The notes under the pieces: model-generated
The model's input: the letters and a program-made list of their open reading frames with translations, nothing else
The model's database searches: none
What the model was told of the DNA's origin: nothing
Translations under genes and position numbers: made by a program
Virus genome (UHGV): UHGV-0370164
Strand: one strand, 5' to 3'
Length of the DNA: 21,078 nucleotides
Source of the DNA: a virus
Part shown: piece after piece, positions 1 to 21,078 of the stretch
Numbering within the stretch: position 1 is the first letter of the stretch
Layout of the letters: each line of letters starts with the position of its first letter

Positions 1-116
1 TGCGGCGTTCTTACAGTGTAAGCAGTAAGGAAACCGCGACGGGGGAGCAATCCCCCGTCAATCGGTTGCTAAGGTTGGCTGAAGTGGCACCCTATCTCAC
101 AGACATGAACAACAAA

Positions 117-148
117 CCCGCAGCGTAAGAACTGCGGGTTTTCTTTTT
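117..148 (+). terminator. Intrinsic terminator-like hairpin with U-tract
   Basis: CCCGCAG (117-123) / CTGCGGG (132-138) stem followed by TTTTCTTTTT. A perfect 9-bp hairpin with GCAA loop lies upstream at 38-59. Confidence 0.5.
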
Positions 149-216
149 GGAACAATCACTAGCTAGTGTACCGTTAACGGCACATAATGCTCGCACAACA
201 AACCTGTTAAAAGAGA

Positions 217-498
217 TTACTCAGCATTCTCCTGCTTCCATTGCCGGATCATTTCATCGGTAACATCACCCTCATAACATACCACGTCATACCCTCCATT
301 ACGGCTATATGCACTGCGTCCACCACATCTACTACCATTCCTTGCATGATTATAAGGACACGCACAATTGCCAGGATAAGATTCAATGGATTCTTTAATT
401 ATTTCTTTTTTGATCTGAGCATCAGACTTTCCTGTTGCTGCATATCCACTAAAAGATACTAAACAAAGGCAGATTGCCATTAATAAACCACATCGCAT
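217..498 (-). CDS. Small secreted cysteine-containing protein, unknown function
   Basis: ORF-track frame 217..612; start placed at internal Met (MRCGLLMAICLCLVSFSGYAA...), which reads as a signal peptide; mature part has CxCPY...RCGG...C pattern. AT-rich. Start codon uncertain (alternative Met at 480). Confidence 0.45.
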   Translation of the reverse strand: MRCGLLMAICLCLVSFSGYAATGKSDAQIKKEIIKESIESYPGNCACPYNHARNGSRCGGRSAYSRNGGYDVVCYEGDVTDEMIRQWKQENAE

Positions 499-963
499 AC
501 CGATACACTCTATTACTAACCAATCATAGCCCACATCATAAAATCGAGATGAGGAGTACAATACCTTTAACAAGAAGGTGTCATAACGATAATATGTCGT
601 GCAATTCATCAAAAAAAAGATCTATATCAAAGAGATAGAACTCTTATCAGCGCTTCAGACATCGGCATTCGAGGCAGCAGAAAAACAGTAAATCTGACGA
701 ATTTGCCTTTTCCCAAGATGTTGTCAGATTAAAAAGATAGATTAGCGCAGGTACCTGTTGGTGGATTGCAGGAGGAAAAATGAAGTCGAGTGAAAAAATC
801 CCAGAAAAATTTTTGTTTAACAGAGGTCCTGGTTCACTATGCGAAATACGGAGGAGCTGCAGAAGAATTCTGCTTCATCCTTAGAGTTTAAACAGCACGT
901 GCACTACCATTGTTTCTGCATATCGCCACACCATCGCCACTCTACCGCCATTGCACAAAATAC

Positions 964-992
964 AAATACGAAAAAACCACCCGAAGGTGGTT
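964..992 (-). terminator. Intrinsic terminator downstream of the tRNA fragment
   Basis: AACCACC / GGTGGTT stem with CGAA loop; on the minus strand it is followed by TTTTTCGTATTT. It sits about 45 nt 3' of the tRNA fragment, as expected for a native tRNA terminator. Confidence 0.5.
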
Positions 993-1036
993 TCACGACA
1001 CTGCTTATTGCTTTGATTTTATTCTTATCTTTCCCA

Positions 1037-1091
1037 TGGTACCCGGAGCGGGACTTGAACCCGCACAGCGCGAACGCCGAGGGATTTTAAA
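1037..1091 (-). other. Attachment-site core: 3' 55-nt fragment of a tRNA-Leu(UAA)-like gene (partial, no 5' half)
   Basis: Reverse complement reads TTTAAAATCCCTCGGCGTTCGCGCTGTGCGGGTTCAAGTCCCGCTCCGGGTACCA: anticodon loop, long variable arm, T-arm and CCA end of a class II tRNA. Sequence 5' of it (1092-1125) is not tRNA-like. Confidence 0.7.
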
Positions 1092-1197
1092 AACTATCAA
1101 CCACCATTTATAAATCATAACCTTATGATTTTATTAACTTTGAAAATGGCTCTATACAACGCCATTTAAATCTATTGTCACTTTTTATCGCCACTTT

Positions 1198-2199
1198 TTA
1201 CCCTCTATTGTCAAAAGGGTTCAATTCAACAGCAGCCTCTAAATGACCTGGAGCAAAATGCGCATAACGCATAGTCATTTTTATATCGCTATGCCCCAGT
1301 ATTTTTTGCAACACAAGAATATTTCCGCCCCGCATCATAAAATGACTGGCAAACGTGTGACGTAGCACATGAGTTAATTGCCCATCAGGAAGCTCGATCT
1401 TCGCTCTCTTAATTGCAGCGTCAAAAGCCTCATAACATGGTGAAAATAGCGCTCCTCGTTTTTGAGGAAGCATAGCCTGCAATTGAGGTGAAATCGGTAC
1501 AGTGCGGTTCTTCTTTCCTTTAGTTTTAACAAATGTGATTCGACCGGGCAGTACTTGAGATTGCTTTAATCCTTCAGCTTCACTCCACCGAGCACCAGTC
1601 GCAAGCCCAATACGGACAACAACCCCCAAATCTTTATTCCGTGACTCATCACACGCAATCAGAAGGCGTTCAATCTCATCTACATACAGAAACGCCAGTT
1701 CCTTTTCTTCCTCACGAAACTTGCGAATACCAGTCAGGGGGTTTTCACCAGACCACTCCCCAAGGCGCTTCAGTTCGGCAAAAACAGCATGTAGATATGA
1801 CTGCTCGCGATTAACGGTTGCTTCACTAAGTTTTTTCTTCCCCTTGGGATTCCATTCTCCTGATAGCCTTCTTTCCCGATAAGTAGCAAACATATTTTTG
1901 TCAAACTGAGAAGCAAATGGATCCCCCAGCCTGGAACAAATCGCCTCAAGTTTGACTTTGCGCTCTGCACCAGAGGACAAGGTTTTACCGTACATCTCAA
2001 ACCAACGAGCAATCAACTCAGAAAGACGAGGACCAGAACCATCTTGAAACTCGTCTCCAACTCTACTATTCATTAAACGGCGCTCATAAGAGAGCGCCTC
2101 ACTTTTTGTCGCAAACTGTTTACGAATGCGTTTTCCCGATGCCCCGTAGGGATAACATTCGCAAAGCCATTTACCTGATGGAATCTTACGAACCGACAT
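1198..2199 (-). CDS. int: Tyrosine recombinase, P2-type phage integrase
   Basis: 333 aa; C-terminal catalytic region (ARWSEA..., HVLRHTFASHFMMRGGNILVLQKILGHSDIKMTMRYAHF) matches the P2 Int family as recalled; adjacent to the att core. Confidence 0.95.
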   Translation of the reverse strand: MSVRKIPSGKWLCECYPYGASGKRIRKQFATKSEALSYERRLMNSRVGDEFQDGSGPRLSELIARWFEMYGKTLSSGAERKVKLEAICSRLGDPFASQFDKNMFATYRERRLSGEWNPKGKKKLSEATVNREQSYLHAVFAELKRLGEWSGENPLTGIRKFREEEKELAFLYVDEIERLLIACDESRNKDLGVVVRIGLATGARWSEAEGLKQSQVLPGRITFVKTKGKKNRTVPISPQLQAMLPQKRGALFSPCYEAFDAAIKRAKIELPDGQLTHVLRHTFASHFMMRGGNILVLQKILGHSDIKMTMRYAHFAPGHLEAAVELNPFDNRG

Positions 2200-2204
2200 T
2201 TTAG

Positions 2205-2552
2205 TTACTTATCACATAAATCAAATGCAGCCTTAGTGACATCCCCCAGACTCTTTTTTAACCCTGGGGCGGCATCATTATCTAGCCAAAATGGATTATT
2301 GTTATCTAACGGTAACGCACCAAATGTTTTACCTTTTATTCGAGCTAAACCTGTAAGCGCATATAACTTATTATCGTCAAAATTCATCACATAAGGATTA
2401 CCATCAAGACACTGTAATTGAACCTCATCAGTATTAAATGGCCATACCCCATTGAAACTCTCACGTTCAATAGTTTTAAAAGGCATTGCGACGGCGGAAA
2501 AAGAAAACATAGATAAAAAAGTAACTAATAGTTGAACCTTTTTTACTTTCAT
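2205..2552 (-). CDS. Secreted/periplasmic protein, unknown function (lysogeny-operon cargo)
   Basis: 115 aa; N-terminal signal peptide (MKVKKVQLLVTFLSMFSFSAVA); GAGGT Shine-Dalgarno 8 nt upstream; ends 5 nt before int start; AT-rich. Confidence 0.7.
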   Translation of the reverse strand: MKVKKVQLLVTFLSMFSFSAVAMPFKTIERESFNGVWPFNTDEVQLQCLDGNPYVMNFDDNKLYALTGLARIKGKTFGALPLDNNNPFWLDNDAAPGLKKSLGDVTKAAFDLCDK

Positions 2553-2581
2553 ATCATTACCTCAATTTAGCTCAAGTAAGA

Positions 2582-3232
2582 TTACAAATTAAAAAACACC
2601 CTAGAAATGGCACCGCCTACCAAAACCCCTACGCAGATAAAGAATATTATTTCTTTTGGATAAAGTCGGATTAATTCTGAAGCACGAAGTCGAACTTCTG
2701 GTAAGGCCGAACTCTCTGTGTGACTTGATGCCGATTGTTGCTCTAACCACGACAATGCAGACTGTAACTGAGAACGAGTAAGATCGTTTAAACGTCCTGT
2801 ACCGAAATTGATATGGCAATACCGCAGAAGTTTTTGTCGAAGTCCACAGTCTTCACTGTTACGTAGTAATAAACTTACAAGAGTCTTACAGGCATCATGA
2901 TCTTTACATCGCTCAAGCATTGCATGCAGAAAACTCTCCGCTGTTTTATATTGATTTACTGTCATATCATCAATACCAGCTACACCAATCTCCGCATGTA
3001 CTTTTTGCCAAATAATAAACGCTTCAGTATTGCTAGCTTCTGCAATAGCAGCAACCAAGCTATTTAGCTCCTTACGCTGAGCCTTAAGCAAAGGGCGATC
3101 GTCATCATCATTATTCGAAGGGATTGCGATATTGACGGTATGAGAACCATCATATCGCTCTATCTGAATATTCTTTTCGTGAAAATCACGCCCAGCAACG
3201 CGATTGTTTGAACCGTTTGAGTTGACGGCCAT
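2582..3232 (-). CDS. Membrane-anchored protein, unknown function (lysogeny-operon cargo)
   Basis: 216 aa; strong GGGAGGTG Shine-Dalgarno 6 nt upstream, immediately after the repressor stop; C-terminal hydrophobic helix (IIFFICVGVLVGGAISRVFF); N-terminus carries an NNRVAGRDF motif. Confidence 0.7.
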   Translation of the reverse strand: MAVNSNGSNNRVAGRDFHEKNIQIERYDGSHTVNIAIPSNNDDDDRPLLKAQRKELNSLVAAIAEASNTEAFIIWQKVHAEIGVAGIDDMTVNQYKTAESFLHAMLERCKDHDACKTLVSLLLRNSEDCGLRQKLLRYCHINFGTGRLNDLTRSQLQSALSWLEQQSASSHTESSALPEVRLRASELIRLYPKEIIFFICVGVLVGGAISRVFFNL

Positions 3233-3247
3233 GTCACCTCCCTACTA

Positions 3248-3652
3248 TCACCTACCCTTAGTTTCGTTATAGTCACGACCAGCGATACGGTTATTACCAC
3301 CAGAAATATTTAACTCACGTCCTGATGGCTGAGTTTCCTTTTCACTGATCGCACCTTTTAAAGCCCCGATCACCGCGTTTTTCACATCTAACGAAGCTGC
3401 TCGAAAGCGAGTAATCAACTCCTGCTCATCATCGTTATAAGTTTCAGGTGAGTGAATTCCCAACACAACATACTGAACATCAAGGCCAAAACGAGACAGC
3501 GCTGCCAAATACGCAGCATCAGGAAAGCTATCTCCTTTCTCATATCTAAGCTGAGTTAGCTTTTTGACTCCACCAATGTCGCTCATGGCAACTTGACTAA
3601 GTCCCAATCTTTCCCTTTCCTCACGCAACCGCTGACCAATATCATTTTTCAT
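3248..3652 (-). CDS. HTH (XRE-family) immunity repressor, C/cI-like
   Basis: 134 aa; N-terminal helix-turn-helix (LREERERLGLSQVAMSDIGGV...); transcribed divergently from the early operon and upstream of int, as in P2/186. Confidence 0.85.
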   Translation of the reverse strand: MKNDIGQRLREERERLGLSQVAMSDIGGVKKLTQLRYEKGDSFPDAAYLAALSRFGLDVQYVVLGIHSPETYNDDEQELITRFRAASLDVKNAVIGALKGAISEKETQPSGRELNISGGNNRIAGRDYNETKGR

Positions 3653-3727
3653 ACAAAAACCTTGACAGGTATCTTTTTTGATACCAAAATGATTTCACGA
3701 GCTATTAGATGATCACAATATACCACT
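3653..3727. promoter_or_regulatory. Lysis/lysogeny switch region: divergent promoters with operator palindrome
   Basis: TTGACA (3662-3667), 17-nt spacer, CAAAAT (3685-3690) on the plus strand; perfect inverted repeat GGTATC-N6-GATACC (3668-3685) sits in the spacer. Confidence 0.55.
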
Positions 3728-3934
3728 ATGAAACAAGTTCTTCACGATACCAGATCACGCATTCCGCGTAACACCGCCACAGGTCCAAGACTGGCACTTC
3801 GGCTGTCCCTCGAGGAGCGAGCCGTCATTGATGAAATGGCAGCTAAAGAACAACGCTCATCCTCTAACATGGCGCGCATGATCTTCCTTCGCGGCCTAGA
3901 GCTAACCCAGAAAGAACAAAACAAATCTTCCTGA
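3728..3934 (+). CDS. Small ribbon-helix-helix-like regulator (Cro-like position)
   Basis: 68 aa; RLALRLSLEERAVIDEMAAKEQRS-SNMARMIFLRGLE reads as strand-helix-helix; first gene of the rightward operon. No clear Shine-Dalgarno. Confidence 0.55.
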   Translation: MKQVLHDTRSRIPRNTATGPRLALRLSLEERAVIDEMAAKEQRSSSNMARMIFLRGLELTQKEQNKSS

Positions 3935-3950
3935 TCAGGAGGCTAGTGGG

Positions 3951-4154
3951 ATGTCAGGTATAACCATCAATATCAATGTGAATGCCCCCTATGTATCCCT
4001 GCAGAAATATGCAGAGATAACAGGTATCCCTCTTAATACATGCAAAAAGATGTTGGCTGACGGTCGAATTATTATCCGCCCCAAACGCGCCAAAATGGAA
4101 AAGCCTGAAGTAAACCTTGTGGCGATGTTAAAAGACGCTTTGGCTAACAGCTAA
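3951..4154 (+). CDS. Cox/Apl-like HTH excisionase-regulator
   Basis: 67 aa; AGGAGG Shine-Dalgarno; HTH-like segment VSLQKYAEITGIPLNTCKKMLADGRI; position matches cox/apl of P2/186. Confidence 0.65.
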   Translation: MSGITININVNAPYVSLQKYAEITGIPLNTCKKMLADGRIIIRPKRAKMEKPEVNLVAMLKDALANS

Positions 4155-4175
4155 AACAATGAACAGAGCATCATC

Positions 4176-4526
4176 ATGAAAAAAAACACTAATAATCCAT
4201 ACTCCAAATTTCGTAATGGCGTAGAACGCCATGTACACCACGTCGCTACCAGTGCATCACGTAGTAACAGCCGCTATAACCTGAACGAGACGCACGCAAC
4301 ACCAGATGGGCACGCTGTAAAACAAATCGGCGAACACACCTGGCTGATTGAGAAAGCTGGAATCGTGGTTCACAGATGCCCACACAATCCGTTTACCGGA
4401 AACCGCATTTTTGCATTAAGCAGCGGCGATAATCAGTTCGGGCAGGATTTCACATTGTACGAAGCACTACGCACAGTCGATCGTCTGCTTCGCGGGCAAA
4501 GTTTTATTAAACAGGCTGCTTTATAA
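4176..4526 (+). CDS. Hypothetical early protein
   Basis: 116-aa ORF in the rightward early operon; no recognisable motif. Confidence 0.5.
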   Translation: MKKNTNNPYSKFRNGVERHVHHVATSASRSNSRYNLNETHATPDGHAVKQIGEHTWLIEKAGIVVHRCPHNPFTGNRIFALSSGDNQFGQDFTLYEALRTVDRLLRGQSFIKQAAL

Positions 4527-4536
4527 CAGGTGCTTT

Positions 4537-4815
4537 ATGACTAAAGACCATGCACAAGGTGTATTTATCCGCTTTATTGATTTTCGCGGTGAACTGTTAT
4601 TACGCGCATCAGCTATTGACGGAGTAGTTCCATCTGAAAAAAACGCAGCTACCTACGTTTATCTGAACGGTACACGCCTGACTGTAGAGCTTCCGTACCA
4701 GATCATTCGCGAAATAATTAGCGAAGCCGAAAAATCTCGTCAGGTTAATGGCGATGAACCCTATATCGAGATTATCTGCATGGATTCAGAAGCTGAAATT
4801 CAGAAAGCAGATTAA
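4537..4815 (+). CDS. Hypothetical early protein
   Basis: 92-aa ORF, same strand and tight spacing as neighbours. Confidence 0.5.
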   Translation: MTKDHAQGVFIRFIDFRGELLLRASAIDGVVPSEKNAATYVYLNGTRLTVELPYQIIREIISEAEKSRQVNGDEPYIEIICMDSEAEIQKAD

Positions 4816-4826
4816 AGGGTGTTGCG

Positions 4827-5069
4827 ATGGATAAAGAATATAAAACTCTCATCAACAAAGCACTTGAGCGTTTTTATTTTCGTTTAAGCGCATCCGGCGC
4901 TCATTCAGAACGTGCAGCCCGTGACTCATTGACCAGGGCTATCCGGAGTCTGTATGACGTAGCTTTTTACGCTGACGATCTGGATGCACTTAATGAACTT
5001 TCTGAGCTTATCTGCGCCGCAGAATGCGGGGAGCATATTGAGCCGTACAAACTGGGAAATATCGCATGA
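4827..5069 (+). CDS. Hypothetical early protein
   Basis: 80-aa ORF; AAGGG upstream of ATG. Confidence 0.5.
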   Translation: MDKEYKTLINKALERFYFRLSASGAHSERAARDSLTRAIRSLYDVAFYADDLDALNELSELICAAECGEHIEPYKLGNIA

Positions 5070-5179
5070 GTATATTTATATCCTGGATTGTTCTTATTAT
5101 TTCGGTGGTTTGTGCAATTGGTATTATGCGAATTATTAATTCAGTAAAAAAGATTGAACGCTTTTTCACTGGCGAATAA
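5066..5179 (+). CDS. Small hydrophobic peptide (37 aa), putative membrane protein
   Basis: Not in the ORF track. ATG at 5066 overlaps the previous stop (ATGA); translation MSIFISWIVLIISVVCAIGIMRIINSVKKIERFFTGE is one transmembrane helix plus a basic tail. Confidence 0.3.
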   Translation: MSIFISWIVLIISVVCAIGIMRIINSVKKIERFFTGE

Positions 5180-5265
5180 CCGCATAAATAAAACCCCAGC
5201 TTAAATAAAAAAATGTGAACACAATCTGCATTCGCAGAGGTATTCACACACACCAAGGAGGCGTA

Positions 5266-5469
5266 ATGGCAATTAAGCATTTTCCTGTCGTTCGTTTCAC
5301 CTCCAGAGGACGTGAATACGAAGTCGACGAACGTCTGATTACCACAATCGACAAACACCGCTCAGAAAAGGATGCACACCACATCTATCTCACTGACGGC
5401 ACTTACTTTTGCGCCACTAATGTGGCGCGGGTGAATCTTATCCGACAGGTACAGGATCCACGCAAATGA
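5266..5469 (+). CDS. Hypothetical early protein
   Basis: Internal ATG of ORF 5215..5469 preceded by AAGGAGG; 67 aa (MAIKHFPVVRF...). Confidence 0.55.
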   Translation: MAIKHFPVVRFTSRGREYEVDERLITTIDKHRSEKDAHHIYLTDGTYFCATNVARVNLIRQVQDPRK

Positions 5470-5684
5470 GTAGGAGAAGAATCACTCGCAGACATCACCG
5501 AACACACCTGAGTTCCTCAGCAACGCTAAAGGCACTTATTCAAAGCGAGATCGGTGATTTCTTCGCGGGAGTTGGCTCACCAGGCGAACCAGAAACACCA
5601 GAAGCGATGCAGCGTGAGCTCATGATACGCATAGATAACACTTTTGATTTCTTCTACAGCATGCACGGAATTAAACAGAAATGA
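5466..5684 (+). CDS. Hypothetical early protein
   Basis: 72-aa ORF; ATGA start/stop overlap with the upstream gene. Confidence 0.5.
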   Translation: MSRRRITRRHHRTHLSSSATLKALIQSEIGDFFAGVGSPGEPETPEAMQRELMIRIDNTFDFFYSMHGIKQK

Positions 5685-5792
5685 ACCTCAAGCCAGCAAT
5701 AACTACTCGTAGAACGTCAATTCCTGTAACCGACCGCTTCTGAGTTTTTTGGCAGGAAGCCTTCGCACATCTGTAGTAAAGAGAATTGCAGC

Positions 5793-6182
5793 ATGATTGA
5801 CGCTCATGACTTCACAAGATGGGTGCGCACACAGGACACCCGTCTGGCTCCCGTTCTTCAGGGATTATTTGATCTCTACATCCGTGGTCGTGACAACAGA
5901 GCACGCACCACAAAACCGGAGAATGCAGACACCCTTTATTTCACAGTAGACGACTGCTACCGCGTGGACTTCACACCACACGGGCTGGCGTTGCACTGCC
6001 TGACACCACACGGCGAATCACTGCTGGCGTATTACGACTCCCCGGCCTCCATATTTGCGGCAATGCTGGCGCATCGCACTGCTGGCGGGTGTGCCTCGCT
6101 GAGTGAATACTCCGCTGAATTTAACCGCCTTTCCGCCCTCTTCTCACAGGAGTGGCAGCGCGTGACGGGATACCAGCCATGA
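5793..6182 (+). CDS. Hypothetical early protein upstream of gpA
   Basis: 129-aa ORF; its stop overlaps the gpA start (ATGA at 6179-6182). Confidence 0.55.
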   Translation: MIDAHDFTRWVRTQDTRLAPVLQGLFDLYIRGRDNRARTTKPENADTLYFTVDDCYRVDFTPHGLALHCLTPHGESLLAYYDSPASIFAAMLAHRTAGGCASLSEYSAEFNRLSALFSQEWQRVTGYQP

Positions 6183-9019
6183 GTGCGTTTGCATGGAGCT
6201 GGAATGAACCACGGCCAGCCATTGATCCGGCCAGATTTACGGAGCGCAGGCAGGAAACTGAAACCGACCTGCAACGCGCCATCCGTTACTACCTTGAGGC
6301 AAACAAAAGGGCACAGGAAGAACAGGAAGCGAAGGAAGAAGCCTTTTTCGCACAATCCACCGTGGGTAAAAAACTCATGGCATCCCTTGAGGAAGCCGGA
6401 CAGCGTGAAAAGCTGGCACAAAGCATCATCAGCAAGCGTCAGGCAACAGAACAAGACCCGGTGGCCCGTGCTTTTGCCACACTGAAGGTGCTTCCCGTTT
6501 ATCTGCGTGAACCTCTGAGCCGCCACCTCTCTTTTCTGCGCAAGAAGCAGGAAGCCGATCGTCAGAAAGGCAAAAAGAGCTGGCAGGCTGAACGCTACGC
6601 GCGCGGAACCCTGCGCAAAATATTCGAACGTCTGGACCGCACCGACAGCCGCTGGCTGACACCGGGCTATCGCTCCCTTGCCGGACGCGAACGCCTGGAC
6701 GATTTGCTTTACCTGCCGCAGCTCAACAAACACCAGATACAGACGCTGGCCACCATGACGGCGGCGATGTTCAGTGGCACTTTTGAAAAACTCTGCGATG
6801 GCTTTGGCGCGACCGATGGCGAGCTGACCATGGATGTAACGCTGAAGGCGTATCAGATGCTGGCCCGCATGGCGTTACACCTGCACGCTATGCCTCCACA
6901 TTATGACGCTCTGACAACAGACAAAGACCGGAGGAATGAACCGGACACGGAGCTGCTGCCGGGCGCAATCCTTCGCCTGACCTGTGCGGAATGGTGGAAA
7001 CGCAAACTGTGGCTGTTACGTTGCGAGTGGAGAGAAGAACAACTCCGCGCCGCCTGTCTGGTTTCCAGAAAAACATCACCCTATCTGAGCCAGGACGCGT
7101 TAAGCGAGTTTCGCGCACAGCGCGAGAAAACACGCGATTTCCTGAAAAGTTTCATGCTGGAAAACGAAGACGGGTTCACGATTGATCTCGAGACAGTGTA
7201 TTACGCGGGAGTAAGTAACCCGATTCACCGTAAGGCAGAAATGATGGCCACCATGAAGGGGCTGGAACTTCTGGCCGAAGCCCGTGGCGACAGAGCGGTG
7301 TTTCTGACTGTCACCTGCCCGTCAAAATACCACGCCACAACAGAGAACGGTCATCCGAATCCCAAATGGAACGGGGCCACCATGCGCGACTCCAGCGATT
7401 ACCTGGTTAACACGTTTTTTGCGGCGGTCCGCAAGAAACTGAACCGCGACGGCCTGCGCTGGTATGGCATCCGCACGGTGGAGCCTCACCATGACGGCAC
7501 CGTGCACTGGCATATGATGGTCTTTGCTCATCCGGAAGAAATCGACACCATTGTGTCCCACACCCGCGATATTGCCATTCAGGAAGACCGCCACGAGCTG
7601 GGCAATGATATTACTCCGCGCTTTAAGGTGGAGTATGTCGACGGCTCAAAAGGCACGCCAACCAGCTACATCGCCACCTACATCGGAAAGAACCTGGACA
7701 GCCGCGCCGTGGATGGCATCGACCCGAAAACGGGCAAGCCACGCGTTGACCACGAAACCGGAAAATCAATGGCCGAGAGCGTGGAACGCGCCATCGGCTG
7801 GGCACGCCTTCACCGGGTCCGCCAGTTCCAGTTCTTTGGCATCCCCTCCCGTCAGGTATGGCGTGAACTCCGCCGCCTTGCCAGCCAGATGGCACGCAAC
7901 CCGGAAGGCCCACAACGGCTGAAGGATGATGCAATGGATGCGGTACTCGCTGCCGCTGATGCCGGATGTTTTGCCACCTACATTGAAAAACAGGGTGGCG
8001 TACTTGTTCCGCGCAAGGACTACCTGATTCGCACAGCCTACGACCTCGCAGATGAGCTGAACGATTACGGCGAACAGAGTGTACAGATTTACGGGATCTG
8101 GTCGCCATTCATCGGGGAATCCTCCCGTGTGTGCACGCATCCGGATAACTGGAAGCTGGTAAGACGTAAACCGGAAGCGGAAGACAGCGCCCGCGAAAAT
8201 GGTTTTGACCTTCAGGGCGGCCCTGCCGCCCCTTGGACTCGTGGCAATAACTGTCCCCGTGTACAGGAAACAGGCAACAACGGGACAGAACAGCCGGAAG
8301 AACGGCCAGCACCGTGGCCGCAGCTTCCTGACGGCGTTGAAGTAAATGAATGGATGCGCTCACTGAAACGGCACGAACGCCGGGCGCTGATGCGTTCGCT
8401 TCGTGACAAACAGGCAAAAAACAGCAGCGATGAAATGCAGAACTGGACACAGAGCCGCAAACAGCAGCGGCCTTTGCCTGATAACCACGAGTTACTCGCT
8501 AAAGAATGGCGGGAGTCTGCTGAATCTCTCGGCCTGCATATCGGTGAACAACAGATGCAGCACCTGTTACGGGGCGGCAGTCTGTACGTTGACGGCAGCA
8601 TCATTGCACCGCAGGGATTTGAAATTGTACGCAAACCGGATACCCGCCCGGACAGCCGAATCACGCAGCTCTGGCAGCGTCTGAGCCGTAATCATGGCGT
8701 AAGCAGCACGGAGATCCGCCATAACCCGGTCGCCAGCTATCTGGCACAGCTGGGGGCATCAGACCCTGAAGCCGCCGCACGCCTGGCATCCACACTTCAG
8801 CAGGACCAGAACACCATGAAAACACCCGTTACCGTGCTTTCTGACATGCTGCGCGCCATCCGCGACGCAGAGCACGCACAGAGAATCAGTGAAACCACTG
8901 AACGCGCCAGCCGCAAAGCAGACCTGCTGCGGGGTGGCCTGACCAGTGGAAACAAAAAACAGACAGAAACGGGACTCACGAATCCCGTAAATGAGCAAAA
9001 AACGCGCAGCGATATATGA
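6179..9019 (+). CDS. Rolling-circle replication initiator, P2 gpA-like
   Basis: 946 aa from the ATG at 6179; HUH-type motif (GTVHWHMMVF) and paired tyrosines (TSYIATYIGKN) typical of the gpA family; Q/R-rich C-terminal tail. Confidence 0.85.
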   Translation: MSAFAWSWNEPRPAIDPARFTERRQETETDLQRAIRYYLEANKRAQEEQEAKEEAFFAQSTVGKKLMASLEEAGQREKLAQSIISKRQATEQDPVARAFATLKVLPVYLREPLSRHLSFLRKKQEADRQKGKKSWQAERYARGTLRKIFERLDRTDSRWLTPGYRSLAGRERLDDLLYLPQLNKHQIQTLATMTAAMFSGTFEKLCDGFGATDGELTMDVTLKAYQMLARMALHLHAMPPHYDALTTDKDRRNEPDTELLPGAILRLTCAEWWKRKLWLLRCEWREEQLRAACLVSRKTSPYLSQDALSEFRAQREKTRDFLKSFMLENEDGFTIDLETVYYAGVSNPIHRKAEMMATMKGLELLAEARGDRAVFLTVTCPSKYHATTENGHPNPKWNGATMRDSSDYLVNTFFAAVRKKLNRDGLRWYGIRTVEPHHDGTVHWHMMVFAHPEEIDTIVSHTRDIAIQEDRHELGNDITPRFKVEYVDGSKGTPTSYIATYIGKNLDSRAVDGIDPKTGKPRVDHETGKSMAESVERAIGWARLHRVRQFQFFGIPSRQVWRELRRLASQMARNPEGPQRLKDDAMDAVLAAADAGCFATYIEKQGGVLVPRKDYLIRTAYDLADELNDYGEQSVQIYGIWSPFIGESSRVCTHPDNWKLVRRKPEAEDSARENGFDLQGGPAAPWTRGNNCPRVQETGNNGTEQPEERPAPWPQLPDGVEVNEWMRSLKRHERRALMRSLRDKQAKNSSDEMQNWTQSRKQQRPLPDNHELLAKEWRESAESLGLHIGEQQMQHLLRGGSLYVDGSIIAPQGFEIVRKPDTRPDSRITQLWQRLSRNHGVSSTEIRHNPVASYLAQLGASDPEAAARLASTLQQDQNTMKTPVTVLSDMLRAIRDAEHAQRISETTERASRKADLLRGGLTSGNKKQTETGLTNPVNEQKTRSDI

Positions 9020-9061
9020 AGCGCGCACAAAACAGGCAAAAACGGGATTTCAGAATCCCGT
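8969..9061. promoter_or_regulatory. Paired 20-bp palindromes flanking the gpA stop; candidate parC-like centromere/operator
   Basis: ACGGGACT-CACG-AATCCCGT (8969-8988) and ACGGGATT-TCAG-AATCCCGT (9042-9061), 73 bp apart, each in a similar ~28-bp context, directly upstream of parM. Confidence 0.4.
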
Positions 9062-9095
9062 AAACGATTAATTAATCAACATAAGGAAAACCGAC

Positions 9096-10055
9096 ATGAA
9101 AATTTACATCGACGACGGCTCCACCAACATCAAGCTGGCATGGACTGAGAACGGCGAACGCCGCAACGCCATCAGCCCGAACAGCTTCAAGTCGGAATGG
9201 TCTGCGCCGTTCGGTGGCTCGCAGCCTGCTAACTACATGCTTGATGGCGTGCGCTATGGTTTTGATCCGGTCAGCGATCGCTTTGTCCAGACGACCGACA
9301 CGCAATACCAGTACAGCGATGTGAATGTCATTGCCATTCATCACGCGCTGGTCAAATCAGACATCACGCCACAGGAAGTGGATGTGGTTGTTACCCTGCC
9401 ACTGAGCGAATATTTCGACACAAACGCACAGCCGGACATGGCCAACATCAACCGCAAAAAAGCGAACGTCATGCGCCCGGTGGAGTACCAGAACGGCGAA
9501 GCATTCACTATCCGTAACGTACGGGTTATGCCTGAATCCATTCCGGCTGGCTTTAAAGCACTGGCTGACATGAGTCCGTTTGAATCCCTGCTGATTGTGG
9601 ATTTGGGCGGAACCACGCTGGATGTGGCAAAGGTTCAGGGGCAACTGGCAGGTATCAGCCAGGTGTTTTGCGATCCACACGTAGGCGTTTCTCTTATGGC
9701 CGATGCCGTACTGTCGGTGATGGCCACTAACGGTATGCGCACCAGTCACCACATCGCCAATACCATTATCGAACATCGCCATAATGAAGCCTGGCTGCGC
9801 CAGCACATCCACAATGACGCGCATTACGCCAGCCTGATGGCGGTTATTCGTGAAAAGGAAGAAACACTGAAACAACGCGTGATCCGCGCGCTGGCGGTTT
9901 TTTCGGGTTACGGGCGGGTGATGGTTGTCGGTGGCGGGGCGGAGATTGTGGCACCCGCTATCCGCGAAGCCTGCGGAGTTAATGCGACTTTCATCGCGGA
10001 CGGGGTGCCACAGTTTGCTCTGGTTAATGGGCTGTACGCAATGGACAAGGAGTAA
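9096..10055 (+). CDS. parM: ParM/StbA-family actin-like partition ATPase
   Basis: 319 aa; matches plasmid R1 ParM as recalled along its length (IDDGSTNIKL, ISPNSFK, YSDVNV, VMPESIPAG, DLGGTTLD, GVSL, GGGAE, LVNG); AAGGAAAA Shine-Dalgarno. Confidence 0.9.
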   Translation: MKIYIDDGSTNIKLAWTENGERRNAISPNSFKSEWSAPFGGSQPANYMLDGVRYGFDPVSDRFVQTTDTQYQYSDVNVIAIHHALVKSDITPQEVDVVVTLPLSEYFDTNAQPDMANINRKKANVMRPVEYQNGEAFTIRNVRVMPESIPAGFKALADMSPFESLLIVDLGGTTLDVAKVQGQLAGISQVFCDPHVGVSLMADAVLSVMATNGMRTSHHIANTIIEHRHNEAWLRQHIHNDAHYASLMAVIREKEETLKQRVIRALAVFSGYGRVMVVGGGAEIVAPAIREACGVNATFIADGVPQFALVNGLYAMDKE

Positions 10056-10059
10056 ACCA

Positions 10060-10371
10060 ATGACGACACCAACCAGACGGATAAGTTTCTATCTGAAGCC
10101 CGCCGCCGTCAAGAACGAAGGAGAAGCATGCGCCTGGCTGGACAGCCTTACACCAGAAGCCCGCAAAAGCGGCCAACGCGTGGCTTTTCTGGCCGGGCTG
10201 GCACTTCTGAAGACGAATCCGGCAGAGGCTTACCGACTGGCCGCATGGGCTGATGATGAGATGTTACCTGTGACACAAATCAGCTCAAAAAAGTTTGAAG
10301 CACAGTCTGCACCAGTGGCTAAGATAACCAGCCAGATGGCTGGGAATATCCGGGCGTTATTTCCTGAGTAA
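10060..10371 (+). CDS. parR: ParR-like partition adaptor/repressor
   Basis: 103 aa from the ATG 4 nt after the parM stop; N-terminal RRISFYLKP...AC.WLDSL...ER...LAGLAL and C-terminal IRALFPE resemble R1 ParR as recalled. Confidence 0.8.
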   Translation: MTTPTRRISFYLKPAAVKNEGEACAWLDSLTPEARKSGQRVAFLAGLALLKTNPAEAYRLAAWADDEMLPVTQISSKKFEAQSAPVAKITSQMAGNIRALFPE

Positions 10372-10499
10372 AAGCATCTGCGCGAAAAATGCTCACGTTT
10401 ATAGAGACAGTATCATTCCATTTGGCACACTTACTTCAATAATCGATCTGTTAAACAAATAGATTGTCTATTATCTATCGATTAAAACGATCAATTATC

Positions 10500-10527
10500 T
10501 TGACAGTAATGTGCCTTTTTGTAAGAT
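10500..10527 (+). promoter_or_regulatory. Near-consensus sigma70 promoter
   Basis: TTGACA (10500-10505), 16-nt spacer, TAAGAT (10522-10527); imperfect palindrome AATAGAT...ATCTAT just upstream. Confidence 0.45.
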
Positions 10528-10633
10528 CGTTCGCATTGTGAGCGACAAGATAATTGCGCGGCATTGTCCATGCAAAACGCCCCAATAGCAGCAACTATTG
10601 GGGCGTAAAACTCGGTCGGACTCACTTAACCTG

Positions 10634-10719
10634 ATATGCGTGCCTTCCGAAGTAAATCAAAATGTGCGTCGTATATTTTATTGCTTACACGCACCTCTGT
10701 AAAGGCACGCATATTTTTC
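10634..10719 (+). terminator. Large stem-loop with U5 tract in the leader (attenuator/terminator or small RNA 3' end)
   Basis: Perfect 13-bp inverted repeat ATATGCGTGCCTT (10634-10646) / AAGGCACGCATAT (10702-10714) enclosing an inner GTGCGT/ACGCAC hairpin, followed by TTTTT (10715-10719). A 12-bp-stem hairpin lies at 10577-10606. Confidence 0.4.
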
Positions 10720-10735
10720 CTATGAGGTAAATAAA

Positions 10736-11005
10736 GTGCGGGCTAAAACAGGTATTTGCAAGAACCCTCATCGTTATAATCCAACATTTCTGTCTCTCCC
10801 TGAATATCAAGGACAAGAAGGTCGGCACAAATGCGCTGCCTGTGCTTTTGAGCTAGGCATAAAAGATGCGCTTGAAGGACGCGCTATGGCTCAGAATGAT
10901 TTAGTTTTAGCTAACATTCCGTTTAGCCAGGCTGGAACTGTAAGGCACAGAGATGCCTATGAAGCATATGTTCGTGGTTGGCGATTAATAAACAGCAACA
11001 ATTGA
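10736..11005 (+). CDS. Small Cys/His-containing protein, unknown function
   Basis: 89 aa; GTG start with GAGG Shine-Dalgarno 8 nt upstream; CKNPH...HKCAAC suggests metal binding; followed by a terminator. Confidence 0.5.
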   Translation: MRAKTGICKNPHRYNPTFLSLPEYQGQEGRHKCAACAFELGIKDALEGRAMAQNDLVLANIPFSQAGTVRHRDAYEAYVRGWRLINSNN

Positions 11006-11014
11006 TACTTTTGA

Positions 11015-11037
11015 AGCGCCGATAAGGCGCTTTTTTT
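11015..11037 (+). terminator. Intrinsic terminator
   Basis: AGCGCC / GGCGCT stem with GATAA loop followed by TTTTTTT, 10 nt after the stop at 11005. Confidence 0.7.
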
Positions 11038-11490
11038 GTTTGCACGATAGTGCACAAGTTTGCACAATTTTTTTGAACGACTTTTTGTACTTCCGGCCCG
11101 CGTGGTGGCTGGATCCGTCAAGGATCCGTACGTGCACAAAAAAACGCGTTTTTTCTGCGCGCAGGTGACGGGGGAACAGCCCGCGTTTCAGGGGGTAAAT
11201 AGCATCCCCTGAACGATGTCGCAGCGACACAACAGAATGGCTGTATTTCTCACGCTGAGCGTGAAAAAGACGTGAGGGCTTTTGATTTGATGGGTGGCAG
11301 ATAAGGCCGTCAAAATCGCACTGAGGCGGCGAGAACATGCAGTCAACGCGGTGGGATTGCGTAAGAGTCTGACCGCCGATGATGACAATAAGCAGAAAAG
11401 CGTCGTGAAATTATCTGATTGATACAGGAGCTGGAGAGTCGGGGCATAAATTTTTTATGCCCCGGCGAAGCAGCAGACAAGCGAAGCGCG

Positions 11491-12537
11491 TCAGGATGTG
11501 GGCTGGGTATCTAGCAGTGCGTAAGGGTTAAAGCGGATCACCTCTTCGCCAAGCCAGTCATTGATGTGCTTCATGGCCTCCATGACGGGCATCAGCTCGT
11601 TAATTGCGTAAACCCGCGCGGCCTTCTCCACATCACCAAACGCACTTTTTTCGCCCGGCATCGCCCCCATCAGTTGCGGCGGAACGCGGTGCGCAGCCAG
11701 CACATCATCACGGGATGCCGCCTTAACATTCATGAACTCATCCTTTGCAGTGATCTGCTGGAACGGCAAAATTTGCACACCTTCTTTGCCCCCGTTGGGC
11801 GCATGGATGAGTACGTTTTTAAACGCACCACCACCACGCGCGCCCTGTAACGTTTCTTTCAGGGAGTCCATGCTTTCGCGGTTTACCTGCGCTGCACCGA
11901 TGTAGATGATGCACCCGGCGTGGGATCCGTTGTCGTAGTACAGTTTTCTGAACATGTCCGCCGAATGAGAAAGGCTGGCCGAGAGTAATGCGCCAAGATA
12001 TTCCGGCATGCCGTAGATTTCCTGGTTAATATCCGGATTCATCAGGTGGCACACTTTGCCAGGGCGAAACTGGAACGCGTCCTTGCCATCCTGCACATAC
12101 CACCATGATTCAAGATCGCTTCCGCGTCGCATGTATTTCGCCAGGGCGTGCCGTAATTTAAGCGGTTCGCCGAGCATATTGCTTCTAAGCTCAAGGAATG
12201 CGTTACCGAACACAAACCAGTCCAGCGCCAGCGCCGAGAAATCCTGCCGGGAAAGCAGCGGGTGCGGGATGTAGCAACCGAGTAATACATTGCGCTTAAA
12301 GTAAAGCGCAGACTGATGCCAGGACGTTTGCCGGGCTGCTCTTGCCAGACCGTACCAGTCCACCGGGGTTTCATACCACCGTCCGTTATCAGCACAGTAC
12401 ATATTGTCCAGCAGGTCATGCCCGGTCAGGCGATAAGGACCATCAAATGTGAATGCACTGAGCGATGATTCTTTCCTGAGCGCATCAGCGAGATCAATGC
12501 GTGAACTCATGCGCACTTTTTTATTTTTTCTGCTCAT
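11491..12537 (-). CDS. Portal protein, P2 gpQ-like
   Basis: 348 aa, right size for P2 Q; directly downstream of and overlapping the terminase gene on the same strand. Called from context and size. Confidence 0.85.
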   Translation of the reverse strand: MSRKNKKVRMSSRIDLADALRKESSLSAFTFDGPYRLTGHDLLDNMYCADNGRWYETPVDWYGLARAARQTSWHQSALYFKRNVLLGCYIPHPLLSRQDFSALALDWFVFGNAFLELRSNMLGEPLKLRHALAKYMRRGSDLESWWYVQDGKDAFQFRPGKVCHLMNPDINQEIYGMPEYLGALLSASLSHSADMFRKLYYDNGSHAGCIIYIGAAQVNRESMDSLKETLQGARGGGAFKNVLIHAPNGGKEGVQILPFQQITAKDEFMNVKAASRDDVLAAHRVPPQLMGAMPGEKSAFGDVEKAARVYAINELMPVMEAMKHINDWLGEEVIRFNPYALLDTQPTS

Positions 12538-14396
12538 CAGAACTCCATAACCGTGAAACGCTCGTTTTCTCCTTCGCCGCCAATCGGTTCGTTAATGACA
12601 GCAAGCATGGTTGCCCACGCAAGGTCGCCGTGGCTGATCCCCCTCGCGCGGTCCGTTTCGTAAGTGATAAAGCCGCCCGGTGTTTTCACCTTACGCACGG
12701 CGTTAAAGGCCGCGACCAGCTCGCGTTCGGCGCGATCGTATTCCCACCGCCCGGCACGCATTATTTGCAGCATTTTCAGTACCAGCGACCGTTTTGATGA
12801 CAGCGTGAAGGTGTACGGAATAGCAGCAGGGAAAAACCGTTTCACTATCTGATAAACAGCCTCCCCGTTCCCGCCCGTCACATCAATGCCGATGTGTTCC
12901 ACGTTGTAGCGATACGTGAACTCTTCAATGACTCTGGCCTGTTCTTCAAACTCCAGCCCCTGAACGCGTCGCGTCTCCACCGTTCGAAAACGGCCACCAA
13001 GAACAGCCGGAGGAACCACCACGGACACAGCGCCGCTGTCGCCGTTGCCACTACTGCCGTTTGCGTCATACCCAATCCATACCGGACGATTCCCCATCGG
13101 GCGGGGAGCAAAAGGTTTCCAGTCTTTCCAGTCGTCGTATCCGTCAACACCGCAGCCAATCAGGATATTCAGGTTAAATGCCGATTCCCCTTCGCGGACA
13201 AACTCACACATATAGAGATTGAGGAACTCGTCTTCGGTGTTTTCATCACGAATTTCGTCGATATCGGTGTGTTTCCAGCCGTGATTGACCACATCTTCCA
13301 GCGTGACAATTTGCCGCCACGTCCGGTCAGGGCAGATAAGCCCGTTATGCAGAGTTTTCCAGTCCACAGAAAAACGCTGGCGTTTATGCGTGGCCTTTTT
13401 CTCGTTCCAGCGGTCGCCGTTCCAGTAGGCGTATGCCTCGTGCGTTTCGGTGGATGGCGTGGAGAAGTAGGTGCGCCGCAGTCCGCTGAGGGTTGCCATA
13501 GCGCCAGCCACCTTGCGCAGTTCAGCAAAGCGACTGACCCAGAAAAATTCATCAAAATAAAAATTGCCCGTATAGGACTGTGCCGACGCAGCAGAAGTGC
13601 CGAGAAAATGCAGCTCTGCGCCGTTGGAGAGGATGATTTTATCGCCCCCTTTCAGCTCCACATCAACTTCAGCCGCGGCCTTCTGAATAATGCTTTTAAA
13701 CTGGAACGCCTGACGACGCGACGCAGACAAAAAAATCTGGTTACGCTGGTAAGGTTGCGCCACATCGTCACGCAGCGCCATCAGCAGAGCTTCCTGTGCA
13801 AAATACCAGGTCGCCCCAATCTGTCGGGATTTCAGGATCATCCTGTTACGTATCCCGGCTTCCCTGCAAAGGGTCAGGGAGTCAAACCAGCCCCGCTGAT
13901 GCCACTCCAGCCTGCTGATGATTTTTTCCCGCAGTGCGGCAATCTGTTCCGGCGTGAAATGATTTTTGAGTTTTTTCGCCCGGCCTTTCTTTCCTGTGAC
14001 CGTCGCATCCGGCTGGCCATCATGCAGTTTTTTAAGCTGCCGGGTCAGCAGGTCTATTTCCTTAAAGTCACCGCCTGTTTTATTCTGTTTTTCAGTAAGC
14101 TGGATGAGGCGCGCATCGATGGACTGCGTGACACGCTGCACGGGTGGCGTTTCATCCCACTGGTCGCGTTTTTTCCACGCATAAATCGTGTTCGGGTTTA
14201 TTCCCATCAGACGTGATATTTCTGCGGGCGGATAATCGAACCCACACAGAATATGGCCATCAGCGACATACAGGCGGCGCGCTGTGAGTCGTTCACCATC
14301 AGCGAAGGTGGGCGCAATGAGTAATTCACTGTTACCACCATCAGCCAGCAGTTTCATGCGTTGTGCCGAAGCTGTCGGAACGCGCATTACAGACAT
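12537..14396 (-). CDS. Terminase large (ATPase) subunit, P2 gpP-like
   Basis: Long minus-strand ORF with a deviant Walker A-like segment (ILKSRQIGATWYFAQEA). Start uncertain: GTG at 14432 or ATG at 14396/14387/14357, none with a good Shine-Dalgarno; all overlap the gpI start. Confidence 0.8.
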   Translation of the reverse strand: MSVMRVPTASAQRMKLLADGGNSELLIAPTFADGERLTARRLYVADGHILCGFDYPPAEISRLMGINPNTIYAWKKRDQWDETPPVQRVTQSIDARLIQLTEKQNKTGGDFKEIDLLTRQLKKLHDGQPDATVTGKKGRAKKLKNHFTPEQIAALREKIISRLEWHQRGWFDSLTLCREAGIRNRMILKSRQIGATWYFAQEALLMALRDDVAQPYQRNQIFLSASRRQAFQFKSIIQKAAAEVDVELKGGDKIILSNGAELHFLGTSAASAQSYTGNFYFDEFFWVSRFAELRKVAGAMATLSGLRRTYFSTPSTETHEAYAYWNGDRWNEKKATHKRQRFSVDWKTLHNGLICPDRTWRQIVTLEDVVNHGWKHTDIDEIRDENTEDEFLNLYMCEFVREGESAFNLNILIGCGVDGYDDWKDWKPFAPRPMGNRPVWIGYDANGSSGNGDSGAVSVVVPPAVLGGRFRTVETRRVQGLEFEEQARVIEEFTYRYNVEHIGIDVTGGNGEAVYQIVKRFFPAAIPYTFTLSSKRSLVLKMLQIMRAGRWEYDRAERELVAAFNAVRKVKTPGGFITYETDRARGISHGDLAWATMLAVINEPIGGEGENERFTVMEF

Positions 14397-14847
14397 CCCG
14401 GTAGACCTCAACACGCTGTGGTCGCCGGACACCTGCCCGGTGCACCTGCTGCCTTATCTCGCCTGGGCATTTTCCGTTGACCGCTGGGATCGCAACTGGC
14501 CGGAAGAGACAAAACGACAGGTGATTCGTGATGCATGGCTGATACACCGACACAAAGGGACCATCAGCGCACTGCGCAGGGCCATTGAGCCGCTGGGATA
14601 CCTCATTCGCGTGTCTGAGTGGTGGGAGTTCGGCGGAGAACCGGGAACATTTACCGTTGAAGTCGGCACACTGGACAGTGGCGTGACGGAGGAAATGTAT
14701 CTGGAAATGGAGCGGTTGATTGCTGATGCCCGTCCGGTCAGCCGCCACATGACAGGGCTGAATATCATTCAGGAAATTCCGGGGGATATTTTTGCAGCGG
14801 CGGCAACTCATGACGGTGAAGTTATTACCATTTATCCGGACGATTAA
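14317..14847 (+). CDS. Baseplate assembly protein, P2 gpI-like
   Basis: 176 aa from the ATG at 14317 (AAGGTGG Shine-Dalgarno); [44 protein letters not shown] match P2 gpI as recalled. Confidence 0.85.
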
Positions 14848-14849
14848 GC

Positions 14850-16982
14850 ATGAGTACCACAACACGAAAATTTAAAACCGTTATCACCGATACAGGTGCA
14901 AAAAAATTAGCTCAGGCAGCCGCGCCAGATGGTAAGCCTGTCCGCCTGACTCATATGGCCGTGGGCGACGGTGGCGGCGCGTTGCCCACACCAGACAGTA
15001 AGCAGACCCGTCTGGTGCATGAGGTGTGGCGACACACTGTTAATCGCGTCATCCTGGACGCAACACATCAGAACCGCATTATTGCGGAGCTGGTTATTCC
15101 TCCAGAAACGGGCGGATTCTGGATCCGGGAAATTGGTGTGTTTGATGAGCACGGCGATTTAATCGCGGTGGGCAATACTGCCGAAAGTTACAAGCCAGCC
15201 GTTGCCGAAGGGTCCGGACGTGCACAAACATTTCGCACCATTCTGACCGTATCCAGCACTGCCACTGTGGCGCTTACCGTGGATAACACCATGGTGATGG
15301 CCACAGTGGATTACGTGGATAACAAACTGAAAGAGCATGAACAGTCACGATGTCACCCGGATGCCTCGCTGACCGCAAAAGGCTTTGTTCAACTCAGTAG
15401 CGCCACTAACAGCGATTCTGAAACGCTGGCTGCAACGCCGAAAGCGGTTAAGGTCGCGTATGATCTTGCTAACGGAAAATATACAGCGCAGGATGCCACA
15501 ACAGCGCGAAAAGGCCTTGTCCAGCTTAGTAGTGCAACCAACAGTACATCTGAAACGCTGGCGGCAACATCAAATGCAGTAAAAGCTGCCTATGACAATG
15601 CTGAAAAACGTCTGCAGAAAGCTAAGAATGGTGAGGATATCTCTGATAAAGACACCTTTACGAAAAATATCGGTGCCTGCCGTGCATATAGTGCAGAGCT
15701 GAATATTGGTGGAGATAGTGAAGCATGGACAACTGCGCAGTTGATTTTTTGGCTAGAGAGTCAGGGGGCATTTAACCATCCTTACTGGATGTGCAAAGGC
15801 TCATGGGCTTATGCAAATAATAAGGTCATTACAGATACAGGTTGCGGAAGTATTTGTCTTGCAGGTGCTGTTGTGGAAGTTATTGGCACCCGCGGCGCAA
15901 TGACCATACGCATTACCACACCGAGTACATCCAGCGGTGAAGGCATCCCTAATGCTCAATTTACTTATATTAATCATGGTGATGCTTATGCTCCTGGCTG
16001 GCGAAGGGACTATAACTCCAGGAATAAGCCAACAGCATCAGAGATCGGGGCGTTACCGTCAGATGGGACAGCAGTATCGTCAGTTAATCTGGCTTCAAAA
16101 GGTCGGCTGACCGCCCTGACAGATAATATGCAGGGGGCCACAGGTCTGGAGTTATACGAGGCGTATAACAACGGATATCCAACAACGTATGGAAATATCA
16201 TTCACCTGAAAGGGATGACAGCCGTTGGCGAAGGCGAATTACTCATCGGCTGGAGTGGTATAAGCGGTGCTCATGCTCCGGCATTTATTCGTTCACGACG
16301 GGATACGACCGACGCAAACTGGTCGCCGTGGGCGCAGCTTTACACCTCGGCTCATCCTCCTGAAGAGTTTTATCCAGTCGGTGCACCGATTCCGTGGCCA
16401 TCAGATACCGTTCCGTCTGGTTATGCCCTGATGCAGGGGCAGACTTTTGACAAATCTGCATACCCGAAACTTGCAGTCGCTTATCCGTCAGGCGTTATTC
16501 CTGATATGCGTGGCTGGACGATTAAGGGCAAGCCCGGCAGTGGTCGTGCCGTATTGTCTCAGGAACAGGACGGCATTAAATCGCACACCCACAGCGCCAG
16601 CGCATCCAGTACGGATTTGGGGACGAAAACCACATCGTCGTTTGATTACGGTACTAAAACGACCAGTTCATTTGATTACGGCACAAAAACTACGAATAGC
16701 GCTGGAAATCATTCACACAATATACCTGTTGGTCACACTGGCGCGGGGAATGGTGTATCAGCCGGTTATAACGCTGCGTTAGGTACTGGTACCACGTCGA
16801 GCGCAGGCGAGCATGCTCACAATGTATATATCGGTGCCCATAACCACACTATCGGCATTGGTGCTCATGCCCATTCTGTCATTATTGGTCCCCACGGACA
16901 CACCATCACCGTTAACGCTACGGGTAACGAAGAAAACACCGTAAAAAACATCGCATTTAACTATATTGTGAGGCTTGCATAA
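14850..16982 (+). CDS. Tail fibre protein, P2 gpH-like, with His-rich distal domain
   Basis: 710 aa; conserved N-terminal fibre domain ([48 protein letters not shown]) and duplicated [17 protein letters not shown] segment; C-terminus has HxH-type repeats. Confidence 0.9.
16620..16694 (+). repeat. Tandem 30-bp coding repeat in the tail-fibre gene
   Basis: 2.5 copies encoding [10 protein letters not shown] / [10 protein letters not shown] / GTKTT; copies differ at synonymous sites. Confidence 0.6.
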
Positions 16983-17560
16983 TGACATTCAGAATGAGTG
17001 AACACTCACGGACCATAAAAATTTATAATCTACTGACCGGAACCAATGAGTTTATTGGTGAAGGTGATGCATACATTCCACCTCATACAGGTCTGCCTGC
17101 AAACAGTACCGATATTGCCCCGCCAGATATTCCGGCTGGCTTCGTGGCCGTTTTCAACAGTGATGAGGCATCGTGGCATCTCGTTGAAGACCATCGGGGT
17201 AAAACGGTTTATGACGTGGCATCAGGGGACTCGTTATTTATTTCTGAACTCGGTCCATTACCGGAAAATGTTACCTGGTTGTCGCCGTATGGAGAGTATC
17301 AGAAGTGGAACGGCACATCCTGGGTGAAAGATGCAGAAGCAGAAAAACTGTTTCGGATAAGGGAGGCGGAAGAAACAAAAAACAGCCTGATGCAGGTAGC
17401 CAGCGAGCATATTGCGCCACTTCAGGATGCCGTAGATTTGGATATTGCAACGGAGGAAGAGGCATCGTTACTGGCTGCATGGAAGACATACCGGGTATTG
17501 TTGAATCGTGTTAATACAGCGGTAGCAGCGGATGTTGAGTGGCCAGTCGCCCCACAATAA
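16982..17560 (+). CDS. Tail fibre assembly chaperone, gpG/Tfa-like
   Basis: 192 aa; start overlaps the H stop (TAATG); position and size fit a fibre assembly protein. Confidence 0.8.
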
Positions 17561-17564
17561 AGAG

Positions 17565-17598
17565 AAAAAGCCATCGATTGAAATATAGATGGCTTTAT
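17565..17598. terminator. Bidirectional hairpin between convergent genes
   Basis: AAAGCCATC (17567-17575) / GATGGCTTT (17588-17596) 9-bp stem flanked by an A-run upstream and T-rich sequence downstream. Confidence 0.5.
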
Positions 17599-17603
17599 GT
17601 ACT

Positions 17604-18161
17604 CTATTTATACAATACAACACCGCTCTTTTTAGTTATATATGTGCAGTTCGATGGTATATCTTTATTTATAAAAGACATTGCACCTATTTTTACATTA
17701 TCCCCAATTTTACGTGATAATCCAATGATGCAACAATTAGCTCCGATATCAACGTTACTACCAATTTTTACTCTTGAACCAGGCATGTCACCATCTATCT
17801 GTCCAATGGTAGTATTCTGTCGTAACACCAGATTTTCACCAGCATCAACAGCAAAATGAACAACAATTCCAGCATGATGGGGAATTGTTAACCCTTTTCC
17901 AATATTTGCGCCCAATCCAATTTCACAACCAAATTTGTTAATTATTTTACTGTTTAACTTTTTGGCTGCTTTCTTATGTAATTTATTACCATTAATATAC
18001 ATTTCGTTAGCCAACCGCCACCAGAAAAGGAAATTCCGGTTACGCTGTTTTTTCTCTCTTAAAAGCCTCCAGATATCCATACGTTTCCGCCGAATTACTT
18101 CATATTTCCAGAAGTTTTTTAAATTAGTAGAGTCCCCAAATAAAACAAAGTGAATTGCCAT
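17604..18161 (-). CDS. Hexapeptide-repeat acetyltransferase (WcaB/CysE-like), cargo gene
   Basis: Pattern FLFWWRLAN...FGCEIGLGANIG...TIPHHAGIVV...IGSNVDIGANCCIIG... fits the left-handed beta-helix acetyltransferase family. AT-rich. Start uncertain (GTG 18209, ATG 18161 or ATG 18080). Confidence 0.7.
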   Translation of the reverse strand: MAIHFVLFGDSTNLKNFWKYEVIRRKRMDIWRLLREKKQRNRNFLFWWRLANEMYINGNKLHKKAAKKLNSKIINKFGCEIGLGANIGKGLTIPHHAGIVVHFAVDAGENLVLRQNTTIGQIDGDMPGSRVKIGSNVDIGANCCIIGLSRKIGDNVKIGAMSFINKDIPSNCTYITKKSGVVLYK

Positions 18162-18332
18162 TAAGTAAGACAGCACGATAATCTCCTTAATTATTATTTC
18201 AGACCACACATATTATAAGGTTAAGAGATTATAAAATCCTGTTGTTTGTTATTCAAAAACAATTTTCTGAGAAGGACATACAACAGCAAGTCGCCAGTCA
18301 CCTTCATCAGGAAATTGGCGACATACGTTAAA

Positions 18333-18827
18333 TCAGAGCAGCCCCTTAACTGAGCTGGTCGCGCTATTAAGGGATGATGTCACCTTATCTTTGAAGCCGG
18401 ACAACATATCGCTGAACGATGAGGATTGCAGGCGCTCCCGCAAATCCTCATCACAGCGTTCAAGAGTCAGTGAAAATTCTATCTTTTTCGCCTTACCGTA
18501 GCGATCAAACTCGGAGCGGGTCGTATTCGTTTCGGTCAGGACATACATGCCGTAAATCTGCCCGACGCCATCAATCAGAGGCCAGGGCCGTCCTGTATAC
18601 GCCTGCGTGGTCAGCAGAGACAGCGACACTTCGCCACCTGTAATTTCAGGATAAAGCACACCAGAAAGAACGATGCGATCATCACCTGCACCGATATACT
18701 GCCAGCTTGCTGAACGGTTAACGCGTTCATTTTTCACATGCCGCCAGCTTTTGTTTTGCTGTAACTGCTGATGCGGCAGCGTGCGCAGCTCAAAAACAAA
18801 CATGCCATAGATCATCATCATGGCCAT
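18333..18827 (-). CDS. Tail protein, P2 gpU-like
   Basis: 164 aa immediately downstream of the tape-measure gene; GGAG Shine-Dalgarno between T stop and start; N-terminus MAMMMIYGMFVFEL...WRH resembles gpU as recalled. Confidence 0.75.
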   Translation of the reverse strand: MAMMMIYGMFVFELRTLPHQQLQQNKSWRHVKNERVNRSASWQYIGAGDDRIVLSGVLYPEITGGEVSLSLLTTQAYTGRPWPLIDGVGQIYGMYVLTETNTTRSEFDRYGKAKKIEFSLTLERCDEDLRERLQSSSFSDMLSGFKDKVTSSLNSATSSVKGLL

Positions 18828-18833
18828 GACTCC

Positions 18834-21078
18834 TCAATCTTTATCGTAAAAACTGCCACGCCCGGCACGGGCGCGCCGTTCCATTTCTGCCCTGACCATT
18901 TCACCGACCAGTTTCGCCAGTTCGCGGGGATTCTGCGTAACAACGTTATGCAGATGAACATGAATTTCACCGCCAAATCTGGAGACAGCAGGCTCCCGAT
19001 TACGGGAAGCTGCAGGAACTGATGCCACTGGCGATCGTATGGCCTCCGCCACCGGGCGGGAGCTGGCCGCAACAACAGGGACCAGCGCCGGAGGCAGCGG
19101 AGCCGGGACTACGGGTGTGATATTAATTGCGGGGGCAGGCTTACTGACCTGCGCAATCTTCCGCTCCTGCCACTCCCCACGAACAGCAAGTGCGCGGGGC
19201 AGGTTCTTAAAGACAATATCGCCAGGGCCAATGCGTTTTTTCGTCTCATCAACCAGCTTACCTGTGTTATCAGCAATTTTGCTGAGTCTGCGTAGCGTCC
19301 CGGTATTGCTGTCTGTGAGCGGTTTGTTGTCTTTGGGTTTATCACCTCCGGTGCCATTGCCATTTTCCACAGGCTTCGGCGGATTGATTTTCGCCAGGTC
19401 CCCCTGAAGTAAGGCAACCTTATCCTGAAGAATGGCCGCACGCTGTGCGTCTTCGATTTTCTTGCGCGCCCTTTCCGCTTCATCCGGAAGGACGCCAAGT
19501 TTTTCAAGTATCCACGCCAGCGTATCCAGTAGCATTTTTGCAGGTGTCAGAACAAGTTGTAACGCACCGCCAAGAACGTTACCGAATATCTCGCCAGCAC
19601 TGGTACATTTATCCAGCGTTTCCTTGCTGGACTCCATCGGTGACAGCAGCGATTTAAACCAGTTAAACACCTGGCTGATCCCGCTTCCGATTGCGTCAAA
19701 AACAGGGCCAAACCGTTCAAAGGTTTCACGCAACGGGTTCAGCCTTTCCATAATCCCGCTGAACACCCCGGCAAAAAATGCCCTGATGGGATCCCAGTAT
19801 TTCCAGATAAGGACGGCAGCTCCGGCAAGCGCAGCCACGATAAGACCAACCGGACTGAACAGCGCCCCGATAGCGCCTCCCAGTAAAGAAACGGAACCCG
19901 TCACCATTCCCCATAGTGCTGGCAGGACCCTGACAGCATTCATTGATCCGGTCAGGAGAGAAAAACCAAGACGCAGTTTTGCCAGCGGACCAGCAAGCAC
20001 ACCAATAGCCAGCGACAACGAGCCAACCGTTGCAGTCATTGCCAGCAACGCACCGCCTGCTATCAGTAGCTGGCGCGTCAGTGCCGGATGGGCCTGCGCC
20101 AGCGCCGTCACCCTTGATACCACCCGCGTGAGCCACTGCGTGACAGAACGCAGCGGACCGTCAATCAGATCTGCAATGCGGATGCGCAACCCTTCCCATG
20201 CACTGCCGAGTGATTTCAGATCGCCGTCAAGGTTGTTGGCCATAACCTTTGCTGTGCGTTCAGCCTCACCGCGCGCGCCTTCAAGTTCTTTTCTCAGTTT
20301 GGGTAAGGAACCGTCACCCACTGCATCAACGAGCGCCATAAACGATGTGAAAGCCTCTTCTCCGGCAATGTCCTTAAAGAACGATACCCGGTCAACTTCC
20401 CCGTATTTGCGGGTGGCTTTATAAAGGTCGGCCAGCACATCCTCCATCGGGCGCATTTTGCCCCCGGCATCCGAGACGGACACGCCCAGCTCTTTCAGAG
20501 CTTCTGCCGCCGCCTTTGGCGGTGATGCCAGACGAGCCAGGCTGGCACGCATTGCCGTCCCGGCATCACTCCCTCTGATGCCCATATTCGCCAGCACACC
20601 AGCCATCGCTGCGGCCTGCTCCAGCGATATTCCCAGCTTACCCGCCACCGGACCTGCATATTTCATGGTTTCGCCCAGTGCGCGAAGGTCAGTGTTGGTA
20701 CGGGTAAACGCTGCGGTGAGTGTGTCACCGACCCGGTCCATCTGGTCAGCAGAAAGGCCGAACTGCGTCAGGATATTTGAGCCAATATCTGCCGTCTCGC
20801 CGAGATCCATACCGCCAGCCGTTGCCATGCTCAGCACTCCGGGAAGCGCAGCCTGAATGGCCTGCGGTGTGAAGCCTGCCATTGCAAGAAATGCCTGCCC
20901 ACTGGCGGCATCGCCTGCGGTGAACTGCGTTTCAGAGCCAAGTTTTAACGCCTGCTCACGCAGCGCCTTAAACTGCGGGCTGTTCTGGTCGATTCGCGTC
21001 AGCGCCTGAACGCGGGACATCTCTTTGCCGAACCCGATCGCGGGCTGCAAAAAACGCCCGGCAGCATAGCCGCCCGCC
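18834..21078 (-). CDS. Tail tape-measure protein, gpT-like (5' end beyond window)
   Basis: Over 740 aa, Ala/Gly-rich with a hydrophobic central segment; frame stays open to the window edge. Confidence 0.85.
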   Translation of the reverse strand, partial: AGGYAAGRFLQPAIGFGKEMSRVQALTRIDQNSPQFKALREQALKLGSETQFTAGDAASGQAFLAMAGFTPQAIQAALPGVLSMATAGGMDLGETADIGSNILTQFGLSADQMDRVGDTLTAAFTRTNTDLRALGETMKYAGPVAGKLGISLEQAAAMAGVLANMGIRGSDAGTAMRASLARLASPPKAAAEALKELGVSVSDAGGKMRPMEDVLADLYKATRKYGEVDRVSFFKDIAGEEAFTSFMALVDAVGDGSLPKLRKELEGARGEAERTAKVMANNLDGDLKSLGSAWEGLRIRIADLIDGPLRSVTQWLTRVVSRVTALAQAHPALTRQLLIAGGALLAMTATVGSLSLAIGVLAGPLAKLRLGFSLLTGSMNAVRVLPALWGMVTGSVSLLGGAIGALFSPVGLIVAALAGAAVLIWKYWDPIRAFFAGVFSGIMERLNPLRETFERFGPVFDAIGSGISQVFNWFKSLLSPMESSKETLDKCTSAGEIFGNVLGGALQLVLTPAKMLLDTLAWILEKLGVLPDEAERARKKIEDAQRAAILQDKVALLQGDLAKINPPKPVENGNGTGGDKPKDNKPLTDSNTGTLRRLSKIADNTGKLVDETKKRIGPGDIVFKNLPRALAVRGEWQERKIAQVSKPAPAINITPVVPAPLPPALVPVVAASSRPVAEAIRSPVASVPAASRNREPAVSRFGGEIHVHLHNVVTQNPRELAKLVGEMVRAEMERRARAGRGSFYDKD

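What the first reader, a model, noticed from the sequence alone, without database searches (positions are those of the whole stretch)
2205..3652. Two uncharacterised cargo genes in the repressor-integrase lysogeny operon
Between the immunity repressor and int, on the same strand and with their own strong ribosome-binding sites, lie a 216-aa C-terminally membrane-anchored protein and a 115-aa signal-peptide protein. P2 has int and C adjacent. Genes co-transcribed with a prophage repressor are expressed in lysogens and are classic positions for superinfection-exclusion or abortive-infection functions (lambda rexAB is the precedent). Neither protein has a motif I recognise.
Basis: partly seen in the sequence, partly recalled or inferred. 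Interest (0 to 1): 0.65.

Follow-up and report, generated by a model that had tools for sequence, protein, structure and literature searches.

The report
Phage repressor with membrane-anchored partner protein
Of the two "cargo" genes next to this prophage's repressor, only the small secreted one is swappable cargo; the membrane-anchored one is a conserved partner of the repressor, and the two carry matching, co-evolving end-tails, which points to an undescribed way of controlling phage dormancy.

Summary
The two ORFs are real: 216 aa (3232..2582) and 115 aa (2552..2205). They lie on the minus strand between an XRE-type repressor (3652..3248) and int (2199..1198) of a P2-like prophage.

Both have family assignments.
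- ORF115 is a signal-peptide DUF2511/YebY-MlbQ protein.
- ORF216 has a Flk_N domain (homologous to the flagellar regulator Flk) and a C-terminal membrane anchor.

About 90 related loci were compared.
- The slot just upstream of int is variable, with at least 8 unrelated cargos or none. ORF115 is therefore a genuine moron.
- ORF216 is not cargo. It follows the repressor in the P2-like and Mu-like prophages and lies beside it in a Ralstonia phage.

The repressor's C-terminal tail and ORF216's N-terminal tail share a roughly 17-aa G/V/N/Q-rich motif.
- The motif co-varies across 13 lineages (statistics on 12: cognate score 48 vs 27 non-cognate, permutation p about 5e-6).
- Codons differ, so gene conversion does not explain it.
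- The tail tracks the partner protein, not the HTH domain.

Best reading: a two-gene immunity module in which a membrane-tethered protein binds or competes with the repressor through the matched tails. The interaction is inferred, not shown. I found no paper describing it. The rexAB-like "pair" idea is not supported.

The parts
3248..3652 (-). XRE-family HTH immunity repressor, 134 aa. It has an N-terminal HTH, a C-terminal helix and a disordered C-tail.
   Evidence: Pfam HTH_31/HTH_3 and PHROG repressor families. It is divergent from the Arc-like and Cox-like genes. Homologues are listed.
3251..3313 (-). Repressor C-terminal tail, residues 114-134: LNISGGNNRIAGRDYNE followed by the basic end TKGR. 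This is the matched motif.
2582..3232 (-). ORF216, a Flk_N-family tail-anchored inner-membrane protein and conserved partner of the repressor.
   Evidence: NCBIfam Flk E 9e-16. PF27202 Flk_N. hhalign against Flk gives 97.7% probability. phrog_5825.
3176..3226 (-). ORF216 N-tail motif, residues 3-19: VNSNGSNNRVAGRDFHE. It lies within a disordered N-tail (residues 1-41, nt 3110-3232).
   Evidence: Alignment A1. AF2 pLDDT is below 50 for residues 1-41. The HMM and regex scans find the motif only here and in the repressor.
2723..3097 (-). Flk_N helical domain of ORF216, residues 46-170, six helices.
2585..2683 (-). C-terminal hydrophobic helix (membrane tail anchor) of ORF216, residues 184-216.
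   Evidence: AF2 helices 184-190 and 192-214. The hydrophobic C-terminus is conserved across the family.
2205..2552 (-). ORF115, a secreted periplasmic DUF2511/YebY-MlbQ family protein. This is the variable cargo (moron). The signal peptide is residues 1-22 (nt 2487-2552). Cys48 and Cys113 are invariant.
   Evidence: Pfam PF10709. PDB YebY 7n0j, E 0.003. Alignment A4. The top Foldseek hit is MlbQ 2mvo, TM 0.59. The slot is variable.
1198..2199 (-). Tyrosine integrase, the last gene of the operon. Its start lies 5 nt after the ORF115 stop.
   Evidence: Pfam Int_N and Phage_integrase.
3662..3690 (+). Early-promoter-like site (TTGACA-17-CAAAAT) for the Arc-like/Cox-like operon. A perfect palindrome, GGTATCTTTTTTGATACC (3668-3685), sits in its spacer and is a likely repressor operator.
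1037..1091 (.). attP core, identical to the 3' 55 nt of the host tRNA-Leu.
   Evidence: ARAGORN finds no complete tRNA in the window.
973..994 (-). Terminator-like hairpin followed by a T-run, downstream of int and beyond attP.

Best explanation
The interval is the lysogenic operon of a P2-like prophage: repressor, ORF216, ORF115, int.

ORF216 is a core component, not cargo. It is a cytoplasm-facing, C-terminally anchored inner-membrane protein. It has a Flk_N helical domain and a disordered N-terminal tail. Together with the XRE-type repressor it forms a conserved two-gene module.

The repressor ends in a disordered tail. That tail carries the same roughly 17-residue G/V/N/Q-rich motif as ORF216's N-tail, followed by a basic end.

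Most likely the two proteins contact each other through these tails. The contact could be tail-to-tail beta pairing, or both tails could compete for one site on the Flk_N domain. Either way, part of the repressor pool would be tethered or titrated at the membrane, and the lysis-lysogeny switch would be coupled to the state of the membrane protein.

What is shown: gene linkage, homology, topology, matched tails, and co-variation of the tails. What is inferred: physical binding and its regulatory consequence.

ORF115 is separate. It is a swappable moron in the slot just upstream of int, and it encodes a periplasmic disulfide-bonded YebY/MlbQ-fold protein made in lysogens. It probably binds a ligand or an inner-membrane protein from the periplasmic side. 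Its function is unknown.
For: Linkage
- In the roughly 90 P2-like loci from Escherichia, Klebsiella, Serratia, Erwinia, Mixta and others, the order is HTH repressor, Flk_N protein, variable slot, int.
- Distant Flk_N relatives in Mu-like prophages (with rve transposase, Mu gp27, DUF2730) and in other P2-like prophages also have an HTH repressor gene upstream on the same strand. It is directly adjacent except in L098, where an 88-aa ORF intervenes.

Matched tails
- The motif is present in all pairs.
- For 12 independent pairs, the local BLOSUM62 score between the repressor's last 40 aa and the partner's first 40 aa averages 48.4 for cognate pairs and 27.2 for non-cognate pairs.
- Shuffled tails score 19.4 +/- 4.2 in the 11-pair analysis. 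The permutation p is about 5e-6.
- Only 51 of 106 identical residues use the same codon, and nucleotide identity is 0.55. Selection is therefore on the protein, not gene conversion.

Modularity
- The Pectobacterium Mu-like repressor (L109) is 58% identical to the window repressor overall. Its tail QIFNGDISGQFAGNQIIN nevertheless matches its own partner's QEFNGTAQGQFSSRDIIN.
- L102 does the same with a Klebsiella-type HTH.
- In Ralstonia phage the two genes are convergent, yet the tails still match: NNVQIGSV against GNVQIGKV.

Domain and topology
- hhalign against Flk gives 97.7% probability, E 2e-12.
- AF2 shows a disordered N-tail, a six-helix domain and a C-terminal helix.
- Weak profile links connect it to the C-terminal regions of antirepressors.
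- Some relatives add a periplasmic domain after the TM helix, giving an anti-sigma-like architecture.
- The motif occurs in no other protein of the window.

ORF115 as cargo. PMC8689200 had already noted yebY homologues lying between a recombinase gene and a CI-like repressor gene.
Against: - No interaction has been measured or modelled.
- The AF2 monomer leaves the N-tail unstructured and undocked.
- The fold matches to peptide-binding bundles are generic three-helix hits with low identity.
- Co-expression with the repressor from one operon means ORF216 cannot be a simple constitutive antirepressor. A signal or stoichiometric logic is needed and is unknown.
- The 12 pairs fall into a few motif classes, so the effective sample size is smaller than 12.
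- ORF216 is under weaker constraint (omega 0.37-0.51) than its neighbours.
- I did not locate the repressor's own promoter.
Confidence: 0.5

Rival explanations
1. ORF216 and ORF115 are accessory superinfection-exclusion or abortive-infection genes riding in the repressor operon, in the way rexAB does in lambda, possibly working as a pair.
For: Both genes lie on the repressor's strand with short gaps and no internal terminator. One product is membrane-bound and the other periplasmic, which are typical locations for exclusion proteins. The int-proximal slot is a cargo hotspot. A minor defence hotspot between int and the primase of P2-like phages is reported in PMC13586616.
Against: The pair is not conserved. 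ORF216 homologues sit next to at least 8 different cargos, or none. ORF216 is invariably linked to the repressor, not to the cargo, and the tail match is unexplained by an exclusion role. Neither protein hits a PADLOC model. There is no homology to RexA/B, Sie, Cor or Old/Tin-type proteins.
Confidence: 0.15
2. The matched tails are degrons for one host protease, such as ClpXP, FtsH or Lon. ORF216 would then be a membrane-tethered decoy or competitor that stabilises the repressor, in the way lambda CIII protects CII. Alternatively it could be an adaptor that delivers the repressor for degradation.
For: Both tails are disordered termini. Repressor tails end in a basic cluster such as NKK, KKK or KGR, which recalls the basic C-terminal ClpX signal of MuA (my own knowledge, not tested here). 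A membrane protein with a free cytoplasmic N-tail of about 40 aa is a typical FtsH substrate (my own knowledge).
Against: A host-protease signal should be shared among phages of one host group. Instead, several very different tail types occur within Enterobacterales, and each matches its own partner. ORF216's copy of the motif lacks the basic end.
Confidence: 0.15
3. The repressor and ORF216 form an addiction (toxin-antitoxin-like) pair. ORF216 would be a membrane-active toxin held in check by the repressor's tail, and it would be released when the repressor is lost.
For: The order, an HTH-XRE protein upstream of a small partner, is common in type II TA operons, and antitoxins neutralise toxins with disordered C-tails (established knowledge). 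The repressor gives weak hits to MqsA/HipB-type antitoxin HTH models.
Against: Those HTH hits are generic. ORF216 has a single tail anchor and a large soluble domain homologous to the non-toxic regulator Flk. The Ralstonia homologue has no TM segment at all. The gene sits in the immunity position, facing an operator in the early promoter.
Confidence: 0.08
4. ORF216 is a phage copy of Flk that acts on the host flagellar type III export gate, so that lysogeny changes motility.
For: It has a homologous Flk_N domain and the same tail-anchored topology. Flk holds the export apparatus in early mode and was tested for interaction with FlhA_C (PMC13344023).
Against: Identity to Flk is only 22%, and ORF216 has one unit where Flk has two. 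Close homologues are abundant in Klebsiella prophages, and Klebsiella is generally non-flagellated (my own knowledge). The N-tail that matches the repressor is absent from Flk.
Confidence: 0.05

Closest known systems
Flk (Fluke/RflH), the flagellar export-switch regulator of Salmonella and E. coli
   Same: It shares a homologous Flk_N helical domain (hhalign 97.7%, residues 39-167 against Flk 23-151; NCBIfam E 9e-16). It is also a cytoplasmic protein held at the inner membrane by a single C-terminal anchor (PMC13344023).
   Different: ORF216 is 216 aa against about 333. It has one Flk_N unit rather than two. It is prophage-encoded and linked to a repressor. It carries an N-terminal tail motif that Flk lacks. 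It occurs in hosts without flagella.
Amyloid signalling motif pairs in adjacent genes: fungal HET-S/NWD2, bacterial BASS with Bell/NLR proteins, and E. coli Bab/Agp
   Same: The genomic signature is the same. A short (about 17-25 aa) G/N/Q/V/I-rich motif sits at the C-terminus of one protein and the N-terminus of the protein encoded next door. It is similar within a pair and diverse between pairs (10.1101/2020.01.06.895854; 10.1101/2024.11.07.622273). The Ralstonia pair even carries a VQIG core like RHIM/BASS3.
   Different: The partner domains are a DNA-binding repressor and a Flk_N membrane protein, not an NLR or sensor plus a pore-forming effector. The commonest variant, NRxAGRD[YF]xE, is rich in charged residues. 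Fibril formation and templating have not been tested.
Membrane sequestration of transcription factors: anti-sigma factors with ECF sigma factors, and Mlc with PtsG
   Same: A single-pass membrane protein has a cytoplasmic domain and is encoded beside the regulator it is proposed to hold. Some relatives have a periplasmic domain after the TM helix.
   Different: There is no sequence or fold relationship to these proteins. The target is a phage repressor. Recognition appears to use mirrored terminal tails.
Phage antirepressors: P22 Ant, 186 Tum, Gifsy antirepressors, and ORF6C/KilAC C-terminal domains
   Same: Weak profile and fold links connect the Flk_N helical region to the C-terminal regions of Ant/Rha/KilA-N regulators. 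The proposed target is the immunity repressor.
   Different: ORF216 is co-transcribed with the repressor instead of being under LexA or lytic control. It is membrane-anchored. The similarity is below family thresholds.
YebY (E. coli yobA-yebZ-yebY operon) and MlbQ (lantibiotic self-resistance lipoprotein), both DUF2511
   Same: ORF115 matches PF10709 above the cut-off. It has a signal peptide and the same Cys48-Cys113 pair that forms the YebY disulfide (PMC8689200). Its model superposes best on MlbQ.
   Different: It is not in a copper operon. It is prophage-borne, in a cargo slot next to int. Identity to YebY is low (E 0.003). It belongs to a small phage-specific clade of 18 clusters.
Lambda rexAB and other morons expressed from the lysogenic promoter
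   Same: The genes are downstream of the repressor on the same strand. ORF115's slot varies between related phages.
   Different: There is no homology. ORF216 is conserved, not accessory. The two genes do not travel together.

Membership tests
Flk (flagella biosynthesis regulator, NCBIfam PRK10715 equivalog) | Flk_N domain | tested here: met
   NCBIfam E 9e-16 over residues 37-166. PF27202 Flk_N is precomputed for the homologues. hhalign 97.7%.
Flk (flagella biosynthesis regulator, NCBIfam PRK10715 equivalog) | Full-length equivalog score and architecture: about 333 aa with two tandem units | tested here: not met
   58 bits against a curated cut-off of 353. ORF216 is 216 aa with a single unit, whereas Flk proteins give two matched stretches.
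Flk (flagella biosynthesis regulator, NCBIfam PRK10715 equivalog) | C-terminal single membrane anchor with a cytoplasmic body | tested here: met
   Hydrophobic C-terminus, with AF2 helices at 184-190 and 192-214. Orientation is inferred by analogy with Flk (PMC13344023).
Flk (flagella biosynthesis regulator, NCBIfam PRK10715 equivalog) | Controls the flagellar type III secretion specificity switch | not testable with these tools
   This needs genetics. Its abundance in Klebsiella prophages argues against it.
DUF2511 / YebY (Pfam PF10709) | Profile match above the gathering score | tested here: met
   28.4 bits against 21, residues 28-113 covering profile positions 2-87 of 87.
DUF2511 / YebY (Pfam PF10709) | Exported protein with two conserved cysteines that form the stabilising disulfide | tested here: met
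   The signal peptide ends in SAVA|M. Cys48 and Cys113 are invariant in 15 homologues. The same positions form the disulfide in YebY (PMC8689200). Bond formation itself was not tested.
DUF2511 / YebY (Pfam PF10709) | YebY/MlbQ fold | tested here: inconclusive
   The AF2 model is of low confidence (pLDDT 59.9). Even so, the only meaningful Foldseek hit is MlbQ 2mvo, TM 0.59, probability 1.00, E 0.026.
DUF2511 / YebY (Pfam PF10709) | Membership of a yobA-yebZ-yebY (CopC/CopD) copper operon, as for the YebY orthologue | tested here: not met
   The neighbours are a Flk_N gene and int.
Moron / variable cargo of a prophage hotspot | Presence or absence, and replacement by unrelated genes, at the same position in related phages | tested here: met
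   This holds for ORF115. The slot holds YebY-like, BRCT-containing, acidic 81-108 aa, Zn-finger plus TM coiled-coil, and other secreted or membrane proteins, or no ORF.
Moron / variable cargo of a prophage hotspot | The same test applied to ORF216 | tested here: not met
   An ORF216 homologue is present directly after the repressor in every related P2-like locus.
Known anti-phage defence systems (PADLOC-DB v2) | Match to any model of a known or candidate system | tested here: not met
   No hit at E <= 1 for ORF115 or ORF216.
Amyloid signalling motif pair (BASS/FASS type) | A short motif at the C-terminus of one protein and the N-terminus of the adjacent gene's product, similar within a pair and diverse between pairs | tested here: met
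   13 lineages. Cognate score 48.4 against 27.2 non-cognate, p about 5e-6 on 12 pairs.
Amyloid signalling motif pair (BASS/FASS type) | Composition rich in G, N, Q and beta-branched residues, with few prolines | tested here: met
   G 15.5, V 13.3, N 10.8, Q 8.2, I 7.7 and P 1.1 per cent. The main variant also has R, D and E.
Amyloid signalling motif pair (BASS/FASS type) | Forms cross-beta fibrils and templates the partner motif | not testable with these tools
   This needs peptides, ThT or EM assays, and in-cell foci assays.
Amyloid signalling motif pair (BASS/FASS type) | Links a sensor (NLR-like) to a cell-death effector (Bell/HeLo-like) | tested here: not met
   The partners are an XRE repressor and a Flk_N protein.

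The most novel reading that the evidence does not exclude
The mirrored tails are a functional beta-templating motif, amyloid-signalling-like. When the membrane-anchored Flk_N protein oligomerises or is triggered, its N-tails would nucleate co-assembly with the repressor's C-tails. That would pull the repressor out of solution in a cooperative, possibly self-propagating way. A prion-like switch would then control prophage maintenance or induction in P2-like and Mu-like phages. A corollary is that the host flagellar regulator Flk may be a domesticated copy of this phage protein that has lost the tail.
Probability: 0.15. Interest if true: 0.9.

Novelty: new variant of a known kind. Interest (0 to 1): 0.66.

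Why it matters
How these P2-like and Mu-like prophages, whose XRE-type repressors show no recognisable self-cleavage (peptidase) domain, sense when to leave lysogeny is not established.

A conserved membrane-anchored partner points to a direct line from the cell envelope to the genetic switch. That partner is encoded next to the repressor in two phage groups with different life cycles, and it is tied to the repressor by a co-evolving mirrored tail. The idea can be tested at once with tail deletions and tail swaps.

The work also gives a first functional context for the Flk_N domain outside flagella. It extends the "matching terminal motifs in adjacent genes" signature, so far linked to cell-death immunity, to transcriptional control.

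For annotation, it separates a core gene (ORF216) from a real cargo slot just upstream of int. That slot holds many uncharacterised lysogen-expressed genes, including BRCT-domain proteins.

The module is common. Most of the queried region is present in 516 of 5426 (about 9.5%) complete E. coli genomes, including O26 and O103 STEC strains.

Tried and rejected
Searches and computations that led nowhere
- Structure prediction of a repressor+ORF216 chain. 
- The afdb50 fold library was unavailable.
- A locus scan with an alignment of distant family members failed, because no stretch was conserved enough. Single-protein scans of viral contigs gave one locus and none.
- PADLOC gave nothing for either protein.
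- Rfam gave nothing in window positions 1-6000 at E <= 0.1.
- ARAGORN found no complete tRNA.
- Literature searches found no description of the module. The terms covered Flk with prophage, membrane-anchored antirepressors, and Xuanwuvirus/P88.
- A search of solved structures by sequence gave only noise for ORF216.
- The AF2 model of ORF115 was poor, pLDDT 59.9.
- The promoter scan did not find the repressor's own promoter.

Ideas considered and rejected
- A repressor-ORF216 fusion or read-through product. The genes are in frame in many loci but are always separated by stop codons, and the gap is not always a multiple of three.
- Gene conversion as the cause of the tail similarity. Codons differ.
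- A DNA-level or RNA-level repeat as the reason for the similarity. The differences fall largely on synonymous codon positions.
Full report
**Observation**

The window carries a P2-like phage genome.
- It is 98% identical to Escherichia phage 520873 (Peduoviridae, Xuanwuvirus).
- Window positions 1100-4200 are 100% identical to a prophage beside yecA in E. coli O26:H11 11368 and many O26/O103 strains. Most of that stretch is present in 516 of 5426 complete E. coli genomes.

Four genes follow each other on the minus strand:
- an XRE-type HTH repressor (3652..3248, 134 aa)
- ORF216 (3232..2582)
- ORF115 (2552..2205)
- a tyrosine integrase (2199..1198)

The gaps between them are 15, 29 and 5 nt. 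ORF216 and ORF115 have good ribosome-binding sites, and no terminator-like site lies inside the operon.

Across a 75-nt gap, an Arc-like gene and a Cox-like gene are transcribed divergently. Their promoter-like site (3662-3690) contains a perfect palindrome, GGTATCTTTTTTGATACC, in its spacer. That fits a repressor operator.

The stated interval also includes the repressor gene.

**What the two proteins are**

Both proteins have one.

ORF115
- It matches Pfam DUF2511/YebY above the gathering score (28.4 against 21 bits).
- It matches the solved YebY structure 7n0j by sequence (E 0.003).
- It has a signal peptide ending SAVA|M, and two invariant cysteines at positions 48 and 113. The same positions form the disulfide in periplasmic YebY (PMC8689200).
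- Its AF2 model is of low confidence. Even so, the only meaningful structural match is the family member MlbQ.
- YebY itself is a periplasmic protein that dampens copper import by the inner-membrane protein YebZ (PMC11923076). MlbQ is a lantibiotic self-resistance protein.
- The phage-type clade is small: 18 clusters.

ORF216
- It matches the flagellar regulator Flk (NCBIfam E 9e-16, residues 37-166).
- Its homologues carry the precomputed domain PF27202 Flk_N.
- A profile-profile comparison with true Flk proteins gives 97.7% probability and 22% identity.
- AF2 predicts a disordered N-tail (residues 1-41), a six-helix domain (46-170, pLDDT about 80-88) and a C-terminal hydrophobic helix (184-214). 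Flk has the same tail-anchored topology (PMC13344023).
- An exhaustive profile search found only 136 clusters among 1.84 billion representative proteins. Three kinds stand out: tail-anchored forms of about 190-216 aa, true Flk proteins (320-430 aa, with two units), and a few proteins with antirepressor-type N-terminal domains.

**Cargo or core**

I collected about 90 related loci from genomes and viral contigs. In each I located the homologues of the four genes.

The order was always repressor, Flk_N protein, a gap of about 320-1900 nt, then int. The gap holds at least eight unrelated contents:
- the YebY-like gene
- a BRCT(+WYL-like) protein of 288-295 aa
- a 292-298 aa protein with a C-terminal BRCT domain
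- an acidic 81-108 aa protein
- a Zn-finger protein paired with a TM coiled-coil protein
- a 244-aa membrane protein
- signal-peptide proteins of 137 or 201 aa
- no ORF at all

E. coli relatives with 94-95% identical repressor and integrase carry the acidic protein instead of ORF115.

ORF115 is therefore a true moron in a cargo slot. This fits the minor defence hotspot "between integrase and primase" reported for P2-like phages (PMC13586616). It also fits an earlier remark that yebY homologues lie between a recombinase gene and a CI-like repressor gene (PMC8689200).

ORF216 is never absent and never replaced. The two genes are not a conserved pair.

**The matched tails**

The repressor ends with ...LNISGGNNRIAGRDYNETKGR. 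ORF216 begins MAVNSNGSNNRVAGRDFHEKNIQI.

The resemblance is present in every P2-like locus. In the window's six-frame translation the motif occurs in these two proteins only.

Distant Flk_N proteins sit beside an XRE-type repressor gene, and the motif changes in both partners together:
- The genes are co-oriented in the Mu-like prophages (with rve transposase, Mu gp27, DUF2730), in other P2-like prophages and in short metagenomic contigs of unknown type.
- L098 has an 88-aa ORF between the two genes.
- In a Ralstonia Aresaunavirus the two genes are convergent.

| Locus | Repressor C-tail | Flk_N N-tail |
|---|---|---|
| L097 | QQFNGPVGTVTTGDVVN | QQFHGAVEQVAAGDIKN |
| L101 | QVFHGKVGQSIAGNV | QVFREDVGQAVAGDL |
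| L104 | QVFNAEVGQAIRAKTLKQ | QEFNEPVGQVIQAETVTQ |
| L109 | QIFNGDISGQFAGNQIIN | QEFNGTAQGQFSSRDIIN |
| L111 | NNVQIGSV | GNVQIGKV |

Statistics:
- For 12 pairs, the local alignment score between the repressor's last 40 residues and the partner's first 40 averages 48.4 for cognate pairs and 27.2 for non-cognate pairs. The permutation p is about 5e-6.
- In the 11-pair analysis, shuffled tails score 19.4 +/- 4.2.
- If the two copies had diverged independently after one old duplication, cognate and non-cognate pairs would be equally similar. The excess therefore indicates co-evolution.
- It is not gene conversion. Only 51 of 106 identical residues use the same codon, and nucleotide identity over the motif is 0.55.

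The tail is also modular.
- The L109 repressor is 58% identical to the window repressor overall, yet its tail is of a different type and matches its own partner.
- L102 does the same with a Klebsiella-type HTH.
- Some repressor relatives of 118-120 aa lack the tail altogether.
- Repressor tails nearly always end in a basic cluster.

**Mechanism**

Shown:
- the two-gene linkage across two phage groups
- the Flk_N homology and the tail-anchor topology
- disordered termini carrying a shared motif
- co-variation of that motif under protein-level selection

Inferred: the two proteins recognise each other through these tails, or the tails compete for one site, and this tethers or titrates the repressor at the inner membrane.

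Supporting hints:
- There are weak sequence and fold links to the C-terminal regions of antirepressors and ORF6C-domain proteins.
- Some relatives carry a periplasmic domain after the TM helix, which gives an anti-sigma-like layout.

Because ORF216 is co-transcribed with the repressor, it cannot be a plain constitutive inhibitor. A trigger or a stoichiometric role is needed, and I cannot name it. I give this mechanism a confidence of 0.5.

**Rivals**

- rexAB-like exclusion pair. The pair is not conserved, and no defence model matches. An exclusion or conversion role for ORF115 alone stays open.
- Shared degron or decoy for a host protease. This is plausible given the disordered termini and basic ends. 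However, several tail types coexist within Enterobacterales, and each matches its own partner.
- Toxin-antitoxin-like addiction. This is unlikely for a homologue of Flk, and the Ralstonia form has no TM segment.
- Flk mimic acting on flagella. Identity is low. Homologues are abundant in Klebsiella prophages. The tail match would be left unexplained.

**Comparison with known systems and novelty**

The domain is Flk-like, but ORF216 fails the Flk equivalog test on score, length, unit number and context.

The motif arrangement is the defining signature of amyloid signalling pairs. That signature is a short motif at the C-terminus of one protein and the N-terminus of the protein encoded next door, alike within a pair and diverse between pairs. 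Examples are BASS motifs with Bell/NLR proteins and E. coli Bab/Agp.
- The composition fits: G, V, N, Q and I make up 55% of the motif, with almost no proline.
- The Ralstonia pair has a VQIG core like RHIM/BASS3.
- The partner domains are quite different from those systems, the main variant is rich in charged residues, and templating is untested.

I therefore keep this as the most novel reading that the evidence does not exclude (probability 0.15).

I found no paper describing a repressor/Flk_N module. The classifications are:
- repressor/ORF216 module: a new variant of a known kind, namely a repressor-partner module
- ORF115: a new member of a known family in a known type of hotspot

**Limits**

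- No interaction could be modelled.
- The 12 pairs fall into a few motif classes.
- The repressor's own promoter was not located.
- Expression in lysogens is inferred from gene order alone.

Noticed in passing
window 1-1091, with the attP core at 1037-1091: The first 1091 nt match the opposite (right) end of the same prophage in O26 genomes. They cover the tail end of a Hok/Gef gene, a small hypothetical gene, and then 55 nt identical to the 3' part of tRNA-Leu. The window is therefore in the joined (attP, excised or circular) configuration rather than the integrated one.
   Followed up: partly
window 973-994 (-): A terminator-like hairpin downstream of int lies beyond the attP core. On integration it would be separated from the repressor-int operon. 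This recalls lambda sib retroregulation of int.
   Followed up: no
window 9096-10371 (+): Plasmid-type partition genes, ParM/StbA (319 aa) and a StbB-like stability protein, sit between the replication gene gpA and the portal gene, in the main P2 cargo hotspot. This is unusual for an integrating phage.
   Followed up: no
window about 14432-14850: The terminase gene (12537-14432, -) is followed almost directly by a tail-fibre gene (14850-16982, +). The 16.9-kb stretch 4200-21078 aligns to a 24.6-kb span in related prophages, in 3 pieces. About 7.7 kb (capsid, lysis and baseplate genes) therefore seems to be missing, and the element may be defective.
   Followed up: partly
window 17604-18209 (-): A low-GC (0.34-0.35) gene for a 201-aa protein with a weak hexapeptide-repeat (acyltransferase-like) match lies between the tail-fibre assembly gene and gpU. 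It is probably another moron.
   Followed up: no
window 217-612 (-): A small Cys-rich ORF with a hydrophobic N-terminus (phrog_27544, annotated as a 93-aa hypothetical protein in RefSeq) lies between ogr/hok and attP.
   Followed up: no
proteins P0164-P0246 (true Flk), alignment A5: Chromosomal Flk proteins contain two tandem Flk_N-like units and lack the N-tail motif. The phage forms are spread across more lineages. Flk may be a domesticated phage gene.
   Followed up: partly
L111 (Ralstonia phage YO077_2) 2399-2977 (+) and 3258-3935 (-): Here the Flk_N homologue has no membrane anchor and is convergent with the repressor gene. A 117-aa Zn-ribbon membrane protein lies between them. The tails still match and share NVQIG, a RHIM-like core.
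   Followed up: partly
L102 452-1441, L104 2501-3259, L105 2501-3358: In L102 and in the Mu-like prophages L104 and L105, the Flk_N protein continues past its TM helix into an extra domain of 45-110 aa (Cys-rich in L104 and L105). This gives a sensor-like bitopic architecture.
   Followed up: no
L003 6647-7513, L063 5661-6539 and other loci: Alternative cargos in the int-proximal slot include two kinds of BRCT-domain protein. One has a weak WYL-like middle region. The other gives a weak match to the candidate defence model PDC-S48.
   Followed up: partly
L002 (NC_049344, phage 520873) 2039-3081: In the deposited phage record the ORF216 and ORF115 region is unannotated. ORF216 aligns there only in 3 pieces, and int is split in two, which suggests frameshifts or sequencing errors in that record.
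   Followed up: no

What the first reader, a model, noticed from the sequence alone, without database searches (positions are those of the whole stretch)
8969..9061. Two near-identical 20-bp palindromes bracketing the gpA stop, upstream of parM
ACGGGACT-CACG-AATCCCGT and ACGGGATT-TCAG-AATCCCGT lie 73 bp apart (about 7 helical turns), with a possible promoter (TGAGCA...TATATG) and a CGCGC/GCGCG hairpin between them. Operators flanking a promoter is the typical layout of a ParR-controlled centromere. On the minus strand each is followed by a T-run, so they could instead be terminators.
Basis: seen in the sequence. Interest (0 to 1): 0.5.

Follow-up and report, generated by a model that had tools for sequence, protein, structure and literature searches.

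The report
Likely centromere of a prophage ParMR system
Two matching 20-bp palindromes just upstream of the actin-like segregation gene parM in a P2-like E. coli prophage are most likely where the adaptor protein ParR binds (the centromere/operator parC), a known kind of element that has not been described for this very common prophage.

Summary
ACGGGACTCACGAATCCCGT (8969-8988) and ACGGGATTTCAGAATCCCGT (9042-9061) lie 73 bp apart, are far beyond chance, and are the cores of a 42-nt direct repeat. They are the only copies in the window and in the whole phage P88 genome.

The window is a P88-like (Xuanwuvirus) P2-type prophage with gpA, then parM, then parR. ParR is homologous to pB171 ParR (PDB 2JD3).

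Relatives with ParM only about 62% identical (Hafnia, Plesiomonas) have lost the hairpin stems and the T-runs. They still keep GGG-N10-CCC dyads at the same two positions, about -125 and -52 from the parM ATG. The element stays with parM when the upstream gene changes. The pB171 locus likewise has two directly repeated small palindromes upstream of parM.

The best reading is a two-site parC/operator bound by ParR (confidence about 0.6, inferred and not shown). No sigma-70 promoter between the sites is supported. The minus-strand terminator reading is not conserved, and neighbouring cargo genes carry their own terminators. No covariation supports an RNA hairpin.

It is a new member of a known kind. 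The context is notable: an integrated prophage found in 24% of complete E. coli genomes.

The parts
6197..9019 (+). gpA replication endonuclease (940 aa). Its last roughly 17 codons read through P1 and the central dyad.
   Evidence: Pfam Phage_GPA E 1e-129. The P88 annotation maps to these coordinates.
8953..8994 (.). Direct-repeat copy 1 (42 nt), which contains P1.
   Evidence: the repeat finder family D1, 81% identity between the copies, spacing 73.
8969..8988 (.). Palindrome P1, ACGGGACT-CACG-AATCCCGT. Its GGG is at -125 from the parM ATG. Proposed distal ParR site.
   Evidence: The GG/CC core is invariant in 74 distinct relatives. A GGG-N10-CCC dyad sits at the same position in Hafnia and Plesiomonas.
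9003..9025 (.). Central GC-rich dyad, CGCGC-N13-GCGCG, midway between P1 and P2. It encloses the gpA stop codon (9017-9019). Its role is unknown.
   Evidence: On the + strand the two inner pairs are always kept (CG, UG or UA; GC or GU), but the test is not significant.
9026..9067 (.). Direct-repeat copy 2 (42 nt), which contains P2.
9042..9061 (.). Palindrome P2, ACGGGATT-TCAG-AATCCCGT. Its GGG is at -52 from the parM ATG. Proposed proximal ParR site.
9066..9077 (.). Perfect 12-bp palindrome GATTAATTAATC between P2 and the ribosome-binding site (AAGGA, 9083-9087). Extremely conserved. It could be part of the parM leader or a weak -10 region.
   Evidence: Variability profile of about 97 distinct sequences. 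ATTAATCAA is also present in Hafnia and Plesiomonas.
9096..10055 (+). parM, actin-like segregation ATPase (319 aa).
   Evidence: Pfam StbA_N 1e-80 and ParM_N 3e-68. It is 39% identical to pB171 ParM and about 50% identical to plasmid ParMs.
10060..10371 (+). parR, centromere-binding adaptor (103 aa).
   Evidence: Pfam Plasmid_stab_B 2e-23. A profile of phage ParRs hits PDB 2JD3 (pB171 ParR/StbB) at E 2.5e-14. N-terminal RRISFYL and the C-terminal tail NIRALFPE are conserved.

Best explanation
P1 and P2 are the two binding sites of the prophage's own ParR protein. Together they form the centromere-like site parC, and probably the autoregulatory operator, of a type II ParMRC partition cassette carried by a P88-like P2-type prophage. 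Proposed mechanism (inferred): ParR is a ribbon-helix-helix dimer homologous to pB171 ParR, and it binds each 18-20-bp dyad (CGGGAyT-N4-AATCCCG) as a dimer of dimers. The two sites are 73 bp apart, about 7 helical turns, so they lie on the same face of A-tract-rich and probably curved DNA. Bound ParR can therefore assemble into one complex that presents its conserved C-terminal tails (NIRALFPE) to the growing end of ParM filaments. These filaments would move or position extrachromosomal phage DNA after infection, excision or during replication. The upstream ORF (gpA here) simply reads into the element until it meets a stop codon, which is why the sites 'bracket' the gpA stop. Shown: the anatomy, the homology of ParM and ParR, the conservation and positional constancy of the dyads, and their linkage to parM. 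Inferred: ParR binding, stoichiometry, looping, repression and the biological role.
For: (1) The parM and parR genes immediately downstream are intact and conserved, and ParR is homologous to pB171 ParR of solved structure. (2) P1 and P2 are the only repeated elements around parMR and the only copies in the window and in the full P88 genome. (3) In Hafnia and Plesiomonas P2-like prophages (ParM 62% identical) the flanking DNA is otherwise unalignable. Even so, GGG-N10-CCC dyads sit at -128/-55 and -131/-59, against -125/-52 here, and 0 of 20000 shuffles per lineage give such a pair. In Plesiomonas the tool independently finds a 26-nt direct repeat with spacing 72. (4) The hairpin stems and T-runs are not kept in those lineages. 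What is conserved is therefore the pair of outer half-sites, as expected for a double-stranded protein site. (5) Linkage to parM rather than to gpA. In L104 an unrelated 155-aa ORF joins about 15 nt 5' of P1 and the whole P1-P2-parM block is retained. In the Serratia/Enterobacter group the corresponding repeat element lies directly upstream of parM even where a methylase and a small ORF separate it from gpA, or where another gene precedes it. (6) Among 74 distinct close variants the GG/CC cores never change, while the loops and outer pairs vary without compensation. All E. coli ParR variants keep an identical N-terminal strand, MTTPTRRISFYLKPA. [quoted passage not shown] (8) A-tracts across 8946-9075 are phased at 10.5 bp (p about 0.01). 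R1 parC is likewise curved (PMC2241845).
Against: There is no binding or genetic data for this system. Only two sites are visible, whereas the R1 and pSK41 segrosomes use 4-10 repeats. Relatives in the Serratia/Enterobacter group use a different layout: a 19-nt inverted repeat with a 28-nt spacer plus a GCCGTTTAAACGGC palindrome. The recognised motif is therefore not uniform. No promoter is predicted nearby, so an operator role is uncertain. In the E. coli lineage both palindromes are also good minus-strand terminator look-alikes, and Serratia shows three such hairpins upstream of parM. Natural variants exist with a clean 73-bp deletion leaving one site (L063), or with P2 and parMR replaced (L237), so the pair is dispensable for a resident prophage. 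P1 lies in coding sequence, which could contribute to its conservation.
Confidence: 0.6

Rival explanations
1. Tandem intrinsic terminators for minus-strand (antisense) transcripts. Each palindrome would form an 8-bp hairpin followed by a U-run on the minus-strand RNA. This would stop transcription coming from the variable cargo region or the late operon before it enters gpA.
For: Both are called terminator-like on the minus strand. Minus-strand hairpins fold at about -10 kcal/mol, z about -2.6. The A-runs 5' of each palindrome on the + strand are largely conserved in E. coli relatives. Serratia relatives also show three minus-strand terminator-like hairpins upstream of parM.
Against: In Hafnia and Plesiomonas the homologous positions have neither stable hairpins (z from 0 to -2) nor T-runs, and no terminators are called, yet the GGG/CCC half-sites persist. 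In 14 of 74 and 40 of 74 distinct variants, P2 changes that are G.U on the + strand would be C.A mismatches on the minus strand. Minus-strand cargo genes next to parR carry their own strong terminators between cargo and parR. A terminator placed after antisense transcription has already crossed parR and parM is an odd design. No minus-strand gene abuts parR in this window.
Confidence: 0.12
2. Plus-strand mRNA structures. The hairpins at the gpA/parM junction would act on the early-operon transcript, for example in processing, in 3'-end stabilisation of the gpA message, or in control of parM translation.
For: Plus-strand hairpins are stable (-8.7 and -10.7 kcal/mol, z -2.9 and -3.4). The variable positions of P2 and the two inner pairs of the central dyad stay paired on the + strand through G.U or one compensated U-A.
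Against: No pair in P1 or P2 shows a double (compensatory) change. 21 of 74 distinct sequences, including this window, carry a C.A mismatch in P1 on the + strand. Overall covariation is not above the shuffles (71 of 500). Hairpins are lost in Hafnia and Plesiomonas. There is no Rfam family here. P2 ends 22 nt before the ribosome-binding site and does not sequester it.
Confidence: 0.07
3. A non-functional scar: a 73-bp duplication or recombination junction at the boundary between the replication module and the exchangeable cargo region, with no function of its own.
For: The palindromes are part of a 42-nt direct repeat. Copy 2 read in the gpA frame would also end an ORF (TGFQNPVND*), and one natural variant has exactly collapsed the repeat (L063). 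Module breakpoints occur just 5' of P1 (L104) and just 3' of the gpA stop (L237).
Against: A neutral duplication should decay. Instead the same two-dyad layout with 72-74-bp spacing and fixed distance to parM is kept across lineages whose surrounding sequence has diverged beyond alignment. Within E. coli the GG/CC cores are invariant while neighbouring bases vary.
Confidence: 0.08
4. Binding sites for a different protein, such as the C-terminal extension of gpA, another early phage protein or a host factor, and not for ParR.
For: The sites overlap the end of the ORF upstream, and the P88-type gpA has an unusual C-terminal extension of about 180 aa. ParR binding has not been tested.
Against: The block is retained when the upstream ORF is replaced by an unrelated one (L104). 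The element co-occurs with parMR in every lineage examined. The nearest characterised ParR uses the same two-palindrome layout.
Confidence: 0.08

Closest known systems
par1 (ParMRC) of E. coli plasmid pB171: ParR/StbB (PDB 2JD3) and its parC repeats
   Same: ParR is homologous (profile E 2.5e-14) and ParM is 39% identical. Upstream of parM there are just two directly repeated short palindromes (CTCAAATTGAGTA / TACTCAGATTGAGTA) an integral number of helical turns apart (41 bp), with no long iteron array. [quoted passage not shown]
   Different: The site sequence is unrelated (CTCAA/TTGAG against CGGGAT/ATCCCG). The spacing is 41 bp against 73 bp. The pB171 sites lie in a shared intergenic control region of a plasmid with a second par locus. 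Here the distal site lies inside the 3' end of a phage replication gene and the replicon is an integrating phage. My equating of the repeats found in L236 with the published ParR sites is an inference.
parC of plasmid R1 (ParMRC prototype)
   Same: It lies upstream of parM, is bound by a ribbon-helix-helix ParR, comprises two ParR-binding blocks separated by unbound DNA, and has intrinsic curvature (PMC2241845, PMC5016525).
   Different: R1 has 2 x 5 direct 11-bp iterons flanking a clear promoter over 159 bp. Plasmid ParMs about 50% identical to this one show that layout. This locus has only two dyads, no iteron array and no recognisable promoter between them.
srpMRC of SXT/R391 integrative conjugative elements
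   Same: It is a type II partition system carried by a chromosomally integrated mobile element. [quoted passage not shown]
   Different: SrpR has no detectable similarity to ParR. The element is an ICE and not a phage. Binding and plasmid stabilisation were shown experimentally there and not here.
AlpAC/alpS of the Corynebacterium glutamicum prophage CGP3
   Same: An integrated prophage encodes an actin-like filament protein and a DNA-binding adaptor that recognises sites near its own operon. It is implicated in transport and replication of phage DNA (PMC4446434, PMC5539076).
   Different: The proteins are unrelated, the host is Gram-positive and the phage type is different. There is no sequence relationship between the sites.

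Membership tests
Type II (ParMRC) partition locus | Actin-like ATPase ParM encoded in the locus | tested here: met
   ORF 9096-10055: Pfam StbA_N E 1e-80 and ParM C-terminal domain E 3e-68, both full length. 39-52% identity to plasmid ParMs.
Type II (ParMRC) partition locus | Small adaptor ParR encoded directly downstream of parM, with an N-terminal ribbon-helix-helix DNA-binding region and a C-terminal ParM-binding tail | tested here: met
   ORF 10060-10371: Pfam Plasmid_stab_B E 2e-23. The profile hits pB171 ParR 2JD3 at E 2.5e-14. The N-terminal RRISFYL strand motif and the C-terminal N..LFP tail are conserved. The fold itself is not confirmed: the AF2 monomer model is poor (pLDDT 57).
Type II (ParMRC) partition locus | Cis-acting parC: repeated sequences upstream of parM | tested here: met
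   The only repeats near parMR are P1 and P2 at -127..-108 and -54..-35. They are conserved in position across lineages.
Type II (ParMRC) partition locus | ParR binds parC specifically and cooperatively | not testable with these tools
   Needs EMSA, footprinting or ChIP. Only indirect comparative support is available here.
Type II (ParMRC) partition locus | The cassette stabilises an unstable replicon or moves DNA in vivo | not testable with these tools
   Needs a plasmid-stability assay or imaging.
R1-type parC (iteron arrays flanking the par promoter) | Arrays of at least 4-10 direct 10-11-bp iterons | tested here: not met
   There are no tandem or iterated repeats in 8500-11600 and only two dyads. 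Plasmid relatives do show such arrays.
R1-type parC (iteron arrays flanking the par promoter) | Sigma-70 promoter located between the two repeat blocks | tested here: not met
   No promoter-like site lies between P1 and P2 in the window or in Hafnia, Plesiomonas or Serratia relatives. TGAGCA-N15-TATATG has a non-canonical spacer, and its -10 varies among close relatives. The scan is crude, so a weak promoter is not excluded.
Intrinsic (Rho-independent) terminator, minus strand | GC-rich hairpin immediately followed by a U-run on the transcribed strand | tested here: met
   Both palindromes qualify in this window.
Intrinsic (Rho-independent) terminator, minus strand | Hairpin and U-run conserved in relatives, with compensatory stem changes on that strand | tested here: not met
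   Lost in Hafnia and Plesiomonas. No compensatory changes are seen, and frequent P2 variants would be C.A mismatches on the minus strand.
Intrinsic (Rho-independent) terminator, minus strand | A transcript that needs terminating there | tested here: inconclusive
   No minus-strand gene abuts parR in the window. In relatives, minus-strand cargo genes have their own terminators. No transcript data are available.

The most novel reading that the evidence does not exclude
P88-like P2-type phages integrate into the chromosome and sit in about a quarter of complete E. coli genomes. They may use a plasmid-style actin (ParM) machine, with a minimal two-palindrome centromere fused to the 3' end of the replication gene, to position or segregate extrachromosomal phage genomes. 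This could happen during lytic rolling-circle replication or in a transient plasmid-like state after infection or excision. That would make active DNA partition part of the life cycle of an integrating phage, using a ParR that reads dyad-symmetric sites rather than iteron arrays.
Probability: 0.25. Interest if true: 0.65.

Novelty: new member of a known kind. Interest (0 to 1): 0.4.

Why it matters
ParMRC systems are textbook plasmid-partition machines. Here one sits, apparently intact and under selection, in an integrating P2-like prophage. The region is present in 1304 of 5426 complete E. coli genomes, almost always on the chromosome, and related cassettes occur in Hafnia, Plesiomonas, Serratia and Enterobacter prophages. 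I found no paper describing it. Pinning down the cis site gives an immediate experimental handle (a 130-bp fragment and two 20-bp sites to mutate). With it one can ask what an actin-like segregation system does for a phage that does not live as a plasmid. It also adds a second example, after pB171, of a two-site, dyad-symmetric parC. If the sites turned out to be antisense terminators instead, the finding would be routine.

Tried and rejected
- **Further copies of the motif:** none in the window or in the whole P88 genome.
- **Alternative centromere, such as iteron arrays near parMR or downstream of parR:** none.
- **Sigma-70 promoter between or after the sites:** none called in the window or in relatives.
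- **RNA family search of the whole window:** only an unrelated IS009 hit.
- **Covariation test of the three hairpins on 74 distinct sequences:** no support for P1 or P2, and weak, non-significant support for the central dyad.
- **Single-sequence PDB search with ParR:** no hit. The profile search succeeded.
- **AlphaFold2 of ParR:** The second gave a poor monomer model (pLDDT 57), so no fold search was run.
- **ParR/site co-variation within E. coli:** not possible, because every ParR variant keeps the same N-terminus.
- **More intermediate lineages.** Genome contigs gave only relatives at 97-99% or about 50%. Viral contigs gave none for the Hafnia query and, for the Plesiomonas query, one 53%-identical locus on a contig already held as L115. 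The metagenome scan gave only the E. coli type and plasmid-type iteron loci.
- **gpA C-terminal search in phages:** only the same 14 P88-like records, so no phage with a P88-type gpA lacking parMR was available for comparison. One such E. coli genome was found later (L237).
- **Three literature leads on prophage ParM were false hits,** matching author names or references only.
- **Møller-Jensen 2007 (PMC2034672):** not held.
Full report
**1. Observation**

- P1 is 8969-8988, ACGGGACT-CACG-AATCCCGT.
- P2 is 9042-9061, ACGGGATT-TCAG-AATCCCGT.
- They are 73 bp apart start to start.

A degenerate search finds them and nothing comparable elsewhere in the 21-kb window: 6 strand-hits against 0.25 expected, and 0 of 100 shuffles reach that number. 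They are the cores of a longer 42-nt direct repeat (8953-8994 and 9026-9067, 81% identical). A CGCGC/GCGCG dyad (9003-9007 / 9021-9025) lies midway and encloses the gpA stop codon (9017-9019). On the minus strand both palindromes are followed by T-rich runs and are flagged as terminator-like. The suggested promoter TGAGCA...TATATG has a 15-nt spacer and is not called.

**2. Context**

The window is a P88-like (genus Xuanwuvirus, Peduoviridae) P2-type prophage, 96-98% identical over this stretch to 14 phage records. The gene order is as follows:

| Feature | Coordinates | Size |
|---|---|---|
| gpA | 6197-9019 | 940 aa |
| parM | 9096-10055 | 319 aa |
| parR | 10060-10371 | 103 aa |
| variable cargo region | after parR | - |
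| portal and terminase | after the cargo region, minus strand | - |

ParM matches both Pfam ParM domains over their full length. ParR matches Plasmid_stab_B. A profile of phage ParRs hits the solved pB171 ParR (2JD3, 'StbB') at E 2.5e-14.

The region occurs in 1304 of 5426 complete E. coli genomes, with 1441 chromosomal places against 2 on plasmids. This is therefore an integrated prophage carrying a plasmid-type partition cassette. I found no paper that describes it, and the P88 genome paper does not mention partition.

**3. Comparative evidence**

*(a) Distant relatives keep the sites but not the hairpins.*
- P2-like prophages of Hafnia (L022) and Plesiomonas (L025) have gpA (plus a separate small ORF in Hafnia), then parM, parR and portal. 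Their ParM is about 62% identical.
- Their DNA upstream of parM is otherwise unalignable with E. coli. Even so, each has two GGG-N10-CCC dyads at -128/-55 and -131/-59 from the parM ATG, against -125/-52 here.
- The background density of the motif is 0.25 per kb. In 20000 shuffles of each 200-nt upstream region no such pair 68-78 bp apart arose.
- In Plesiomonas the repeat finder independently reports a 26-nt direct repeat with spacing 72.
- In these lineages the inner stem bases are not complementary, folding is no better than in shuffles, there is no T-run, and no terminator is called.
- What selection has kept is therefore the pair of outer half-sites, their spacing and their position. That is the signature of a double-stranded protein-binding site.

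*(b) The element goes with parM.*
- In L104 a shorter gpA is followed by an unrelated 155-aa ORF that joins the E. coli sequence about 15 nt 5' of P1. It reads through P1 to the same stop, and everything from P1 to parM is retained.
- In a second clade (Serratia, Enterobacter ludwigii and metagenomic contigs; ParM 53-58% identical, ParR 133 aa), the space upstream of parM holds a different but equally placed element. It is a 19-nt inverted repeat, GGGAACGAAATAGAAAAAT...ATTTTTCTrTTTCGTTCCC (-118 to -52), plus the palindrome GCCGTTTAAACGGC at -47 to -34.
- There the element sits directly before parM even where a methylase and a small ORF separate parM from gpA, or where another gene precedes it.

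*(c) Close variants.*
- Among 74 distinct E. coli-type sequences, the GG/CC cores of both palindromes never change.
- The loops and outer pairs vary freely, and no pair shows a compensatory double change.
- 21 of 74 sequences, including this window, carry a C.A mismatch in P1 on the + strand.
- The frequent P2 variants are G.U on the + strand and would be C.A on the minus strand. No single RNA strand explains both.
- All E. coli ParR variants are mosaic in the middle but share the identical N-terminus MTTPTRRISFYLKPA and the tail NIRALFPE.

*(d) Natural rearrangements.*
- L063 has a clean 73-bp deletion between the repeats. It leaves one palindrome, and gpA then ends ...TGFKNPVTD*.
- L237 has P2 and parMR replaced by an ead/Ea22-like gene, with the breakpoint right after the gpA stop.
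- The pair is thus a recombinogenic direct repeat and is dispensable for a resident prophage.

**4. Comparison with known centromeres**

- Plasmid ParMs about 50% identical to this one have the classic R1-type parC: 11-bp iterons in arrays flanking a TTGACA/TATAAT promoter (PMC2241845).
- This locus has no such array.
- The pB171-type locus, encoding the solved ParR, has two directly repeated palindromes of about 15 bp (CTCAAATTGAGTA / TACTCAGATTGAGTA). They are 41 bp apart, at -69 and -28 from parM.
[quoted passage not shown] Equating those with the repeats I found is my inference.
- The P88-type P1/P2 pair fits this minimal, dyad-containing class of parC.

**5. Mechanism proposed**

- Ribbon-helix-helix ParR dimers bind each dyad, probably as a dimer of dimers as in pSK41 and pB171 (PMC5016525, PMC9426499).
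- The 73-bp spacing is about 7.0 turns. Together with A-tracts phased at 10.5 bp (p about 0.01), it places both sites on one face of bent DNA. One ParR complex can then form and capture ParM filament ends through the conserved ParR tail.
- Because no promoter is recognisable, parMR may be transcribed with gpA from the early promoter. An operator role is possible but unsupported.
- The very conserved GATTAATTAATC...AAGGA leader could hide a weak promoter whose -35 would overlap P2.
- All binding steps are inferred.

**6. Rivals**

| Rival | Assessment | Confidence |
|---|---|---|
| Minus-strand terminators | Valid on this sequence. Not conserved in Hafnia and Plesiomonas, contradicted by P2 variants, and unnecessary because minus-strand cargo genes carry their own terminators. 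Serratia does show terminator-like hairpins upstream of parM, which keeps the idea alive. | 0.12 |
| Plus-strand mRNA structure | No covariation, and a common mismatch in P1. | 0.07 |
| Neutral duplication scar | Contradicted by cross-lineage constancy. | 0.08 |
| Site for another protein | Contradicted by L104 and by constant co-occurrence with parMR. | 0.08 |

**7. Verdict**

The 'promoter between operators' detail is not supported, and the layout is of the pB171 type and not the R1 type. It is a new member of a known kind. Interest is moderate, mainly because the host element is an integrating phage that is very common in E. coli and whose partition cassette appears unstudied.

Noticed in passing
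window 9066-9077 (and on to the RBS at 9083-9087): A perfect 12-bp palindrome GATTAATTAATC lies between P2 and the parM ribosome-binding site. It is invariant in about 97 distinct E. coli-type sequences and is more conserved than the parM wobble positions. The ATTAATCAA part is also kept in Hafnia and Plesiomonas. It could be a weak -10 or leader element, or a further protein site.
   Followed up: partly
window 9003-9025: The central CGCGC-N13-GCGCG dyad encloses the gpA stop. Its two inner pairs stay paired on the + strand in all 74 distinct variants (CG/UG/UA and GC/GU), but the test is not significant. Other lineages have different small GC-rich dyads at the same midpoint.
   Followed up: partly
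L026, L027, L028, L031, L114, L115 (-118 to -34 from parM): Serratia/Enterobacter-type P2-like prophages carry a different upstream element. It is a 19-nt inverted repeat, GGGAACGAAATAGAAAAAT / ATTTTTCTrTTTCGTTCCC, with a 28-nt spacer, plus the palindrome GCCGTTTAAACGGC. L027 shows a compensated GGGAAC/GTTCCC to AGGAAC/GTTCCT change. The left arm shares GCAAAAACGGGA with the left flank of E. coli P2.
   Followed up: partly
window 6197-9019; L022 2453-2956; L104 1957-2424: The P88-type gpA (940 aa) has a C-terminal extension of about 180 aa that has no match in phages outside the group. In Hafnia a separate 167-aa ORF occupies that position. In L104 an unrelated 155-aa ORF with CxxC...CxxC motifs replaces it.
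   Followed up: no
L063 (IMG/VR 2657245439_000011) and L237 (E. coli CUVET19-1704 chromosome): These are natural variants. L063 has a clean 73-bp deletion between the repeats that leaves one palindrome. L237 has P2 and parMR replaced by a frameshifted ead/Ea22-like gene, with the breakpoint right after the gpA stop.
   Followed up: yes
window 10060-10371 and proteins P0121-P0204: E. coli prophage ParR proteins are mosaic. The N-terminus (MTTPTRRISFYLKPA) and the C-terminal tail (NIRALFPE) are invariant, but the central part ranges from 53 to 98% identity, even though the partnered ParM proteins are about 98% identical.
   Followed up: partly
window 10372-11490: The variable region after parR has divergent promoter-like sites (10500-10527 on the + strand, 10703-10675 on the - strand), a 12-bp-stem hairpin (10577-10606), a 13-nt inverted repeat (10634-10646 / 10702-10714), an 89-aa ORF with no family match (10736-11005) and a + strand terminator (11013-11033).
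   Followed up: no
window 17325-17523 (+): Full-length Rfam hit to IS009 (RF02111), 192 bits against a gathering score of 117.
   Followed up: no
window 8946-9075: A-tracts on the + strand are phased at 10.5 bp (p about 0.01 against shuffles). Similar phasing (10.3-10.4 bp) occurs in the Serratia/Enterobacter group but not in Hafnia or Plesiomonas. This suggests intrinsic curvature of the region.
   Followed up: partly

What the first reader, a model, noticed from the sequence alone, without database searches (positions are those of the whole stretch)
9096..10371. Plasmid-type ParMR partition system inside an integrated P2-like prophage
A clear ParM actin-like ATPase and ParR adaptor occupy the position between gpA and the packaging genes where P2 carries tin/old. 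An integrated prophage does not need active segregation, so this suggests a phage-plasmid lifestyle for the excised circle, plasmid incompatibility or exclusion, or a co-opted function.
Basis: partly seen in the sequence, partly recalled or inferred. Interest (0 to 1): 0.7.

Follow-up and report, generated by a model that had tools for sequence, protein, structure and literature searches.

The report
ParM/ParR partition genes in P2-like prophage
The window carries a genuine actin-type DNA-partition gene pair (ParM and ParR) next to the replication gene of a P88-like (P2-family) E. coli prophage; this is real but already annotated and remarked on in print, and its role in a phage that integrates is still untested.

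Summary
Confirmed: parM (9096-10055) and parR (true start 10060, to 10371) are intact type II partition genes. ParM is about 50% identical to plasmid R1 ParM over its full length. ParR hits Pfam PF10784 and keeps the C-terminal ParM-binding motif.

The element is a P88-like (Xuanwuvirus) prophage. ParM/ParR are annotated in P88 and in 1303 of 5426 complete E. coli genomes. Rousset 2022 and Pfeifer 2021 already noted the system and proposed plasmid-like maintenance, so it is already known.

What I add:
- parMR is not swappable hotspot cargo. It is present in about 97% of genomes with this gpA type. Homologues at 53-62% identity in Hafnia, Plesiomonas, Serratia and Enterobacter sit in the same gpA-parM-parR-variable-portal order. 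They form one clade apart from plasmid ParMs.
- parM dN/dS is 0.01-0.15. ParR shows a constrained DNA-binding domain, a free linker and an invariant tail.
- A conserved pair of GGGA-N8-TCCC palindromes 73 bp apart upstream of parM is the likely centromere/operator.
- A stable plasmid lifestyle is poorly supported: 1441 chromosomal versus 2 plasmid places, and 6 of 72,556 plasmid records.
- This particular prophage is defective, with a deletion of about 7.8 kb.

Most likely it partitions or positions the transient circular phage genome.

The parts
6179..9019 (+). gpA rolling-circle replication endonuclease. parMR follows it on the same strand with no terminator in between.
   Evidence: Pfam Phage_GPA E 9.7e-130. 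Annotated boundaries taken from the 99.985% identical SCU-105 prophage. No plus-strand terminator-like site between gpA and parM.
8953..8994 (+). Upstream repeat 1 (42 nt), containing the palindrome ACGGGA-N8-TCCCGT at 8969-8988. It lies inside the gpA 3' end. Candidate parC/ParR site.
   Evidence: The position relative to the parM ATG (-126) and the GGGA-N8-xCCC core are conserved in Salmonella, Hafnia and Plesiomonas, although the overlapping coding sequence is not homologous.
9026..9067 (+). Upstream repeat 2 (42 nt), containing the palindrome ACGGGA-N8-TCCCGT at 9042-9061, 73 bp after repeat 1 and 53 nt before the parM ATG. Candidate parC/operator that overlaps a weak -35-like TTCAGA. The conserved ATTAAT at 9067-9076 is a possible -10.
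   Evidence: The promoter assignment is my reading of the sequence; the consensus scan did not call it.
9096..10055 (+). parM, actin-like segregation ATPase, 319 aa, intact.
   Evidence: Pfam. PDB 1mwk E 8e-92, about 50% identity. PHROG 691. dN/dS 0.01-0.15.
10060..10371 (+). parR, ribbon-helix-helix centromere-binding adaptor, 103 aa. Its start is coupled to the parM stop.
   Evidence: Pfam PF10784 E 9.8e-24. PHROG 2515. The C-terminal motif aligns with the R1 ParR tail. Three-part selection pattern.
10372..11040 (.). Variable cargo slot, the real tin/old-equivalent hotspot. Here it holds an 89-aa ORF (10736-11005, PHROG 3941, function unknown) with a promoter-like site at 10500-10527 and a terminator at 11013-11033.
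   Evidence: Similarity to P88-like relatives stops at 10371 and resumes at 11041..
11491..12537 (-). Portal gene (gpQ homologue), the right boundary of the gpA-portal interval.
   Evidence: Pfam Phage_portal E 4e-18. Annotation in relatives.
14231..14235 (.). Deletion junction that makes this prophage defective. P88 coordinates 14098 and 21943 are joined with a 5-nt overlap.
   Evidence: blastn of the window against P88 and SCU-105. No identical junction in 5426 E. coli genomes.

Best explanation
This is a functional type II (ParMRC-like) DNA segregation cassette. It is an old, vertically inherited part of the replication module of a large clade of P2-like phages, not an exchangeable moron.

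Proposed mechanism:
1. parM-parR is transcribed with, or just after, gpA. It is therefore made when the phage genome is a free replicating circle: after infection, or after excision on induction.
2. ParR dimers bind the two GGGA-N8-TCCC palindromes immediately upstream of parM, probably also repressing a weak local promoter.
3. The invariant C-terminal tail of ParR captures the ends of ParM filaments. Insertional ParM polymerisation pushes sister phage circles apart.

Benefit to the phage (inferred): it spreads or positions the monomeric circles that P2-type rolling-circle replication produces, as with CGP3 AlpAC. It may also make sure both daughter cells inherit a copy during the transient episomal phase, before integration or after excision without lysis, as with SXT/R391 SrpMRC. 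It does not maintain a permanent plasmid prophage.

Shown here: family membership, intactness, purifying selection, synteny, clade structure, the conserved upstream sites and the predominance of integrated copies.

Inferred: ParR binding to those sites, timing of expression, filament formation and the fitness benefit.
For: - ParM and ParR family membership, with catalytic and interaction motifs kept.
- parM dN/dS is 0.01-0.15 across E. coli, E. albertii, Salmonella and P88.
- ParR selection pattern: codons 1-65 dN/dS about 0.06-0.19; linker dN about equal to dS; last 11 codons have 0 nonsynonymous changes against dS 0.3-1.8. This is the pattern expected for a DNA-binding domain, a flexible linker and a ParM-binding peptide.
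- Near-core status: parM is in 1279 genomes against 1322 for the P88-type gpA, at 80% coverage or more.
- Homologues at 53-62% identity in Hafnia, Plesiomonas, Serratia and Enterobacter all lie gpA-parM-parR-variable-portal.
- These homologues form one neighbour-joining clade separate from R1 and plasmid ParMs.
- gpA is 56% and ParM 62% identical between the window and Plesiomonas, which indicates co-divergence.
- The two palindromes sit 72-73 bp apart at fixed distance from the parM ATG in four genera, over non-homologous coding sequence.
- Same strand as gpA, a 76-nt gap, no terminator and no strong promoter.
- Experimental precedents: SrpMRC stabilises an integrative element (PMC4489591). 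AlpAC is early-induced and needed for efficient prophage DNA replication (PMC4446434).
Against: - No experiment on any P88-like ParMR was found in the literature searches.
- The candidate centromere has only two sites, whereas R1 parC has ten iterons in my recollection of the literature. It could instead be an operator only, a gpA/ori-related element, or a minus-strand terminator-like hairpin; the scan flags both palindromes as such.
- The timing of expression is inferred from gene order only.
- A cell committed to lysis gains nothing obvious from faithful partition, so the selective benefit is unclear.
- The neighbour-joining tree has no support values, and genomic context was checked for five lineages only.
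Confidence: 0.55

Rival explanations
1. Phage-plasmid lifestyle: P88-like phages alternate between an integrated state and a stable, heritable plasmid state, and ParMRC keeps the low-copy plasmid form. This is the reading of the first reader, of Rousset 2022 and of Pfeifer 2021.
For: - The module is a complete plasmid-type partition system.
- One 34,461-bp circular 'plasmid' record is a full P88-like genome.
- Two phage records were deposited as separate replicons of sequenced isolates.
- Published suggestions.
- A Burkholderia P2-like phage, KS14, is a proven plasmid prophage.
- The defective copy in this window keeps int, cox, gpA and parMR but cannot lyse or package, so an excised circle could in principle persist.
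Against: - 1441 chromosomal against 2 plasmid places in complete E. coli genomes.
- Only 6 of 72,556 plasmid records carry this ParM type, and 5 of them are 227 kb to 1.4 Mb.
- No plasmid ParM falls in the 53-95% identity range that the phage clade occupies.
- All complete relatives that I inspected keep a tyrosine integrase and sit at chromosomal sites.
- P88 was induced from the chromosome, and phiSM is described as integrating into it.
- The only replication function seen is the rolling-circle gpA. KS14 instead has plasmid RepB plus ParA.
- Isolated circular copies are what spontaneous induction in a sequenced culture would give.
Confidence: 0.15
2. Defence, exclusion or incompatibility cargo: like tin/old in P2, the pair is expressed from the prophage. 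It would interfere with incoming phages, satellites or plasmids, for example by titrating or mis-segregating DNA that carries a related centromere.
For: - It lies in the gpA-portal interval, which is a documented hotspot of anti-phage systems.
- The ParR linker and allele families are unusually diverse while ParM is 96-100% conserved. Conflict could drive this.
- Some genomes carry 2-3 copies.
Against: - No PADLOC match.
- Unlike hotspot cargo it does not turn over. It is near-core, syntenic and co-diverging with gpA across genera. The turnover happens downstream of parR.
- No plasmid has a ParM closer than 52%, so there is no obvious incompatibility target.
- The DNA-binding strand and the upstream sites do not vary between ParR alleles.
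Confidence: 0.1
3. Inert passenger: a plasmid-derived module captured by a phage ancestor and carried along without function.
For: It appears dispensable for a defective integrated prophage, and no phenotype has been reported.
Against: - Strong purifying selection on parM, on the ParR DNA-binding domain and on the ParR tail.
- Retention with conserved synteny down to 53% protein identity.
- Conserved non-coding sites.
Confidence: 0.03

Closest known systems
ParMRC of plasmid R1 (stbAB of R100), the type II partition system
   Same: - Same gene order: upstream cis site, then parM, then parR.
- ParM is about 50% identical over its full length, with the nucleotide-binding motifs kept.
- ParR is in the same Pfam family, with a homologous N-terminal strand and a homologous C-terminal K/R-x-N-A/I-x-x-L-F tail.
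   Different: - Carried by an integrating P2-like phage next to a rolling-circle initiator, not by a theta-replicating plasmid.
- ParR is shorter (103 versus 116 aa) and lacks about 25 residues of the middle region.
- The upstream region has two 20-bp palindromes 73 bp apart, rather than the A/C-rich iteron array with an embedded TTGACA promoter seen in the R1-type plasmid.
- The phage ParMs form their own clade.
ParM/ParR of Escherichia phage P88 and other Xuanwuvirus (Peduoviridae) phages, including Citrobacter phage phiSM
   Same: The same module at the same place. ParM is 98% identical, ParR 83% and the upstream region nearly identical. The window element is a member of this group.
   Different: - The window copy has a ParR linker allele that differs from P88.
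- It has different cargo after parR.
- It has a deletion of about 7.8 kb that removes head, lysis and baseplate genes.
SrpMRC of SXT/R391 integrative conjugative elements
   Same: A ParMRC-type system carried by an element that normally lives integrated. It was shown to reduce loss of the transient, rolling-circle-replicating excised form (PMC4489591). This is the closest functional analogy.
   Different: - SrpM/SrpR are only distantly related to R1 ParM/ParR, whereas the phage proteins are close homologues.
- The host element is conjugative and its excision does not kill the cell.
AlpAC/alpS of the Corynebacterium glutamicum prophage CGP3
   Same: - A prophage-encoded actin-like ATPase plus a co-transcribed adaptor that binds sites in its own upstream region.
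- The genes are induced early after excision.
- They are required for efficient phage DNA replication (PMC4446434).
   Different: AlpC is a different, distant actin-like family in an actinobacterial prophage. No sequence relationship was tested or seen here.
Plasmid prophages with partition systems: P1 ParAB, N15 SopAB, D6 StbA-type ParM, Burkholderia KS14 ParA
   Same: - Phages that encode plasmid partition functions.
- D6 has an R1-type ParM that is 47% identical to this one.
- KS14 has P2-like virion genes.
   Different: - KS14 lysogenises as a plasmid and has a plasmid RepB instead of gpA. That P1, N15 and D6 are plasmid prophages with their own plasmid replicons is from my own knowledge and was not checked here.
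- P88-like elements keep gpA and a tyrosine integrase and are almost always found in chromosomes.

Membership tests
ParM (type II partition actin-like ATPase) | Actin/Hsp70-fold ATPase with the ParM-specific N- and C-terminal domains over the full length. | tested here: met
   Pfam StbA_N covers residues 1-157 (E 9.7e-81) and the ParM C-terminal domain covers 159-316 (E 3e-68). phmmer against PDB R1 ParM 1mwk: E 7.7e-92, residues 1-316 aligned to 1-318.
ParM (type II partition actin-like ATPase) | Conserved nucleotide-binding and hydrolysis motifs: phosphate 1 DDGSTN, catalytic Glu in MPES, phosphate 2 DLGGTTLD, adenosine GGGA. | tested here: met
   All four motifs are identical or conservative in the residue-by-residue alignment with R1 ParM.
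ParM (type II partition actin-like ATPase) | ATP-dependent, dynamically unstable filament formation. | not testable with these tools
   Needs purified protein or live-cell imaging.
ParR (type II centromere-binding adaptor) | N-terminal ribbon-helix-helix DNA-binding domain of the StbB/ParR family. | tested here: met
   Pfam PF10784 E 9.8e-24, residues 6-71. The strand TRRISFYLKP aligns with R1 RRTIAFKLNP. dN/dS is 0.06-0.19 in codons 1-65. The fold itself was not modelled.
ParR (type II centromere-binding adaptor) | C-terminal peptide that binds ParM. | tested here: inconclusive
   The tail MAGNIRALFPE aligns with the R1 tail TKKNAMKLIN and with [KRQ]-N-A-x-x-L-F-P in all phage ParRs. It has no nonsynonymous change despite dS 0.3-1.8. 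Binding itself was not tested.
ParMRC locus (complete type II system) | Gene order: cis-acting centromere upstream, then parM, then parR in one operon. | tested here: met
   Repeats at 8953-9067, parM 9096-10055, parR 10060-10371 with a 4-nt gap and its own Shine-Dalgarno sequence.
ParMRC locus (complete type II system) | Centromere made of an array of multiple ParR-binding repeats that also contains the autoregulated promoter. | tested here: inconclusive
   Only two palindromic sites 73 bp apart were found. They are conserved in position across four genera, but no iteron array and no consensus promoter was detected. ParR binding is untested.
ParMRC locus (complete type II system) | Stabilises an otherwise unstable low-copy replicon. 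| not testable with these tools
   Requires a plasmid-loss assay.
Phage-plasmid (plasmid prophage) | The lysogenic state is maintained as an extrachromosomal replicon. | tested here: not met
   1441 chromosomal against 2 plasmid places in 5426 complete E. coli genomes. 6 of 72,556 plasmid records carry this ParM type, and only one is a phage-sized circle. This is a survey of assemblies, not of living lysogens.
Phage-plasmid (plasmid prophage) | A plasmid-type replication initiator with copy control. An integrase is dispensable. | tested here: not met
   Only the rolling-circle gpA is present, together with a tyrosine integrase. No Rep3/RepB-type gene was seen among the ORFs that I scanned, in contrast with KS14.
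Anti-phage defence system in the P2 hotspot | Similarity to known or candidate defence proteins, and rapid turnover between related prophages. | tested here: not met
   No PADLOC hit. The module is near-core and syntenic across genera, and turnover occurs only downstream of parR.

The most novel reading that the evidence does not exclude
ParMRC is an ancestral component of the replication module of a whole clade of P2-like phages. It would work during the lytic or pre-integration phase as a viral DNA-positioning cytoskeleton. With a minimal two-site centromere, it would separate the monomeric circles made by gpA rolling-circle replication so that they replicate, are packaged or are inherited efficiently. 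That would make about a quarter of E. coli genomes carriers of a phage-owned actin-like machine whose role is not plasmid maintenance.
Probability: 0.35. Interest if true: 0.55.

Novelty: already known. Interest (0 to 1): 0.3.

Why it matters
About a quarter of complete E. coli genomes, including O157:H7 strains such as EDL933, carry this module inside a P2-like prophage. No experimental test of what it does there turned up in my searches.

If it positions or partitions transient phage circles, it would be a second case, in a model host that is easy to work with, of a bacterial virus using its own actin-like cytoskeleton. The first is CGP3 AlpAC. It would also add a phage counterpart to the active partition already shown for integrative conjugative elements (SXT/R391 SrpMRC).

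For annotation it matters in two ways:
- 'Plasmid segregation protein ParM' next to gpA should not be taken as evidence of a plasmid or a phage-plasmid.
- Studies of the P2 defence hotspot should place the variable slot after parR.

Tried and rejected
- NCBIfam gave only sub-threshold hits for ParM and none for ParR. Pfam and PDB settle membership.
- A PDB sequence search with ParR found nothing. The R1 ParR peptide in 4A62 is, as I recall, 17 residues, shorter than the 20-residue minimum of the library.
- PADLOC gave no hits for ParM, ParR or neighbouring cargo, so a known defence system is rejected.
- The single-protein scan of genome contigs found only near-identical copies plus relatives at about 50%. 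It missed the 53-62% phage relatives, which the protein-cluster search found later.
- I wanted to test whether the strain carrying the 34.5-kb circular copy also has an integrated copy. Querying its integrase/attP region showed that the record is not in the E. coli collection: 311 chromosomal and 0 plasmid places. The question stays open.
- The deletion junction was searched for in 5426 genomes and no identical junction was found. Three genomes have a different deletion in the same region.
- RNA reading of the upstream palindromes: the two copies can pair with each other (z -5.2). However, the stems shrink to 3-4 bp in Hafnia and Plesiomonas while the spacing is kept. The single substitutions in Salmonella are not compensatory. 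I therefore prefer a protein-binding reading.
- The papers on P88, on phiSM and on the global diversity of P2-like viruses say nothing on the function of these genes.
- Structure prediction was not run, because sequence-level membership was unambiguous.
Full report
**1. What is there**

The window holds two adjacent plus-strand genes.
- parM (9096-10055) encodes 319 aa. It matches Pfam StbA_N (E 9.7e-81) and the ParM C-terminal domain (E 3e-68).
- ParM aligns end to end with R1 ParM structures (1mwk, E 7.7e-92, about 50% identity). The DDGSTN, MPES, DLGGTTLD and GGGA motifs are all kept.
- parR starts at ATG 10060, not at the TTG at 9925 that opens the longest ORF. It lies 4 nt after the parM stop, behind an AAGGAG.
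- ParR is 103 aa and matches Pfam PF10784, the StbB/ParR family, at E 9.8e-24.
- Upstream is gpA (6179-9019, Phage_GPA E 1e-129). Downstream on the minus strand are portal and large terminase.

**2. What the element is**

- The region is 94-97% identical to Escherichia phage P88 and other Xuanwuvirus (Peduoviridae) phages, including Citrobacter phage phiSM. These genes are annotated there as ParM and partition protein.
- PHROGs already has families for both proteins: 691 and 2515, 'partition protein'.
- The window is 99.985% identical over 968-14235 to a prophage of E. coli SCU-105.
- At 14231-14235 the window jumps from P88 coordinate 14098 to 21943.
- That deletion removes the terminase 5' end, scaffold, capsid, small terminase, head completion, lysis, tail completion and most baseplate genes. 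This copy is therefore a defective prophage.
- No genome in the E. coli collection has the same junction.

**3. Already known**

- Rousset et al. 2022 surveyed the gpA-gpQ interval. [quoted passage not shown]
- Pfeifer et al. 2021 flagged P88 in a phage-plasmid screen. [quoted passage not shown]
- The phiSM paper lists the gene only as a 'fitness' ORF.
- The P88 paper does not discuss it.
- I found no experimental work on it.

**4. Cargo or core?**

- parM is found in 1303 of 5426 complete E. coli genomes, 1279 of them at 80% coverage or more.
- The P88-type gpA is found at 80% coverage or more in 1322 genomes. About 97% of genomes with this gpA type therefore also have parM.
- Similarity between relatives ends exactly at the parR stop (10371) and resumes at 11041. 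The variable tin/old-like slot lies after parR.
- The protein-cluster search found ParMs at 62% (Hafnia, Plesiomonas), 57-58% (Serratia) and 53% (Enterobacter) identity.
- All four that I looked up lie in the order gpA, parM, PF10784 parR, variable genes, portal, inside P2-like prophages on chromosomal-size or prophage contigs.
- Two proteins at about 50% identity (Mangrovibacter, Dickeya) lie in plasmid-like and conjugative contexts.
- In a neighbour-joining tree of 107 ParMs, the phage-context sequences form a single clade apart from R1 and the plasmid ParMs. The tree has no support values.
- Between the window and the Plesiomonas phage, gpA is 56% identical over residues 1-710 and ParM 62%. 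This fits long co-divergence.

I conclude that parMR was acquired once and has been inherited with the replication module.

**5. Selection**

- parM dN/dS is 0.01-0.15 in all pairwise comparisons among seven copies.
- ParR is far more variable than ParM: 83% and about 54% identity between alleles, against 96-100% for ParM. The variation is structured:

| ParR region | Pattern |
|---|---|
| Codons 1-65 (DNA-binding domain) | dN/dS about 0.06-0.19 |
| Codons 66-92 (linker) | dN about equal to dS; within the P88 type, 4-6 nonsynonymous against 0 synonymous changes |
| Last 11 codons | No nonsynonymous change despite dS 0.3-1.8 |

- The C-terminal motif [KRQ]-N-[AI]-x-x-[LF]-F-P is shared by all phage ParRs. 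It aligns with the R1 ParR tail KKNAMKLIN, which I recall from the 4A62 structure as the ParM-binding peptide.

This is the signature of a working adaptor.

**6. Candidate centromere**

- Two 42-nt direct repeats (8953-8994 and 9026-9067) each contain ACGGGA-N8-TCCCGT. They are 73 bp apart. The first lies inside the gpA 3' end and the second ends 29 nt before the parM start codon; its palindrome begins 53 nt upstream of the ATG.
- The stems are invariant among P88-like copies whatever the ParR allele, while the centres vary.
- The same architecture is present in Salmonella, Hafnia and Plesiomonas: GGGA-N8-xCCC at about -126 to -132 and at -53 to -60, 72-73 bp apart.
- It is present there although the overlapping coding sequence is a non-homologous gpA tail, or an unrelated 167-aa ORF in Hafnia. 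The sites are therefore anchored to parM, not to gpA.
- The Serratia/Enterobacter subclade has a different arrangement, and its ParR strand also differs: NRKISFYL against TRRISFYL.
- A conserved ATTAAT(T/C)AA just before the Shine-Dalgarno sequence may be a -10 element. The consensus scan found no promoter here and no terminator after gpA.
- I read this as a minimal parC/operator, with parMR transcribed largely with the early gpA operon. That is inference.
- The scan also flags both palindromes as minus-strand terminator-like hairpins. An RNA pairing of the two copies is possible, but the weak stems in other genera argue against it.

**7. Lifestyle**

- parM lies at 1441 chromosomal and 2 plasmid places in complete E. 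coli genomes.
- In 72,556 plasmid records only 6 carry this ParM type. Five of those records are 227 kb to 1.4 Mb. One is a 34,461-bp circle that is a whole P88-like genome with its integrase.
- No plasmid ParM falls between 53% and 95% identity, and the next best is 52%.
- The only replication function is the rolling-circle gpA, and a tyrosine integrase is present.
- The proven P2-like plasmid prophage KS14 uses RepB plus ParA instead.

A stable plasmid state is therefore not the normal condition. Occasional circular records fit spontaneous induction. I could not check whether the strain with the 34.5-kb circle also has an integrated copy.

**8. Mechanism and rivals**

Best explanation, confidence about 0.55: a working ParMRC acts on the free circular phage genome during its transient episomal phases. 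The closest experimental precedents are:
- SrpMRC of SXT/R391 elements, which reduces loss of the excised replicating form.
- AlpAC of prophage CGP3, an early-induced actin-like protein plus adaptor needed for efficient phage DNA replication.

From my own knowledge, P2-type replication yields monomeric circles that are the packaging substrate. That makes a circle-separating device plausible.

Rivals:
- Stable phage-plasmid maintenance (0.15).
- Defence, exclusion or incompatibility (0.1). There is no PADLOC hit, no turnover and no related plasmid target.
- Inert passenger (0.03), which the selection data contradict.

**9. Verdict**

The finding is real and correctly identified, but it is already annotated and already discussed in the literature with the same hypothesis. 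My analysis shifts the weight. The module is a conserved, phage-owned part of the replication region rather than hotspot cargo. The assembly data argue against a regular plasmid lifestyle. A specific two-site centromere candidate and a constrained ParR tail can now be tested. Interest is modest (0.3). Novelty: already known.

Noticed in passing
window 14231-14235 (junction); affects 12537-14847: This prophage copy is defective. About 7.8 kb present in P88 (14098-21943) and in SCU-105 is missing: the terminase 5' end, scaffold, capsid, small terminase, head completion, holin/endolysin/Rz, tail completion and most baseplate genes. The junction has a 5-nt overlap. No identical junction was found in 5426 E. 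coli genomes; three genomes have a different deletion in the same region.
   Followed up: yes
window 10372-11040: This is the real variable cargo slot of the gpA-portal interval. It holds an 89-aa ORF of unknown function (10736-11005, PHROG 3941, contains a CAAC motif), with a TTGACA/TAAGAT promoter-like site at 10500-10527 and a terminator at 11013-11033. P88, 569R5, Serratia (HicAB) and Enterobacter (KAP NTPase) carry other genes here.
   Followed up: partly
window 10570-10703 (minus strand): A possible small RNA antisense to the cargo transcript. There is a promoter-like TTTACA-17-TAAAAT at 10703-10675. It is followed by a perfect 12-bp-stem hairpin (10577-10606) and a U-run on the minus strand. 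The fold z-score is -3.0. There is no Rfam match.
   Followed up: partly
window 10255-10335 (parR codons 66-92), compared with L002, L003, L004, L012, L013: The ParR linker is hypervariable, and there are at least two deep allele families (83% and about 54% identity), while ParM stays 96-100% identical. In some relatives the recombination breakpoint falls near parR codon 18. Roughly 57% of E. coli genomes with a match have the window/P88-type 3' half. The cause is unknown: relaxed constraint, or incompatibility avoidance between co-resident prophages.
   Followed up: partly
window 8280-9019 (gpA residues about 710-955): The C-terminal 240 or so residues of gpA have no counterpart in the Plesiomonas homologue (789 aa), which is 56% identical up to residue 710. 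gpA lengths in parMR-carrying phages range from 785 to 955 aa. The tail overlaps the first candidate ParR site.
   Followed up: partly
window 1-1045: Identity to the SCU-105 prophage starts at 968. The 3' 55 nt of a tRNA-Leu (leuZ-like) lies on the minus strand at about 975-1030, with no complete tRNA. The left flank (1-967, low GC, one 131-aa minus-strand ORF) differs from the yecA flank of SCU-105. This suggests another element in tandem or a different chromosomal context.
   Followed up: partly
window 2205-3232 (minus strand): There are two low-GC cargo genes between the integrase and the repressor: a DUF2511 protein (2205-2552) and a 216-aa predicted membrane protein with no Pfam match (2582-3232). 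They are shared with SCU-105 but absent from P88 and WS3294A.
   Followed up: no
window 17604-18209 (minus strand): A 201-aa ORF at 35% GC between the tail-fibre assembly gene and gpU. It matches PHROG 2154 (unknown function) and weakly matches a hexapeptide-transferase repeat. It is probably an acetyltransferase-like moron in the second P2 hotspot.
   Followed up: no
window 17325-17523 (+): A full-length Rfam match to the IS009 sRNA family (RF02111, 192 bits, E 1e-46), inside the tail-fibre assembly gene.
   Followed up: no
window 15648-16016: This segment of the tail-fibre gene matches P88 at 26836-26468 on the opposite strand. In P88 that is the alternative, invertible tail-fibre segment next to a DNA invertase. 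I did not see an invertase gene in this part of the window.
   Followed up: no

What the first reader, a model, noticed from the sequence alone, without database searches (positions are those of the whole stretch)
10500..11037. Self-contained unit: strong promoter, structured ~185-nt leader with U-tract, small Cys/His ORF, terminator
Downstream of a near-consensus promoter the transcript would form a 12-bp-stem hairpin and then a long hairpin (13-bp perfect outer stem) ending in TTTTT, directly before the ribosome-binding site of an 89-aa ORF that has its own terminator. It reads as either a small RNA or an attenuator controlling a small metal-binding protein. It sits in the same A-to-Q cargo locus as ParMR.
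Basis: partly seen in the sequence, partly recalled or inferred. Interest (0 to 1): 0.55.

Follow-up and report, generated by a model that had tools for sequence, protein, structure and literature searches.

The report
Antisense-controlled prophage zinc-protein gene cassette

Summary
The unit (10372-11040) fills the one variable slot between parR and the cos/portal region of a P88-like (Xuanwuvirus) prophage. ParMR itself is core, not cargo.

The main correction concerns the opposite strand. A near-consensus promoter (TTTACA-17-TAAAAT, 10703-10675) sits inside the long hairpin. The "12-bp hairpin" reads as that transcript's terminator, which predicts a ~97-nt non-coding cis-antisense RNA. This promoter is kept at the same position in 10 of 10 otherwise unalignable gammaproteobacterial leader types, against 3 of 38 other lineages. 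In 12 of 13 types a very stable hairpin follows it. No Rfam family matches.

The ORF belongs to a widespread, unnamed family (173 clusters at 50% identity) with conserved Cys/His residues and a confident model that has no structural relative. About half of the genomic relatives lie inside DpnII-type (GATC) restriction-modification operons. Others precede a DUF4062 NADase or are fused to nucleases and regulators.

No transcript data were available. The direction of antisense control and the protein's function are inferred.

The parts
10372..11040 (+). The whole cassette, which fills the variable cargo slot between the parR stop codon and the conserved TGCAC-repeat/cos-proximal region
   Evidence: Homology with phage P88 and other Xuanwuvirus genomes stops at the parR stop and resumes at about 11041. 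The cassette is present almost unchanged in 166 of 5426 complete E. coli genomes.
10439..10498 (.). Imperfect inverted repeat (two 26-nt arms) directly upstream of the -35, with one GATC in each arm (10445, 10489). It is a candidate operator.
   Evidence: (I1). It is conserved in the divergent relatives L004/L005. It is absent from P88, which has the same ParMR, so it is not parC.
10500..10527 (+). Sense promoter TTGACA-16-TAAGAT. A GATC (10525-10528) overlaps the -10. The predicted start is about 10534.
   Evidence: 10 of 12. Conserved as TTGACA-16-TAGGAT in L004/L005. Comparable + promoters with starts at -169 to -201 occur in most other leader types.
10534..10735 (+). Structured 5' leader of the ORF mRNA, about 201 nt
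   Evidence: -68.9 kcal/mol, z = -3.8, 0 of 200 shuffles as stable.
10577..10606 (-). 12-bp GC-rich hairpin, read as the intrinsic terminator of the antisense RNA (followed on the - strand by UUUUGCAU). Its complement forms stem-loop 2 of the sense leader.
   Evidence: I4; z = -3.9. It gives sub-threshold Rfam hits on the minus strand to the terminator hairpins of the antisense RNAs ctRNA_pGA1 and sar. An equivalent hairpin ends 62-104 nt after the predicted antisense start in 12 of 13 leader types. In L062 the hairpin occupies the same position as in the window (-130 to -159 from the start codon; for L062, window coordinates).
10572..10669 (-). Predicted cis-antisense small RNA of about 97 nt, complementary to leader positions about 38-135
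   Evidence: Promoter plus terminator. No conserved ORF lies on this strand in 13 leader types. No Rfam family matches. No transcript data are available.
10675..10703 (-). Antisense promoter TTTACA-17-TAAAAT, lying inside the long hairpin
   Evidence: 10 of 12. TTTAC(A/T), a 17/18-nt spacer and a (T/C)AnnnT -10 are kept at -40 to -60 from the conserved Cys codon in 10 of 10 gammaproteobacterial leader types while the spacers differ. The shuffle expectation is 0.08-0.19 per type (product about 1e-10). In other lineages 3 of 38 have a hit.
10634..10719 (+). Long hairpin (13-bp perfect outer stem, inner 6+3-bp stem) followed by UUUUU. It is a candidate attenuator, and it houses the antisense promoter.
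   Evidence: I3; z = -4.9. L004 has a different-sequence 12-bp stem followed by AUUUUAUU at the same place. The feature is not seen in the L062 and L092 types.
10724..10728 (+). Shine-Dalgarno GAGGT, 7 nt before the GTG start
   Evidence: 'GAGGTAAAT' is also present in L004.
10736..11005 (+). 89-aa ORF (here called 'z'). It is basic (pI 9.2) and hydrophilic, with conserved C8, H12, R30, H31, C33, C36, Q65, R70 and H71.
   Evidence: Matches phrog_3941 at E = 9e-49, with no Pfam, NCBIfam or PADLOC match. 173 representative clusters have E <= 1e-3. The AlphaFold2 model has pLDDT 92.7. No fold relatives were found.
11013..11037 (+). Intrinsic terminator of the ORF (8-bp stem, 5 GC pairs, T-run)
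   Evidence: A terminator also directly follows the ORF in L039.

Best explanation
The region is a mobile 'moron' cassette that a P88-like temperate phage carries in its only variable slot.

A sigma-70 promoter with GATC sites in and around it (10500-10527) drives an mRNA with a ~200-nt structured leader. That mRNA encodes z, a small basic, probably zinc-binding protein, and ends at its own terminator.

Inside the leader a convergent promoter (10703-10675) makes a ~97-nt non-coding antisense RNA.

The antisense RNA is perfectly complementary to the middle of the leader. The target includes stem-loop 2 and the 5' arm of the long hairpin, but not the RBS. It most likely holds z expression down post-transcriptionally, either by duplex formation followed by RNase III cleavage and decay, or by changing whether the hairpin/U5 attenuator forms. 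Interference between the two convergent promoters may add to this.

Shown: the sequence elements, their statistical exceptionality, their positional conservation across diverged relatives, and the cassette's mobility among unrelated prophages.

Inferred: that both RNAs are made, that the antisense RNA regulates z, and the sign of that regulation.

The biochemical role of z is unknown. Its genomic company (GATC-specific DpnII-type restriction-modification operons, a DUF4062 NADase, nuclease and regulator fusions) suggests a nucleic-acid-binding accessory or regulatory module of defence systems.
For: Cassette:
- The slot boundaries are sharp, and the slot holds different contents in P88, in the window and in L004/L005.
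- The same ORF family with its own promoter and terminator sits next to CI-type repressors (L047, L041), beside UmuD-like and DNA-polymerase genes (L051), and next to lysis-like genes, in a position I read as between Q and the lysis genes (L039).

Antisense RNA:
- The minus-strand promoter matches 10 of 12 positions.
- The -35 is TTTACA in 14 of the 16 representatives and TTTACT in the main Gilliamella type. The -10 always has A2 and T6. The 17-nt spacers are unrelated in sequence.
- 10 of 10 leader types have the promoter, against a chance expectation of 0.08-0.19 each. Only 3 of 38 non-gamma lineages have one.
- A strong hairpin (z = -2.0 to -5.2) lies 62-104 nt downstream in 12 of 13 types. 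It has canonical U-runs in the window, L004, L062, L065 and L092.
- No conserved ORF lies on that strand.
- Rfam's nearest sub-threshold hits are terminator hairpins of known antisense RNAs, on the minus strand.

Leader structure: z = -3.8 for the whole leader and -4.9 for the long hairpin.

ORF:
- It is conserved across phyla.
- The structure model is confident.
- 36 of the 41 genome loci that have an identified neighbour carry DpnII-type R-M genes, among about 78 loci with the ORF. The ORF lies 0-20 nt upstream of the R gene in about 12 of them.
- Other relatives precede a DUF4062 protein. That domain is reported as an antiphage NADase (preprint PMC13174449).
- Fusions exist to HNH_2, a PD-T4-1/PDC-S36-like nuclease, DpdB/DndB and WYL.
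Against: - No RNA-seq, TSS or Northern data were available, so both transcripts are predictions.
- The antisense terminator in the window has only about 4 U (UUUUGCAU). In several relatives (L039, L041, L047 types) the hairpin is followed by UUCCC rather than a U-run, so termination there may be inefficient or the hairpin may serve another purpose.
- The leader types share ancestry, so the 1e-10 figure overstates independence.
- The antisense RNA does not cover the RBS, so the regulatory mechanism is indirect and its sign is unknown. Pairing with the 5' arm of the long hairpin could equally relieve attenuation.
- The hairpin plus U-tract before the RBS is not universal (absent in the L062 and L092 types).
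- Near-identical copies carry too little variation to test covariation.
- Zinc binding and any DNA binding by z are untested.
Confidence: 0.62

Rival explanations
1. Sense-only control. The leader is a plain transcriptional attenuator or a stand-alone ~185-nt + strand small RNA ending at the 13-bp hairpin/U5, and z is made only by read-through. The minus-strand promoter match would be non-functional or irrelevant.
For: The long hairpin is highly stable (z = -4.9) and is followed by U5 directly before the RBS. L004 keeps a hairpin plus a U-rich tail with a different sequence, and L043 also has a hairpin followed by UUUU.
Against: This does not explain why TTTACA-17-TAnnnT is kept at a fixed position in all 10 leader types while the surrounding sequence diverges. 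It also does not explain why the first hairpin has a U-run only on the minus strand. The 55-nt interior is atypical for an intrinsic terminator, and the scan did not call it. The hairpin/U-tract is missing in the L062 and L092 types. This reading is not exclusive of the antisense model.
Confidence: 0.15
2. Type I toxin-antitoxin module, in which z is a toxin whose mRNA is neutralised by the antisense RNA, stabilising the prophage.
For: The architecture resembles that of type I toxin mRNAs: a long structured 5' UTR with a cis-antisense RNA made from inside it. In L062-type loci the same front end precedes a DUF4062 NADase effector, which could be toxic (preprints found).
Against: z has 89 aa, is hydrophilic (GRAVY -0.57) and basic, and has no membrane helix. 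Across phyla it sits inside R-M operons without any such RNA (3 of 38 lineages have the promoter), which is not how toxins behave. It gives no PADLOC or Pfam toxin match.
Confidence: 0.07
3. A Dam-methylation-sensitive (epigenetic) switch is the primary control. Methylation of the GATC sites in the operator-like repeat and in the -10 decides whether the sense promoter fires, and the antisense RNA plays only a minor part.
For: The window has three GATCs within 84 bp, at 10445, 10489 and 10525. The last overlaps the -10, and the first two lie one in each arm of the inverted repeat. Across 13 loci there are 35 GATCs in 300-nt upstream regions against 12.6 expected, at recurring positions around both promoters. 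The protein family is tied to GATC-specific R-M systems. From established knowledge, Dam sites in -10 regions control IS10 pIN, and Dam controls finP/traJ.
Against: The L062, L065 and L092 types have 0-1 GATC. In the window and in L004 the antisense promoter has none. Upstream regions of R-M-linked z genes show only weak enrichment (19 against 10.7). There is no experimental evidence. This reading is compatible with the main model rather than a replacement for it.
Confidence: 0.1
4. The inverted repeat and promoter are the ParMR centromere (parC) or a ParR-regulated element, and the ORF is incidental.
For: The element lies immediately downstream of parR and contains repeated ATCGAT/GATC motifs.
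Against: Phage P88 has ParM and ParR proteins of the same lengths and annotation but lacks this sequence entirely. The repeat occurs only in loci that carry the z cassette. The promoter points away from parMR.
Confidence: 0.03

Closest known systems
Phage 'morons' (autonomous promoter-gene-terminator cassettes in temperate phages, first defined in HK97/lambda-like genomes) and the P2 cargo hotspots (tin/old locus; Rousset et al. 2022, PMC9122126)
   Same: It has its own promoter and terminator. It is inserted between conserved genes next to cos, with alternative contents at the same slot in sister phages. The same cassette also appears in unrelated prophages next to CI-type repressors and next to lysis-like genes.
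   Different: The host phage is P88-like (Xuanwuvirus) with a core ParMR, not P2. The cargo matches no known defence system and carries an internal antisense RNA gene.
Cis-antisense control of mRNA leaders: CopA/CopT of plasmid R1, FinP/traJ, IS10 RNA-OUT/RNA-IN, hok/sok, and the attenuation systems of pT181/pIP501
   Same: A short (~70-100 nt) antisense RNA is made from a promoter inside the 5' leader. It ends in a GC-rich terminator hairpin whose complement is a stem-loop in the target, giving loop-loop (kissing) potential. As in IS10 and finP/traJ, Dam (GATC) sites sit in the promoters. As in pT181/pIP501, a terminator-like hairpin lies just upstream of the RBS.
   Different: There is no sequence or Rfam similarity. 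The antisense RNA stops at least 30 nt short of the RBS. There is no convincing leader peptide. The antisense promoter is embedded between the arms of the terminator-like hairpin. The regulated gene is neither a replication, transfer, transposase nor toxin gene.
Controller (C) proteins of type II restriction-modification systems
   Same: In about 12 of the R-M-linked loci the z gene lies 0-20 nt upstream of the restriction gene of a DpnII-type operon, the classic C-gene position. It is small and basic.
   Different: z has no helix-turn-helix and a different, unmatched fold with conserved Cys/His residues. In other loci it lies after the operon or convergent to it. No C-box analysis was possible. 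In the window there is no R-M system at all.
Ribosome modulation factor (RMF), the best but non-significant fold match
   Same: One half of the model superposes weakly on RMF (2jrm, TM 0.52 on the target; a phage RMF appears). It shares an 'A-Y/H-x-x-G-Y-x-x-G' helix motif.
   Different: The matches are not significant (Foldseek E = 0.9; hhalign probability 5.8%). RMF lacks the Cys/His set and the SQAG-x-RHK motif.

Membership tests
Phage moron / cargo-hotspot cassette | Own promoter and own terminator flanking a gene that is not part of the conserved phage backbone | tested here: met
   Promoter at 10500-10527 and terminator at 11013-11033. Homology with sister phages breaks exactly at 10372 and about 11041.
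Phage moron / cargo-hotspot cassette | Alternative contents at the same slot in related phages, and the same cassette in unrelated phages | tested here: met
   P88 carries two other genes, and L004/L005 carry a z homologue plus a 95-aa gene. z cassettes also occur in CI-repressor-adjacent and lysis-gene-adjacent contexts.
Cis-encoded antisense sRNA regulating an mRNA leader | A promoter on the opposite strand inside the leader, conserved among relatives | tested here: met
   10 of 10 leader types, against 3 of 38 in other lineages.
Cis-encoded antisense sRNA regulating an mRNA leader | An intrinsic terminator that delimits a short non-coding transcript | tested here: inconclusive
   A strong hairpin is present in 12 of 13 types and no conserved ORF is present. 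The U-tract is short in the window (UUUUGCAU) and is replaced by UUCCC in several types.
Cis-encoded antisense sRNA regulating an mRNA leader | A detectable transcript with a regulatory effect on the target | not testable with these tools
   No transcriptome data are accessible. No paper describing it was found.
Any curated RNA family (Rfam 15) | Covariance-model match at the gathering score | tested here: not met
   There is no hit in 10300-11500 on either strand. The best is ctRNA_pGA1 at 22.1 bits against a threshold of 45. None was found in 18 related loci.
Type I toxin-antitoxin | A small hydrophobic or membrane-active (or otherwise toxic) peptide as the target gene | tested here: not met
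   z has 89 aa, GRAVY -0.57 and pI 9.2, with a soluble helical model. Toxicity itself was not tested.
Intrinsic-terminator attenuator | A stable hairpin plus U-tract between the promoter and the RBS | tested here: met
   10634-10714 followed by UUUUU, z = -4.9.
Intrinsic-terminator attenuator | A mutually exclusive antiterminator conformation or effector, conserved in relatives | tested here: inconclusive
   No convincing alternative fold was found (z = +0.8). The hairpin/U-run is seen in the window, L004 and L043 but not in L062 or L092.
R-M controller (C) protein | Helix-turn-helix DNA-binding fold | tested here: not met
   No HTH Pfam match. The model has no structural relatives.
R-M controller (C) protein | Gene located just upstream of, and co-oriented with, the restriction gene | tested here: met
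   This holds for about 12 DpnII-type loci. It does not apply to the window, which has no R-M genes.
ParMRC centromere (parC) | A repeat array that accompanies the parMR genes wherever they occur | tested here: not met
   The repeat is absent from P88, which has ParMR, and is present only with the z cassette.
Known anti-phage defence systems (PADLOC 2.0) | Profile match of the protein | tested here: not met
   No PADLOC hit for z.

The most novel reading that the evidence does not exclude
z would be the founding member of a new zinc-binding nucleic-acid-binding fold that acts as a sensor or controller module for GATC-specific restriction-modification systems and other defence effectors (DUF4062 NADase, HNH and PD-(D/E)xK nucleases). 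In temperate phages of Dam+ enterobacteria it would have been captured as a stand-alone cassette. Its expression would be set by a two-layer switch: Dam-methylation-sensitive convergent promoters plus a new cis-antisense small RNA. This would let the phage or prophage read the GATC-methylation state of DNA, either to modulate restriction or to exclude incoming phages.
Probability: 0.15. Interest if true: 0.75.

Novelty: new variant of a known kind. Interest (0 to 1): 0.6.

Why it matters
If the antisense RNA is real, it is a conserved, uncatalogued phage-borne regulatory RNA family. It travels with one gene through P2-like and lambdoid-type prophages of Escherichia, Providencia, Proteus, Enterobacter, Pantoea, Klebsiella, Citrobacter, Serratia and Gilliamella.

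The gene it controls belongs to a large unnamed protein family with no structural relatives. That family is embedded in DpnII-type restriction-modification operons and is fused or adjacent to defence nucleases and an NADase. Working out what z does would therefore annotate a recurrent accessory component of restriction and defence systems.

It could also show how a prophage uses such a component. The cassette is small (670 bp) and present in about 3% of complete E. coli genomes, so it is easy to test.

Tried and rejected
- Rfam: searched the window at gathering and permissive thresholds, and 18 related loci. Nothing matched the leader on either strand.
- Protein libraries: Pfam, NCBIfam and PADLOC gave nothing for z. 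Only PHROG 3941 ('unknown function') matched.
- Word-indexed protein search: found only two near-identical clusters. The exhaustive HMMER search was needed.
- Source names: every named member is called 'hypothetical protein'.
- RMF resemblance: tested by hhalign and rejected (probability 5.8%). A profile search against PDB sequences gave zero hits.
- Covariation in near-identical copies: 13 distinct variants carry almost no substitutions in the helices, so the test is uninformative. Leaders of different types cannot be aligned, so I used positional and structural conservation instead of building a covariance model.
- parC/ParR-operator idea: rejected because P88 lacks the repeat.
- Leader peptide: a 12-codon ORF (10570-10608) spans the first hairpin, and similar 10-codon ORFs occur in the Gilliamella loci. 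It has no Shine-Dalgarno sequence and is not kept in L004, L039 or L047.
- Coding capacity of the antisense transcript: no conserved ORF.
- GATC enrichment upstream of R-M-linked z genes: weak, so 'z binds GATC' stays speculative.
- Literature searches on Xuanwuvirus, P2 hotspots, DpnII controllers and Dam/antisense/prophage found no description of this gene or RNA.
Full report
**1. Context**

The window is a P88-like (genus Xuanwuvirus, Peduoviridae) prophage of E. coli. On the + strand it carries:
- the replication endonuclease gene A (6152-9019; Phage_GPA, E = 1e-129);
- parM (9096-10055);
- parR (10060-10371; Plasmid_stab_B).

The portal gene Q (11491-12537) is on the - strand.

The 10372-11490 interval matches phages 520873 and 503458 end to end. 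P88 and other relatives match only from window position ~11041 onward. Annotated relatives all carry ParM and ParR. ParMR is therefore backbone, and the variable slot is only 10372-11040. Slot contents differ between relatives:
- P88 holds two unrelated small genes.
- L004/L005 hold a diverged copy of the present unit plus a 95-aa gene.

The present unit occurs in 173 of 5426 complete E. coli genomes, always on the chromosome. In 166 of them it is at 95-100% identity over at least 80% of its length.

**2.

- Promoter: TTGACA-16-TAAGAT at 10500-10527.
- First hairpin: perfect 12-bp stem, 10577-10588 / 10595-10606.
- Long hairpin: perfect 13-bp outer stem, 10634-10646 / 10702-10714, followed by TTTTT.
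- Translation signals: GAGG, then GTG at 10736, giving an 89-aa ORF that ends at 11005.
- Terminator: 11013-11033.
- Folding: the leader folds better than all 200 shuffles (z = -3.8). The long hairpin alone has z = -4.9.
- Annotation: PGAP calls the same 89-aa protein in an identical copy.

Promoter-like matches as such are not enriched in the region (2 found, 2.5 expected). The case for the promoters rests on conservation.

**3.

The second promoter-like site in the region is on the minus strand. It reads TTTACA-17-TAAAAT at 10703-10675 and lies between the arms of the long hairpin.

On the minus strand the 12-bp hairpin is followed by UUUUGCAU. On the plus strand it is followed by UAAAAC. 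Together these predict a ~97-nt RNA running from ~10669 to ~10572, antisense to the middle of the leader. It folds with z = -3.9. Rfam's best sub-threshold hits are the terminator hairpins of the antisense RNAs ctRNA_pGA1 and sar, on the minus strand.

**4. Comparative test**

I collected relatives of the ORF from three sources:
- an exhaustive HMMER search (173 clusters at 50% identity);
- 80 loci from GTDB species genomes;
- IMG/VR.

In Enterobacterales and Gilliamella the gene is a stand-alone cassette, or in the L062 type the first gene of a two-gene operon. The leaders fall into about 10 types that cannot be aligned with each other.

*Antisense promoter.*
- In all 10 types a minus-strand promoter sits at -40 to -60 from the conserved Cys codon.
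- The -35 is TTTACA (TTTACT in the main Gilliamella type).
- The spacer is 17 nt (18 nt in one type) and unrelated in sequence between types.
- The -10 always keeps A2 and T6.
- Shuffled leaders give such a hit in that window 8-19% of the time (product ~1e-10). This overstates independence, because the types share ancestry.
- Among 38 leader lineages from other phyla only 3 have a hit, about the chance level.

*Downstream hairpin.*
- In 12 of 13 types an unusually stable hairpin ends 62-104 nt downstream of the predicted start (z = -2.0 to -5.2).
- It has canonical U-runs in the window, L004, L062, L065 and L092 types.
- In the others it is followed by a conserved UUCCC(U/A)UAU tail.
- In the L062 type the hairpin occupies the same coordinates relative to the start codon (-130 to -159) as in the window (window hairpin).

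*Other checks.*
- No ORF is conserved on the antisense transcript.
- Rfam has nothing for any type.
- Near-identical copies have too few substitutions for a covariation test.

*Sense side.*
- Most types have a + promoter with a predicted start at -169 to -201.
- A GC-rich stem-loop 2 is present (the complement of the antisense terminator).
- A 5' stem-loop is visible by eye in several types, but I did not quantify it.
- L004 has a different-sequence 12-bp stem followed by AUUUUAUU where the window has its 13-bp stem followed by U5.
- The L062 and L092 types lack a hairpin/U-run before the RBS.

**5. GATC sites**

The window has GATC at 10445 and 10489, one in each arm of the 26-nt inverted repeat just upstream of the -35. 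A third at 10525 overlaps the -10.

Across 13 loci the 300 nt upstream of the gene hold 35 GATCs against 12.6 expected. They recur around the sense promoter and, in many types, in the spacer and near the start of the antisense promoter. The L062, L065 and L092 types lack this.

The inverted repeat travels with the cassette and is absent from P88. It is therefore not the ParMR centromere.

**6. The protein**

- z is basic and hydrophilic (pI 9.2, GRAVY -0.57).
- C8, H12, R30, G41, Q65, R70 and H71 are invariant. H31, C33 and C36 are at least 90% conserved in 43-45 sequences.
- It looks like two half-repeats. The first is '...Q-x-G-x-G-R-H-K-C-x-x-C-A-Y-x-x-G'. The second is a Cys-less 'S-Q-A-G-x-V-R-H-K-x-x-x-x-A-Y-x-x-G-Y'.
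- AlphaFold2 with this alignment gives pLDDT 92.7.
- A weak RMF resemblance is not significant.

**7. Genomic company**

*Neighbouring genes.* Among about 78 genome loci with the ORF, 41 have at least one identified neighbour.
- 36 of the 41 have DpnII-type R-M genes within a few kb: a D12-class Dam-like methylase, a DpnII endonuclease, an N6_N4 methylase, or in 3 loci a D12 methylase with a PDDEXK_11 nuclease.
- The arrangements vary: (M1)-z-R-M2 with z 0-20 nt upstream of R, M1-R-M2-z, or convergent.
- In the L062, L068 and L081 loci z precedes a DUF4062 protein. Two 2026 preprints report DUF4062 as a TIR-like antiphage NADase (PMC13174449 read). Neither mentions a small partner.

*Fusions with other domains.*
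- Two z units fused to HNH_2 or HNH.
- Two z units fused to a nuclease domain that matches PDC-S36/PD-T4-1/TmtA.
- DpdB/DndB fused to z.
- HTH-WYL fused to z.

*Prophage context.* The stand-alone cassettes lie next to CI-type repressors (L047, L041), beside UmuD-like genes (L051), and next to lysis-like genes in L039. I read the L039 position as between Q and the lysis genes from the ORF sequences, which I did not profile.

All of this points to a defence-associated accessory, sensor or regulator module. None of it shows what the stand-alone phage copy does.

**8. Mechanism**

I commit to the following model. It is a moron cassette in which a conserved cis-antisense sRNA, made from a promoter inside the leader, limits expression of z.

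The RNA does not reach the RBS, so it must act indirectly. The options are:
- cleavage of the ~97-bp duplex by RNase III, followed by decay;
- remodelling of the hairpin/U5 element, whose 5' arm (10634-10646) lies inside the target;
- interference between the two convergent promoters, which are ~135 bp apart.

The sign of regulation is open, because sequestering the 5' arm could also abolish attenuation. After removal of the 5' arm the remaining RNA has no notable alternative fold.

Dam methylation is a plausible second input.

My confidences are as follows:

| Claim | Confidence |
|---|---|
| The cassette and ORF are real | ~0.95 |
| The antisense RNA is made | ~0.75 |
| The antisense RNA regulates z | ~0.6 |
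| The regulation is negative | ~0.4 |
| z has a role linked to restriction or defence | ~0.5 |

**9. Comparison and novelty**

In kind this resembles known antisense-controlled leaders (CopA/CopT, FinP/traJ, IS10 RNA-OUT with Dam-sensitive pIN, hok/sok, pT181/pIP501 attenuation) and phage morons. It is a member of none of those families by sequence or by Rfam model.

It fails the defining toxin feature of type I toxin-antitoxin systems and the helix-turn-helix feature of R-M controller proteins.

I rate it a new variant of a known kind. The regulatory logic is familiar. The RNA family is uncatalogued, the protein family is unnamed with an unmatched fold, and its linkage to GATC R-M systems is unreported in the literature I could search.

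Noticed in passing
window 17325-17523 (+): Full-length Rfam match to IS009 (RF02111, 192 bits, E = 1e-46). It lies inside the 192-aa ORF 16982-17560 of the phage morphogenesis region.
   Followed up: no
window 11038-11075 and 11110-11128: Three TGCAC-containing repeats (GTTTGCACGAT / TAGTGCAC / GTTTGCACAAT) mark the right edge of the cargo slot and are conserved in P88. They are followed by a direct repeat GGATCCGT x2 that holds two GATCs. One phage record (P884B11) begins near window position 11086-11090, so the cos site may lie here.
   Followed up: partly
L003 (phage P88) 3293-3960: The same slot in P88 holds two other small genes. By eye, the first has a Cys-x2-Cys ... Cys-x2-Cys pattern like the ClpX N-terminal zinc-binding domain (the record's own note mentions ClpX). 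A different small probable zinc protein thus occupies the same position. Neither gene matches PADLOC.
   Followed up: partly
L004 4626-4913 and L005 4614-4901: In the diverged slot variant the z homologue (unannotated in RefSeq, L004 4281-4559) is followed by a conserved 95-aa protein with no Pfam match. L004 also has an Ogr/Delta-like zinc-finger gene before the portal gene.
   Followed up: partly
window 10570-10608 (+); L041 and L044 leaders: A 12-codon ORF (MQNAPIAATIGA) starts just before the 12-bp hairpin and stops just after it. The Gilliamella loci have 10-codon ORFs (MGKPDTPISG / MGKPDIGVSG) that span the equivalent hairpin. It has no Shine-Dalgarno sequence and is not kept in L004, L039 or L047.
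   Followed up: partly
Leaders of L039-L051, L041/L044, L182/L184: Two conserved motifs were seen. TAAG(C/T)TGATC(A/T)TTTT lies just upstream of the sense -35. A palindromic GATC motif (GAGATCTC or GTGATCAC) lies at the predicted antisense start. Both are absent from the window's antisense promoter. In the same types the sense leader has 'AUA(U/A)GGGAA' directly before stem-loop 2.
   Followed up: partly
window 10492-10502 / 10546-10556: A perfect 11-nt inverted repeat (CAATTATCTTG / CAAGATAATTG) brackets the sense promoter. The left arm overlaps the -35. It is not conserved in L004.
   Followed up: no
L002 (phage 503458, NC_049341): This deposited genome has single-base deletions in the cassette, and many of its backbone genes are split into fragments. 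Sequencing errors look more likely than real pseudogenes.
   Followed up: no

What the first reader, a model, noticed from the sequence alone, without database searches (positions are those of the whole stretch)
14284..14432. Terminase and gpI genes collide head-to-head: capsid, lysis and baseplate module missing
The minus-strand terminase ORF and the plus-strand gpI gene overlap at their 5' ends by 40-115 nt. In P2, the capsid/scaffold/small-terminase genes (O N M L), lysis genes and baseplate genes V W J lie between P and I. Their absence with a fused junction indicates a deletion of several kb, so this prophage cannot make capsids. Retention of replication, partition and tail genes is notable.
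Basis: partly seen in the sequence, partly recalled or inferred. Interest (0 to 1): 0.55.

Follow-up and report, generated by a model that had tools for sequence, protein, structure and literature searches.

The report
Deleted P2-family prophage, recurrent breakpoint
An E. coli P88-like (P2-family) prophage has lost 9.75 kb holding its capsid, lysis and baseplate genes, which is ordinary prophage decay, except that five other independent deletions in related prophages start at the same 4-nt spot in the terminase gene.

Summary
The large-terminase gene (minus strand) abuts tail gene I (plus strand), and everything P2-type phages carry between them is missing.

An intact prophage in E. coli SCU-105 differs from the window at 3 bases in about 21 kb and places both endpoints. 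Exactly 9,752 bp are gone, joined at window 14235/14236 across a 5-bp microhomology (GATAA).

- **Lost:** terminase codons 1-18, the P-O promoter region, 14 whole genes (O, N, M, L, X, holin, endolysin, LysB, LysC, DUF6645, R, S, V, W) and 90% of J.
- **The "5' overlap":** this is antisense read-through of the J/I sequence, not terminase coding sequence.
- **Not an artefact:** the same junction occurs in four public contigs.
- **Consequence:** the element cannot make capsids, baseplates or lyse cells, so it is neither a phage nor a tailocin. This is inferred from gene content.

One result was unexpected. Five other deletion alleles in related prophages share this left endpoint within 4 nt (window 14232-14235). 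Their right endpoints range from 1.4 to 18.4 kb away. Tests for a CRISPR target, an IS insertion, and cos-, ori-, Chi- or hairpin-like features were negative or, for Chi, unsupportive. The hot spot remains unexplained.

The window also carries an attP-type junction, meaning a tandem or circular form.

The parts
1..970 (.). Right end of a P88-like prophage: last 28 nt of hok/gef, and a 93-aa hypothetical gene at 217-498 (minus strand). It lies to the LEFT of the integrase.
   Evidence: Window 1-1091 matches the prophage right end plus attR of SCU-105 at 99.9%.
971..1091 (.). 121-bp att core (the terminator following leuZ plus the 3' part of tRNA-Leu). Here it is flanked by the phage right end on one side and int on the other, an attP-type junction.
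   Evidence: The stretch matches both attL (L002 6001-6121) and attR (L002 43311-43431). ARAGORN finds no complete tRNA.
1198..2199 (-). Integrase.
   Evidence: RefSeq annotation of the near-identical SCU-105 region; Pfam Phage_integrase on the homologous gene call in related contigs L017 and L021.
6179..9019 (+). gpA replication endonuclease. The ori nick region is at about 8216-8254.
   Evidence: The P2 ori nick region aligns to gene positions 2038-2076.
9096..10371 (+). ParM and ParR partition genes.
11491..12537 (-). Portal gene (gpQ), intact.
12537..14235 (-). Large terminase gene (gpP) lacking its first 53 nt (18 codons), its start codon and its promoter.
14231..14235 (.). Deletion junction. 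GATAA microhomology is present at both parental sites. Positions 14232-14235 are the recurrent left breakpoint.
14236..14324 (+). Last 89 nt of baseplate gene J (stump).
   Evidence: Equals L002 29018-29106.
14236..14432 (-). Non-native extension of the terminase ORF through the antisense of J/I. It is a reading-frame accident, although public gene calls use ATG 14396.
14317..14847 (+). Tail gene I, intact (176 aa).
14850..17560 (+). Tail fibre gene H and fibre-assembly gene G, intact but cut off from any upstream late promoter.
17604..18176 (-). Hexapeptide acetyltransferase cargo gene (moron).
18333..21078 (-). gpU and the 3' part of the tape-measure gene T, which runs off the window.

Best explanation
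The window is a P88-like (Peduoviridae, P2-family) temperate phage of E. coli that integrates at leuZ.

A single illegitimate joining event removed 9,752 bp. It runs from codon 18/19 of the large-terminase gene to 89 nt before the end of baseplate gene J, and was joined across a 5-bp microhomology (GATAA).

The event removed:
- the terminase start codon;
- the divergent P/O late-promoter region;
- scaffold, major capsid, small terminase and head-completion genes;
- X, holin, endolysin, LysB and LysC;
- a DUF6645 gene;
- tail-completion genes R and S;
- baseplate genes V and W, and most of J.

What remains is a defective prophage. It keeps integrase, immunity, replication (gpA plus ori), ParMR, the region where cos should lie, portal, a truncated promoterless terminase, I-H-G, and (beyond the window) the sheath-tube operon. 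On its own it cannot build capsids or baseplates, or lyse the cell. This functional consequence is inferred from gene content, not shown.

The left endpoint is not random. Six distinct deletion alleles in this phage family begin within the same 4 nt and extend only rightward, by 1.4-18.4 kb. This points to a site-preferred 3' end (from a break, a nick or a polymerase stall) at ...GCGGGCGGATA, joined by 0-5 nt of microhomology. Such alleles may then persist because they remove the lethal lysis and capsid functions. The agent that creates the end is unknown.
For: **Endpoints and size**
- Homology to P88-like phages stops at window 14235.
- SCU-105 carries the intact 37.3-kb prophage. It matches the window in three pieces, with 3 mismatches in about 21 kb.
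- Parental and junction sequences were read directly and the deleted length computed as 9,752 bp.

**Polarity**
- The terminase lacks residues 1-18, and its Terminase_5 domain score drops from 92 to 61 bits.
- Only an 89-nt stump of gpJ remains.

**Gene order in intact relatives**
-.

**The junction is real**
- The junction-spanning 619-aa protein exists in the public protein collection.
- The junction lies in 4 contigs from ENA and Logan. Three are 100% identical to the window over 6-16 kb and the fourth is 99.98%.

**Promoter loss**
- P2's record places the pP/pO activator site between P and O, and pV upstream of V. The whole 154-bp P-O spacer is deleted.
- No sigma-70-like promoter site lies within 13800-14900.

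**Hot spot**
- Logan contigs L020, L021 and L022 have deletions of 6,040, 4,639 and 9,149 bp.
- IMG/VR locus L059 is the same allele as the complete genome of E. coli B2C, and L070 is a further allele.
- All have left ends at reference 13564-13567, which is window 14232-14235.
- Junction microhomology is TA in four alleles, GATAA in one and none in one.
Against: - No experiment shows that the element is non-inducible.
- The part of the element beyond the window (the rest of T, then E, tube, sheath, D, ogr) was not seen in the source molecule.
- Three of the six hot-spot alleles were found by a look-up that could only detect left endpoints within an ~80-nt range. In the unbiased samples only 2 of 120 IMG/VR loci, 0 of 61 metagenome loci and 1 of about 1,083 complete genomes carry a hot-spot allele.
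- Deletions with other endpoints also occur: 13639, 13952, 14005, 14255 and 14354.
- No sequence feature explaining the hot spot was found.
Confidence: 0.88

Rival explanations
1. Assembly or chimera artefact: the junction does not exist in any real molecule.
For: The junction 38-mer is absent from GTDB genomes, IMG/VR and JGI metagenomes. It is also absent from 5,426 complete E. coli genomes, from plasmids and from phage records.
Against: The same junction appears in four contigs built by different pipelines from different accessions: ENA ERZ652123, ENA ERZ28650758, Logan SRR8090674 and Logan SRR4408200. Only 5 bp of homology spans the join, too little to cause a de Bruijn mis-join.
Confidence: 0.02
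2. Natural alternative gene order: this phage lineage keeps its capsid, lysis and baseplate genes elsewhere.
For: None beyond the fact that the window does not show the whole element.
Against: A relative differing at 3 bases in about 21 kb has those genes between P and I. The terminase and gpJ are visibly truncated. The window wraps from the phage right end through att to int, which leaves only the T-to-hok segment unseen.
Confidence: 0.01
3. Domesticated tail module (R-type tailocin-like particle producer): capsid genes were shed while a working contractile tail was kept.
For: I, H, G, U and T are retained in the window, and sheath and tube genes lie beyond it in relatives.
Against: Baseplate genes V and W and 90% of J are deleted. 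So are tail-completion genes R, S and X, and the whole lysis cassette. I-H-G has lost its upstream promoter(s). Replication, partition and integrase genes are kept, unlike in tailocin loci.
Confidence: 0.03
4. Helper-dependent or plasmid-like derivative. The 27.6-kb deletion genome persists and spreads either as a tandem partner of an intact copy (packaged in trans) or as a ParMR/Hok-stabilised circle, rather than being a dead remnant.
For: - The window has an attP-type junction (phage right end, att core, int), which no complete E. coli genome shows.
- It retains int, gpA with ori, ParMR and the region where cos should lie.
- The allele occurs in four public assemblies, three of them 100% identical to the window.
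- A 37,450-bp contig of a relative has the same circularly permuted layout.
Against: - Contig NODE_29 extends about 38 kb to the left of the window start, which does not fit a simple 27.6-kb circle.
- At 74% of genome length, packaging is doubtful (own knowledge of cos-phage size limits).
- Identical alleles in several samples could simply reflect one clone.
- Nothing here was tested for packaging or episomal maintenance.
Confidence: 0.1
5. The shared left endpoint is a coincidence of random microhomology-mediated deletions plus selection. No site-specific process exists.
For: - Late-region deletions are common in this family, and others have different endpoints.
- Hot-spot alleles are rare: 1 of about 1,083 complete genomes.
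- No structural or sequence motif was found.
Against: - Six alleles with different right ends fall within 4 nt. They include two from a lineage only 98.8% identical to the reference.
- Under a uniform expectation over the ~80-nt range the look-up could detect, three extra hits within +/-3 nt have probability of about 7e-4 (own calculation).
- Only one other allele (13639) ends in the adjacent 207 nt of equally dispensable sequence.
Confidence: 0.12

Closest known systems
Escherichia phage P88 and relatives (Xuanwuvirus, Peduoviridae), e.g. vB_EcoM-569R5 and the SCU-105 prophage
   Same: - Identity is 97.8-99.1% over portal/terminase and near 100% to the SCU-105 prophage.
- Same int, immunity, gpA, ParMR, Q-P and I-H-G layout.
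- The att lies in the terminator stem-loop beside leuZ. P88's published 14-bp attP, GCCACCCGAAGGTG, matches window 977-989 in 13 of its 14 bases (PMC5285337).
   Different: P88 is mitomycin-inducible and forms plaques, with 50-nm heads and 140-nm tails (PMC5285337). The window copy lacks the 9.75-kb capsid/lysis/baseplate block and the terminase start.
Bacteriophage P2 (NC_001895)
   Same: The order Q-P | O N M L X Y K lysA lysB lysC R S | V W J I H G defines what is missing. The late promoters pP/pO and pV lie in the deleted interval. The ori nick region inside gene A is conserved.
   Different: There is little nucleotide identity. P88-like phages add ParMR, Hok, DUF6645 and an acetyltransferase gene. 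Their sheath-to-U operon is inverted relative to P2. No match to the P2 cos 19-mer was found.
Defective prophages of E. coli, e.g. the O157 Sakai prophage pool (PMC2669165), and the decayed copies at leuZ in FORC_031 and B2C
   Same: Internal deletions remove morphogenesis genes while integrase and regulatory genes stay. FORC_031 lost gpO through gpJ, and B2C lost terminase-5' through gpN plus gpM through gpI.
   Different: The window allele differs from an intact prophage at only 3 bases in about 21 kb, so it is very recent. Its left endpoint is shared to the nucleotide with five other alleles.
One-fixed-end deletions: IS/IEE excision-associated deletions (PMC9943667), and deletions anchored at rolling-circle origin nick sites (own recollection of Michel & Ehrlich 1986, not checked here)
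   Same: One endpoint is fixed to the nucleotide. The other is variable, from a few nt to tens of kb away. Joins use little or no homology.
   Different: No IS lies at or near the site in 1,083 complete genomes or 181 public loci. The site has no similarity to the phage ori nick region.

Membership tests
P88-like / P2-family (Peduoviridae) temperate phage | High nucleotide identity to sequenced members | tested here: met
   97.8-99.1% over window 12000-14235 to P88-like phages. Near 100% to the SCU-105 prophage.
P88-like / P2-family (Peduoviridae) temperate phage | P2-type genes: gpA nickase, Q portal, P terminase, I/H/G, U, T | tested here: met
   Pfam and PHROG hits.
P88-like / P2-family (Peduoviridae) temperate phage | Complete morphogenesis and lysis gene set (functional phage) | tested here: not met
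   14 genes plus parts of P and J are deleted. It is a defective derivative, not a functional member.
P88-like / P2-family (Peduoviridae) temperate phage | Integration at the leuZ terminator / tRNA-Leu att site | tested here: inconclusive
   The att core is present (971-1091), but it is flanked by phage DNA on both sides in attP form. The chromosomal junctions lie outside the window.
R-type tailocin / domesticated contractile tail | Complete baseplate (V, W, J, I), tail completion genes and a lysis cassette, with capsid and replication genes absent | tested here: not met
   V, W, J (90%), R, S, X, holin and endolysin are absent. gpA, ParMR and int are present.
P4-like or other phage satellite | Own primase/helicase and capsid-redirecting genes, with no helper structural genes | tested here: not met
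   All genes are collinear and near-identical with the helper-type phage itself.
CRISPR self-targeting escape deletion | A spacer matching the breakpoint region in E. coli genomes | tested here: not met
   The 54-nt probe across the site hits only prophage copies: 1,083 records, of which 1,082 are full-length. The one partial hit is the B2C deletion itself.
IS / IEE excision-associated deletion | An IS at the fixed endpoint in the allele or in relatives | tested here: not met
   No insertion at the site in 1,083 complete-genome records, 120 IMG/VR loci or 61 metagenome loci. The junctions carry no extra bases.
Deletion anchored at a phage nick or cut site (ori or cos) | Sequence similarity of the hot spot to the ori nick region or to cos | tested here: not met
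   No similarity to the P2 or own ori or to the cos region. No second copy of the site exists in the phage.
RecBCD/Chi-limited resection endpoint | A correctly oriented Chi or near-Chi at the fixed end, and none closer to the breaks | tested here: not met
   The prophage has no Chi at all. The adjacent octamer GCGGGCGG is a 2-mismatch variant, while twelve 1-mismatch variants further right are not endpoints.
DNA gyrase-mediated illegitimate recombination | A gyrase cleavage site (4-bp stagger, preferred bases) at both partners | not testable with these tools
   All crossovers fall inside one 4-nt window, ATAA. However, the quinolone-type preference for scission before G (PMC6379681) is not met, and junction 4-mers are mosaics rather than either parental 4-mer.

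The most novel reading that the evidence does not exclude
P88-like prophages carry a site in the first 56 nt of their terminase gene (…GCGGGCGGATA|ACCC) where a specific DNA end is generated. The agent could be an unrecognised nuclease or nickase (host defence, competing mobile element or phage-encoded), or a replication barrier. This end repeatedly seeds one-directional deletions that strip out the capsid and lysis genes. That would be a mechanistic route to prophage disarmament, rather than random decay plus selection.
Probability: 0.3. Interest if true: 0.6.

Novelty: new member of a known kind. Interest (0 to 1): 0.33.

Why it matters
As found, this is a routine example of how prophages become defective. 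Its practical value is as an annotation warning. Public gene calls at this junction give a chimeric 619-aa terminase and a shortened 135-aa gpI.

The recurrent breakpoint is the part worth following. Prophage domestication is usually modelled as random deletion filtered by selection. A nucleotide-precise, one-sided hot spot in an abundant E. coli prophage family (present in about 20% of complete genomes) would give a tractable system for finding what initiates such deletions.

Tried and rejected
**Junction searches.** The 38-mer was not found in GTDB genomes, IMG/VR or JGI metagenomes. It was also absent from plasmids and from complete E. coli genomes. It turned up only through an exact look-up of the chimeric protein.

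**Explanations of the hot spot that were tested and not supported**
- **ssDNA hairpin or unusual fold:** z-scores of 0.5 and 0.9.
- **Similarity to the cos region or the P2 cos 19-mer:** none.
- **A second copy of the site in the phage:** none.
- **Similarity to the gpA ori nick region:** none.
- **Chi or Chi-like control of resection:** not supported.
- **CRISPR spacer:** none.
- **IS insertion at the site:** none.
- **Left-directed deletions anchored at the same site:** none in IMG/VR, only a SNP.
- **Gyrase:** considered from the 4-nt crossover window, but the base preferences do not fit.

**Other checks that led nowhere**
- PADLOC found no defence genes among the small cargo ORFs.
- The P2 late-promoter motif TGT-N12-ACA is not present as an exact match in the P-O spacer of the intact relative. 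Promoter loss is therefore argued from position, not from the motif.
- Literature searches for the sample accessions, for P2-like prophages at leuZ, and for the mouse-gut phage Nef gave nothing usable.
- I could not read the 38 kb of contig NODE_29 that lies left of the window, because the flank limit is 10 kb.
Full report
**What is at the coordinates.** The ORF list shows a 631-codon minus-strand ORF (12537..14432) and a 187-codon plus-strand ORF (14284..14847). Their mechanical 5' ends overlap over 14284-14432, exactly the reported interval. Pfam identifies the first as a P2-type large terminase (Terminase_5, Terminase_6N, Terminase_6C) and the second as Tail_P2_I. The neighbours are a portal gene (11491..12537, minus), tail fibre gene H (14850..16982), fibre-assembly gene G (16982..17560), gpU and the tape-measure gene.

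**Identity of the element.** Megablast against phage records gives 97.8-99.1% identity to P88-like phages (Peduoviridae, Xuanwuvirus) over window 12000-14235, and the homology stops abruptly at 14235. In one of them, vB_EcoM-569R5, the terminase is followed by the scaffold, major capsid, small terminase, adaptor, X, holin and endolysin genes.

Against 5,426 complete E. coli genomes, the best match is the chromosome of strain SCU-105. It carries an intact 37.3-kb prophage between yecA and leuZ. The window maps to it in three pieces with one mismatch each:
- window 1-1091 matches the prophage right end plus attR;
- window 971-14235 matches attL through the terminase;
- window 14231-21078 matches the end of gpJ through the tape-measure gene.

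P88 itself is a mitomycin-inducible, plaque-forming myovirus. Its published 14-bp att site, GCCACCCGAAGGTG, matches window 977-989 in 13 of its 14 bases, inside the terminator stem-loop (PMC5285337).

**The deletion.** I read both parental sites in SCU-105 and the junction in the window. The sequences are:
- left parent: ...TTTCTGCGGGCGGATAA|CCCTGCC;
- right parent: ...GCGTGGAGATAA|TCGAACCC;
- window: ...TTTCTGCGGGCGGATAA|TCGAACCC.

The missing segment is 9,752 bp, and GATAA is shared by both parents. By the SCU-105 annotation, the deleted segment contains:
- the first 53 nt of the terminase gene;
- the 154-bp P-O spacer;
- 14 complete genes: gpO, gpN, gpM, gpL, gpX, holin, endolysin, LysB-like, LysC, a DUF6645 gene, gpR, gpS, gpV and gpW;
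- 808 of the 897 nt of gpJ.

Window terminase residues 67-631 equal residues 19-583 of the intact protein at 100%, and everything upstream is unrelated. The N-terminal Terminase_5 domain is clipped, and its score falls from 92 to 61 bits. The truncated genes show that the window is the derived state. With only 3 differences from an intact copy in about 21 kb, the event is very recent.

**The "overlap".** Positions 14236-14432 on the minus strand are the antisense of the gpJ stump and the gpI 5' end, which happens to stay open in frame. gpI starts at ATG 14317 and is intact. Public gene calls take ATG 14396, giving a 619-aa chimera, and shorten gpI to 135 aa to avoid the overlap. That is an annotation artefact.

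**Is the junction real?** The junction 38-mer is absent from GTDB genomes, IMG/VR and JGI metagenomes. It is also absent from complete E. coli genomes, plasmids and phage records. However, the exact 619-aa chimeric protein is in the 15-billion-protein collection. It is encoded on contigs from ENA ERZ652123, ENA ERZ28650758, Logan SRR8090674 and Logan SRR4408200. Three of these are 100% identical to the window across the junction over 6-16 kb, and the fourth is 99.98%. Different assemblers and accessions, together with only 5 bp of homology at the join, rule out a mis-assembly. I could not establish whether SRR8090674 and ERZ28650758 are the same sample.

**Consequences (inferred).** P2's record places the activator site for pP and pO between P and O, and pV upstream of V, with I, H and G in the V operon. 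By position, every late promoter that could drive portal/terminase or I-H-G lay in the deleted segment. No sigma-70-like site lies in 13800-14900. The two gene blocks now diverge from the junction, so read-through cannot supply them either.

Without scaffold, capsid, small terminase and head-completion genes the element cannot make heads. Without V, W, J, R, S and X it cannot make baseplates or finish tails. Without holin, endolysin and the spanin-like LysB/LysC genes it cannot lyse the cell. The retained tail genes therefore do not make it a tailocin. It keeps int, the repressor region, gpA with its ori (the P2 nick region aligns at window ~8216-8254), ParMR, and the non-coding stretch upstream of the portal where cos lies in P2 by synteny. 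No match to the P2 cos 19-mer was found.

**An unexpected regularity.** I looked up the terminase read from its next internal ATG (556 aa). This found three more contigs, each essentially identical to SCU-105 (two at 100%, the third with two mismatches) but each with a different deletion:
- L020: 6,040 bp, ending in DUF6645;
- L021: 4,639 bp, ending in LysB;
- L022: 9,149 bp, ending in gpJ.

Their left endpoints are reference positions 13564, 13566 and 13566. The window's is 13567.

Two of them (L059, L070), from a lineage 98.8% identical to the reference, break at 13566 and resume 1.4 kb and 18.4 kb downstream. L059 is the same allele as the complete genome of E. coli B2C.

That makes six alleles with right ends in gpN, LysB, DUF6645, gpJ, the gpJ 3' end and the sheath gene. 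All share a left end within window 14232-14235. The junctions use TA (four alleles), GATAA (one) or no microhomology (one).

Other late-region deletions in the same samples have scattered left ends: 13639, 13952, 14005, 14255 and 14354. No leftward deletion anchored at the site was found in IMG/VR.

The alleles are rare: 2 of 120 IMG/VR loci, 0 of 61 metagenome loci, and 1 of about 1,083 complete-genome records. Three of the six came from a look-up limited to an ~80-nt range. Even so, chance agreement within +/-3 nt is about 7e-4 (own calculation).

**What could make a fixed end.** I tested the explanations that sequence data can address:
- no unusual single-strand fold;
- no resemblance to the cos region or the P2 cos;
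- no resemblance to the gpA ori nick region;
- no second copy of the site in the phage;
- no Chi anywhere in the prophage, while nearer 1-mismatch Chi-like octamers are not endpoints;
- no CRISPR-spacer-like match in any complete E. coli genome;
- no IS at the site in any of about 1,260 copies examined. An IS would be needed for IEE-type excision deletions, which otherwise give just this fixed-plus-variable pattern (PMC9943667).

All six crossovers fall inside one 4-nt window (ATAA), which recalls a 4-bp staggered cut. However, the gyrase base preference reported in PMC6379681 is not met, and the junction 4-mers are mosaics.

The most economical description is a top-strand 3' end at ...GGATA that is not resected and is joined by terminal microhomology to variable downstream sites. 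That fits a strand-specific nick, or a polymerase stall followed by template switching or end joining. The agent is unknown.

**Other context.** Window 1-970 is the right end of the same kind of prophage (hok tail and a 93-aa gene). It is followed by the 121-bp att core and then int, which is an attP-type arrangement. No complete E. coli genome has it. A 37,450-bp contig of a relative does (L017), as expected for an excised circle.

For the deletion allele, contig NODE_29 (57 kb) continues about 38 kb to the left of the window start and ends in gpU. That fits a tandem array better than a 27.6-kb circle, but I could not read that part.

**Verdict.** The finding itself is ordinary prophage decay in a known phage family, now mapped to the nucleotide. 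The recurrent, one-sided breakpoint is new to me and unexplained, and it is the only reason the score is above the level of a routine remnant.

Noticed in passing
window 1-1091 (att core 971-1091): The phage right end (hok tail and a 93-aa gene) is joined through the 121-bp att core to int. This is an attP-type junction, implying a tandem prophage array or a circular form. No complete E. coli genome shows it. A 37,450-bp contig of a relative (L017) does. Contig NODE_29 with the deletion runs about 38 kb further left.
   Followed up: partly
window 14232-14235; loci L020, L021, L022, L059, L070, L143: Six distinct deletion alleles in P88-like prophages share this left endpoint within 4 nt and extend only rightward, by 1.4-18.4 kb. 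The cause is unknown.
   Followed up: yes
L003 (E. coli FORC_031) and L143 (E. coli B2C): Related prophages at leuZ carry other, independent multi-kb deletions. FORC_031 lost gpA-to-terminase and gpO-to-gpJ segments. B2C lost a gpM-to-gpI segment. FORC_031 also has a second integrase island in tandem on the yecA side.
   Followed up: partly
L009, L013, L018: In some genomes the leuZ prophage is reduced to sheath-through-fibre-assembly genes, joined through IS elements to ParR. These are further decay states of the same family.
   Followed up: no
window 14317-14847 and 12537-14396; L005-L008: Public gene calls at the junction give a 619-aa chimeric terminase and cut gpI to 135 aa. This is an annotation artefact caused by the accidental open frame.
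   Followed up: yes
window 9096-10371, and hok at window 1-28: This P2-family phage carries a plasmid-type ParM/ParR partition pair and a Hok/Gef toxin gene. Circular ~34-kb 'plasmid' records of relatives exist (NZ_CP148288.1). This may hint at episomal maintenance.
   Followed up: no
window 5793-6182: The 129-aa protein upstream of gpA is named 'inositol monophosphatase' in RefSeq but only matches a PHROG of unknown function. The name is likely wrong.
   Followed up: partly
whole SCU-105 prophage (reverse complement of L004, 38 kb): There is no canonical Chi site (GCTGGTGG) on either strand of the 38-kb region.
   Followed up: no
L002 40348-41487 (outside the window): The intact prophage encodes a 379-aa SEC-C / 'YecA family' protein near its right end, while the host gene flanking attL is yecA. 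This may be a coincidence or a captured paralogue.
   Followed up: no

What the first reader, a model, noticed from the sequence alone, without database searches (positions are those of the whole stretch)
17565..18332. AT-rich acetyltransferase cargo gene between G and U
A WcaB/CysE-like hexapeptide-repeat acetyltransferase sits in strongly AT-rich DNA downstream of U and convergent with G, bounded by a bidirectional hairpin, in the tail cluster where P2 carries accessory genes (Z/fun). Plausible roles are lysogenic conversion (O-antigen or capsule acetylation) or an anti-phage function.
Basis: partly seen in the sequence, partly recalled or inferred. Interest (0 to 1): 0.55.

Follow-up and report, generated by a model that had tools for sequence, protein, structure and literature searches.

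The report
Prophage acetyltransferase cargo beside tail fibre
A small, intact, self-contained acetyltransferase gene rides as cargo next to the tail-fibre genes of a P2-like E. coli prophage; it is mislabelled "serine acetyltransferase" in databases and most likely acetylates the cell's lipopolysaccharide, which is an ordinary kind of prophage cargo but has never been tested.

Summary
A 190-aa left-handed beta-helix (LbH) acetyltransferase is encoded at 17604-18176 (-), starting at GTG. It lies in the lowest-GC stretch of the window (34% against 50%), convergent with tail-fibre assembly gene G and downstream of U. It has its own promoter-like site, Shine-Dalgarno sequence and flanking hairpins, so its anatomy is that of a moron (self-contained prophage cargo gene).

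The sequence is in about 10% of complete E. coli genomes (O157:H7, O111, O103, O104:H4). It also sits inside the invertible tail-fibre segment of P1-like phage-plasmids, where a 1.8-kb block (fibre tip, tfa, acetyltransferase) is 94% identical to the window. The gene is under purifying selection (omega 0.19).

It is not a true CysE. Scores are far below cut-off, the N-terminal domain and C-terminal tail are missing, and the serine-binding residues are lost. Only the catalytic dyad is kept.

Chromosomal relatives (35-43% identity, same motifs) lie in LPS core (waa, hldE-msbA) or O-antigen-type clusters. Prophage relatives are paired with LPS-type genes (GT25, GT9, HtrL). Across the family the gene is usually convergent with a tail-fibre chaperone.

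Best reading: cytoplasmic O-acetylation of LPS, probably the core, for lysogenic conversion or superinfection exclusion. This is inferred and untested. It is a new member of a known kind, of moderate interest.

The parts
17604..18176 (-). LbH (hexapeptide-repeat) acetyltransferase CDS, 190 aa, GTG start; identical to RefSeq WP_000954196.1; member of phrog_2154
   Evidence: ORF; annotation; phrog_2154 E 1e-87; AF2 pLDDT 96.5; start supported by the SD and by homologue N-termini; omega 0.19 against the JL22 allele
18183..18188 (-). Shine-Dalgarno AAGGAG, 6 nt upstream of the GTG start
   Evidence: read directly from the minus-strand sequence
18228..18256 (-). sigma-70 promoter-like site, TTGAAT-17 nt-TATAAT (10 of 12 matches), about 50 nt upstream of the start codon
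   Evidence: a consensus match only, not shown to be active
17567..17596 (.). hairpin between the convergent stops of G and the acetyltransferase (9-bp stem, 12-nt loop); U-tail on the minus strand
   Evidence: z -4.4 (+) and -5.6 (-), 0 of 200 shuffles as stable
18290..18322 (-). hairpin just after the U stop codon, followed by a U-rich stretch; separates the U transcript from the acetyltransferase promoter
   Evidence: -21.3 kcal/mol, z -3.9
16982..17560 (+). tail-fibre assembly gene G (tfa), convergent neighbour; part of the 1.8-kb block shared with P1-like phages
   Evidence: Caudo_TAP 1e-39; block 16369-18168 is 94.2% identical to JL22
16369..16981 (+). C-terminal ~204 codons of tail fibre H (distal tip); start of the block shared with P1-like JL22
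   Evidence: omega 0.10
18333..18827 (-). tail gene U, upstream flank on the same strand
   Evidence: Phage_P2_GpU 5.5e-39

Best explanation
The gene is a prophage moron (self-contained cargo gene) encoding a soluble, presumably trimeric, LbH acetyl-CoA-dependent O-acetyltransferase. I infer that it is transcribed from its own promoter in the lysogen. I infer that it acetylates a sugar of nascent lipopolysaccharide at the cytoplasmic face of the inner membrane, before export. The acceptor is most likely the lipid A-core oligosaccharide and less likely an Und-PP-linked O-unit. The altered LPS would change the surface seen by LPS-binding phages, giving superinfection exclusion or host-range effects, and possibly the surface seen by the host immune system.

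Shown here:
- the gene is intact and conserved under purifying selection;
- it has moron anatomy;
- the fold is LbH, with the catalytic Glu85/His100 dyad kept;
- it is not a CysE;
- its relatives lie in LPS clusters and next to tail-fibre modules.

Inferred:
- expression in the lysogen;
- the acceptor;
- the phenotype.
For: Anatomy of an independent transcription unit: promoter-like site, SD, terminator hairpins, 34% GC, opposite strand to G.

The slot is variable. P88 carries an alternative tail-fibre (tfa', alt. fibre) segment and a DNA invertase there. P0008-type prophages carry the acetyltransferase plus a SAM methyltransferase.

Intact and selected: omega 0.19. It is present in 530 of 5426 complete E. 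coli genomes.

Catalytic residues are kept: Glu85~Asp143, His100~His158, Gln120~Gln178 of CysE. The best-scoring of the two K-12 enzymes compared by profile (CysE, WcaB) is WcaB, a colanic-acid acetyltransferase (35% over 104 columns). The naming of the next enzyme's substrate, WcaA's, implies WcaB acts on an Und-PP-linked intermediate.

Full-length relatives with the same signature motifs (FWWRLA, IRQNTTIG, IGDNVxIGAMSF) lie in these clusters:
- a bona fide waa core cluster in Leminorella: GT4, GT8, WaaY, MptE-like, acetyltransferase, WaaL;
- the hldE-msbA-kinase-GT8 LPS core region of five Pseudomonas/Halopseudomonas genomes;
- directly after a WaaL-type ligase (L024);
- an O-antigen-type cluster (L016).

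Prophage relatives are paired with LPS-type genes in the same cargo region next to the tail fibre:
- GT25, 'LPS biosynthesis protein', 123 bits, in Xenorhabdus;
- a GT9 heptosyltransferase-like gene in Morganella;
- HtrL/YibB, 258-265 bits, whose K-12 homologue is the divergent neighbour of rfaD-waaFCL.

Synteny: in 14-16 of 22 assessable diverse viral contigs (45-93% identity), a tfa and fibre follow the acetyltransferase, in most cases immediately and convergently. The same holds in phiNP, yong2 and JL22.

The same allele occurs in hosts with chemically different O antigens: O157:H7, O111, O103, O104:H4. This fits a conserved acceptor such as the core.
Against: - There is no biochemical or genetic test of any family member. 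Two papers list it only as cargo of unknown function (PMC9603915; PMC6456863).
- The LPS-cluster relatives are only 35-43% identical, and acceptor specificity can change at that distance.
- About 6 of the 15 closest chromosomal loci are orphan islands with no LPS genes.
- The fibre tip and tfa of the window occur without the acetyltransferase in most E. coli genomes (4441 of 5426). The enzyme is therefore not strictly tied to one receptor-binding module.
- Adjacency to tail fibres could simply reflect a permissive insertion site.
- To my knowledge (from memory, not checked here), O-acetylation of E. coli core oligosaccharides has not been described.
Confidence: 0.5

Rival explanations
1. It acetylates another surface or exported glycan rather than LPS, for example colanic acid (as WcaB does), ECA, PNAG or a capsule. 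The consequence would be the same kind of lysogenic conversion.
For: WcaB scores better than CysE, the other K-12 enzyme compared by profile. EpsC and WcaB are top NCBIfam hits. Colanic acid and ECA are common to all the host serotypes.
Against: All scores are far below family cut-offs (53.9 against 194.65 for WcaB). None of the relatives examined lies in a colanic-acid, capsule or EPS cluster; they lie in LPS core or O-antigen clusters or on mobile elements.
Confidence: 0.2
2. It is a genuine serine O-acetyltransferase, as annotated by RefSeq. It would make O-acetylserine to boost cysteine supply or switch on the CysB regulon for the prophage's or host's benefit.
For: RefSeq and phage records name it so. 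The closest solved structures are all CysE. The catalytic dyad is conserved.
Against: - TIGR01172 scores 61.8 bits against a cut-off of 210.65; PRK11132 scores 36.9 against 397.
- Only CysE residues 112-236 align, so most of the N-terminal hexamerisation domain and the C-terminal CysK-binding/feedback tail are absent.
- The serine/cysteine-binding residues listed in PMC9547175 are not kept. Asp157 is Pro99, Arg192 is Ser134, His193 is Arg135, and Asp92 has no counterpart. This loop is variable across the family.
- Relatives sit in LPS clusters, not cys operons.
Confidence: 0.07
3. It is an anti-phage or stress function that does not act on a glycan. Examples are acetylation of a small molecule, an antibiotic or xenobiotic, or a phage or host protein or nucleotide, as part of a defence or toxin-like system.
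For: The equivalent P2 slot (Z/fun) and the A-Q slot are known to hold defence genes (general knowledge of P2 fun/Z, tin and old). hicAB toxin-antitoxin genes sit beside the homologue in phiNP and Morganella. An Abi gene lies near the ESSI2_ev040 homologue.
Against: There is no PADLOC hit at E <= 0.1. The window protein gives no match to Vat or CatB xenobiotic acetyltransferase models at E <= 0.01. It is a single gene with no partner conserved across contexts. The family's chromosomal members are in LPS biosynthesis clusters.
Confidence: 0.13
4. It is a hitch-hiker with no current function. It would be carried along because recombination within tfa and tail-fibre genes moves the flanking DNA with it.
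For: The 1.8-kb block moves as a unit between P2-like and P1-like elements. A tfa fragment lies next to the homologue in L093. Truncated copies exist (P0017, 141 aa).
Against: Omega is 0.19, similar to tfa at 0.16. Catalytic residues and long motifs are nearly invariant across 99 homologues. The gene is listed as a CDS, not a pseudogene, in every E. coli record shown. It is retained in a prophage copy that has lost its head and baseplate genes.
Confidence: 0.05

Closest known systems
WcaB (E. coli colanic-acid O-acetyltransferase; TIGR04016)
   Same: Small soluble CysE-like LbH enzyme. The Glu/His catalytic pair and the xIRxxxTIG motif are shared. 35% identity over 104 aligned columns. It acts on a lipid-linked sugar in the cytoplasm, which is the mechanism proposed here.
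   Different: Scores 53.9 bits against a cut-off of 194.65. The window protein has a longer N-terminal helical region with the FWWRLA motif. It is not in the colanic-acid cluster and is phage-borne.
CysE serine O-acetyltransferase
   Same: Closest solved fold (TMq 0.6-0.76). Catalytic dyad and Gln178 equivalent are conserved.
   Different: Most of the N-terminal domain, the C-terminal tail and the serine-binding residues are missing. Scores are far below the family cut-offs.
NeuO of prophage CUS-3 (E. coli K1 polysialic-acid O-acetyltransferase) - comparison from established knowledge
   Same: An LbH-family O-acetyltransferase carried as prophage cargo near the tail (receptor-binding) genes, which modifies a host surface polysaccharide.
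   Different: Not a detectable close relative: CUS-3 does not appear among the listed tblastn phage hits at E <= 1e-5. NeuO is phase-variable through 5' heptanucleotide repeats; no tandem repeat is present here. The hosts here are not K1 strains.
Oac/GtrC-type phage O-antigen acetyltransferases (Sf6 Oac, BTP1 GtrC; acyltransferase-3 family)
   Same: Lysogenic conversion by acetylating LPS, encoded by temperate phages and giving superinfection exclusion.
   Different: Those are polytopic membrane proteins acting after export (PMC9558356 abstract, listed). This is a soluble cytoplasmic LbH enzyme of unrelated fold.
P2 Z/fun accessory locus
   Same: Opposite-strand cargo directly after the tail-fibre assembly gene. 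Homologues at 64-66% identity sit exactly between tfa and sheath in canonical P2-like contigs.
   Different: The gene is unrelated to Z/fun. In this window the far flank is U, because the tail block lies on the opposite strand to H-G (P88 layout).

Membership tests
CysE serine O-acetyltransferase (TIGR01172 / PRK11132) | Score at or above the curated family cut-off | tested here: not met
   61.8 bits against 210.65; 36.9 against 397
CysE serine O-acetyltransferase (TIGR01172 / PRK11132) | N-terminal alpha-helical SATase domain and C-terminal CysK-binding/feedback tail | tested here: not met
   hhalign covers only CysE residues 112-236 of 273. The protein is 190 aa and ends 11 residues after the aligned LbH.
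CysE serine O-acetyltransferase (TIGR01172 / PRK11132) | Catalytic His158/Asp143 dyad | tested here: met
   His100 and Glu85 align to them. The acidic residue and the His are nearly invariant in 99 homologues.
CysE serine O-acetyltransferase (TIGR01172 / PRK11132) | Serine/cysteine-binding residues Asp92, Asp157, Arg192, His193 (PMC9547175) | tested here: not met
   Pro99, Ser134 and Arg135 stand at the aligned positions. Asp92 has no counterpart. The loop is variable in the family.
WcaB colanic-acid acetyltransferase (TIGR04016 / PRK10191) | Score at or above the cut-off, and location in the colanic-acid (wca) cluster | tested here: not met
   53.9 against 194.65 and 54.8 against 196. The gene is in a prophage; the K-12 wca cluster is elsewhere.
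Left-handed beta-helix (hexapeptide) acyltransferase superfamily | LbH fold with hexapeptide repeats | tested here: met
   Pfam Hexapep is sub-threshold (24.2 against 27). The AF2 model (pLDDT 96.5) has a beta-strand coil spanning 84-179, and all top Foldseek hits are LbH acetyltransferases.
phrog_2154 (phage protein family, unknown function) | Full-length match to the family profile | tested here: met
   E 1.3e-87, residues 8-185 against profile positions 3-181 of 185
Moron (autonomous prophage cargo unit) | Own promoter and terminator, atypical composition, inserted between phage genes, absent from close relatives | tested here: met
   Promoter-like site and hairpins. GC 34% against 50%. P88 lacks it at the same slot. 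Promoter activity was not tested.
Known anti-phage defence systems (PADLOC-DB 2.0) | Match to any defence-protein model | tested here: not met
   0 families at E <= 0.1
Acyltransferase-3 phage O-antigen acetyltransferases (Oac/GtrC) | Polytopic membrane AT3 domain | tested here: not met
   No AT3 Pfam match. The model is a soluble helical plus LbH protein.
NeuO-type phase-variable prophage LbH O-acetyltransferase | 5' tandem heptanucleotide repeats giving phase variation | tested here: not met
   No tandem repeats in 17500-18400
LPS (core) O-acetyltransferase - proposed function | Acetyl transfer to an LPS sugar | not testable with these tools
   Only contextual support: relatives in waa, hldE-msbA or O-antigen clusters, and pairing with GT25, GT9 and HtrL genes

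The most novel reading that the evidence does not exclude
phrog_2154 and its chromosomal relatives form an uncharacterised family of cytoplasmic LPS-core O-acetyltransferases. P2-, P1- and Mu-like myoviruses would carry them, sometimes together with core-type glycosyltransferases (GT25, GT9) or HtrL, next to their LPS-binding tail fibres. These would act as a receptor-masking cassette that moves with tfa by recombination. That would make LPS-core remodelling, rather than O-antigen remodelling, a widespread and unrecognised form of lysogenic conversion in about 10% of E. coli, including the major STEC lineages.
Probability: 0.35. Interest if true: 0.6.

Novelty: new member of a known kind. Interest (0 to 1): 0.4.

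Why it matters
The gene is in roughly one in ten complete E. coli genomes, including O157:H7, O111, O103 and O104:H4, and in P1-like phage-plasmids. It is mislabelled there as a cysteine-biosynthesis enzyme.

If it acetylates LPS, three things follow:
- it would change phage susceptibility, which is relevant to phage therapy and biocontrol of STEC;
- it could affect LPS-based typing or immune recognition;
- it would add a soluble LbH enzyme class, and possibly the LPS core as a target, to the list of phage lysogenic-conversion mechanisms, which is dominated by membrane AT3 and Gtr systems.

The pairing with GT25, GT9 and HtrL genes in other prophages offers a directly testable set of candidate LPS-remodelling cassettes.

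Tried and rejected
- ATG 18161 as the start. It was rejected in favour of GTG 18176. In JL22 the ATG codon is ATA, while the extended N-terminus, reached from an upstream start (GTG in the window, ATG in JL22), is conserved, and AAGGAG precedes the GTG in the window.
- First AF2 run with 14 sequences. The LbH part was poor (pLDDT 65), so I reran with 99 sequences.
- Strict co-inheritance with one receptor-binding tip. Rejected: the H tip and tfa occur in 4441 of 5426 genomes, mostly without the acetyltransferase.
- Invertible-segment remnant around the gene. No gix/cix-like site and no meaningful flanking inverted repeats were found.
- Defence-system membership. No PADLOC hit.
- Phase variation. 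No tandem repeats.
- Literature. The protein accession appears in no paper. The CP-933T proteomics paper gave nothing specific. No paper was found describing a hexapeptide LPS-core O-acetyltransferase.
Only L013-L027 were used as family members. The JL22 and L023 translations were mis-framed and were ignored.
- Not attempted: the 1.84-billion-protein HMM search, finding the EDL933/Sakai locus tag to mine expression data, and correlating the gene with the host's core type.

Full report
**What is there**

The window is a P2-like E. coli prophage with the P88/Xuanwuvirus layout. Tail fibre H (14850-16982, +) and tail-fibre assembly gene G (16982-17560, +; Caudo_TAP 1e-39) run rightwards. U (18333-18827, -; Phage_P2_GpU 5e-39) and the tape-measure gene T (18834-21050, -) run leftwards. 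Intact copies in O111 11128 and SCU-105 show the full order I-H-G, then the acetyltransferase, then U-T-E-FII-FI on the other strand, then D and ogr.

Between G and U lies one ORF on the minus strand, ending at 17604. I place its start at GTG 18176, giving 190 aa. An AAGGAG lies 6 nt upstream. The resulting N-terminus VLSYLMAIHF matches the 69%-identical homologue P0008 (MLSYLMAIHF). In the P1-like phage JL22 the internal ATG is ATA, while the extended N-terminus, reached from an upstream start codon, is kept. This CDS is RefSeq WP_000954196.1, annotated 'serine O-acetyltransferase'.

**Is it more than chance?**

- The interval 17565-18332 has 34.0% GC. It is lower than every 768-bp window sampled (mean 49.8%, sd 6.1%).
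- A 9-bp hairpin (17567-17596) sits between the two convergent stop codons. It is far more stable than shuffles on both strands (z -4.4 and -5.6). It carries a U-tail on the acetyltransferase strand.
- A second hairpin (18290-18322) follows the U stop.
- Between that hairpin and the start codon lies a TTGAAT-17-TATAAT site (18256-18228).

The unit therefore has promoter, SD, gene and terminator in foreign-looking DNA. That is moron anatomy. P88 itself carries an alternative tfa'/fibre segment and a DNA invertase in the same slot. P0008-type prophages carry an acetyltransferase, a tfa fragment and a SAM methyltransferase. The slot is clearly a variable cargo position.

**What the protein is**

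- Pfam Hexapep is just sub-threshold. NCBIfam lists EpsC, CysE and WcaB at 54-76 bits against cut-offs of 150-210.
- phrog_2154 (unknown function) matches full-length at 1e-87. PADLOC gives nothing.
- With a 99-sequence alignment, AlphaFold2 gives pLDDT 96.5, with five N-terminal helices (2-82) and an LbH coil (84-179).
- The top 50 Foldseek PDB hits are serine acetyltransferases, at TMq 0.6-0.76 and 19-33% identity.

A profile alignment to K-12 CysE covers only residues 112-236 of CysE.
- Glu85, His100 and Gln120 align with the catalytic Asp143/His158 and with Gln178.
- The serine/cysteine-binding residues named in PMC9547175 are not kept. Asp157 becomes Pro99, Arg192 becomes Ser134, His193 becomes Arg135, and Asp92 has no counterpart. 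That loop is variable across the family.
- The hexamerisation domain and the C-terminal tail are absent.

The database name is therefore not supported. Of the two K-12 enzymes compared by profile, WcaB aligns better than CysE (35% identity over 104 columns). WcaB is a colanic-acid acetyltransferase. The annotated name of the next enzyme's substrate, WcaA's, implies that it acts on an Und-PP-linked intermediate.

**Distribution and mobility**

- The 768-bp interval is found in 530 of 5426 complete E. coli genomes, and 510 of them hold at least 80% of it. Hosts include O111, O103, O157:H7 and O104:H4. There are 66 places on plasmids.
- The plasmid copies are P1-like phage-plasmids. In JL22 the gene lies inside the invertible C segment, between tfa and U'.
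- Window 16369-18168 (the last ~204 codons of H, all of G, and the acetyltransferase up to its start codon) is 94.2% identical to JL22 over 1800 bp. The fibre tip, chaperone and acetyltransferase have therefore moved as one block between a P2-like and a P1-like element.
- Nei-Gojobori omega values between the two copies are 0.10 (H tip), 0.16 (tfa) and 0.19 (acetyltransferase). This indicates purifying selection.
- The fibre tip and tfa alone are far more widespread (4441 genomes, mostly lambdoid stf/tfa at about 90%). The enzyme is not bound to one receptor-binding module.

**Family context, the key evidence**

The family has about 337 detectable members with long conserved motifs: FWWRLA, E-I-x-LGA, His, IRQNTTIG and IGDNVxIGAMSFxNKDIP.

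Mobile-element members:
- In 24 diverse viral contigs (45-93% identity), 14-16 of the 22 assessable have a tfa and tail fibre after the gene, in most cases immediately and convergently. Several others have a DUF4376 protein close upstream (Pfam-confirmed in L181), the domain also seen on the gene that follows a tail fibre in L007 and L009.
- The same arrangement is seen in Citrobacter phiNP, Hafnia yong2 and Buttiauxella.
- In L170-L173 the gene lies between tfa and sheath, the canonical P2 Z/fun slot.
- Other members sit at prophage ends next to integrases, or on an EPEC EAF-like plasmid.

Chromosomal members (35-43% identity, full length, same motifs) are in LPS biosynthesis regions:
- Leminorella grimontii has GT4, GT8+GT8C, WaaY, MptE-like, the acetyltransferase and a convergent WaaL. 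This is the outer-core part of a waa cluster, comparable to K-12 waaB-O-J-Y-Z-U and waaL.
- Five Pseudomonas/Halopseudomonas genomes have it beside hldE, msbA, an APH-type kinase and, in three of the five, a GT8-like gene.
- L024 has it directly after a WaaL-type ligase.
- L016 has it between a GT2 and WbpA/WbpB-like genes, which is an O-antigen-type cluster.
- About six of the fifteen loci are orphan islands.

Three prophage cargo regions pair the acetyltransferase with LPS-type genes next to the tail fibre:
- Xenorhabdus: acetyltransferase plus GT25, 'LPS biosynthesis protein', 123 bits.
- Morganella: hicAB, acetyltransferase, then a GT9 heptosyltransferase-like gene. It scores 32.6 bits against GA 22, and its best NCBIfam hits are LPS heptosyltransferases I/III/RfaQ.
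- L174 and L176: acetyltransferase convergent with an HtrL/YibB gene of 258-265 bits. Its K-12 homologue htrL is the divergent neighbour of rfaD-waaF-waaC-waaL.

**Mechanism proposed**

The enzyme is a soluble LbH O-acetyltransferase that uses acetyl-CoA and the Glu85/His100 dyad. I infer that it acetylates a sugar of LPS while the molecule is still at the cytoplasmic face. The lipid A-core is the most likely acceptor, because the same allele works in hosts with unrelated O antigens and because several relatives sit in core clusters. An Und-PP-linked O-unit is the less likely alternative. The lysogen would then display altered LPS.

P2-, P1- and Mu-type fibres are known to use LPS core (established knowledge, not tested here). 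The location next to the fibre module therefore fits a receptor-masking, superinfection-exclusion role.

- Shown: gene integrity, selection, anatomy, fold, catalytic residues, non-CysE status and genomic contexts.
- Inferred: expression, acceptor and phenotype.
- I give about 0.5 to LPS acetylation overall and about 0.35 to the core specifically.

**Rivals**

- Another glycan such as colanic acid, ECA or a capsule (0.2). No relative was found in such a cluster.
- A genuine serine acetyltransferase (0.07). It fails the score, domain and residue tests.
- A non-glycan defence or xenobiotic function (0.13). There is no PADLOC hit, no Vat/CatB hit for the window protein and no conserved partner, although toxin-antitoxin or Abi genes are sometimes nearby.
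- A functionless hitch-hiker (0.05). This is contradicted by omega 0.19 and the near-invariant motifs.

**Known or new**

The gene is annotated in hundreds of genomes and belongs to a PHROG. Two papers list it as cargo of unknown role: 'the reason for the presence ... is still unknown' for JL22 (PMC9603915), and 'Fitness' cargo of phiNP (PMC6456863).

Prophage-encoded acetylation of surface polysaccharides is a known kind of lysogenic conversion (Oac/GtrC; NeuO of CUS-3). This is therefore a new, uncharacterised member of a known kind.

Three points come out of this analysis and were not found in the searched literature:
- the evidence that the CysE label is wrong;
- the link of the family to LPS core clusters and to core-type glycosyltransferase partners;
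- the tfa-linked cassette shared between P2-like and P1-like elements.

Interest is moderate (0.4).

Noticed in passing
window 1-1091 and 968-14235: The window is circularly permuted relative to the integrated prophage in E. coli SCU-105. Bases 1-1091 match the right prophage end (past hok/gef, up to the tRNA-Leu side), and 968-14235 match the left end (int onwards). The 124-bp overlap (968-1091) looks like the att repeat, so the window reads like an excised or circular attP junction. No intact tRNA is present.
   Followed up: partly
window 14231-14235 (junction): There is a 9.7-kb deletion relative to SCU-105 and O111 11128. It removes the first 53 nt of terminase P, the capsid, lysis and baseplate genes, and most of J, and it fuses P to the region just upstream of gpI. 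This copy cannot build heads or baseplates, yet the acetyltransferase is intact.
   Followed up: partly
window 9096-10371: ParM (9096-10055) and a plasmid partition/stability protein lie between replication gene A and portal Q. This is the position of the P2 tin/old accessory hotspot. It is unusual cargo for an integrated P2-like prophage.
   Followed up: no
window 15625-16016: The tail-fibre gene H is mosaic. This segment is 88% identical, in inverted orientation, to the alternative fibre segment of P88 and of P1-like JL22. The window has no invertase and no gix/cix-like site, which suggests a frozen remnant of an invertible fibre system.
   Followed up: partly
window 217-612 and 2205-3232 (minus strand): Two more low-GC (37-39%) cargo-like stretches. 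One is a 131-aa ORF near att. The other is a DUF2511 protein plus a membrane protein between int and the repressor.
   Followed up: no
L101 5001-6393; L107 4068-7194; L174 912-2445 and L176 3074-4610: Prophage cargo regions in Xenorhabdus, Morganella and two IMG/VR contigs pair an acetyltransferase homologue with GT25, a GT9 heptosyltransferase-like gene, or an HtrL/YibB gene, right next to the tail fibre. These are candidate LPS-core remodelling cassettes.
   Followed up: partly
L096-L098 5001-5594: A 51%-identical homologue sits on an EPEC EAF-like plasmid, a few kb downstream of a cluster that includes prepilin peptidase (Peptidase_A24) and SLT genes, which I read as bfp-like. It is surrounded by IS66 and transposase remnants and EspF/chaperone fragments.
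   Followed up: no
L093 5617-6605: In a 69%-identical variant of the same G/U slot, the acetyltransferase is followed by an 87-aa tfa fragment and a class-I SAM methyltransferase before the full tfa. This is evidence for repeated cassette insertion by recombination within tfa.
   Followed up: no
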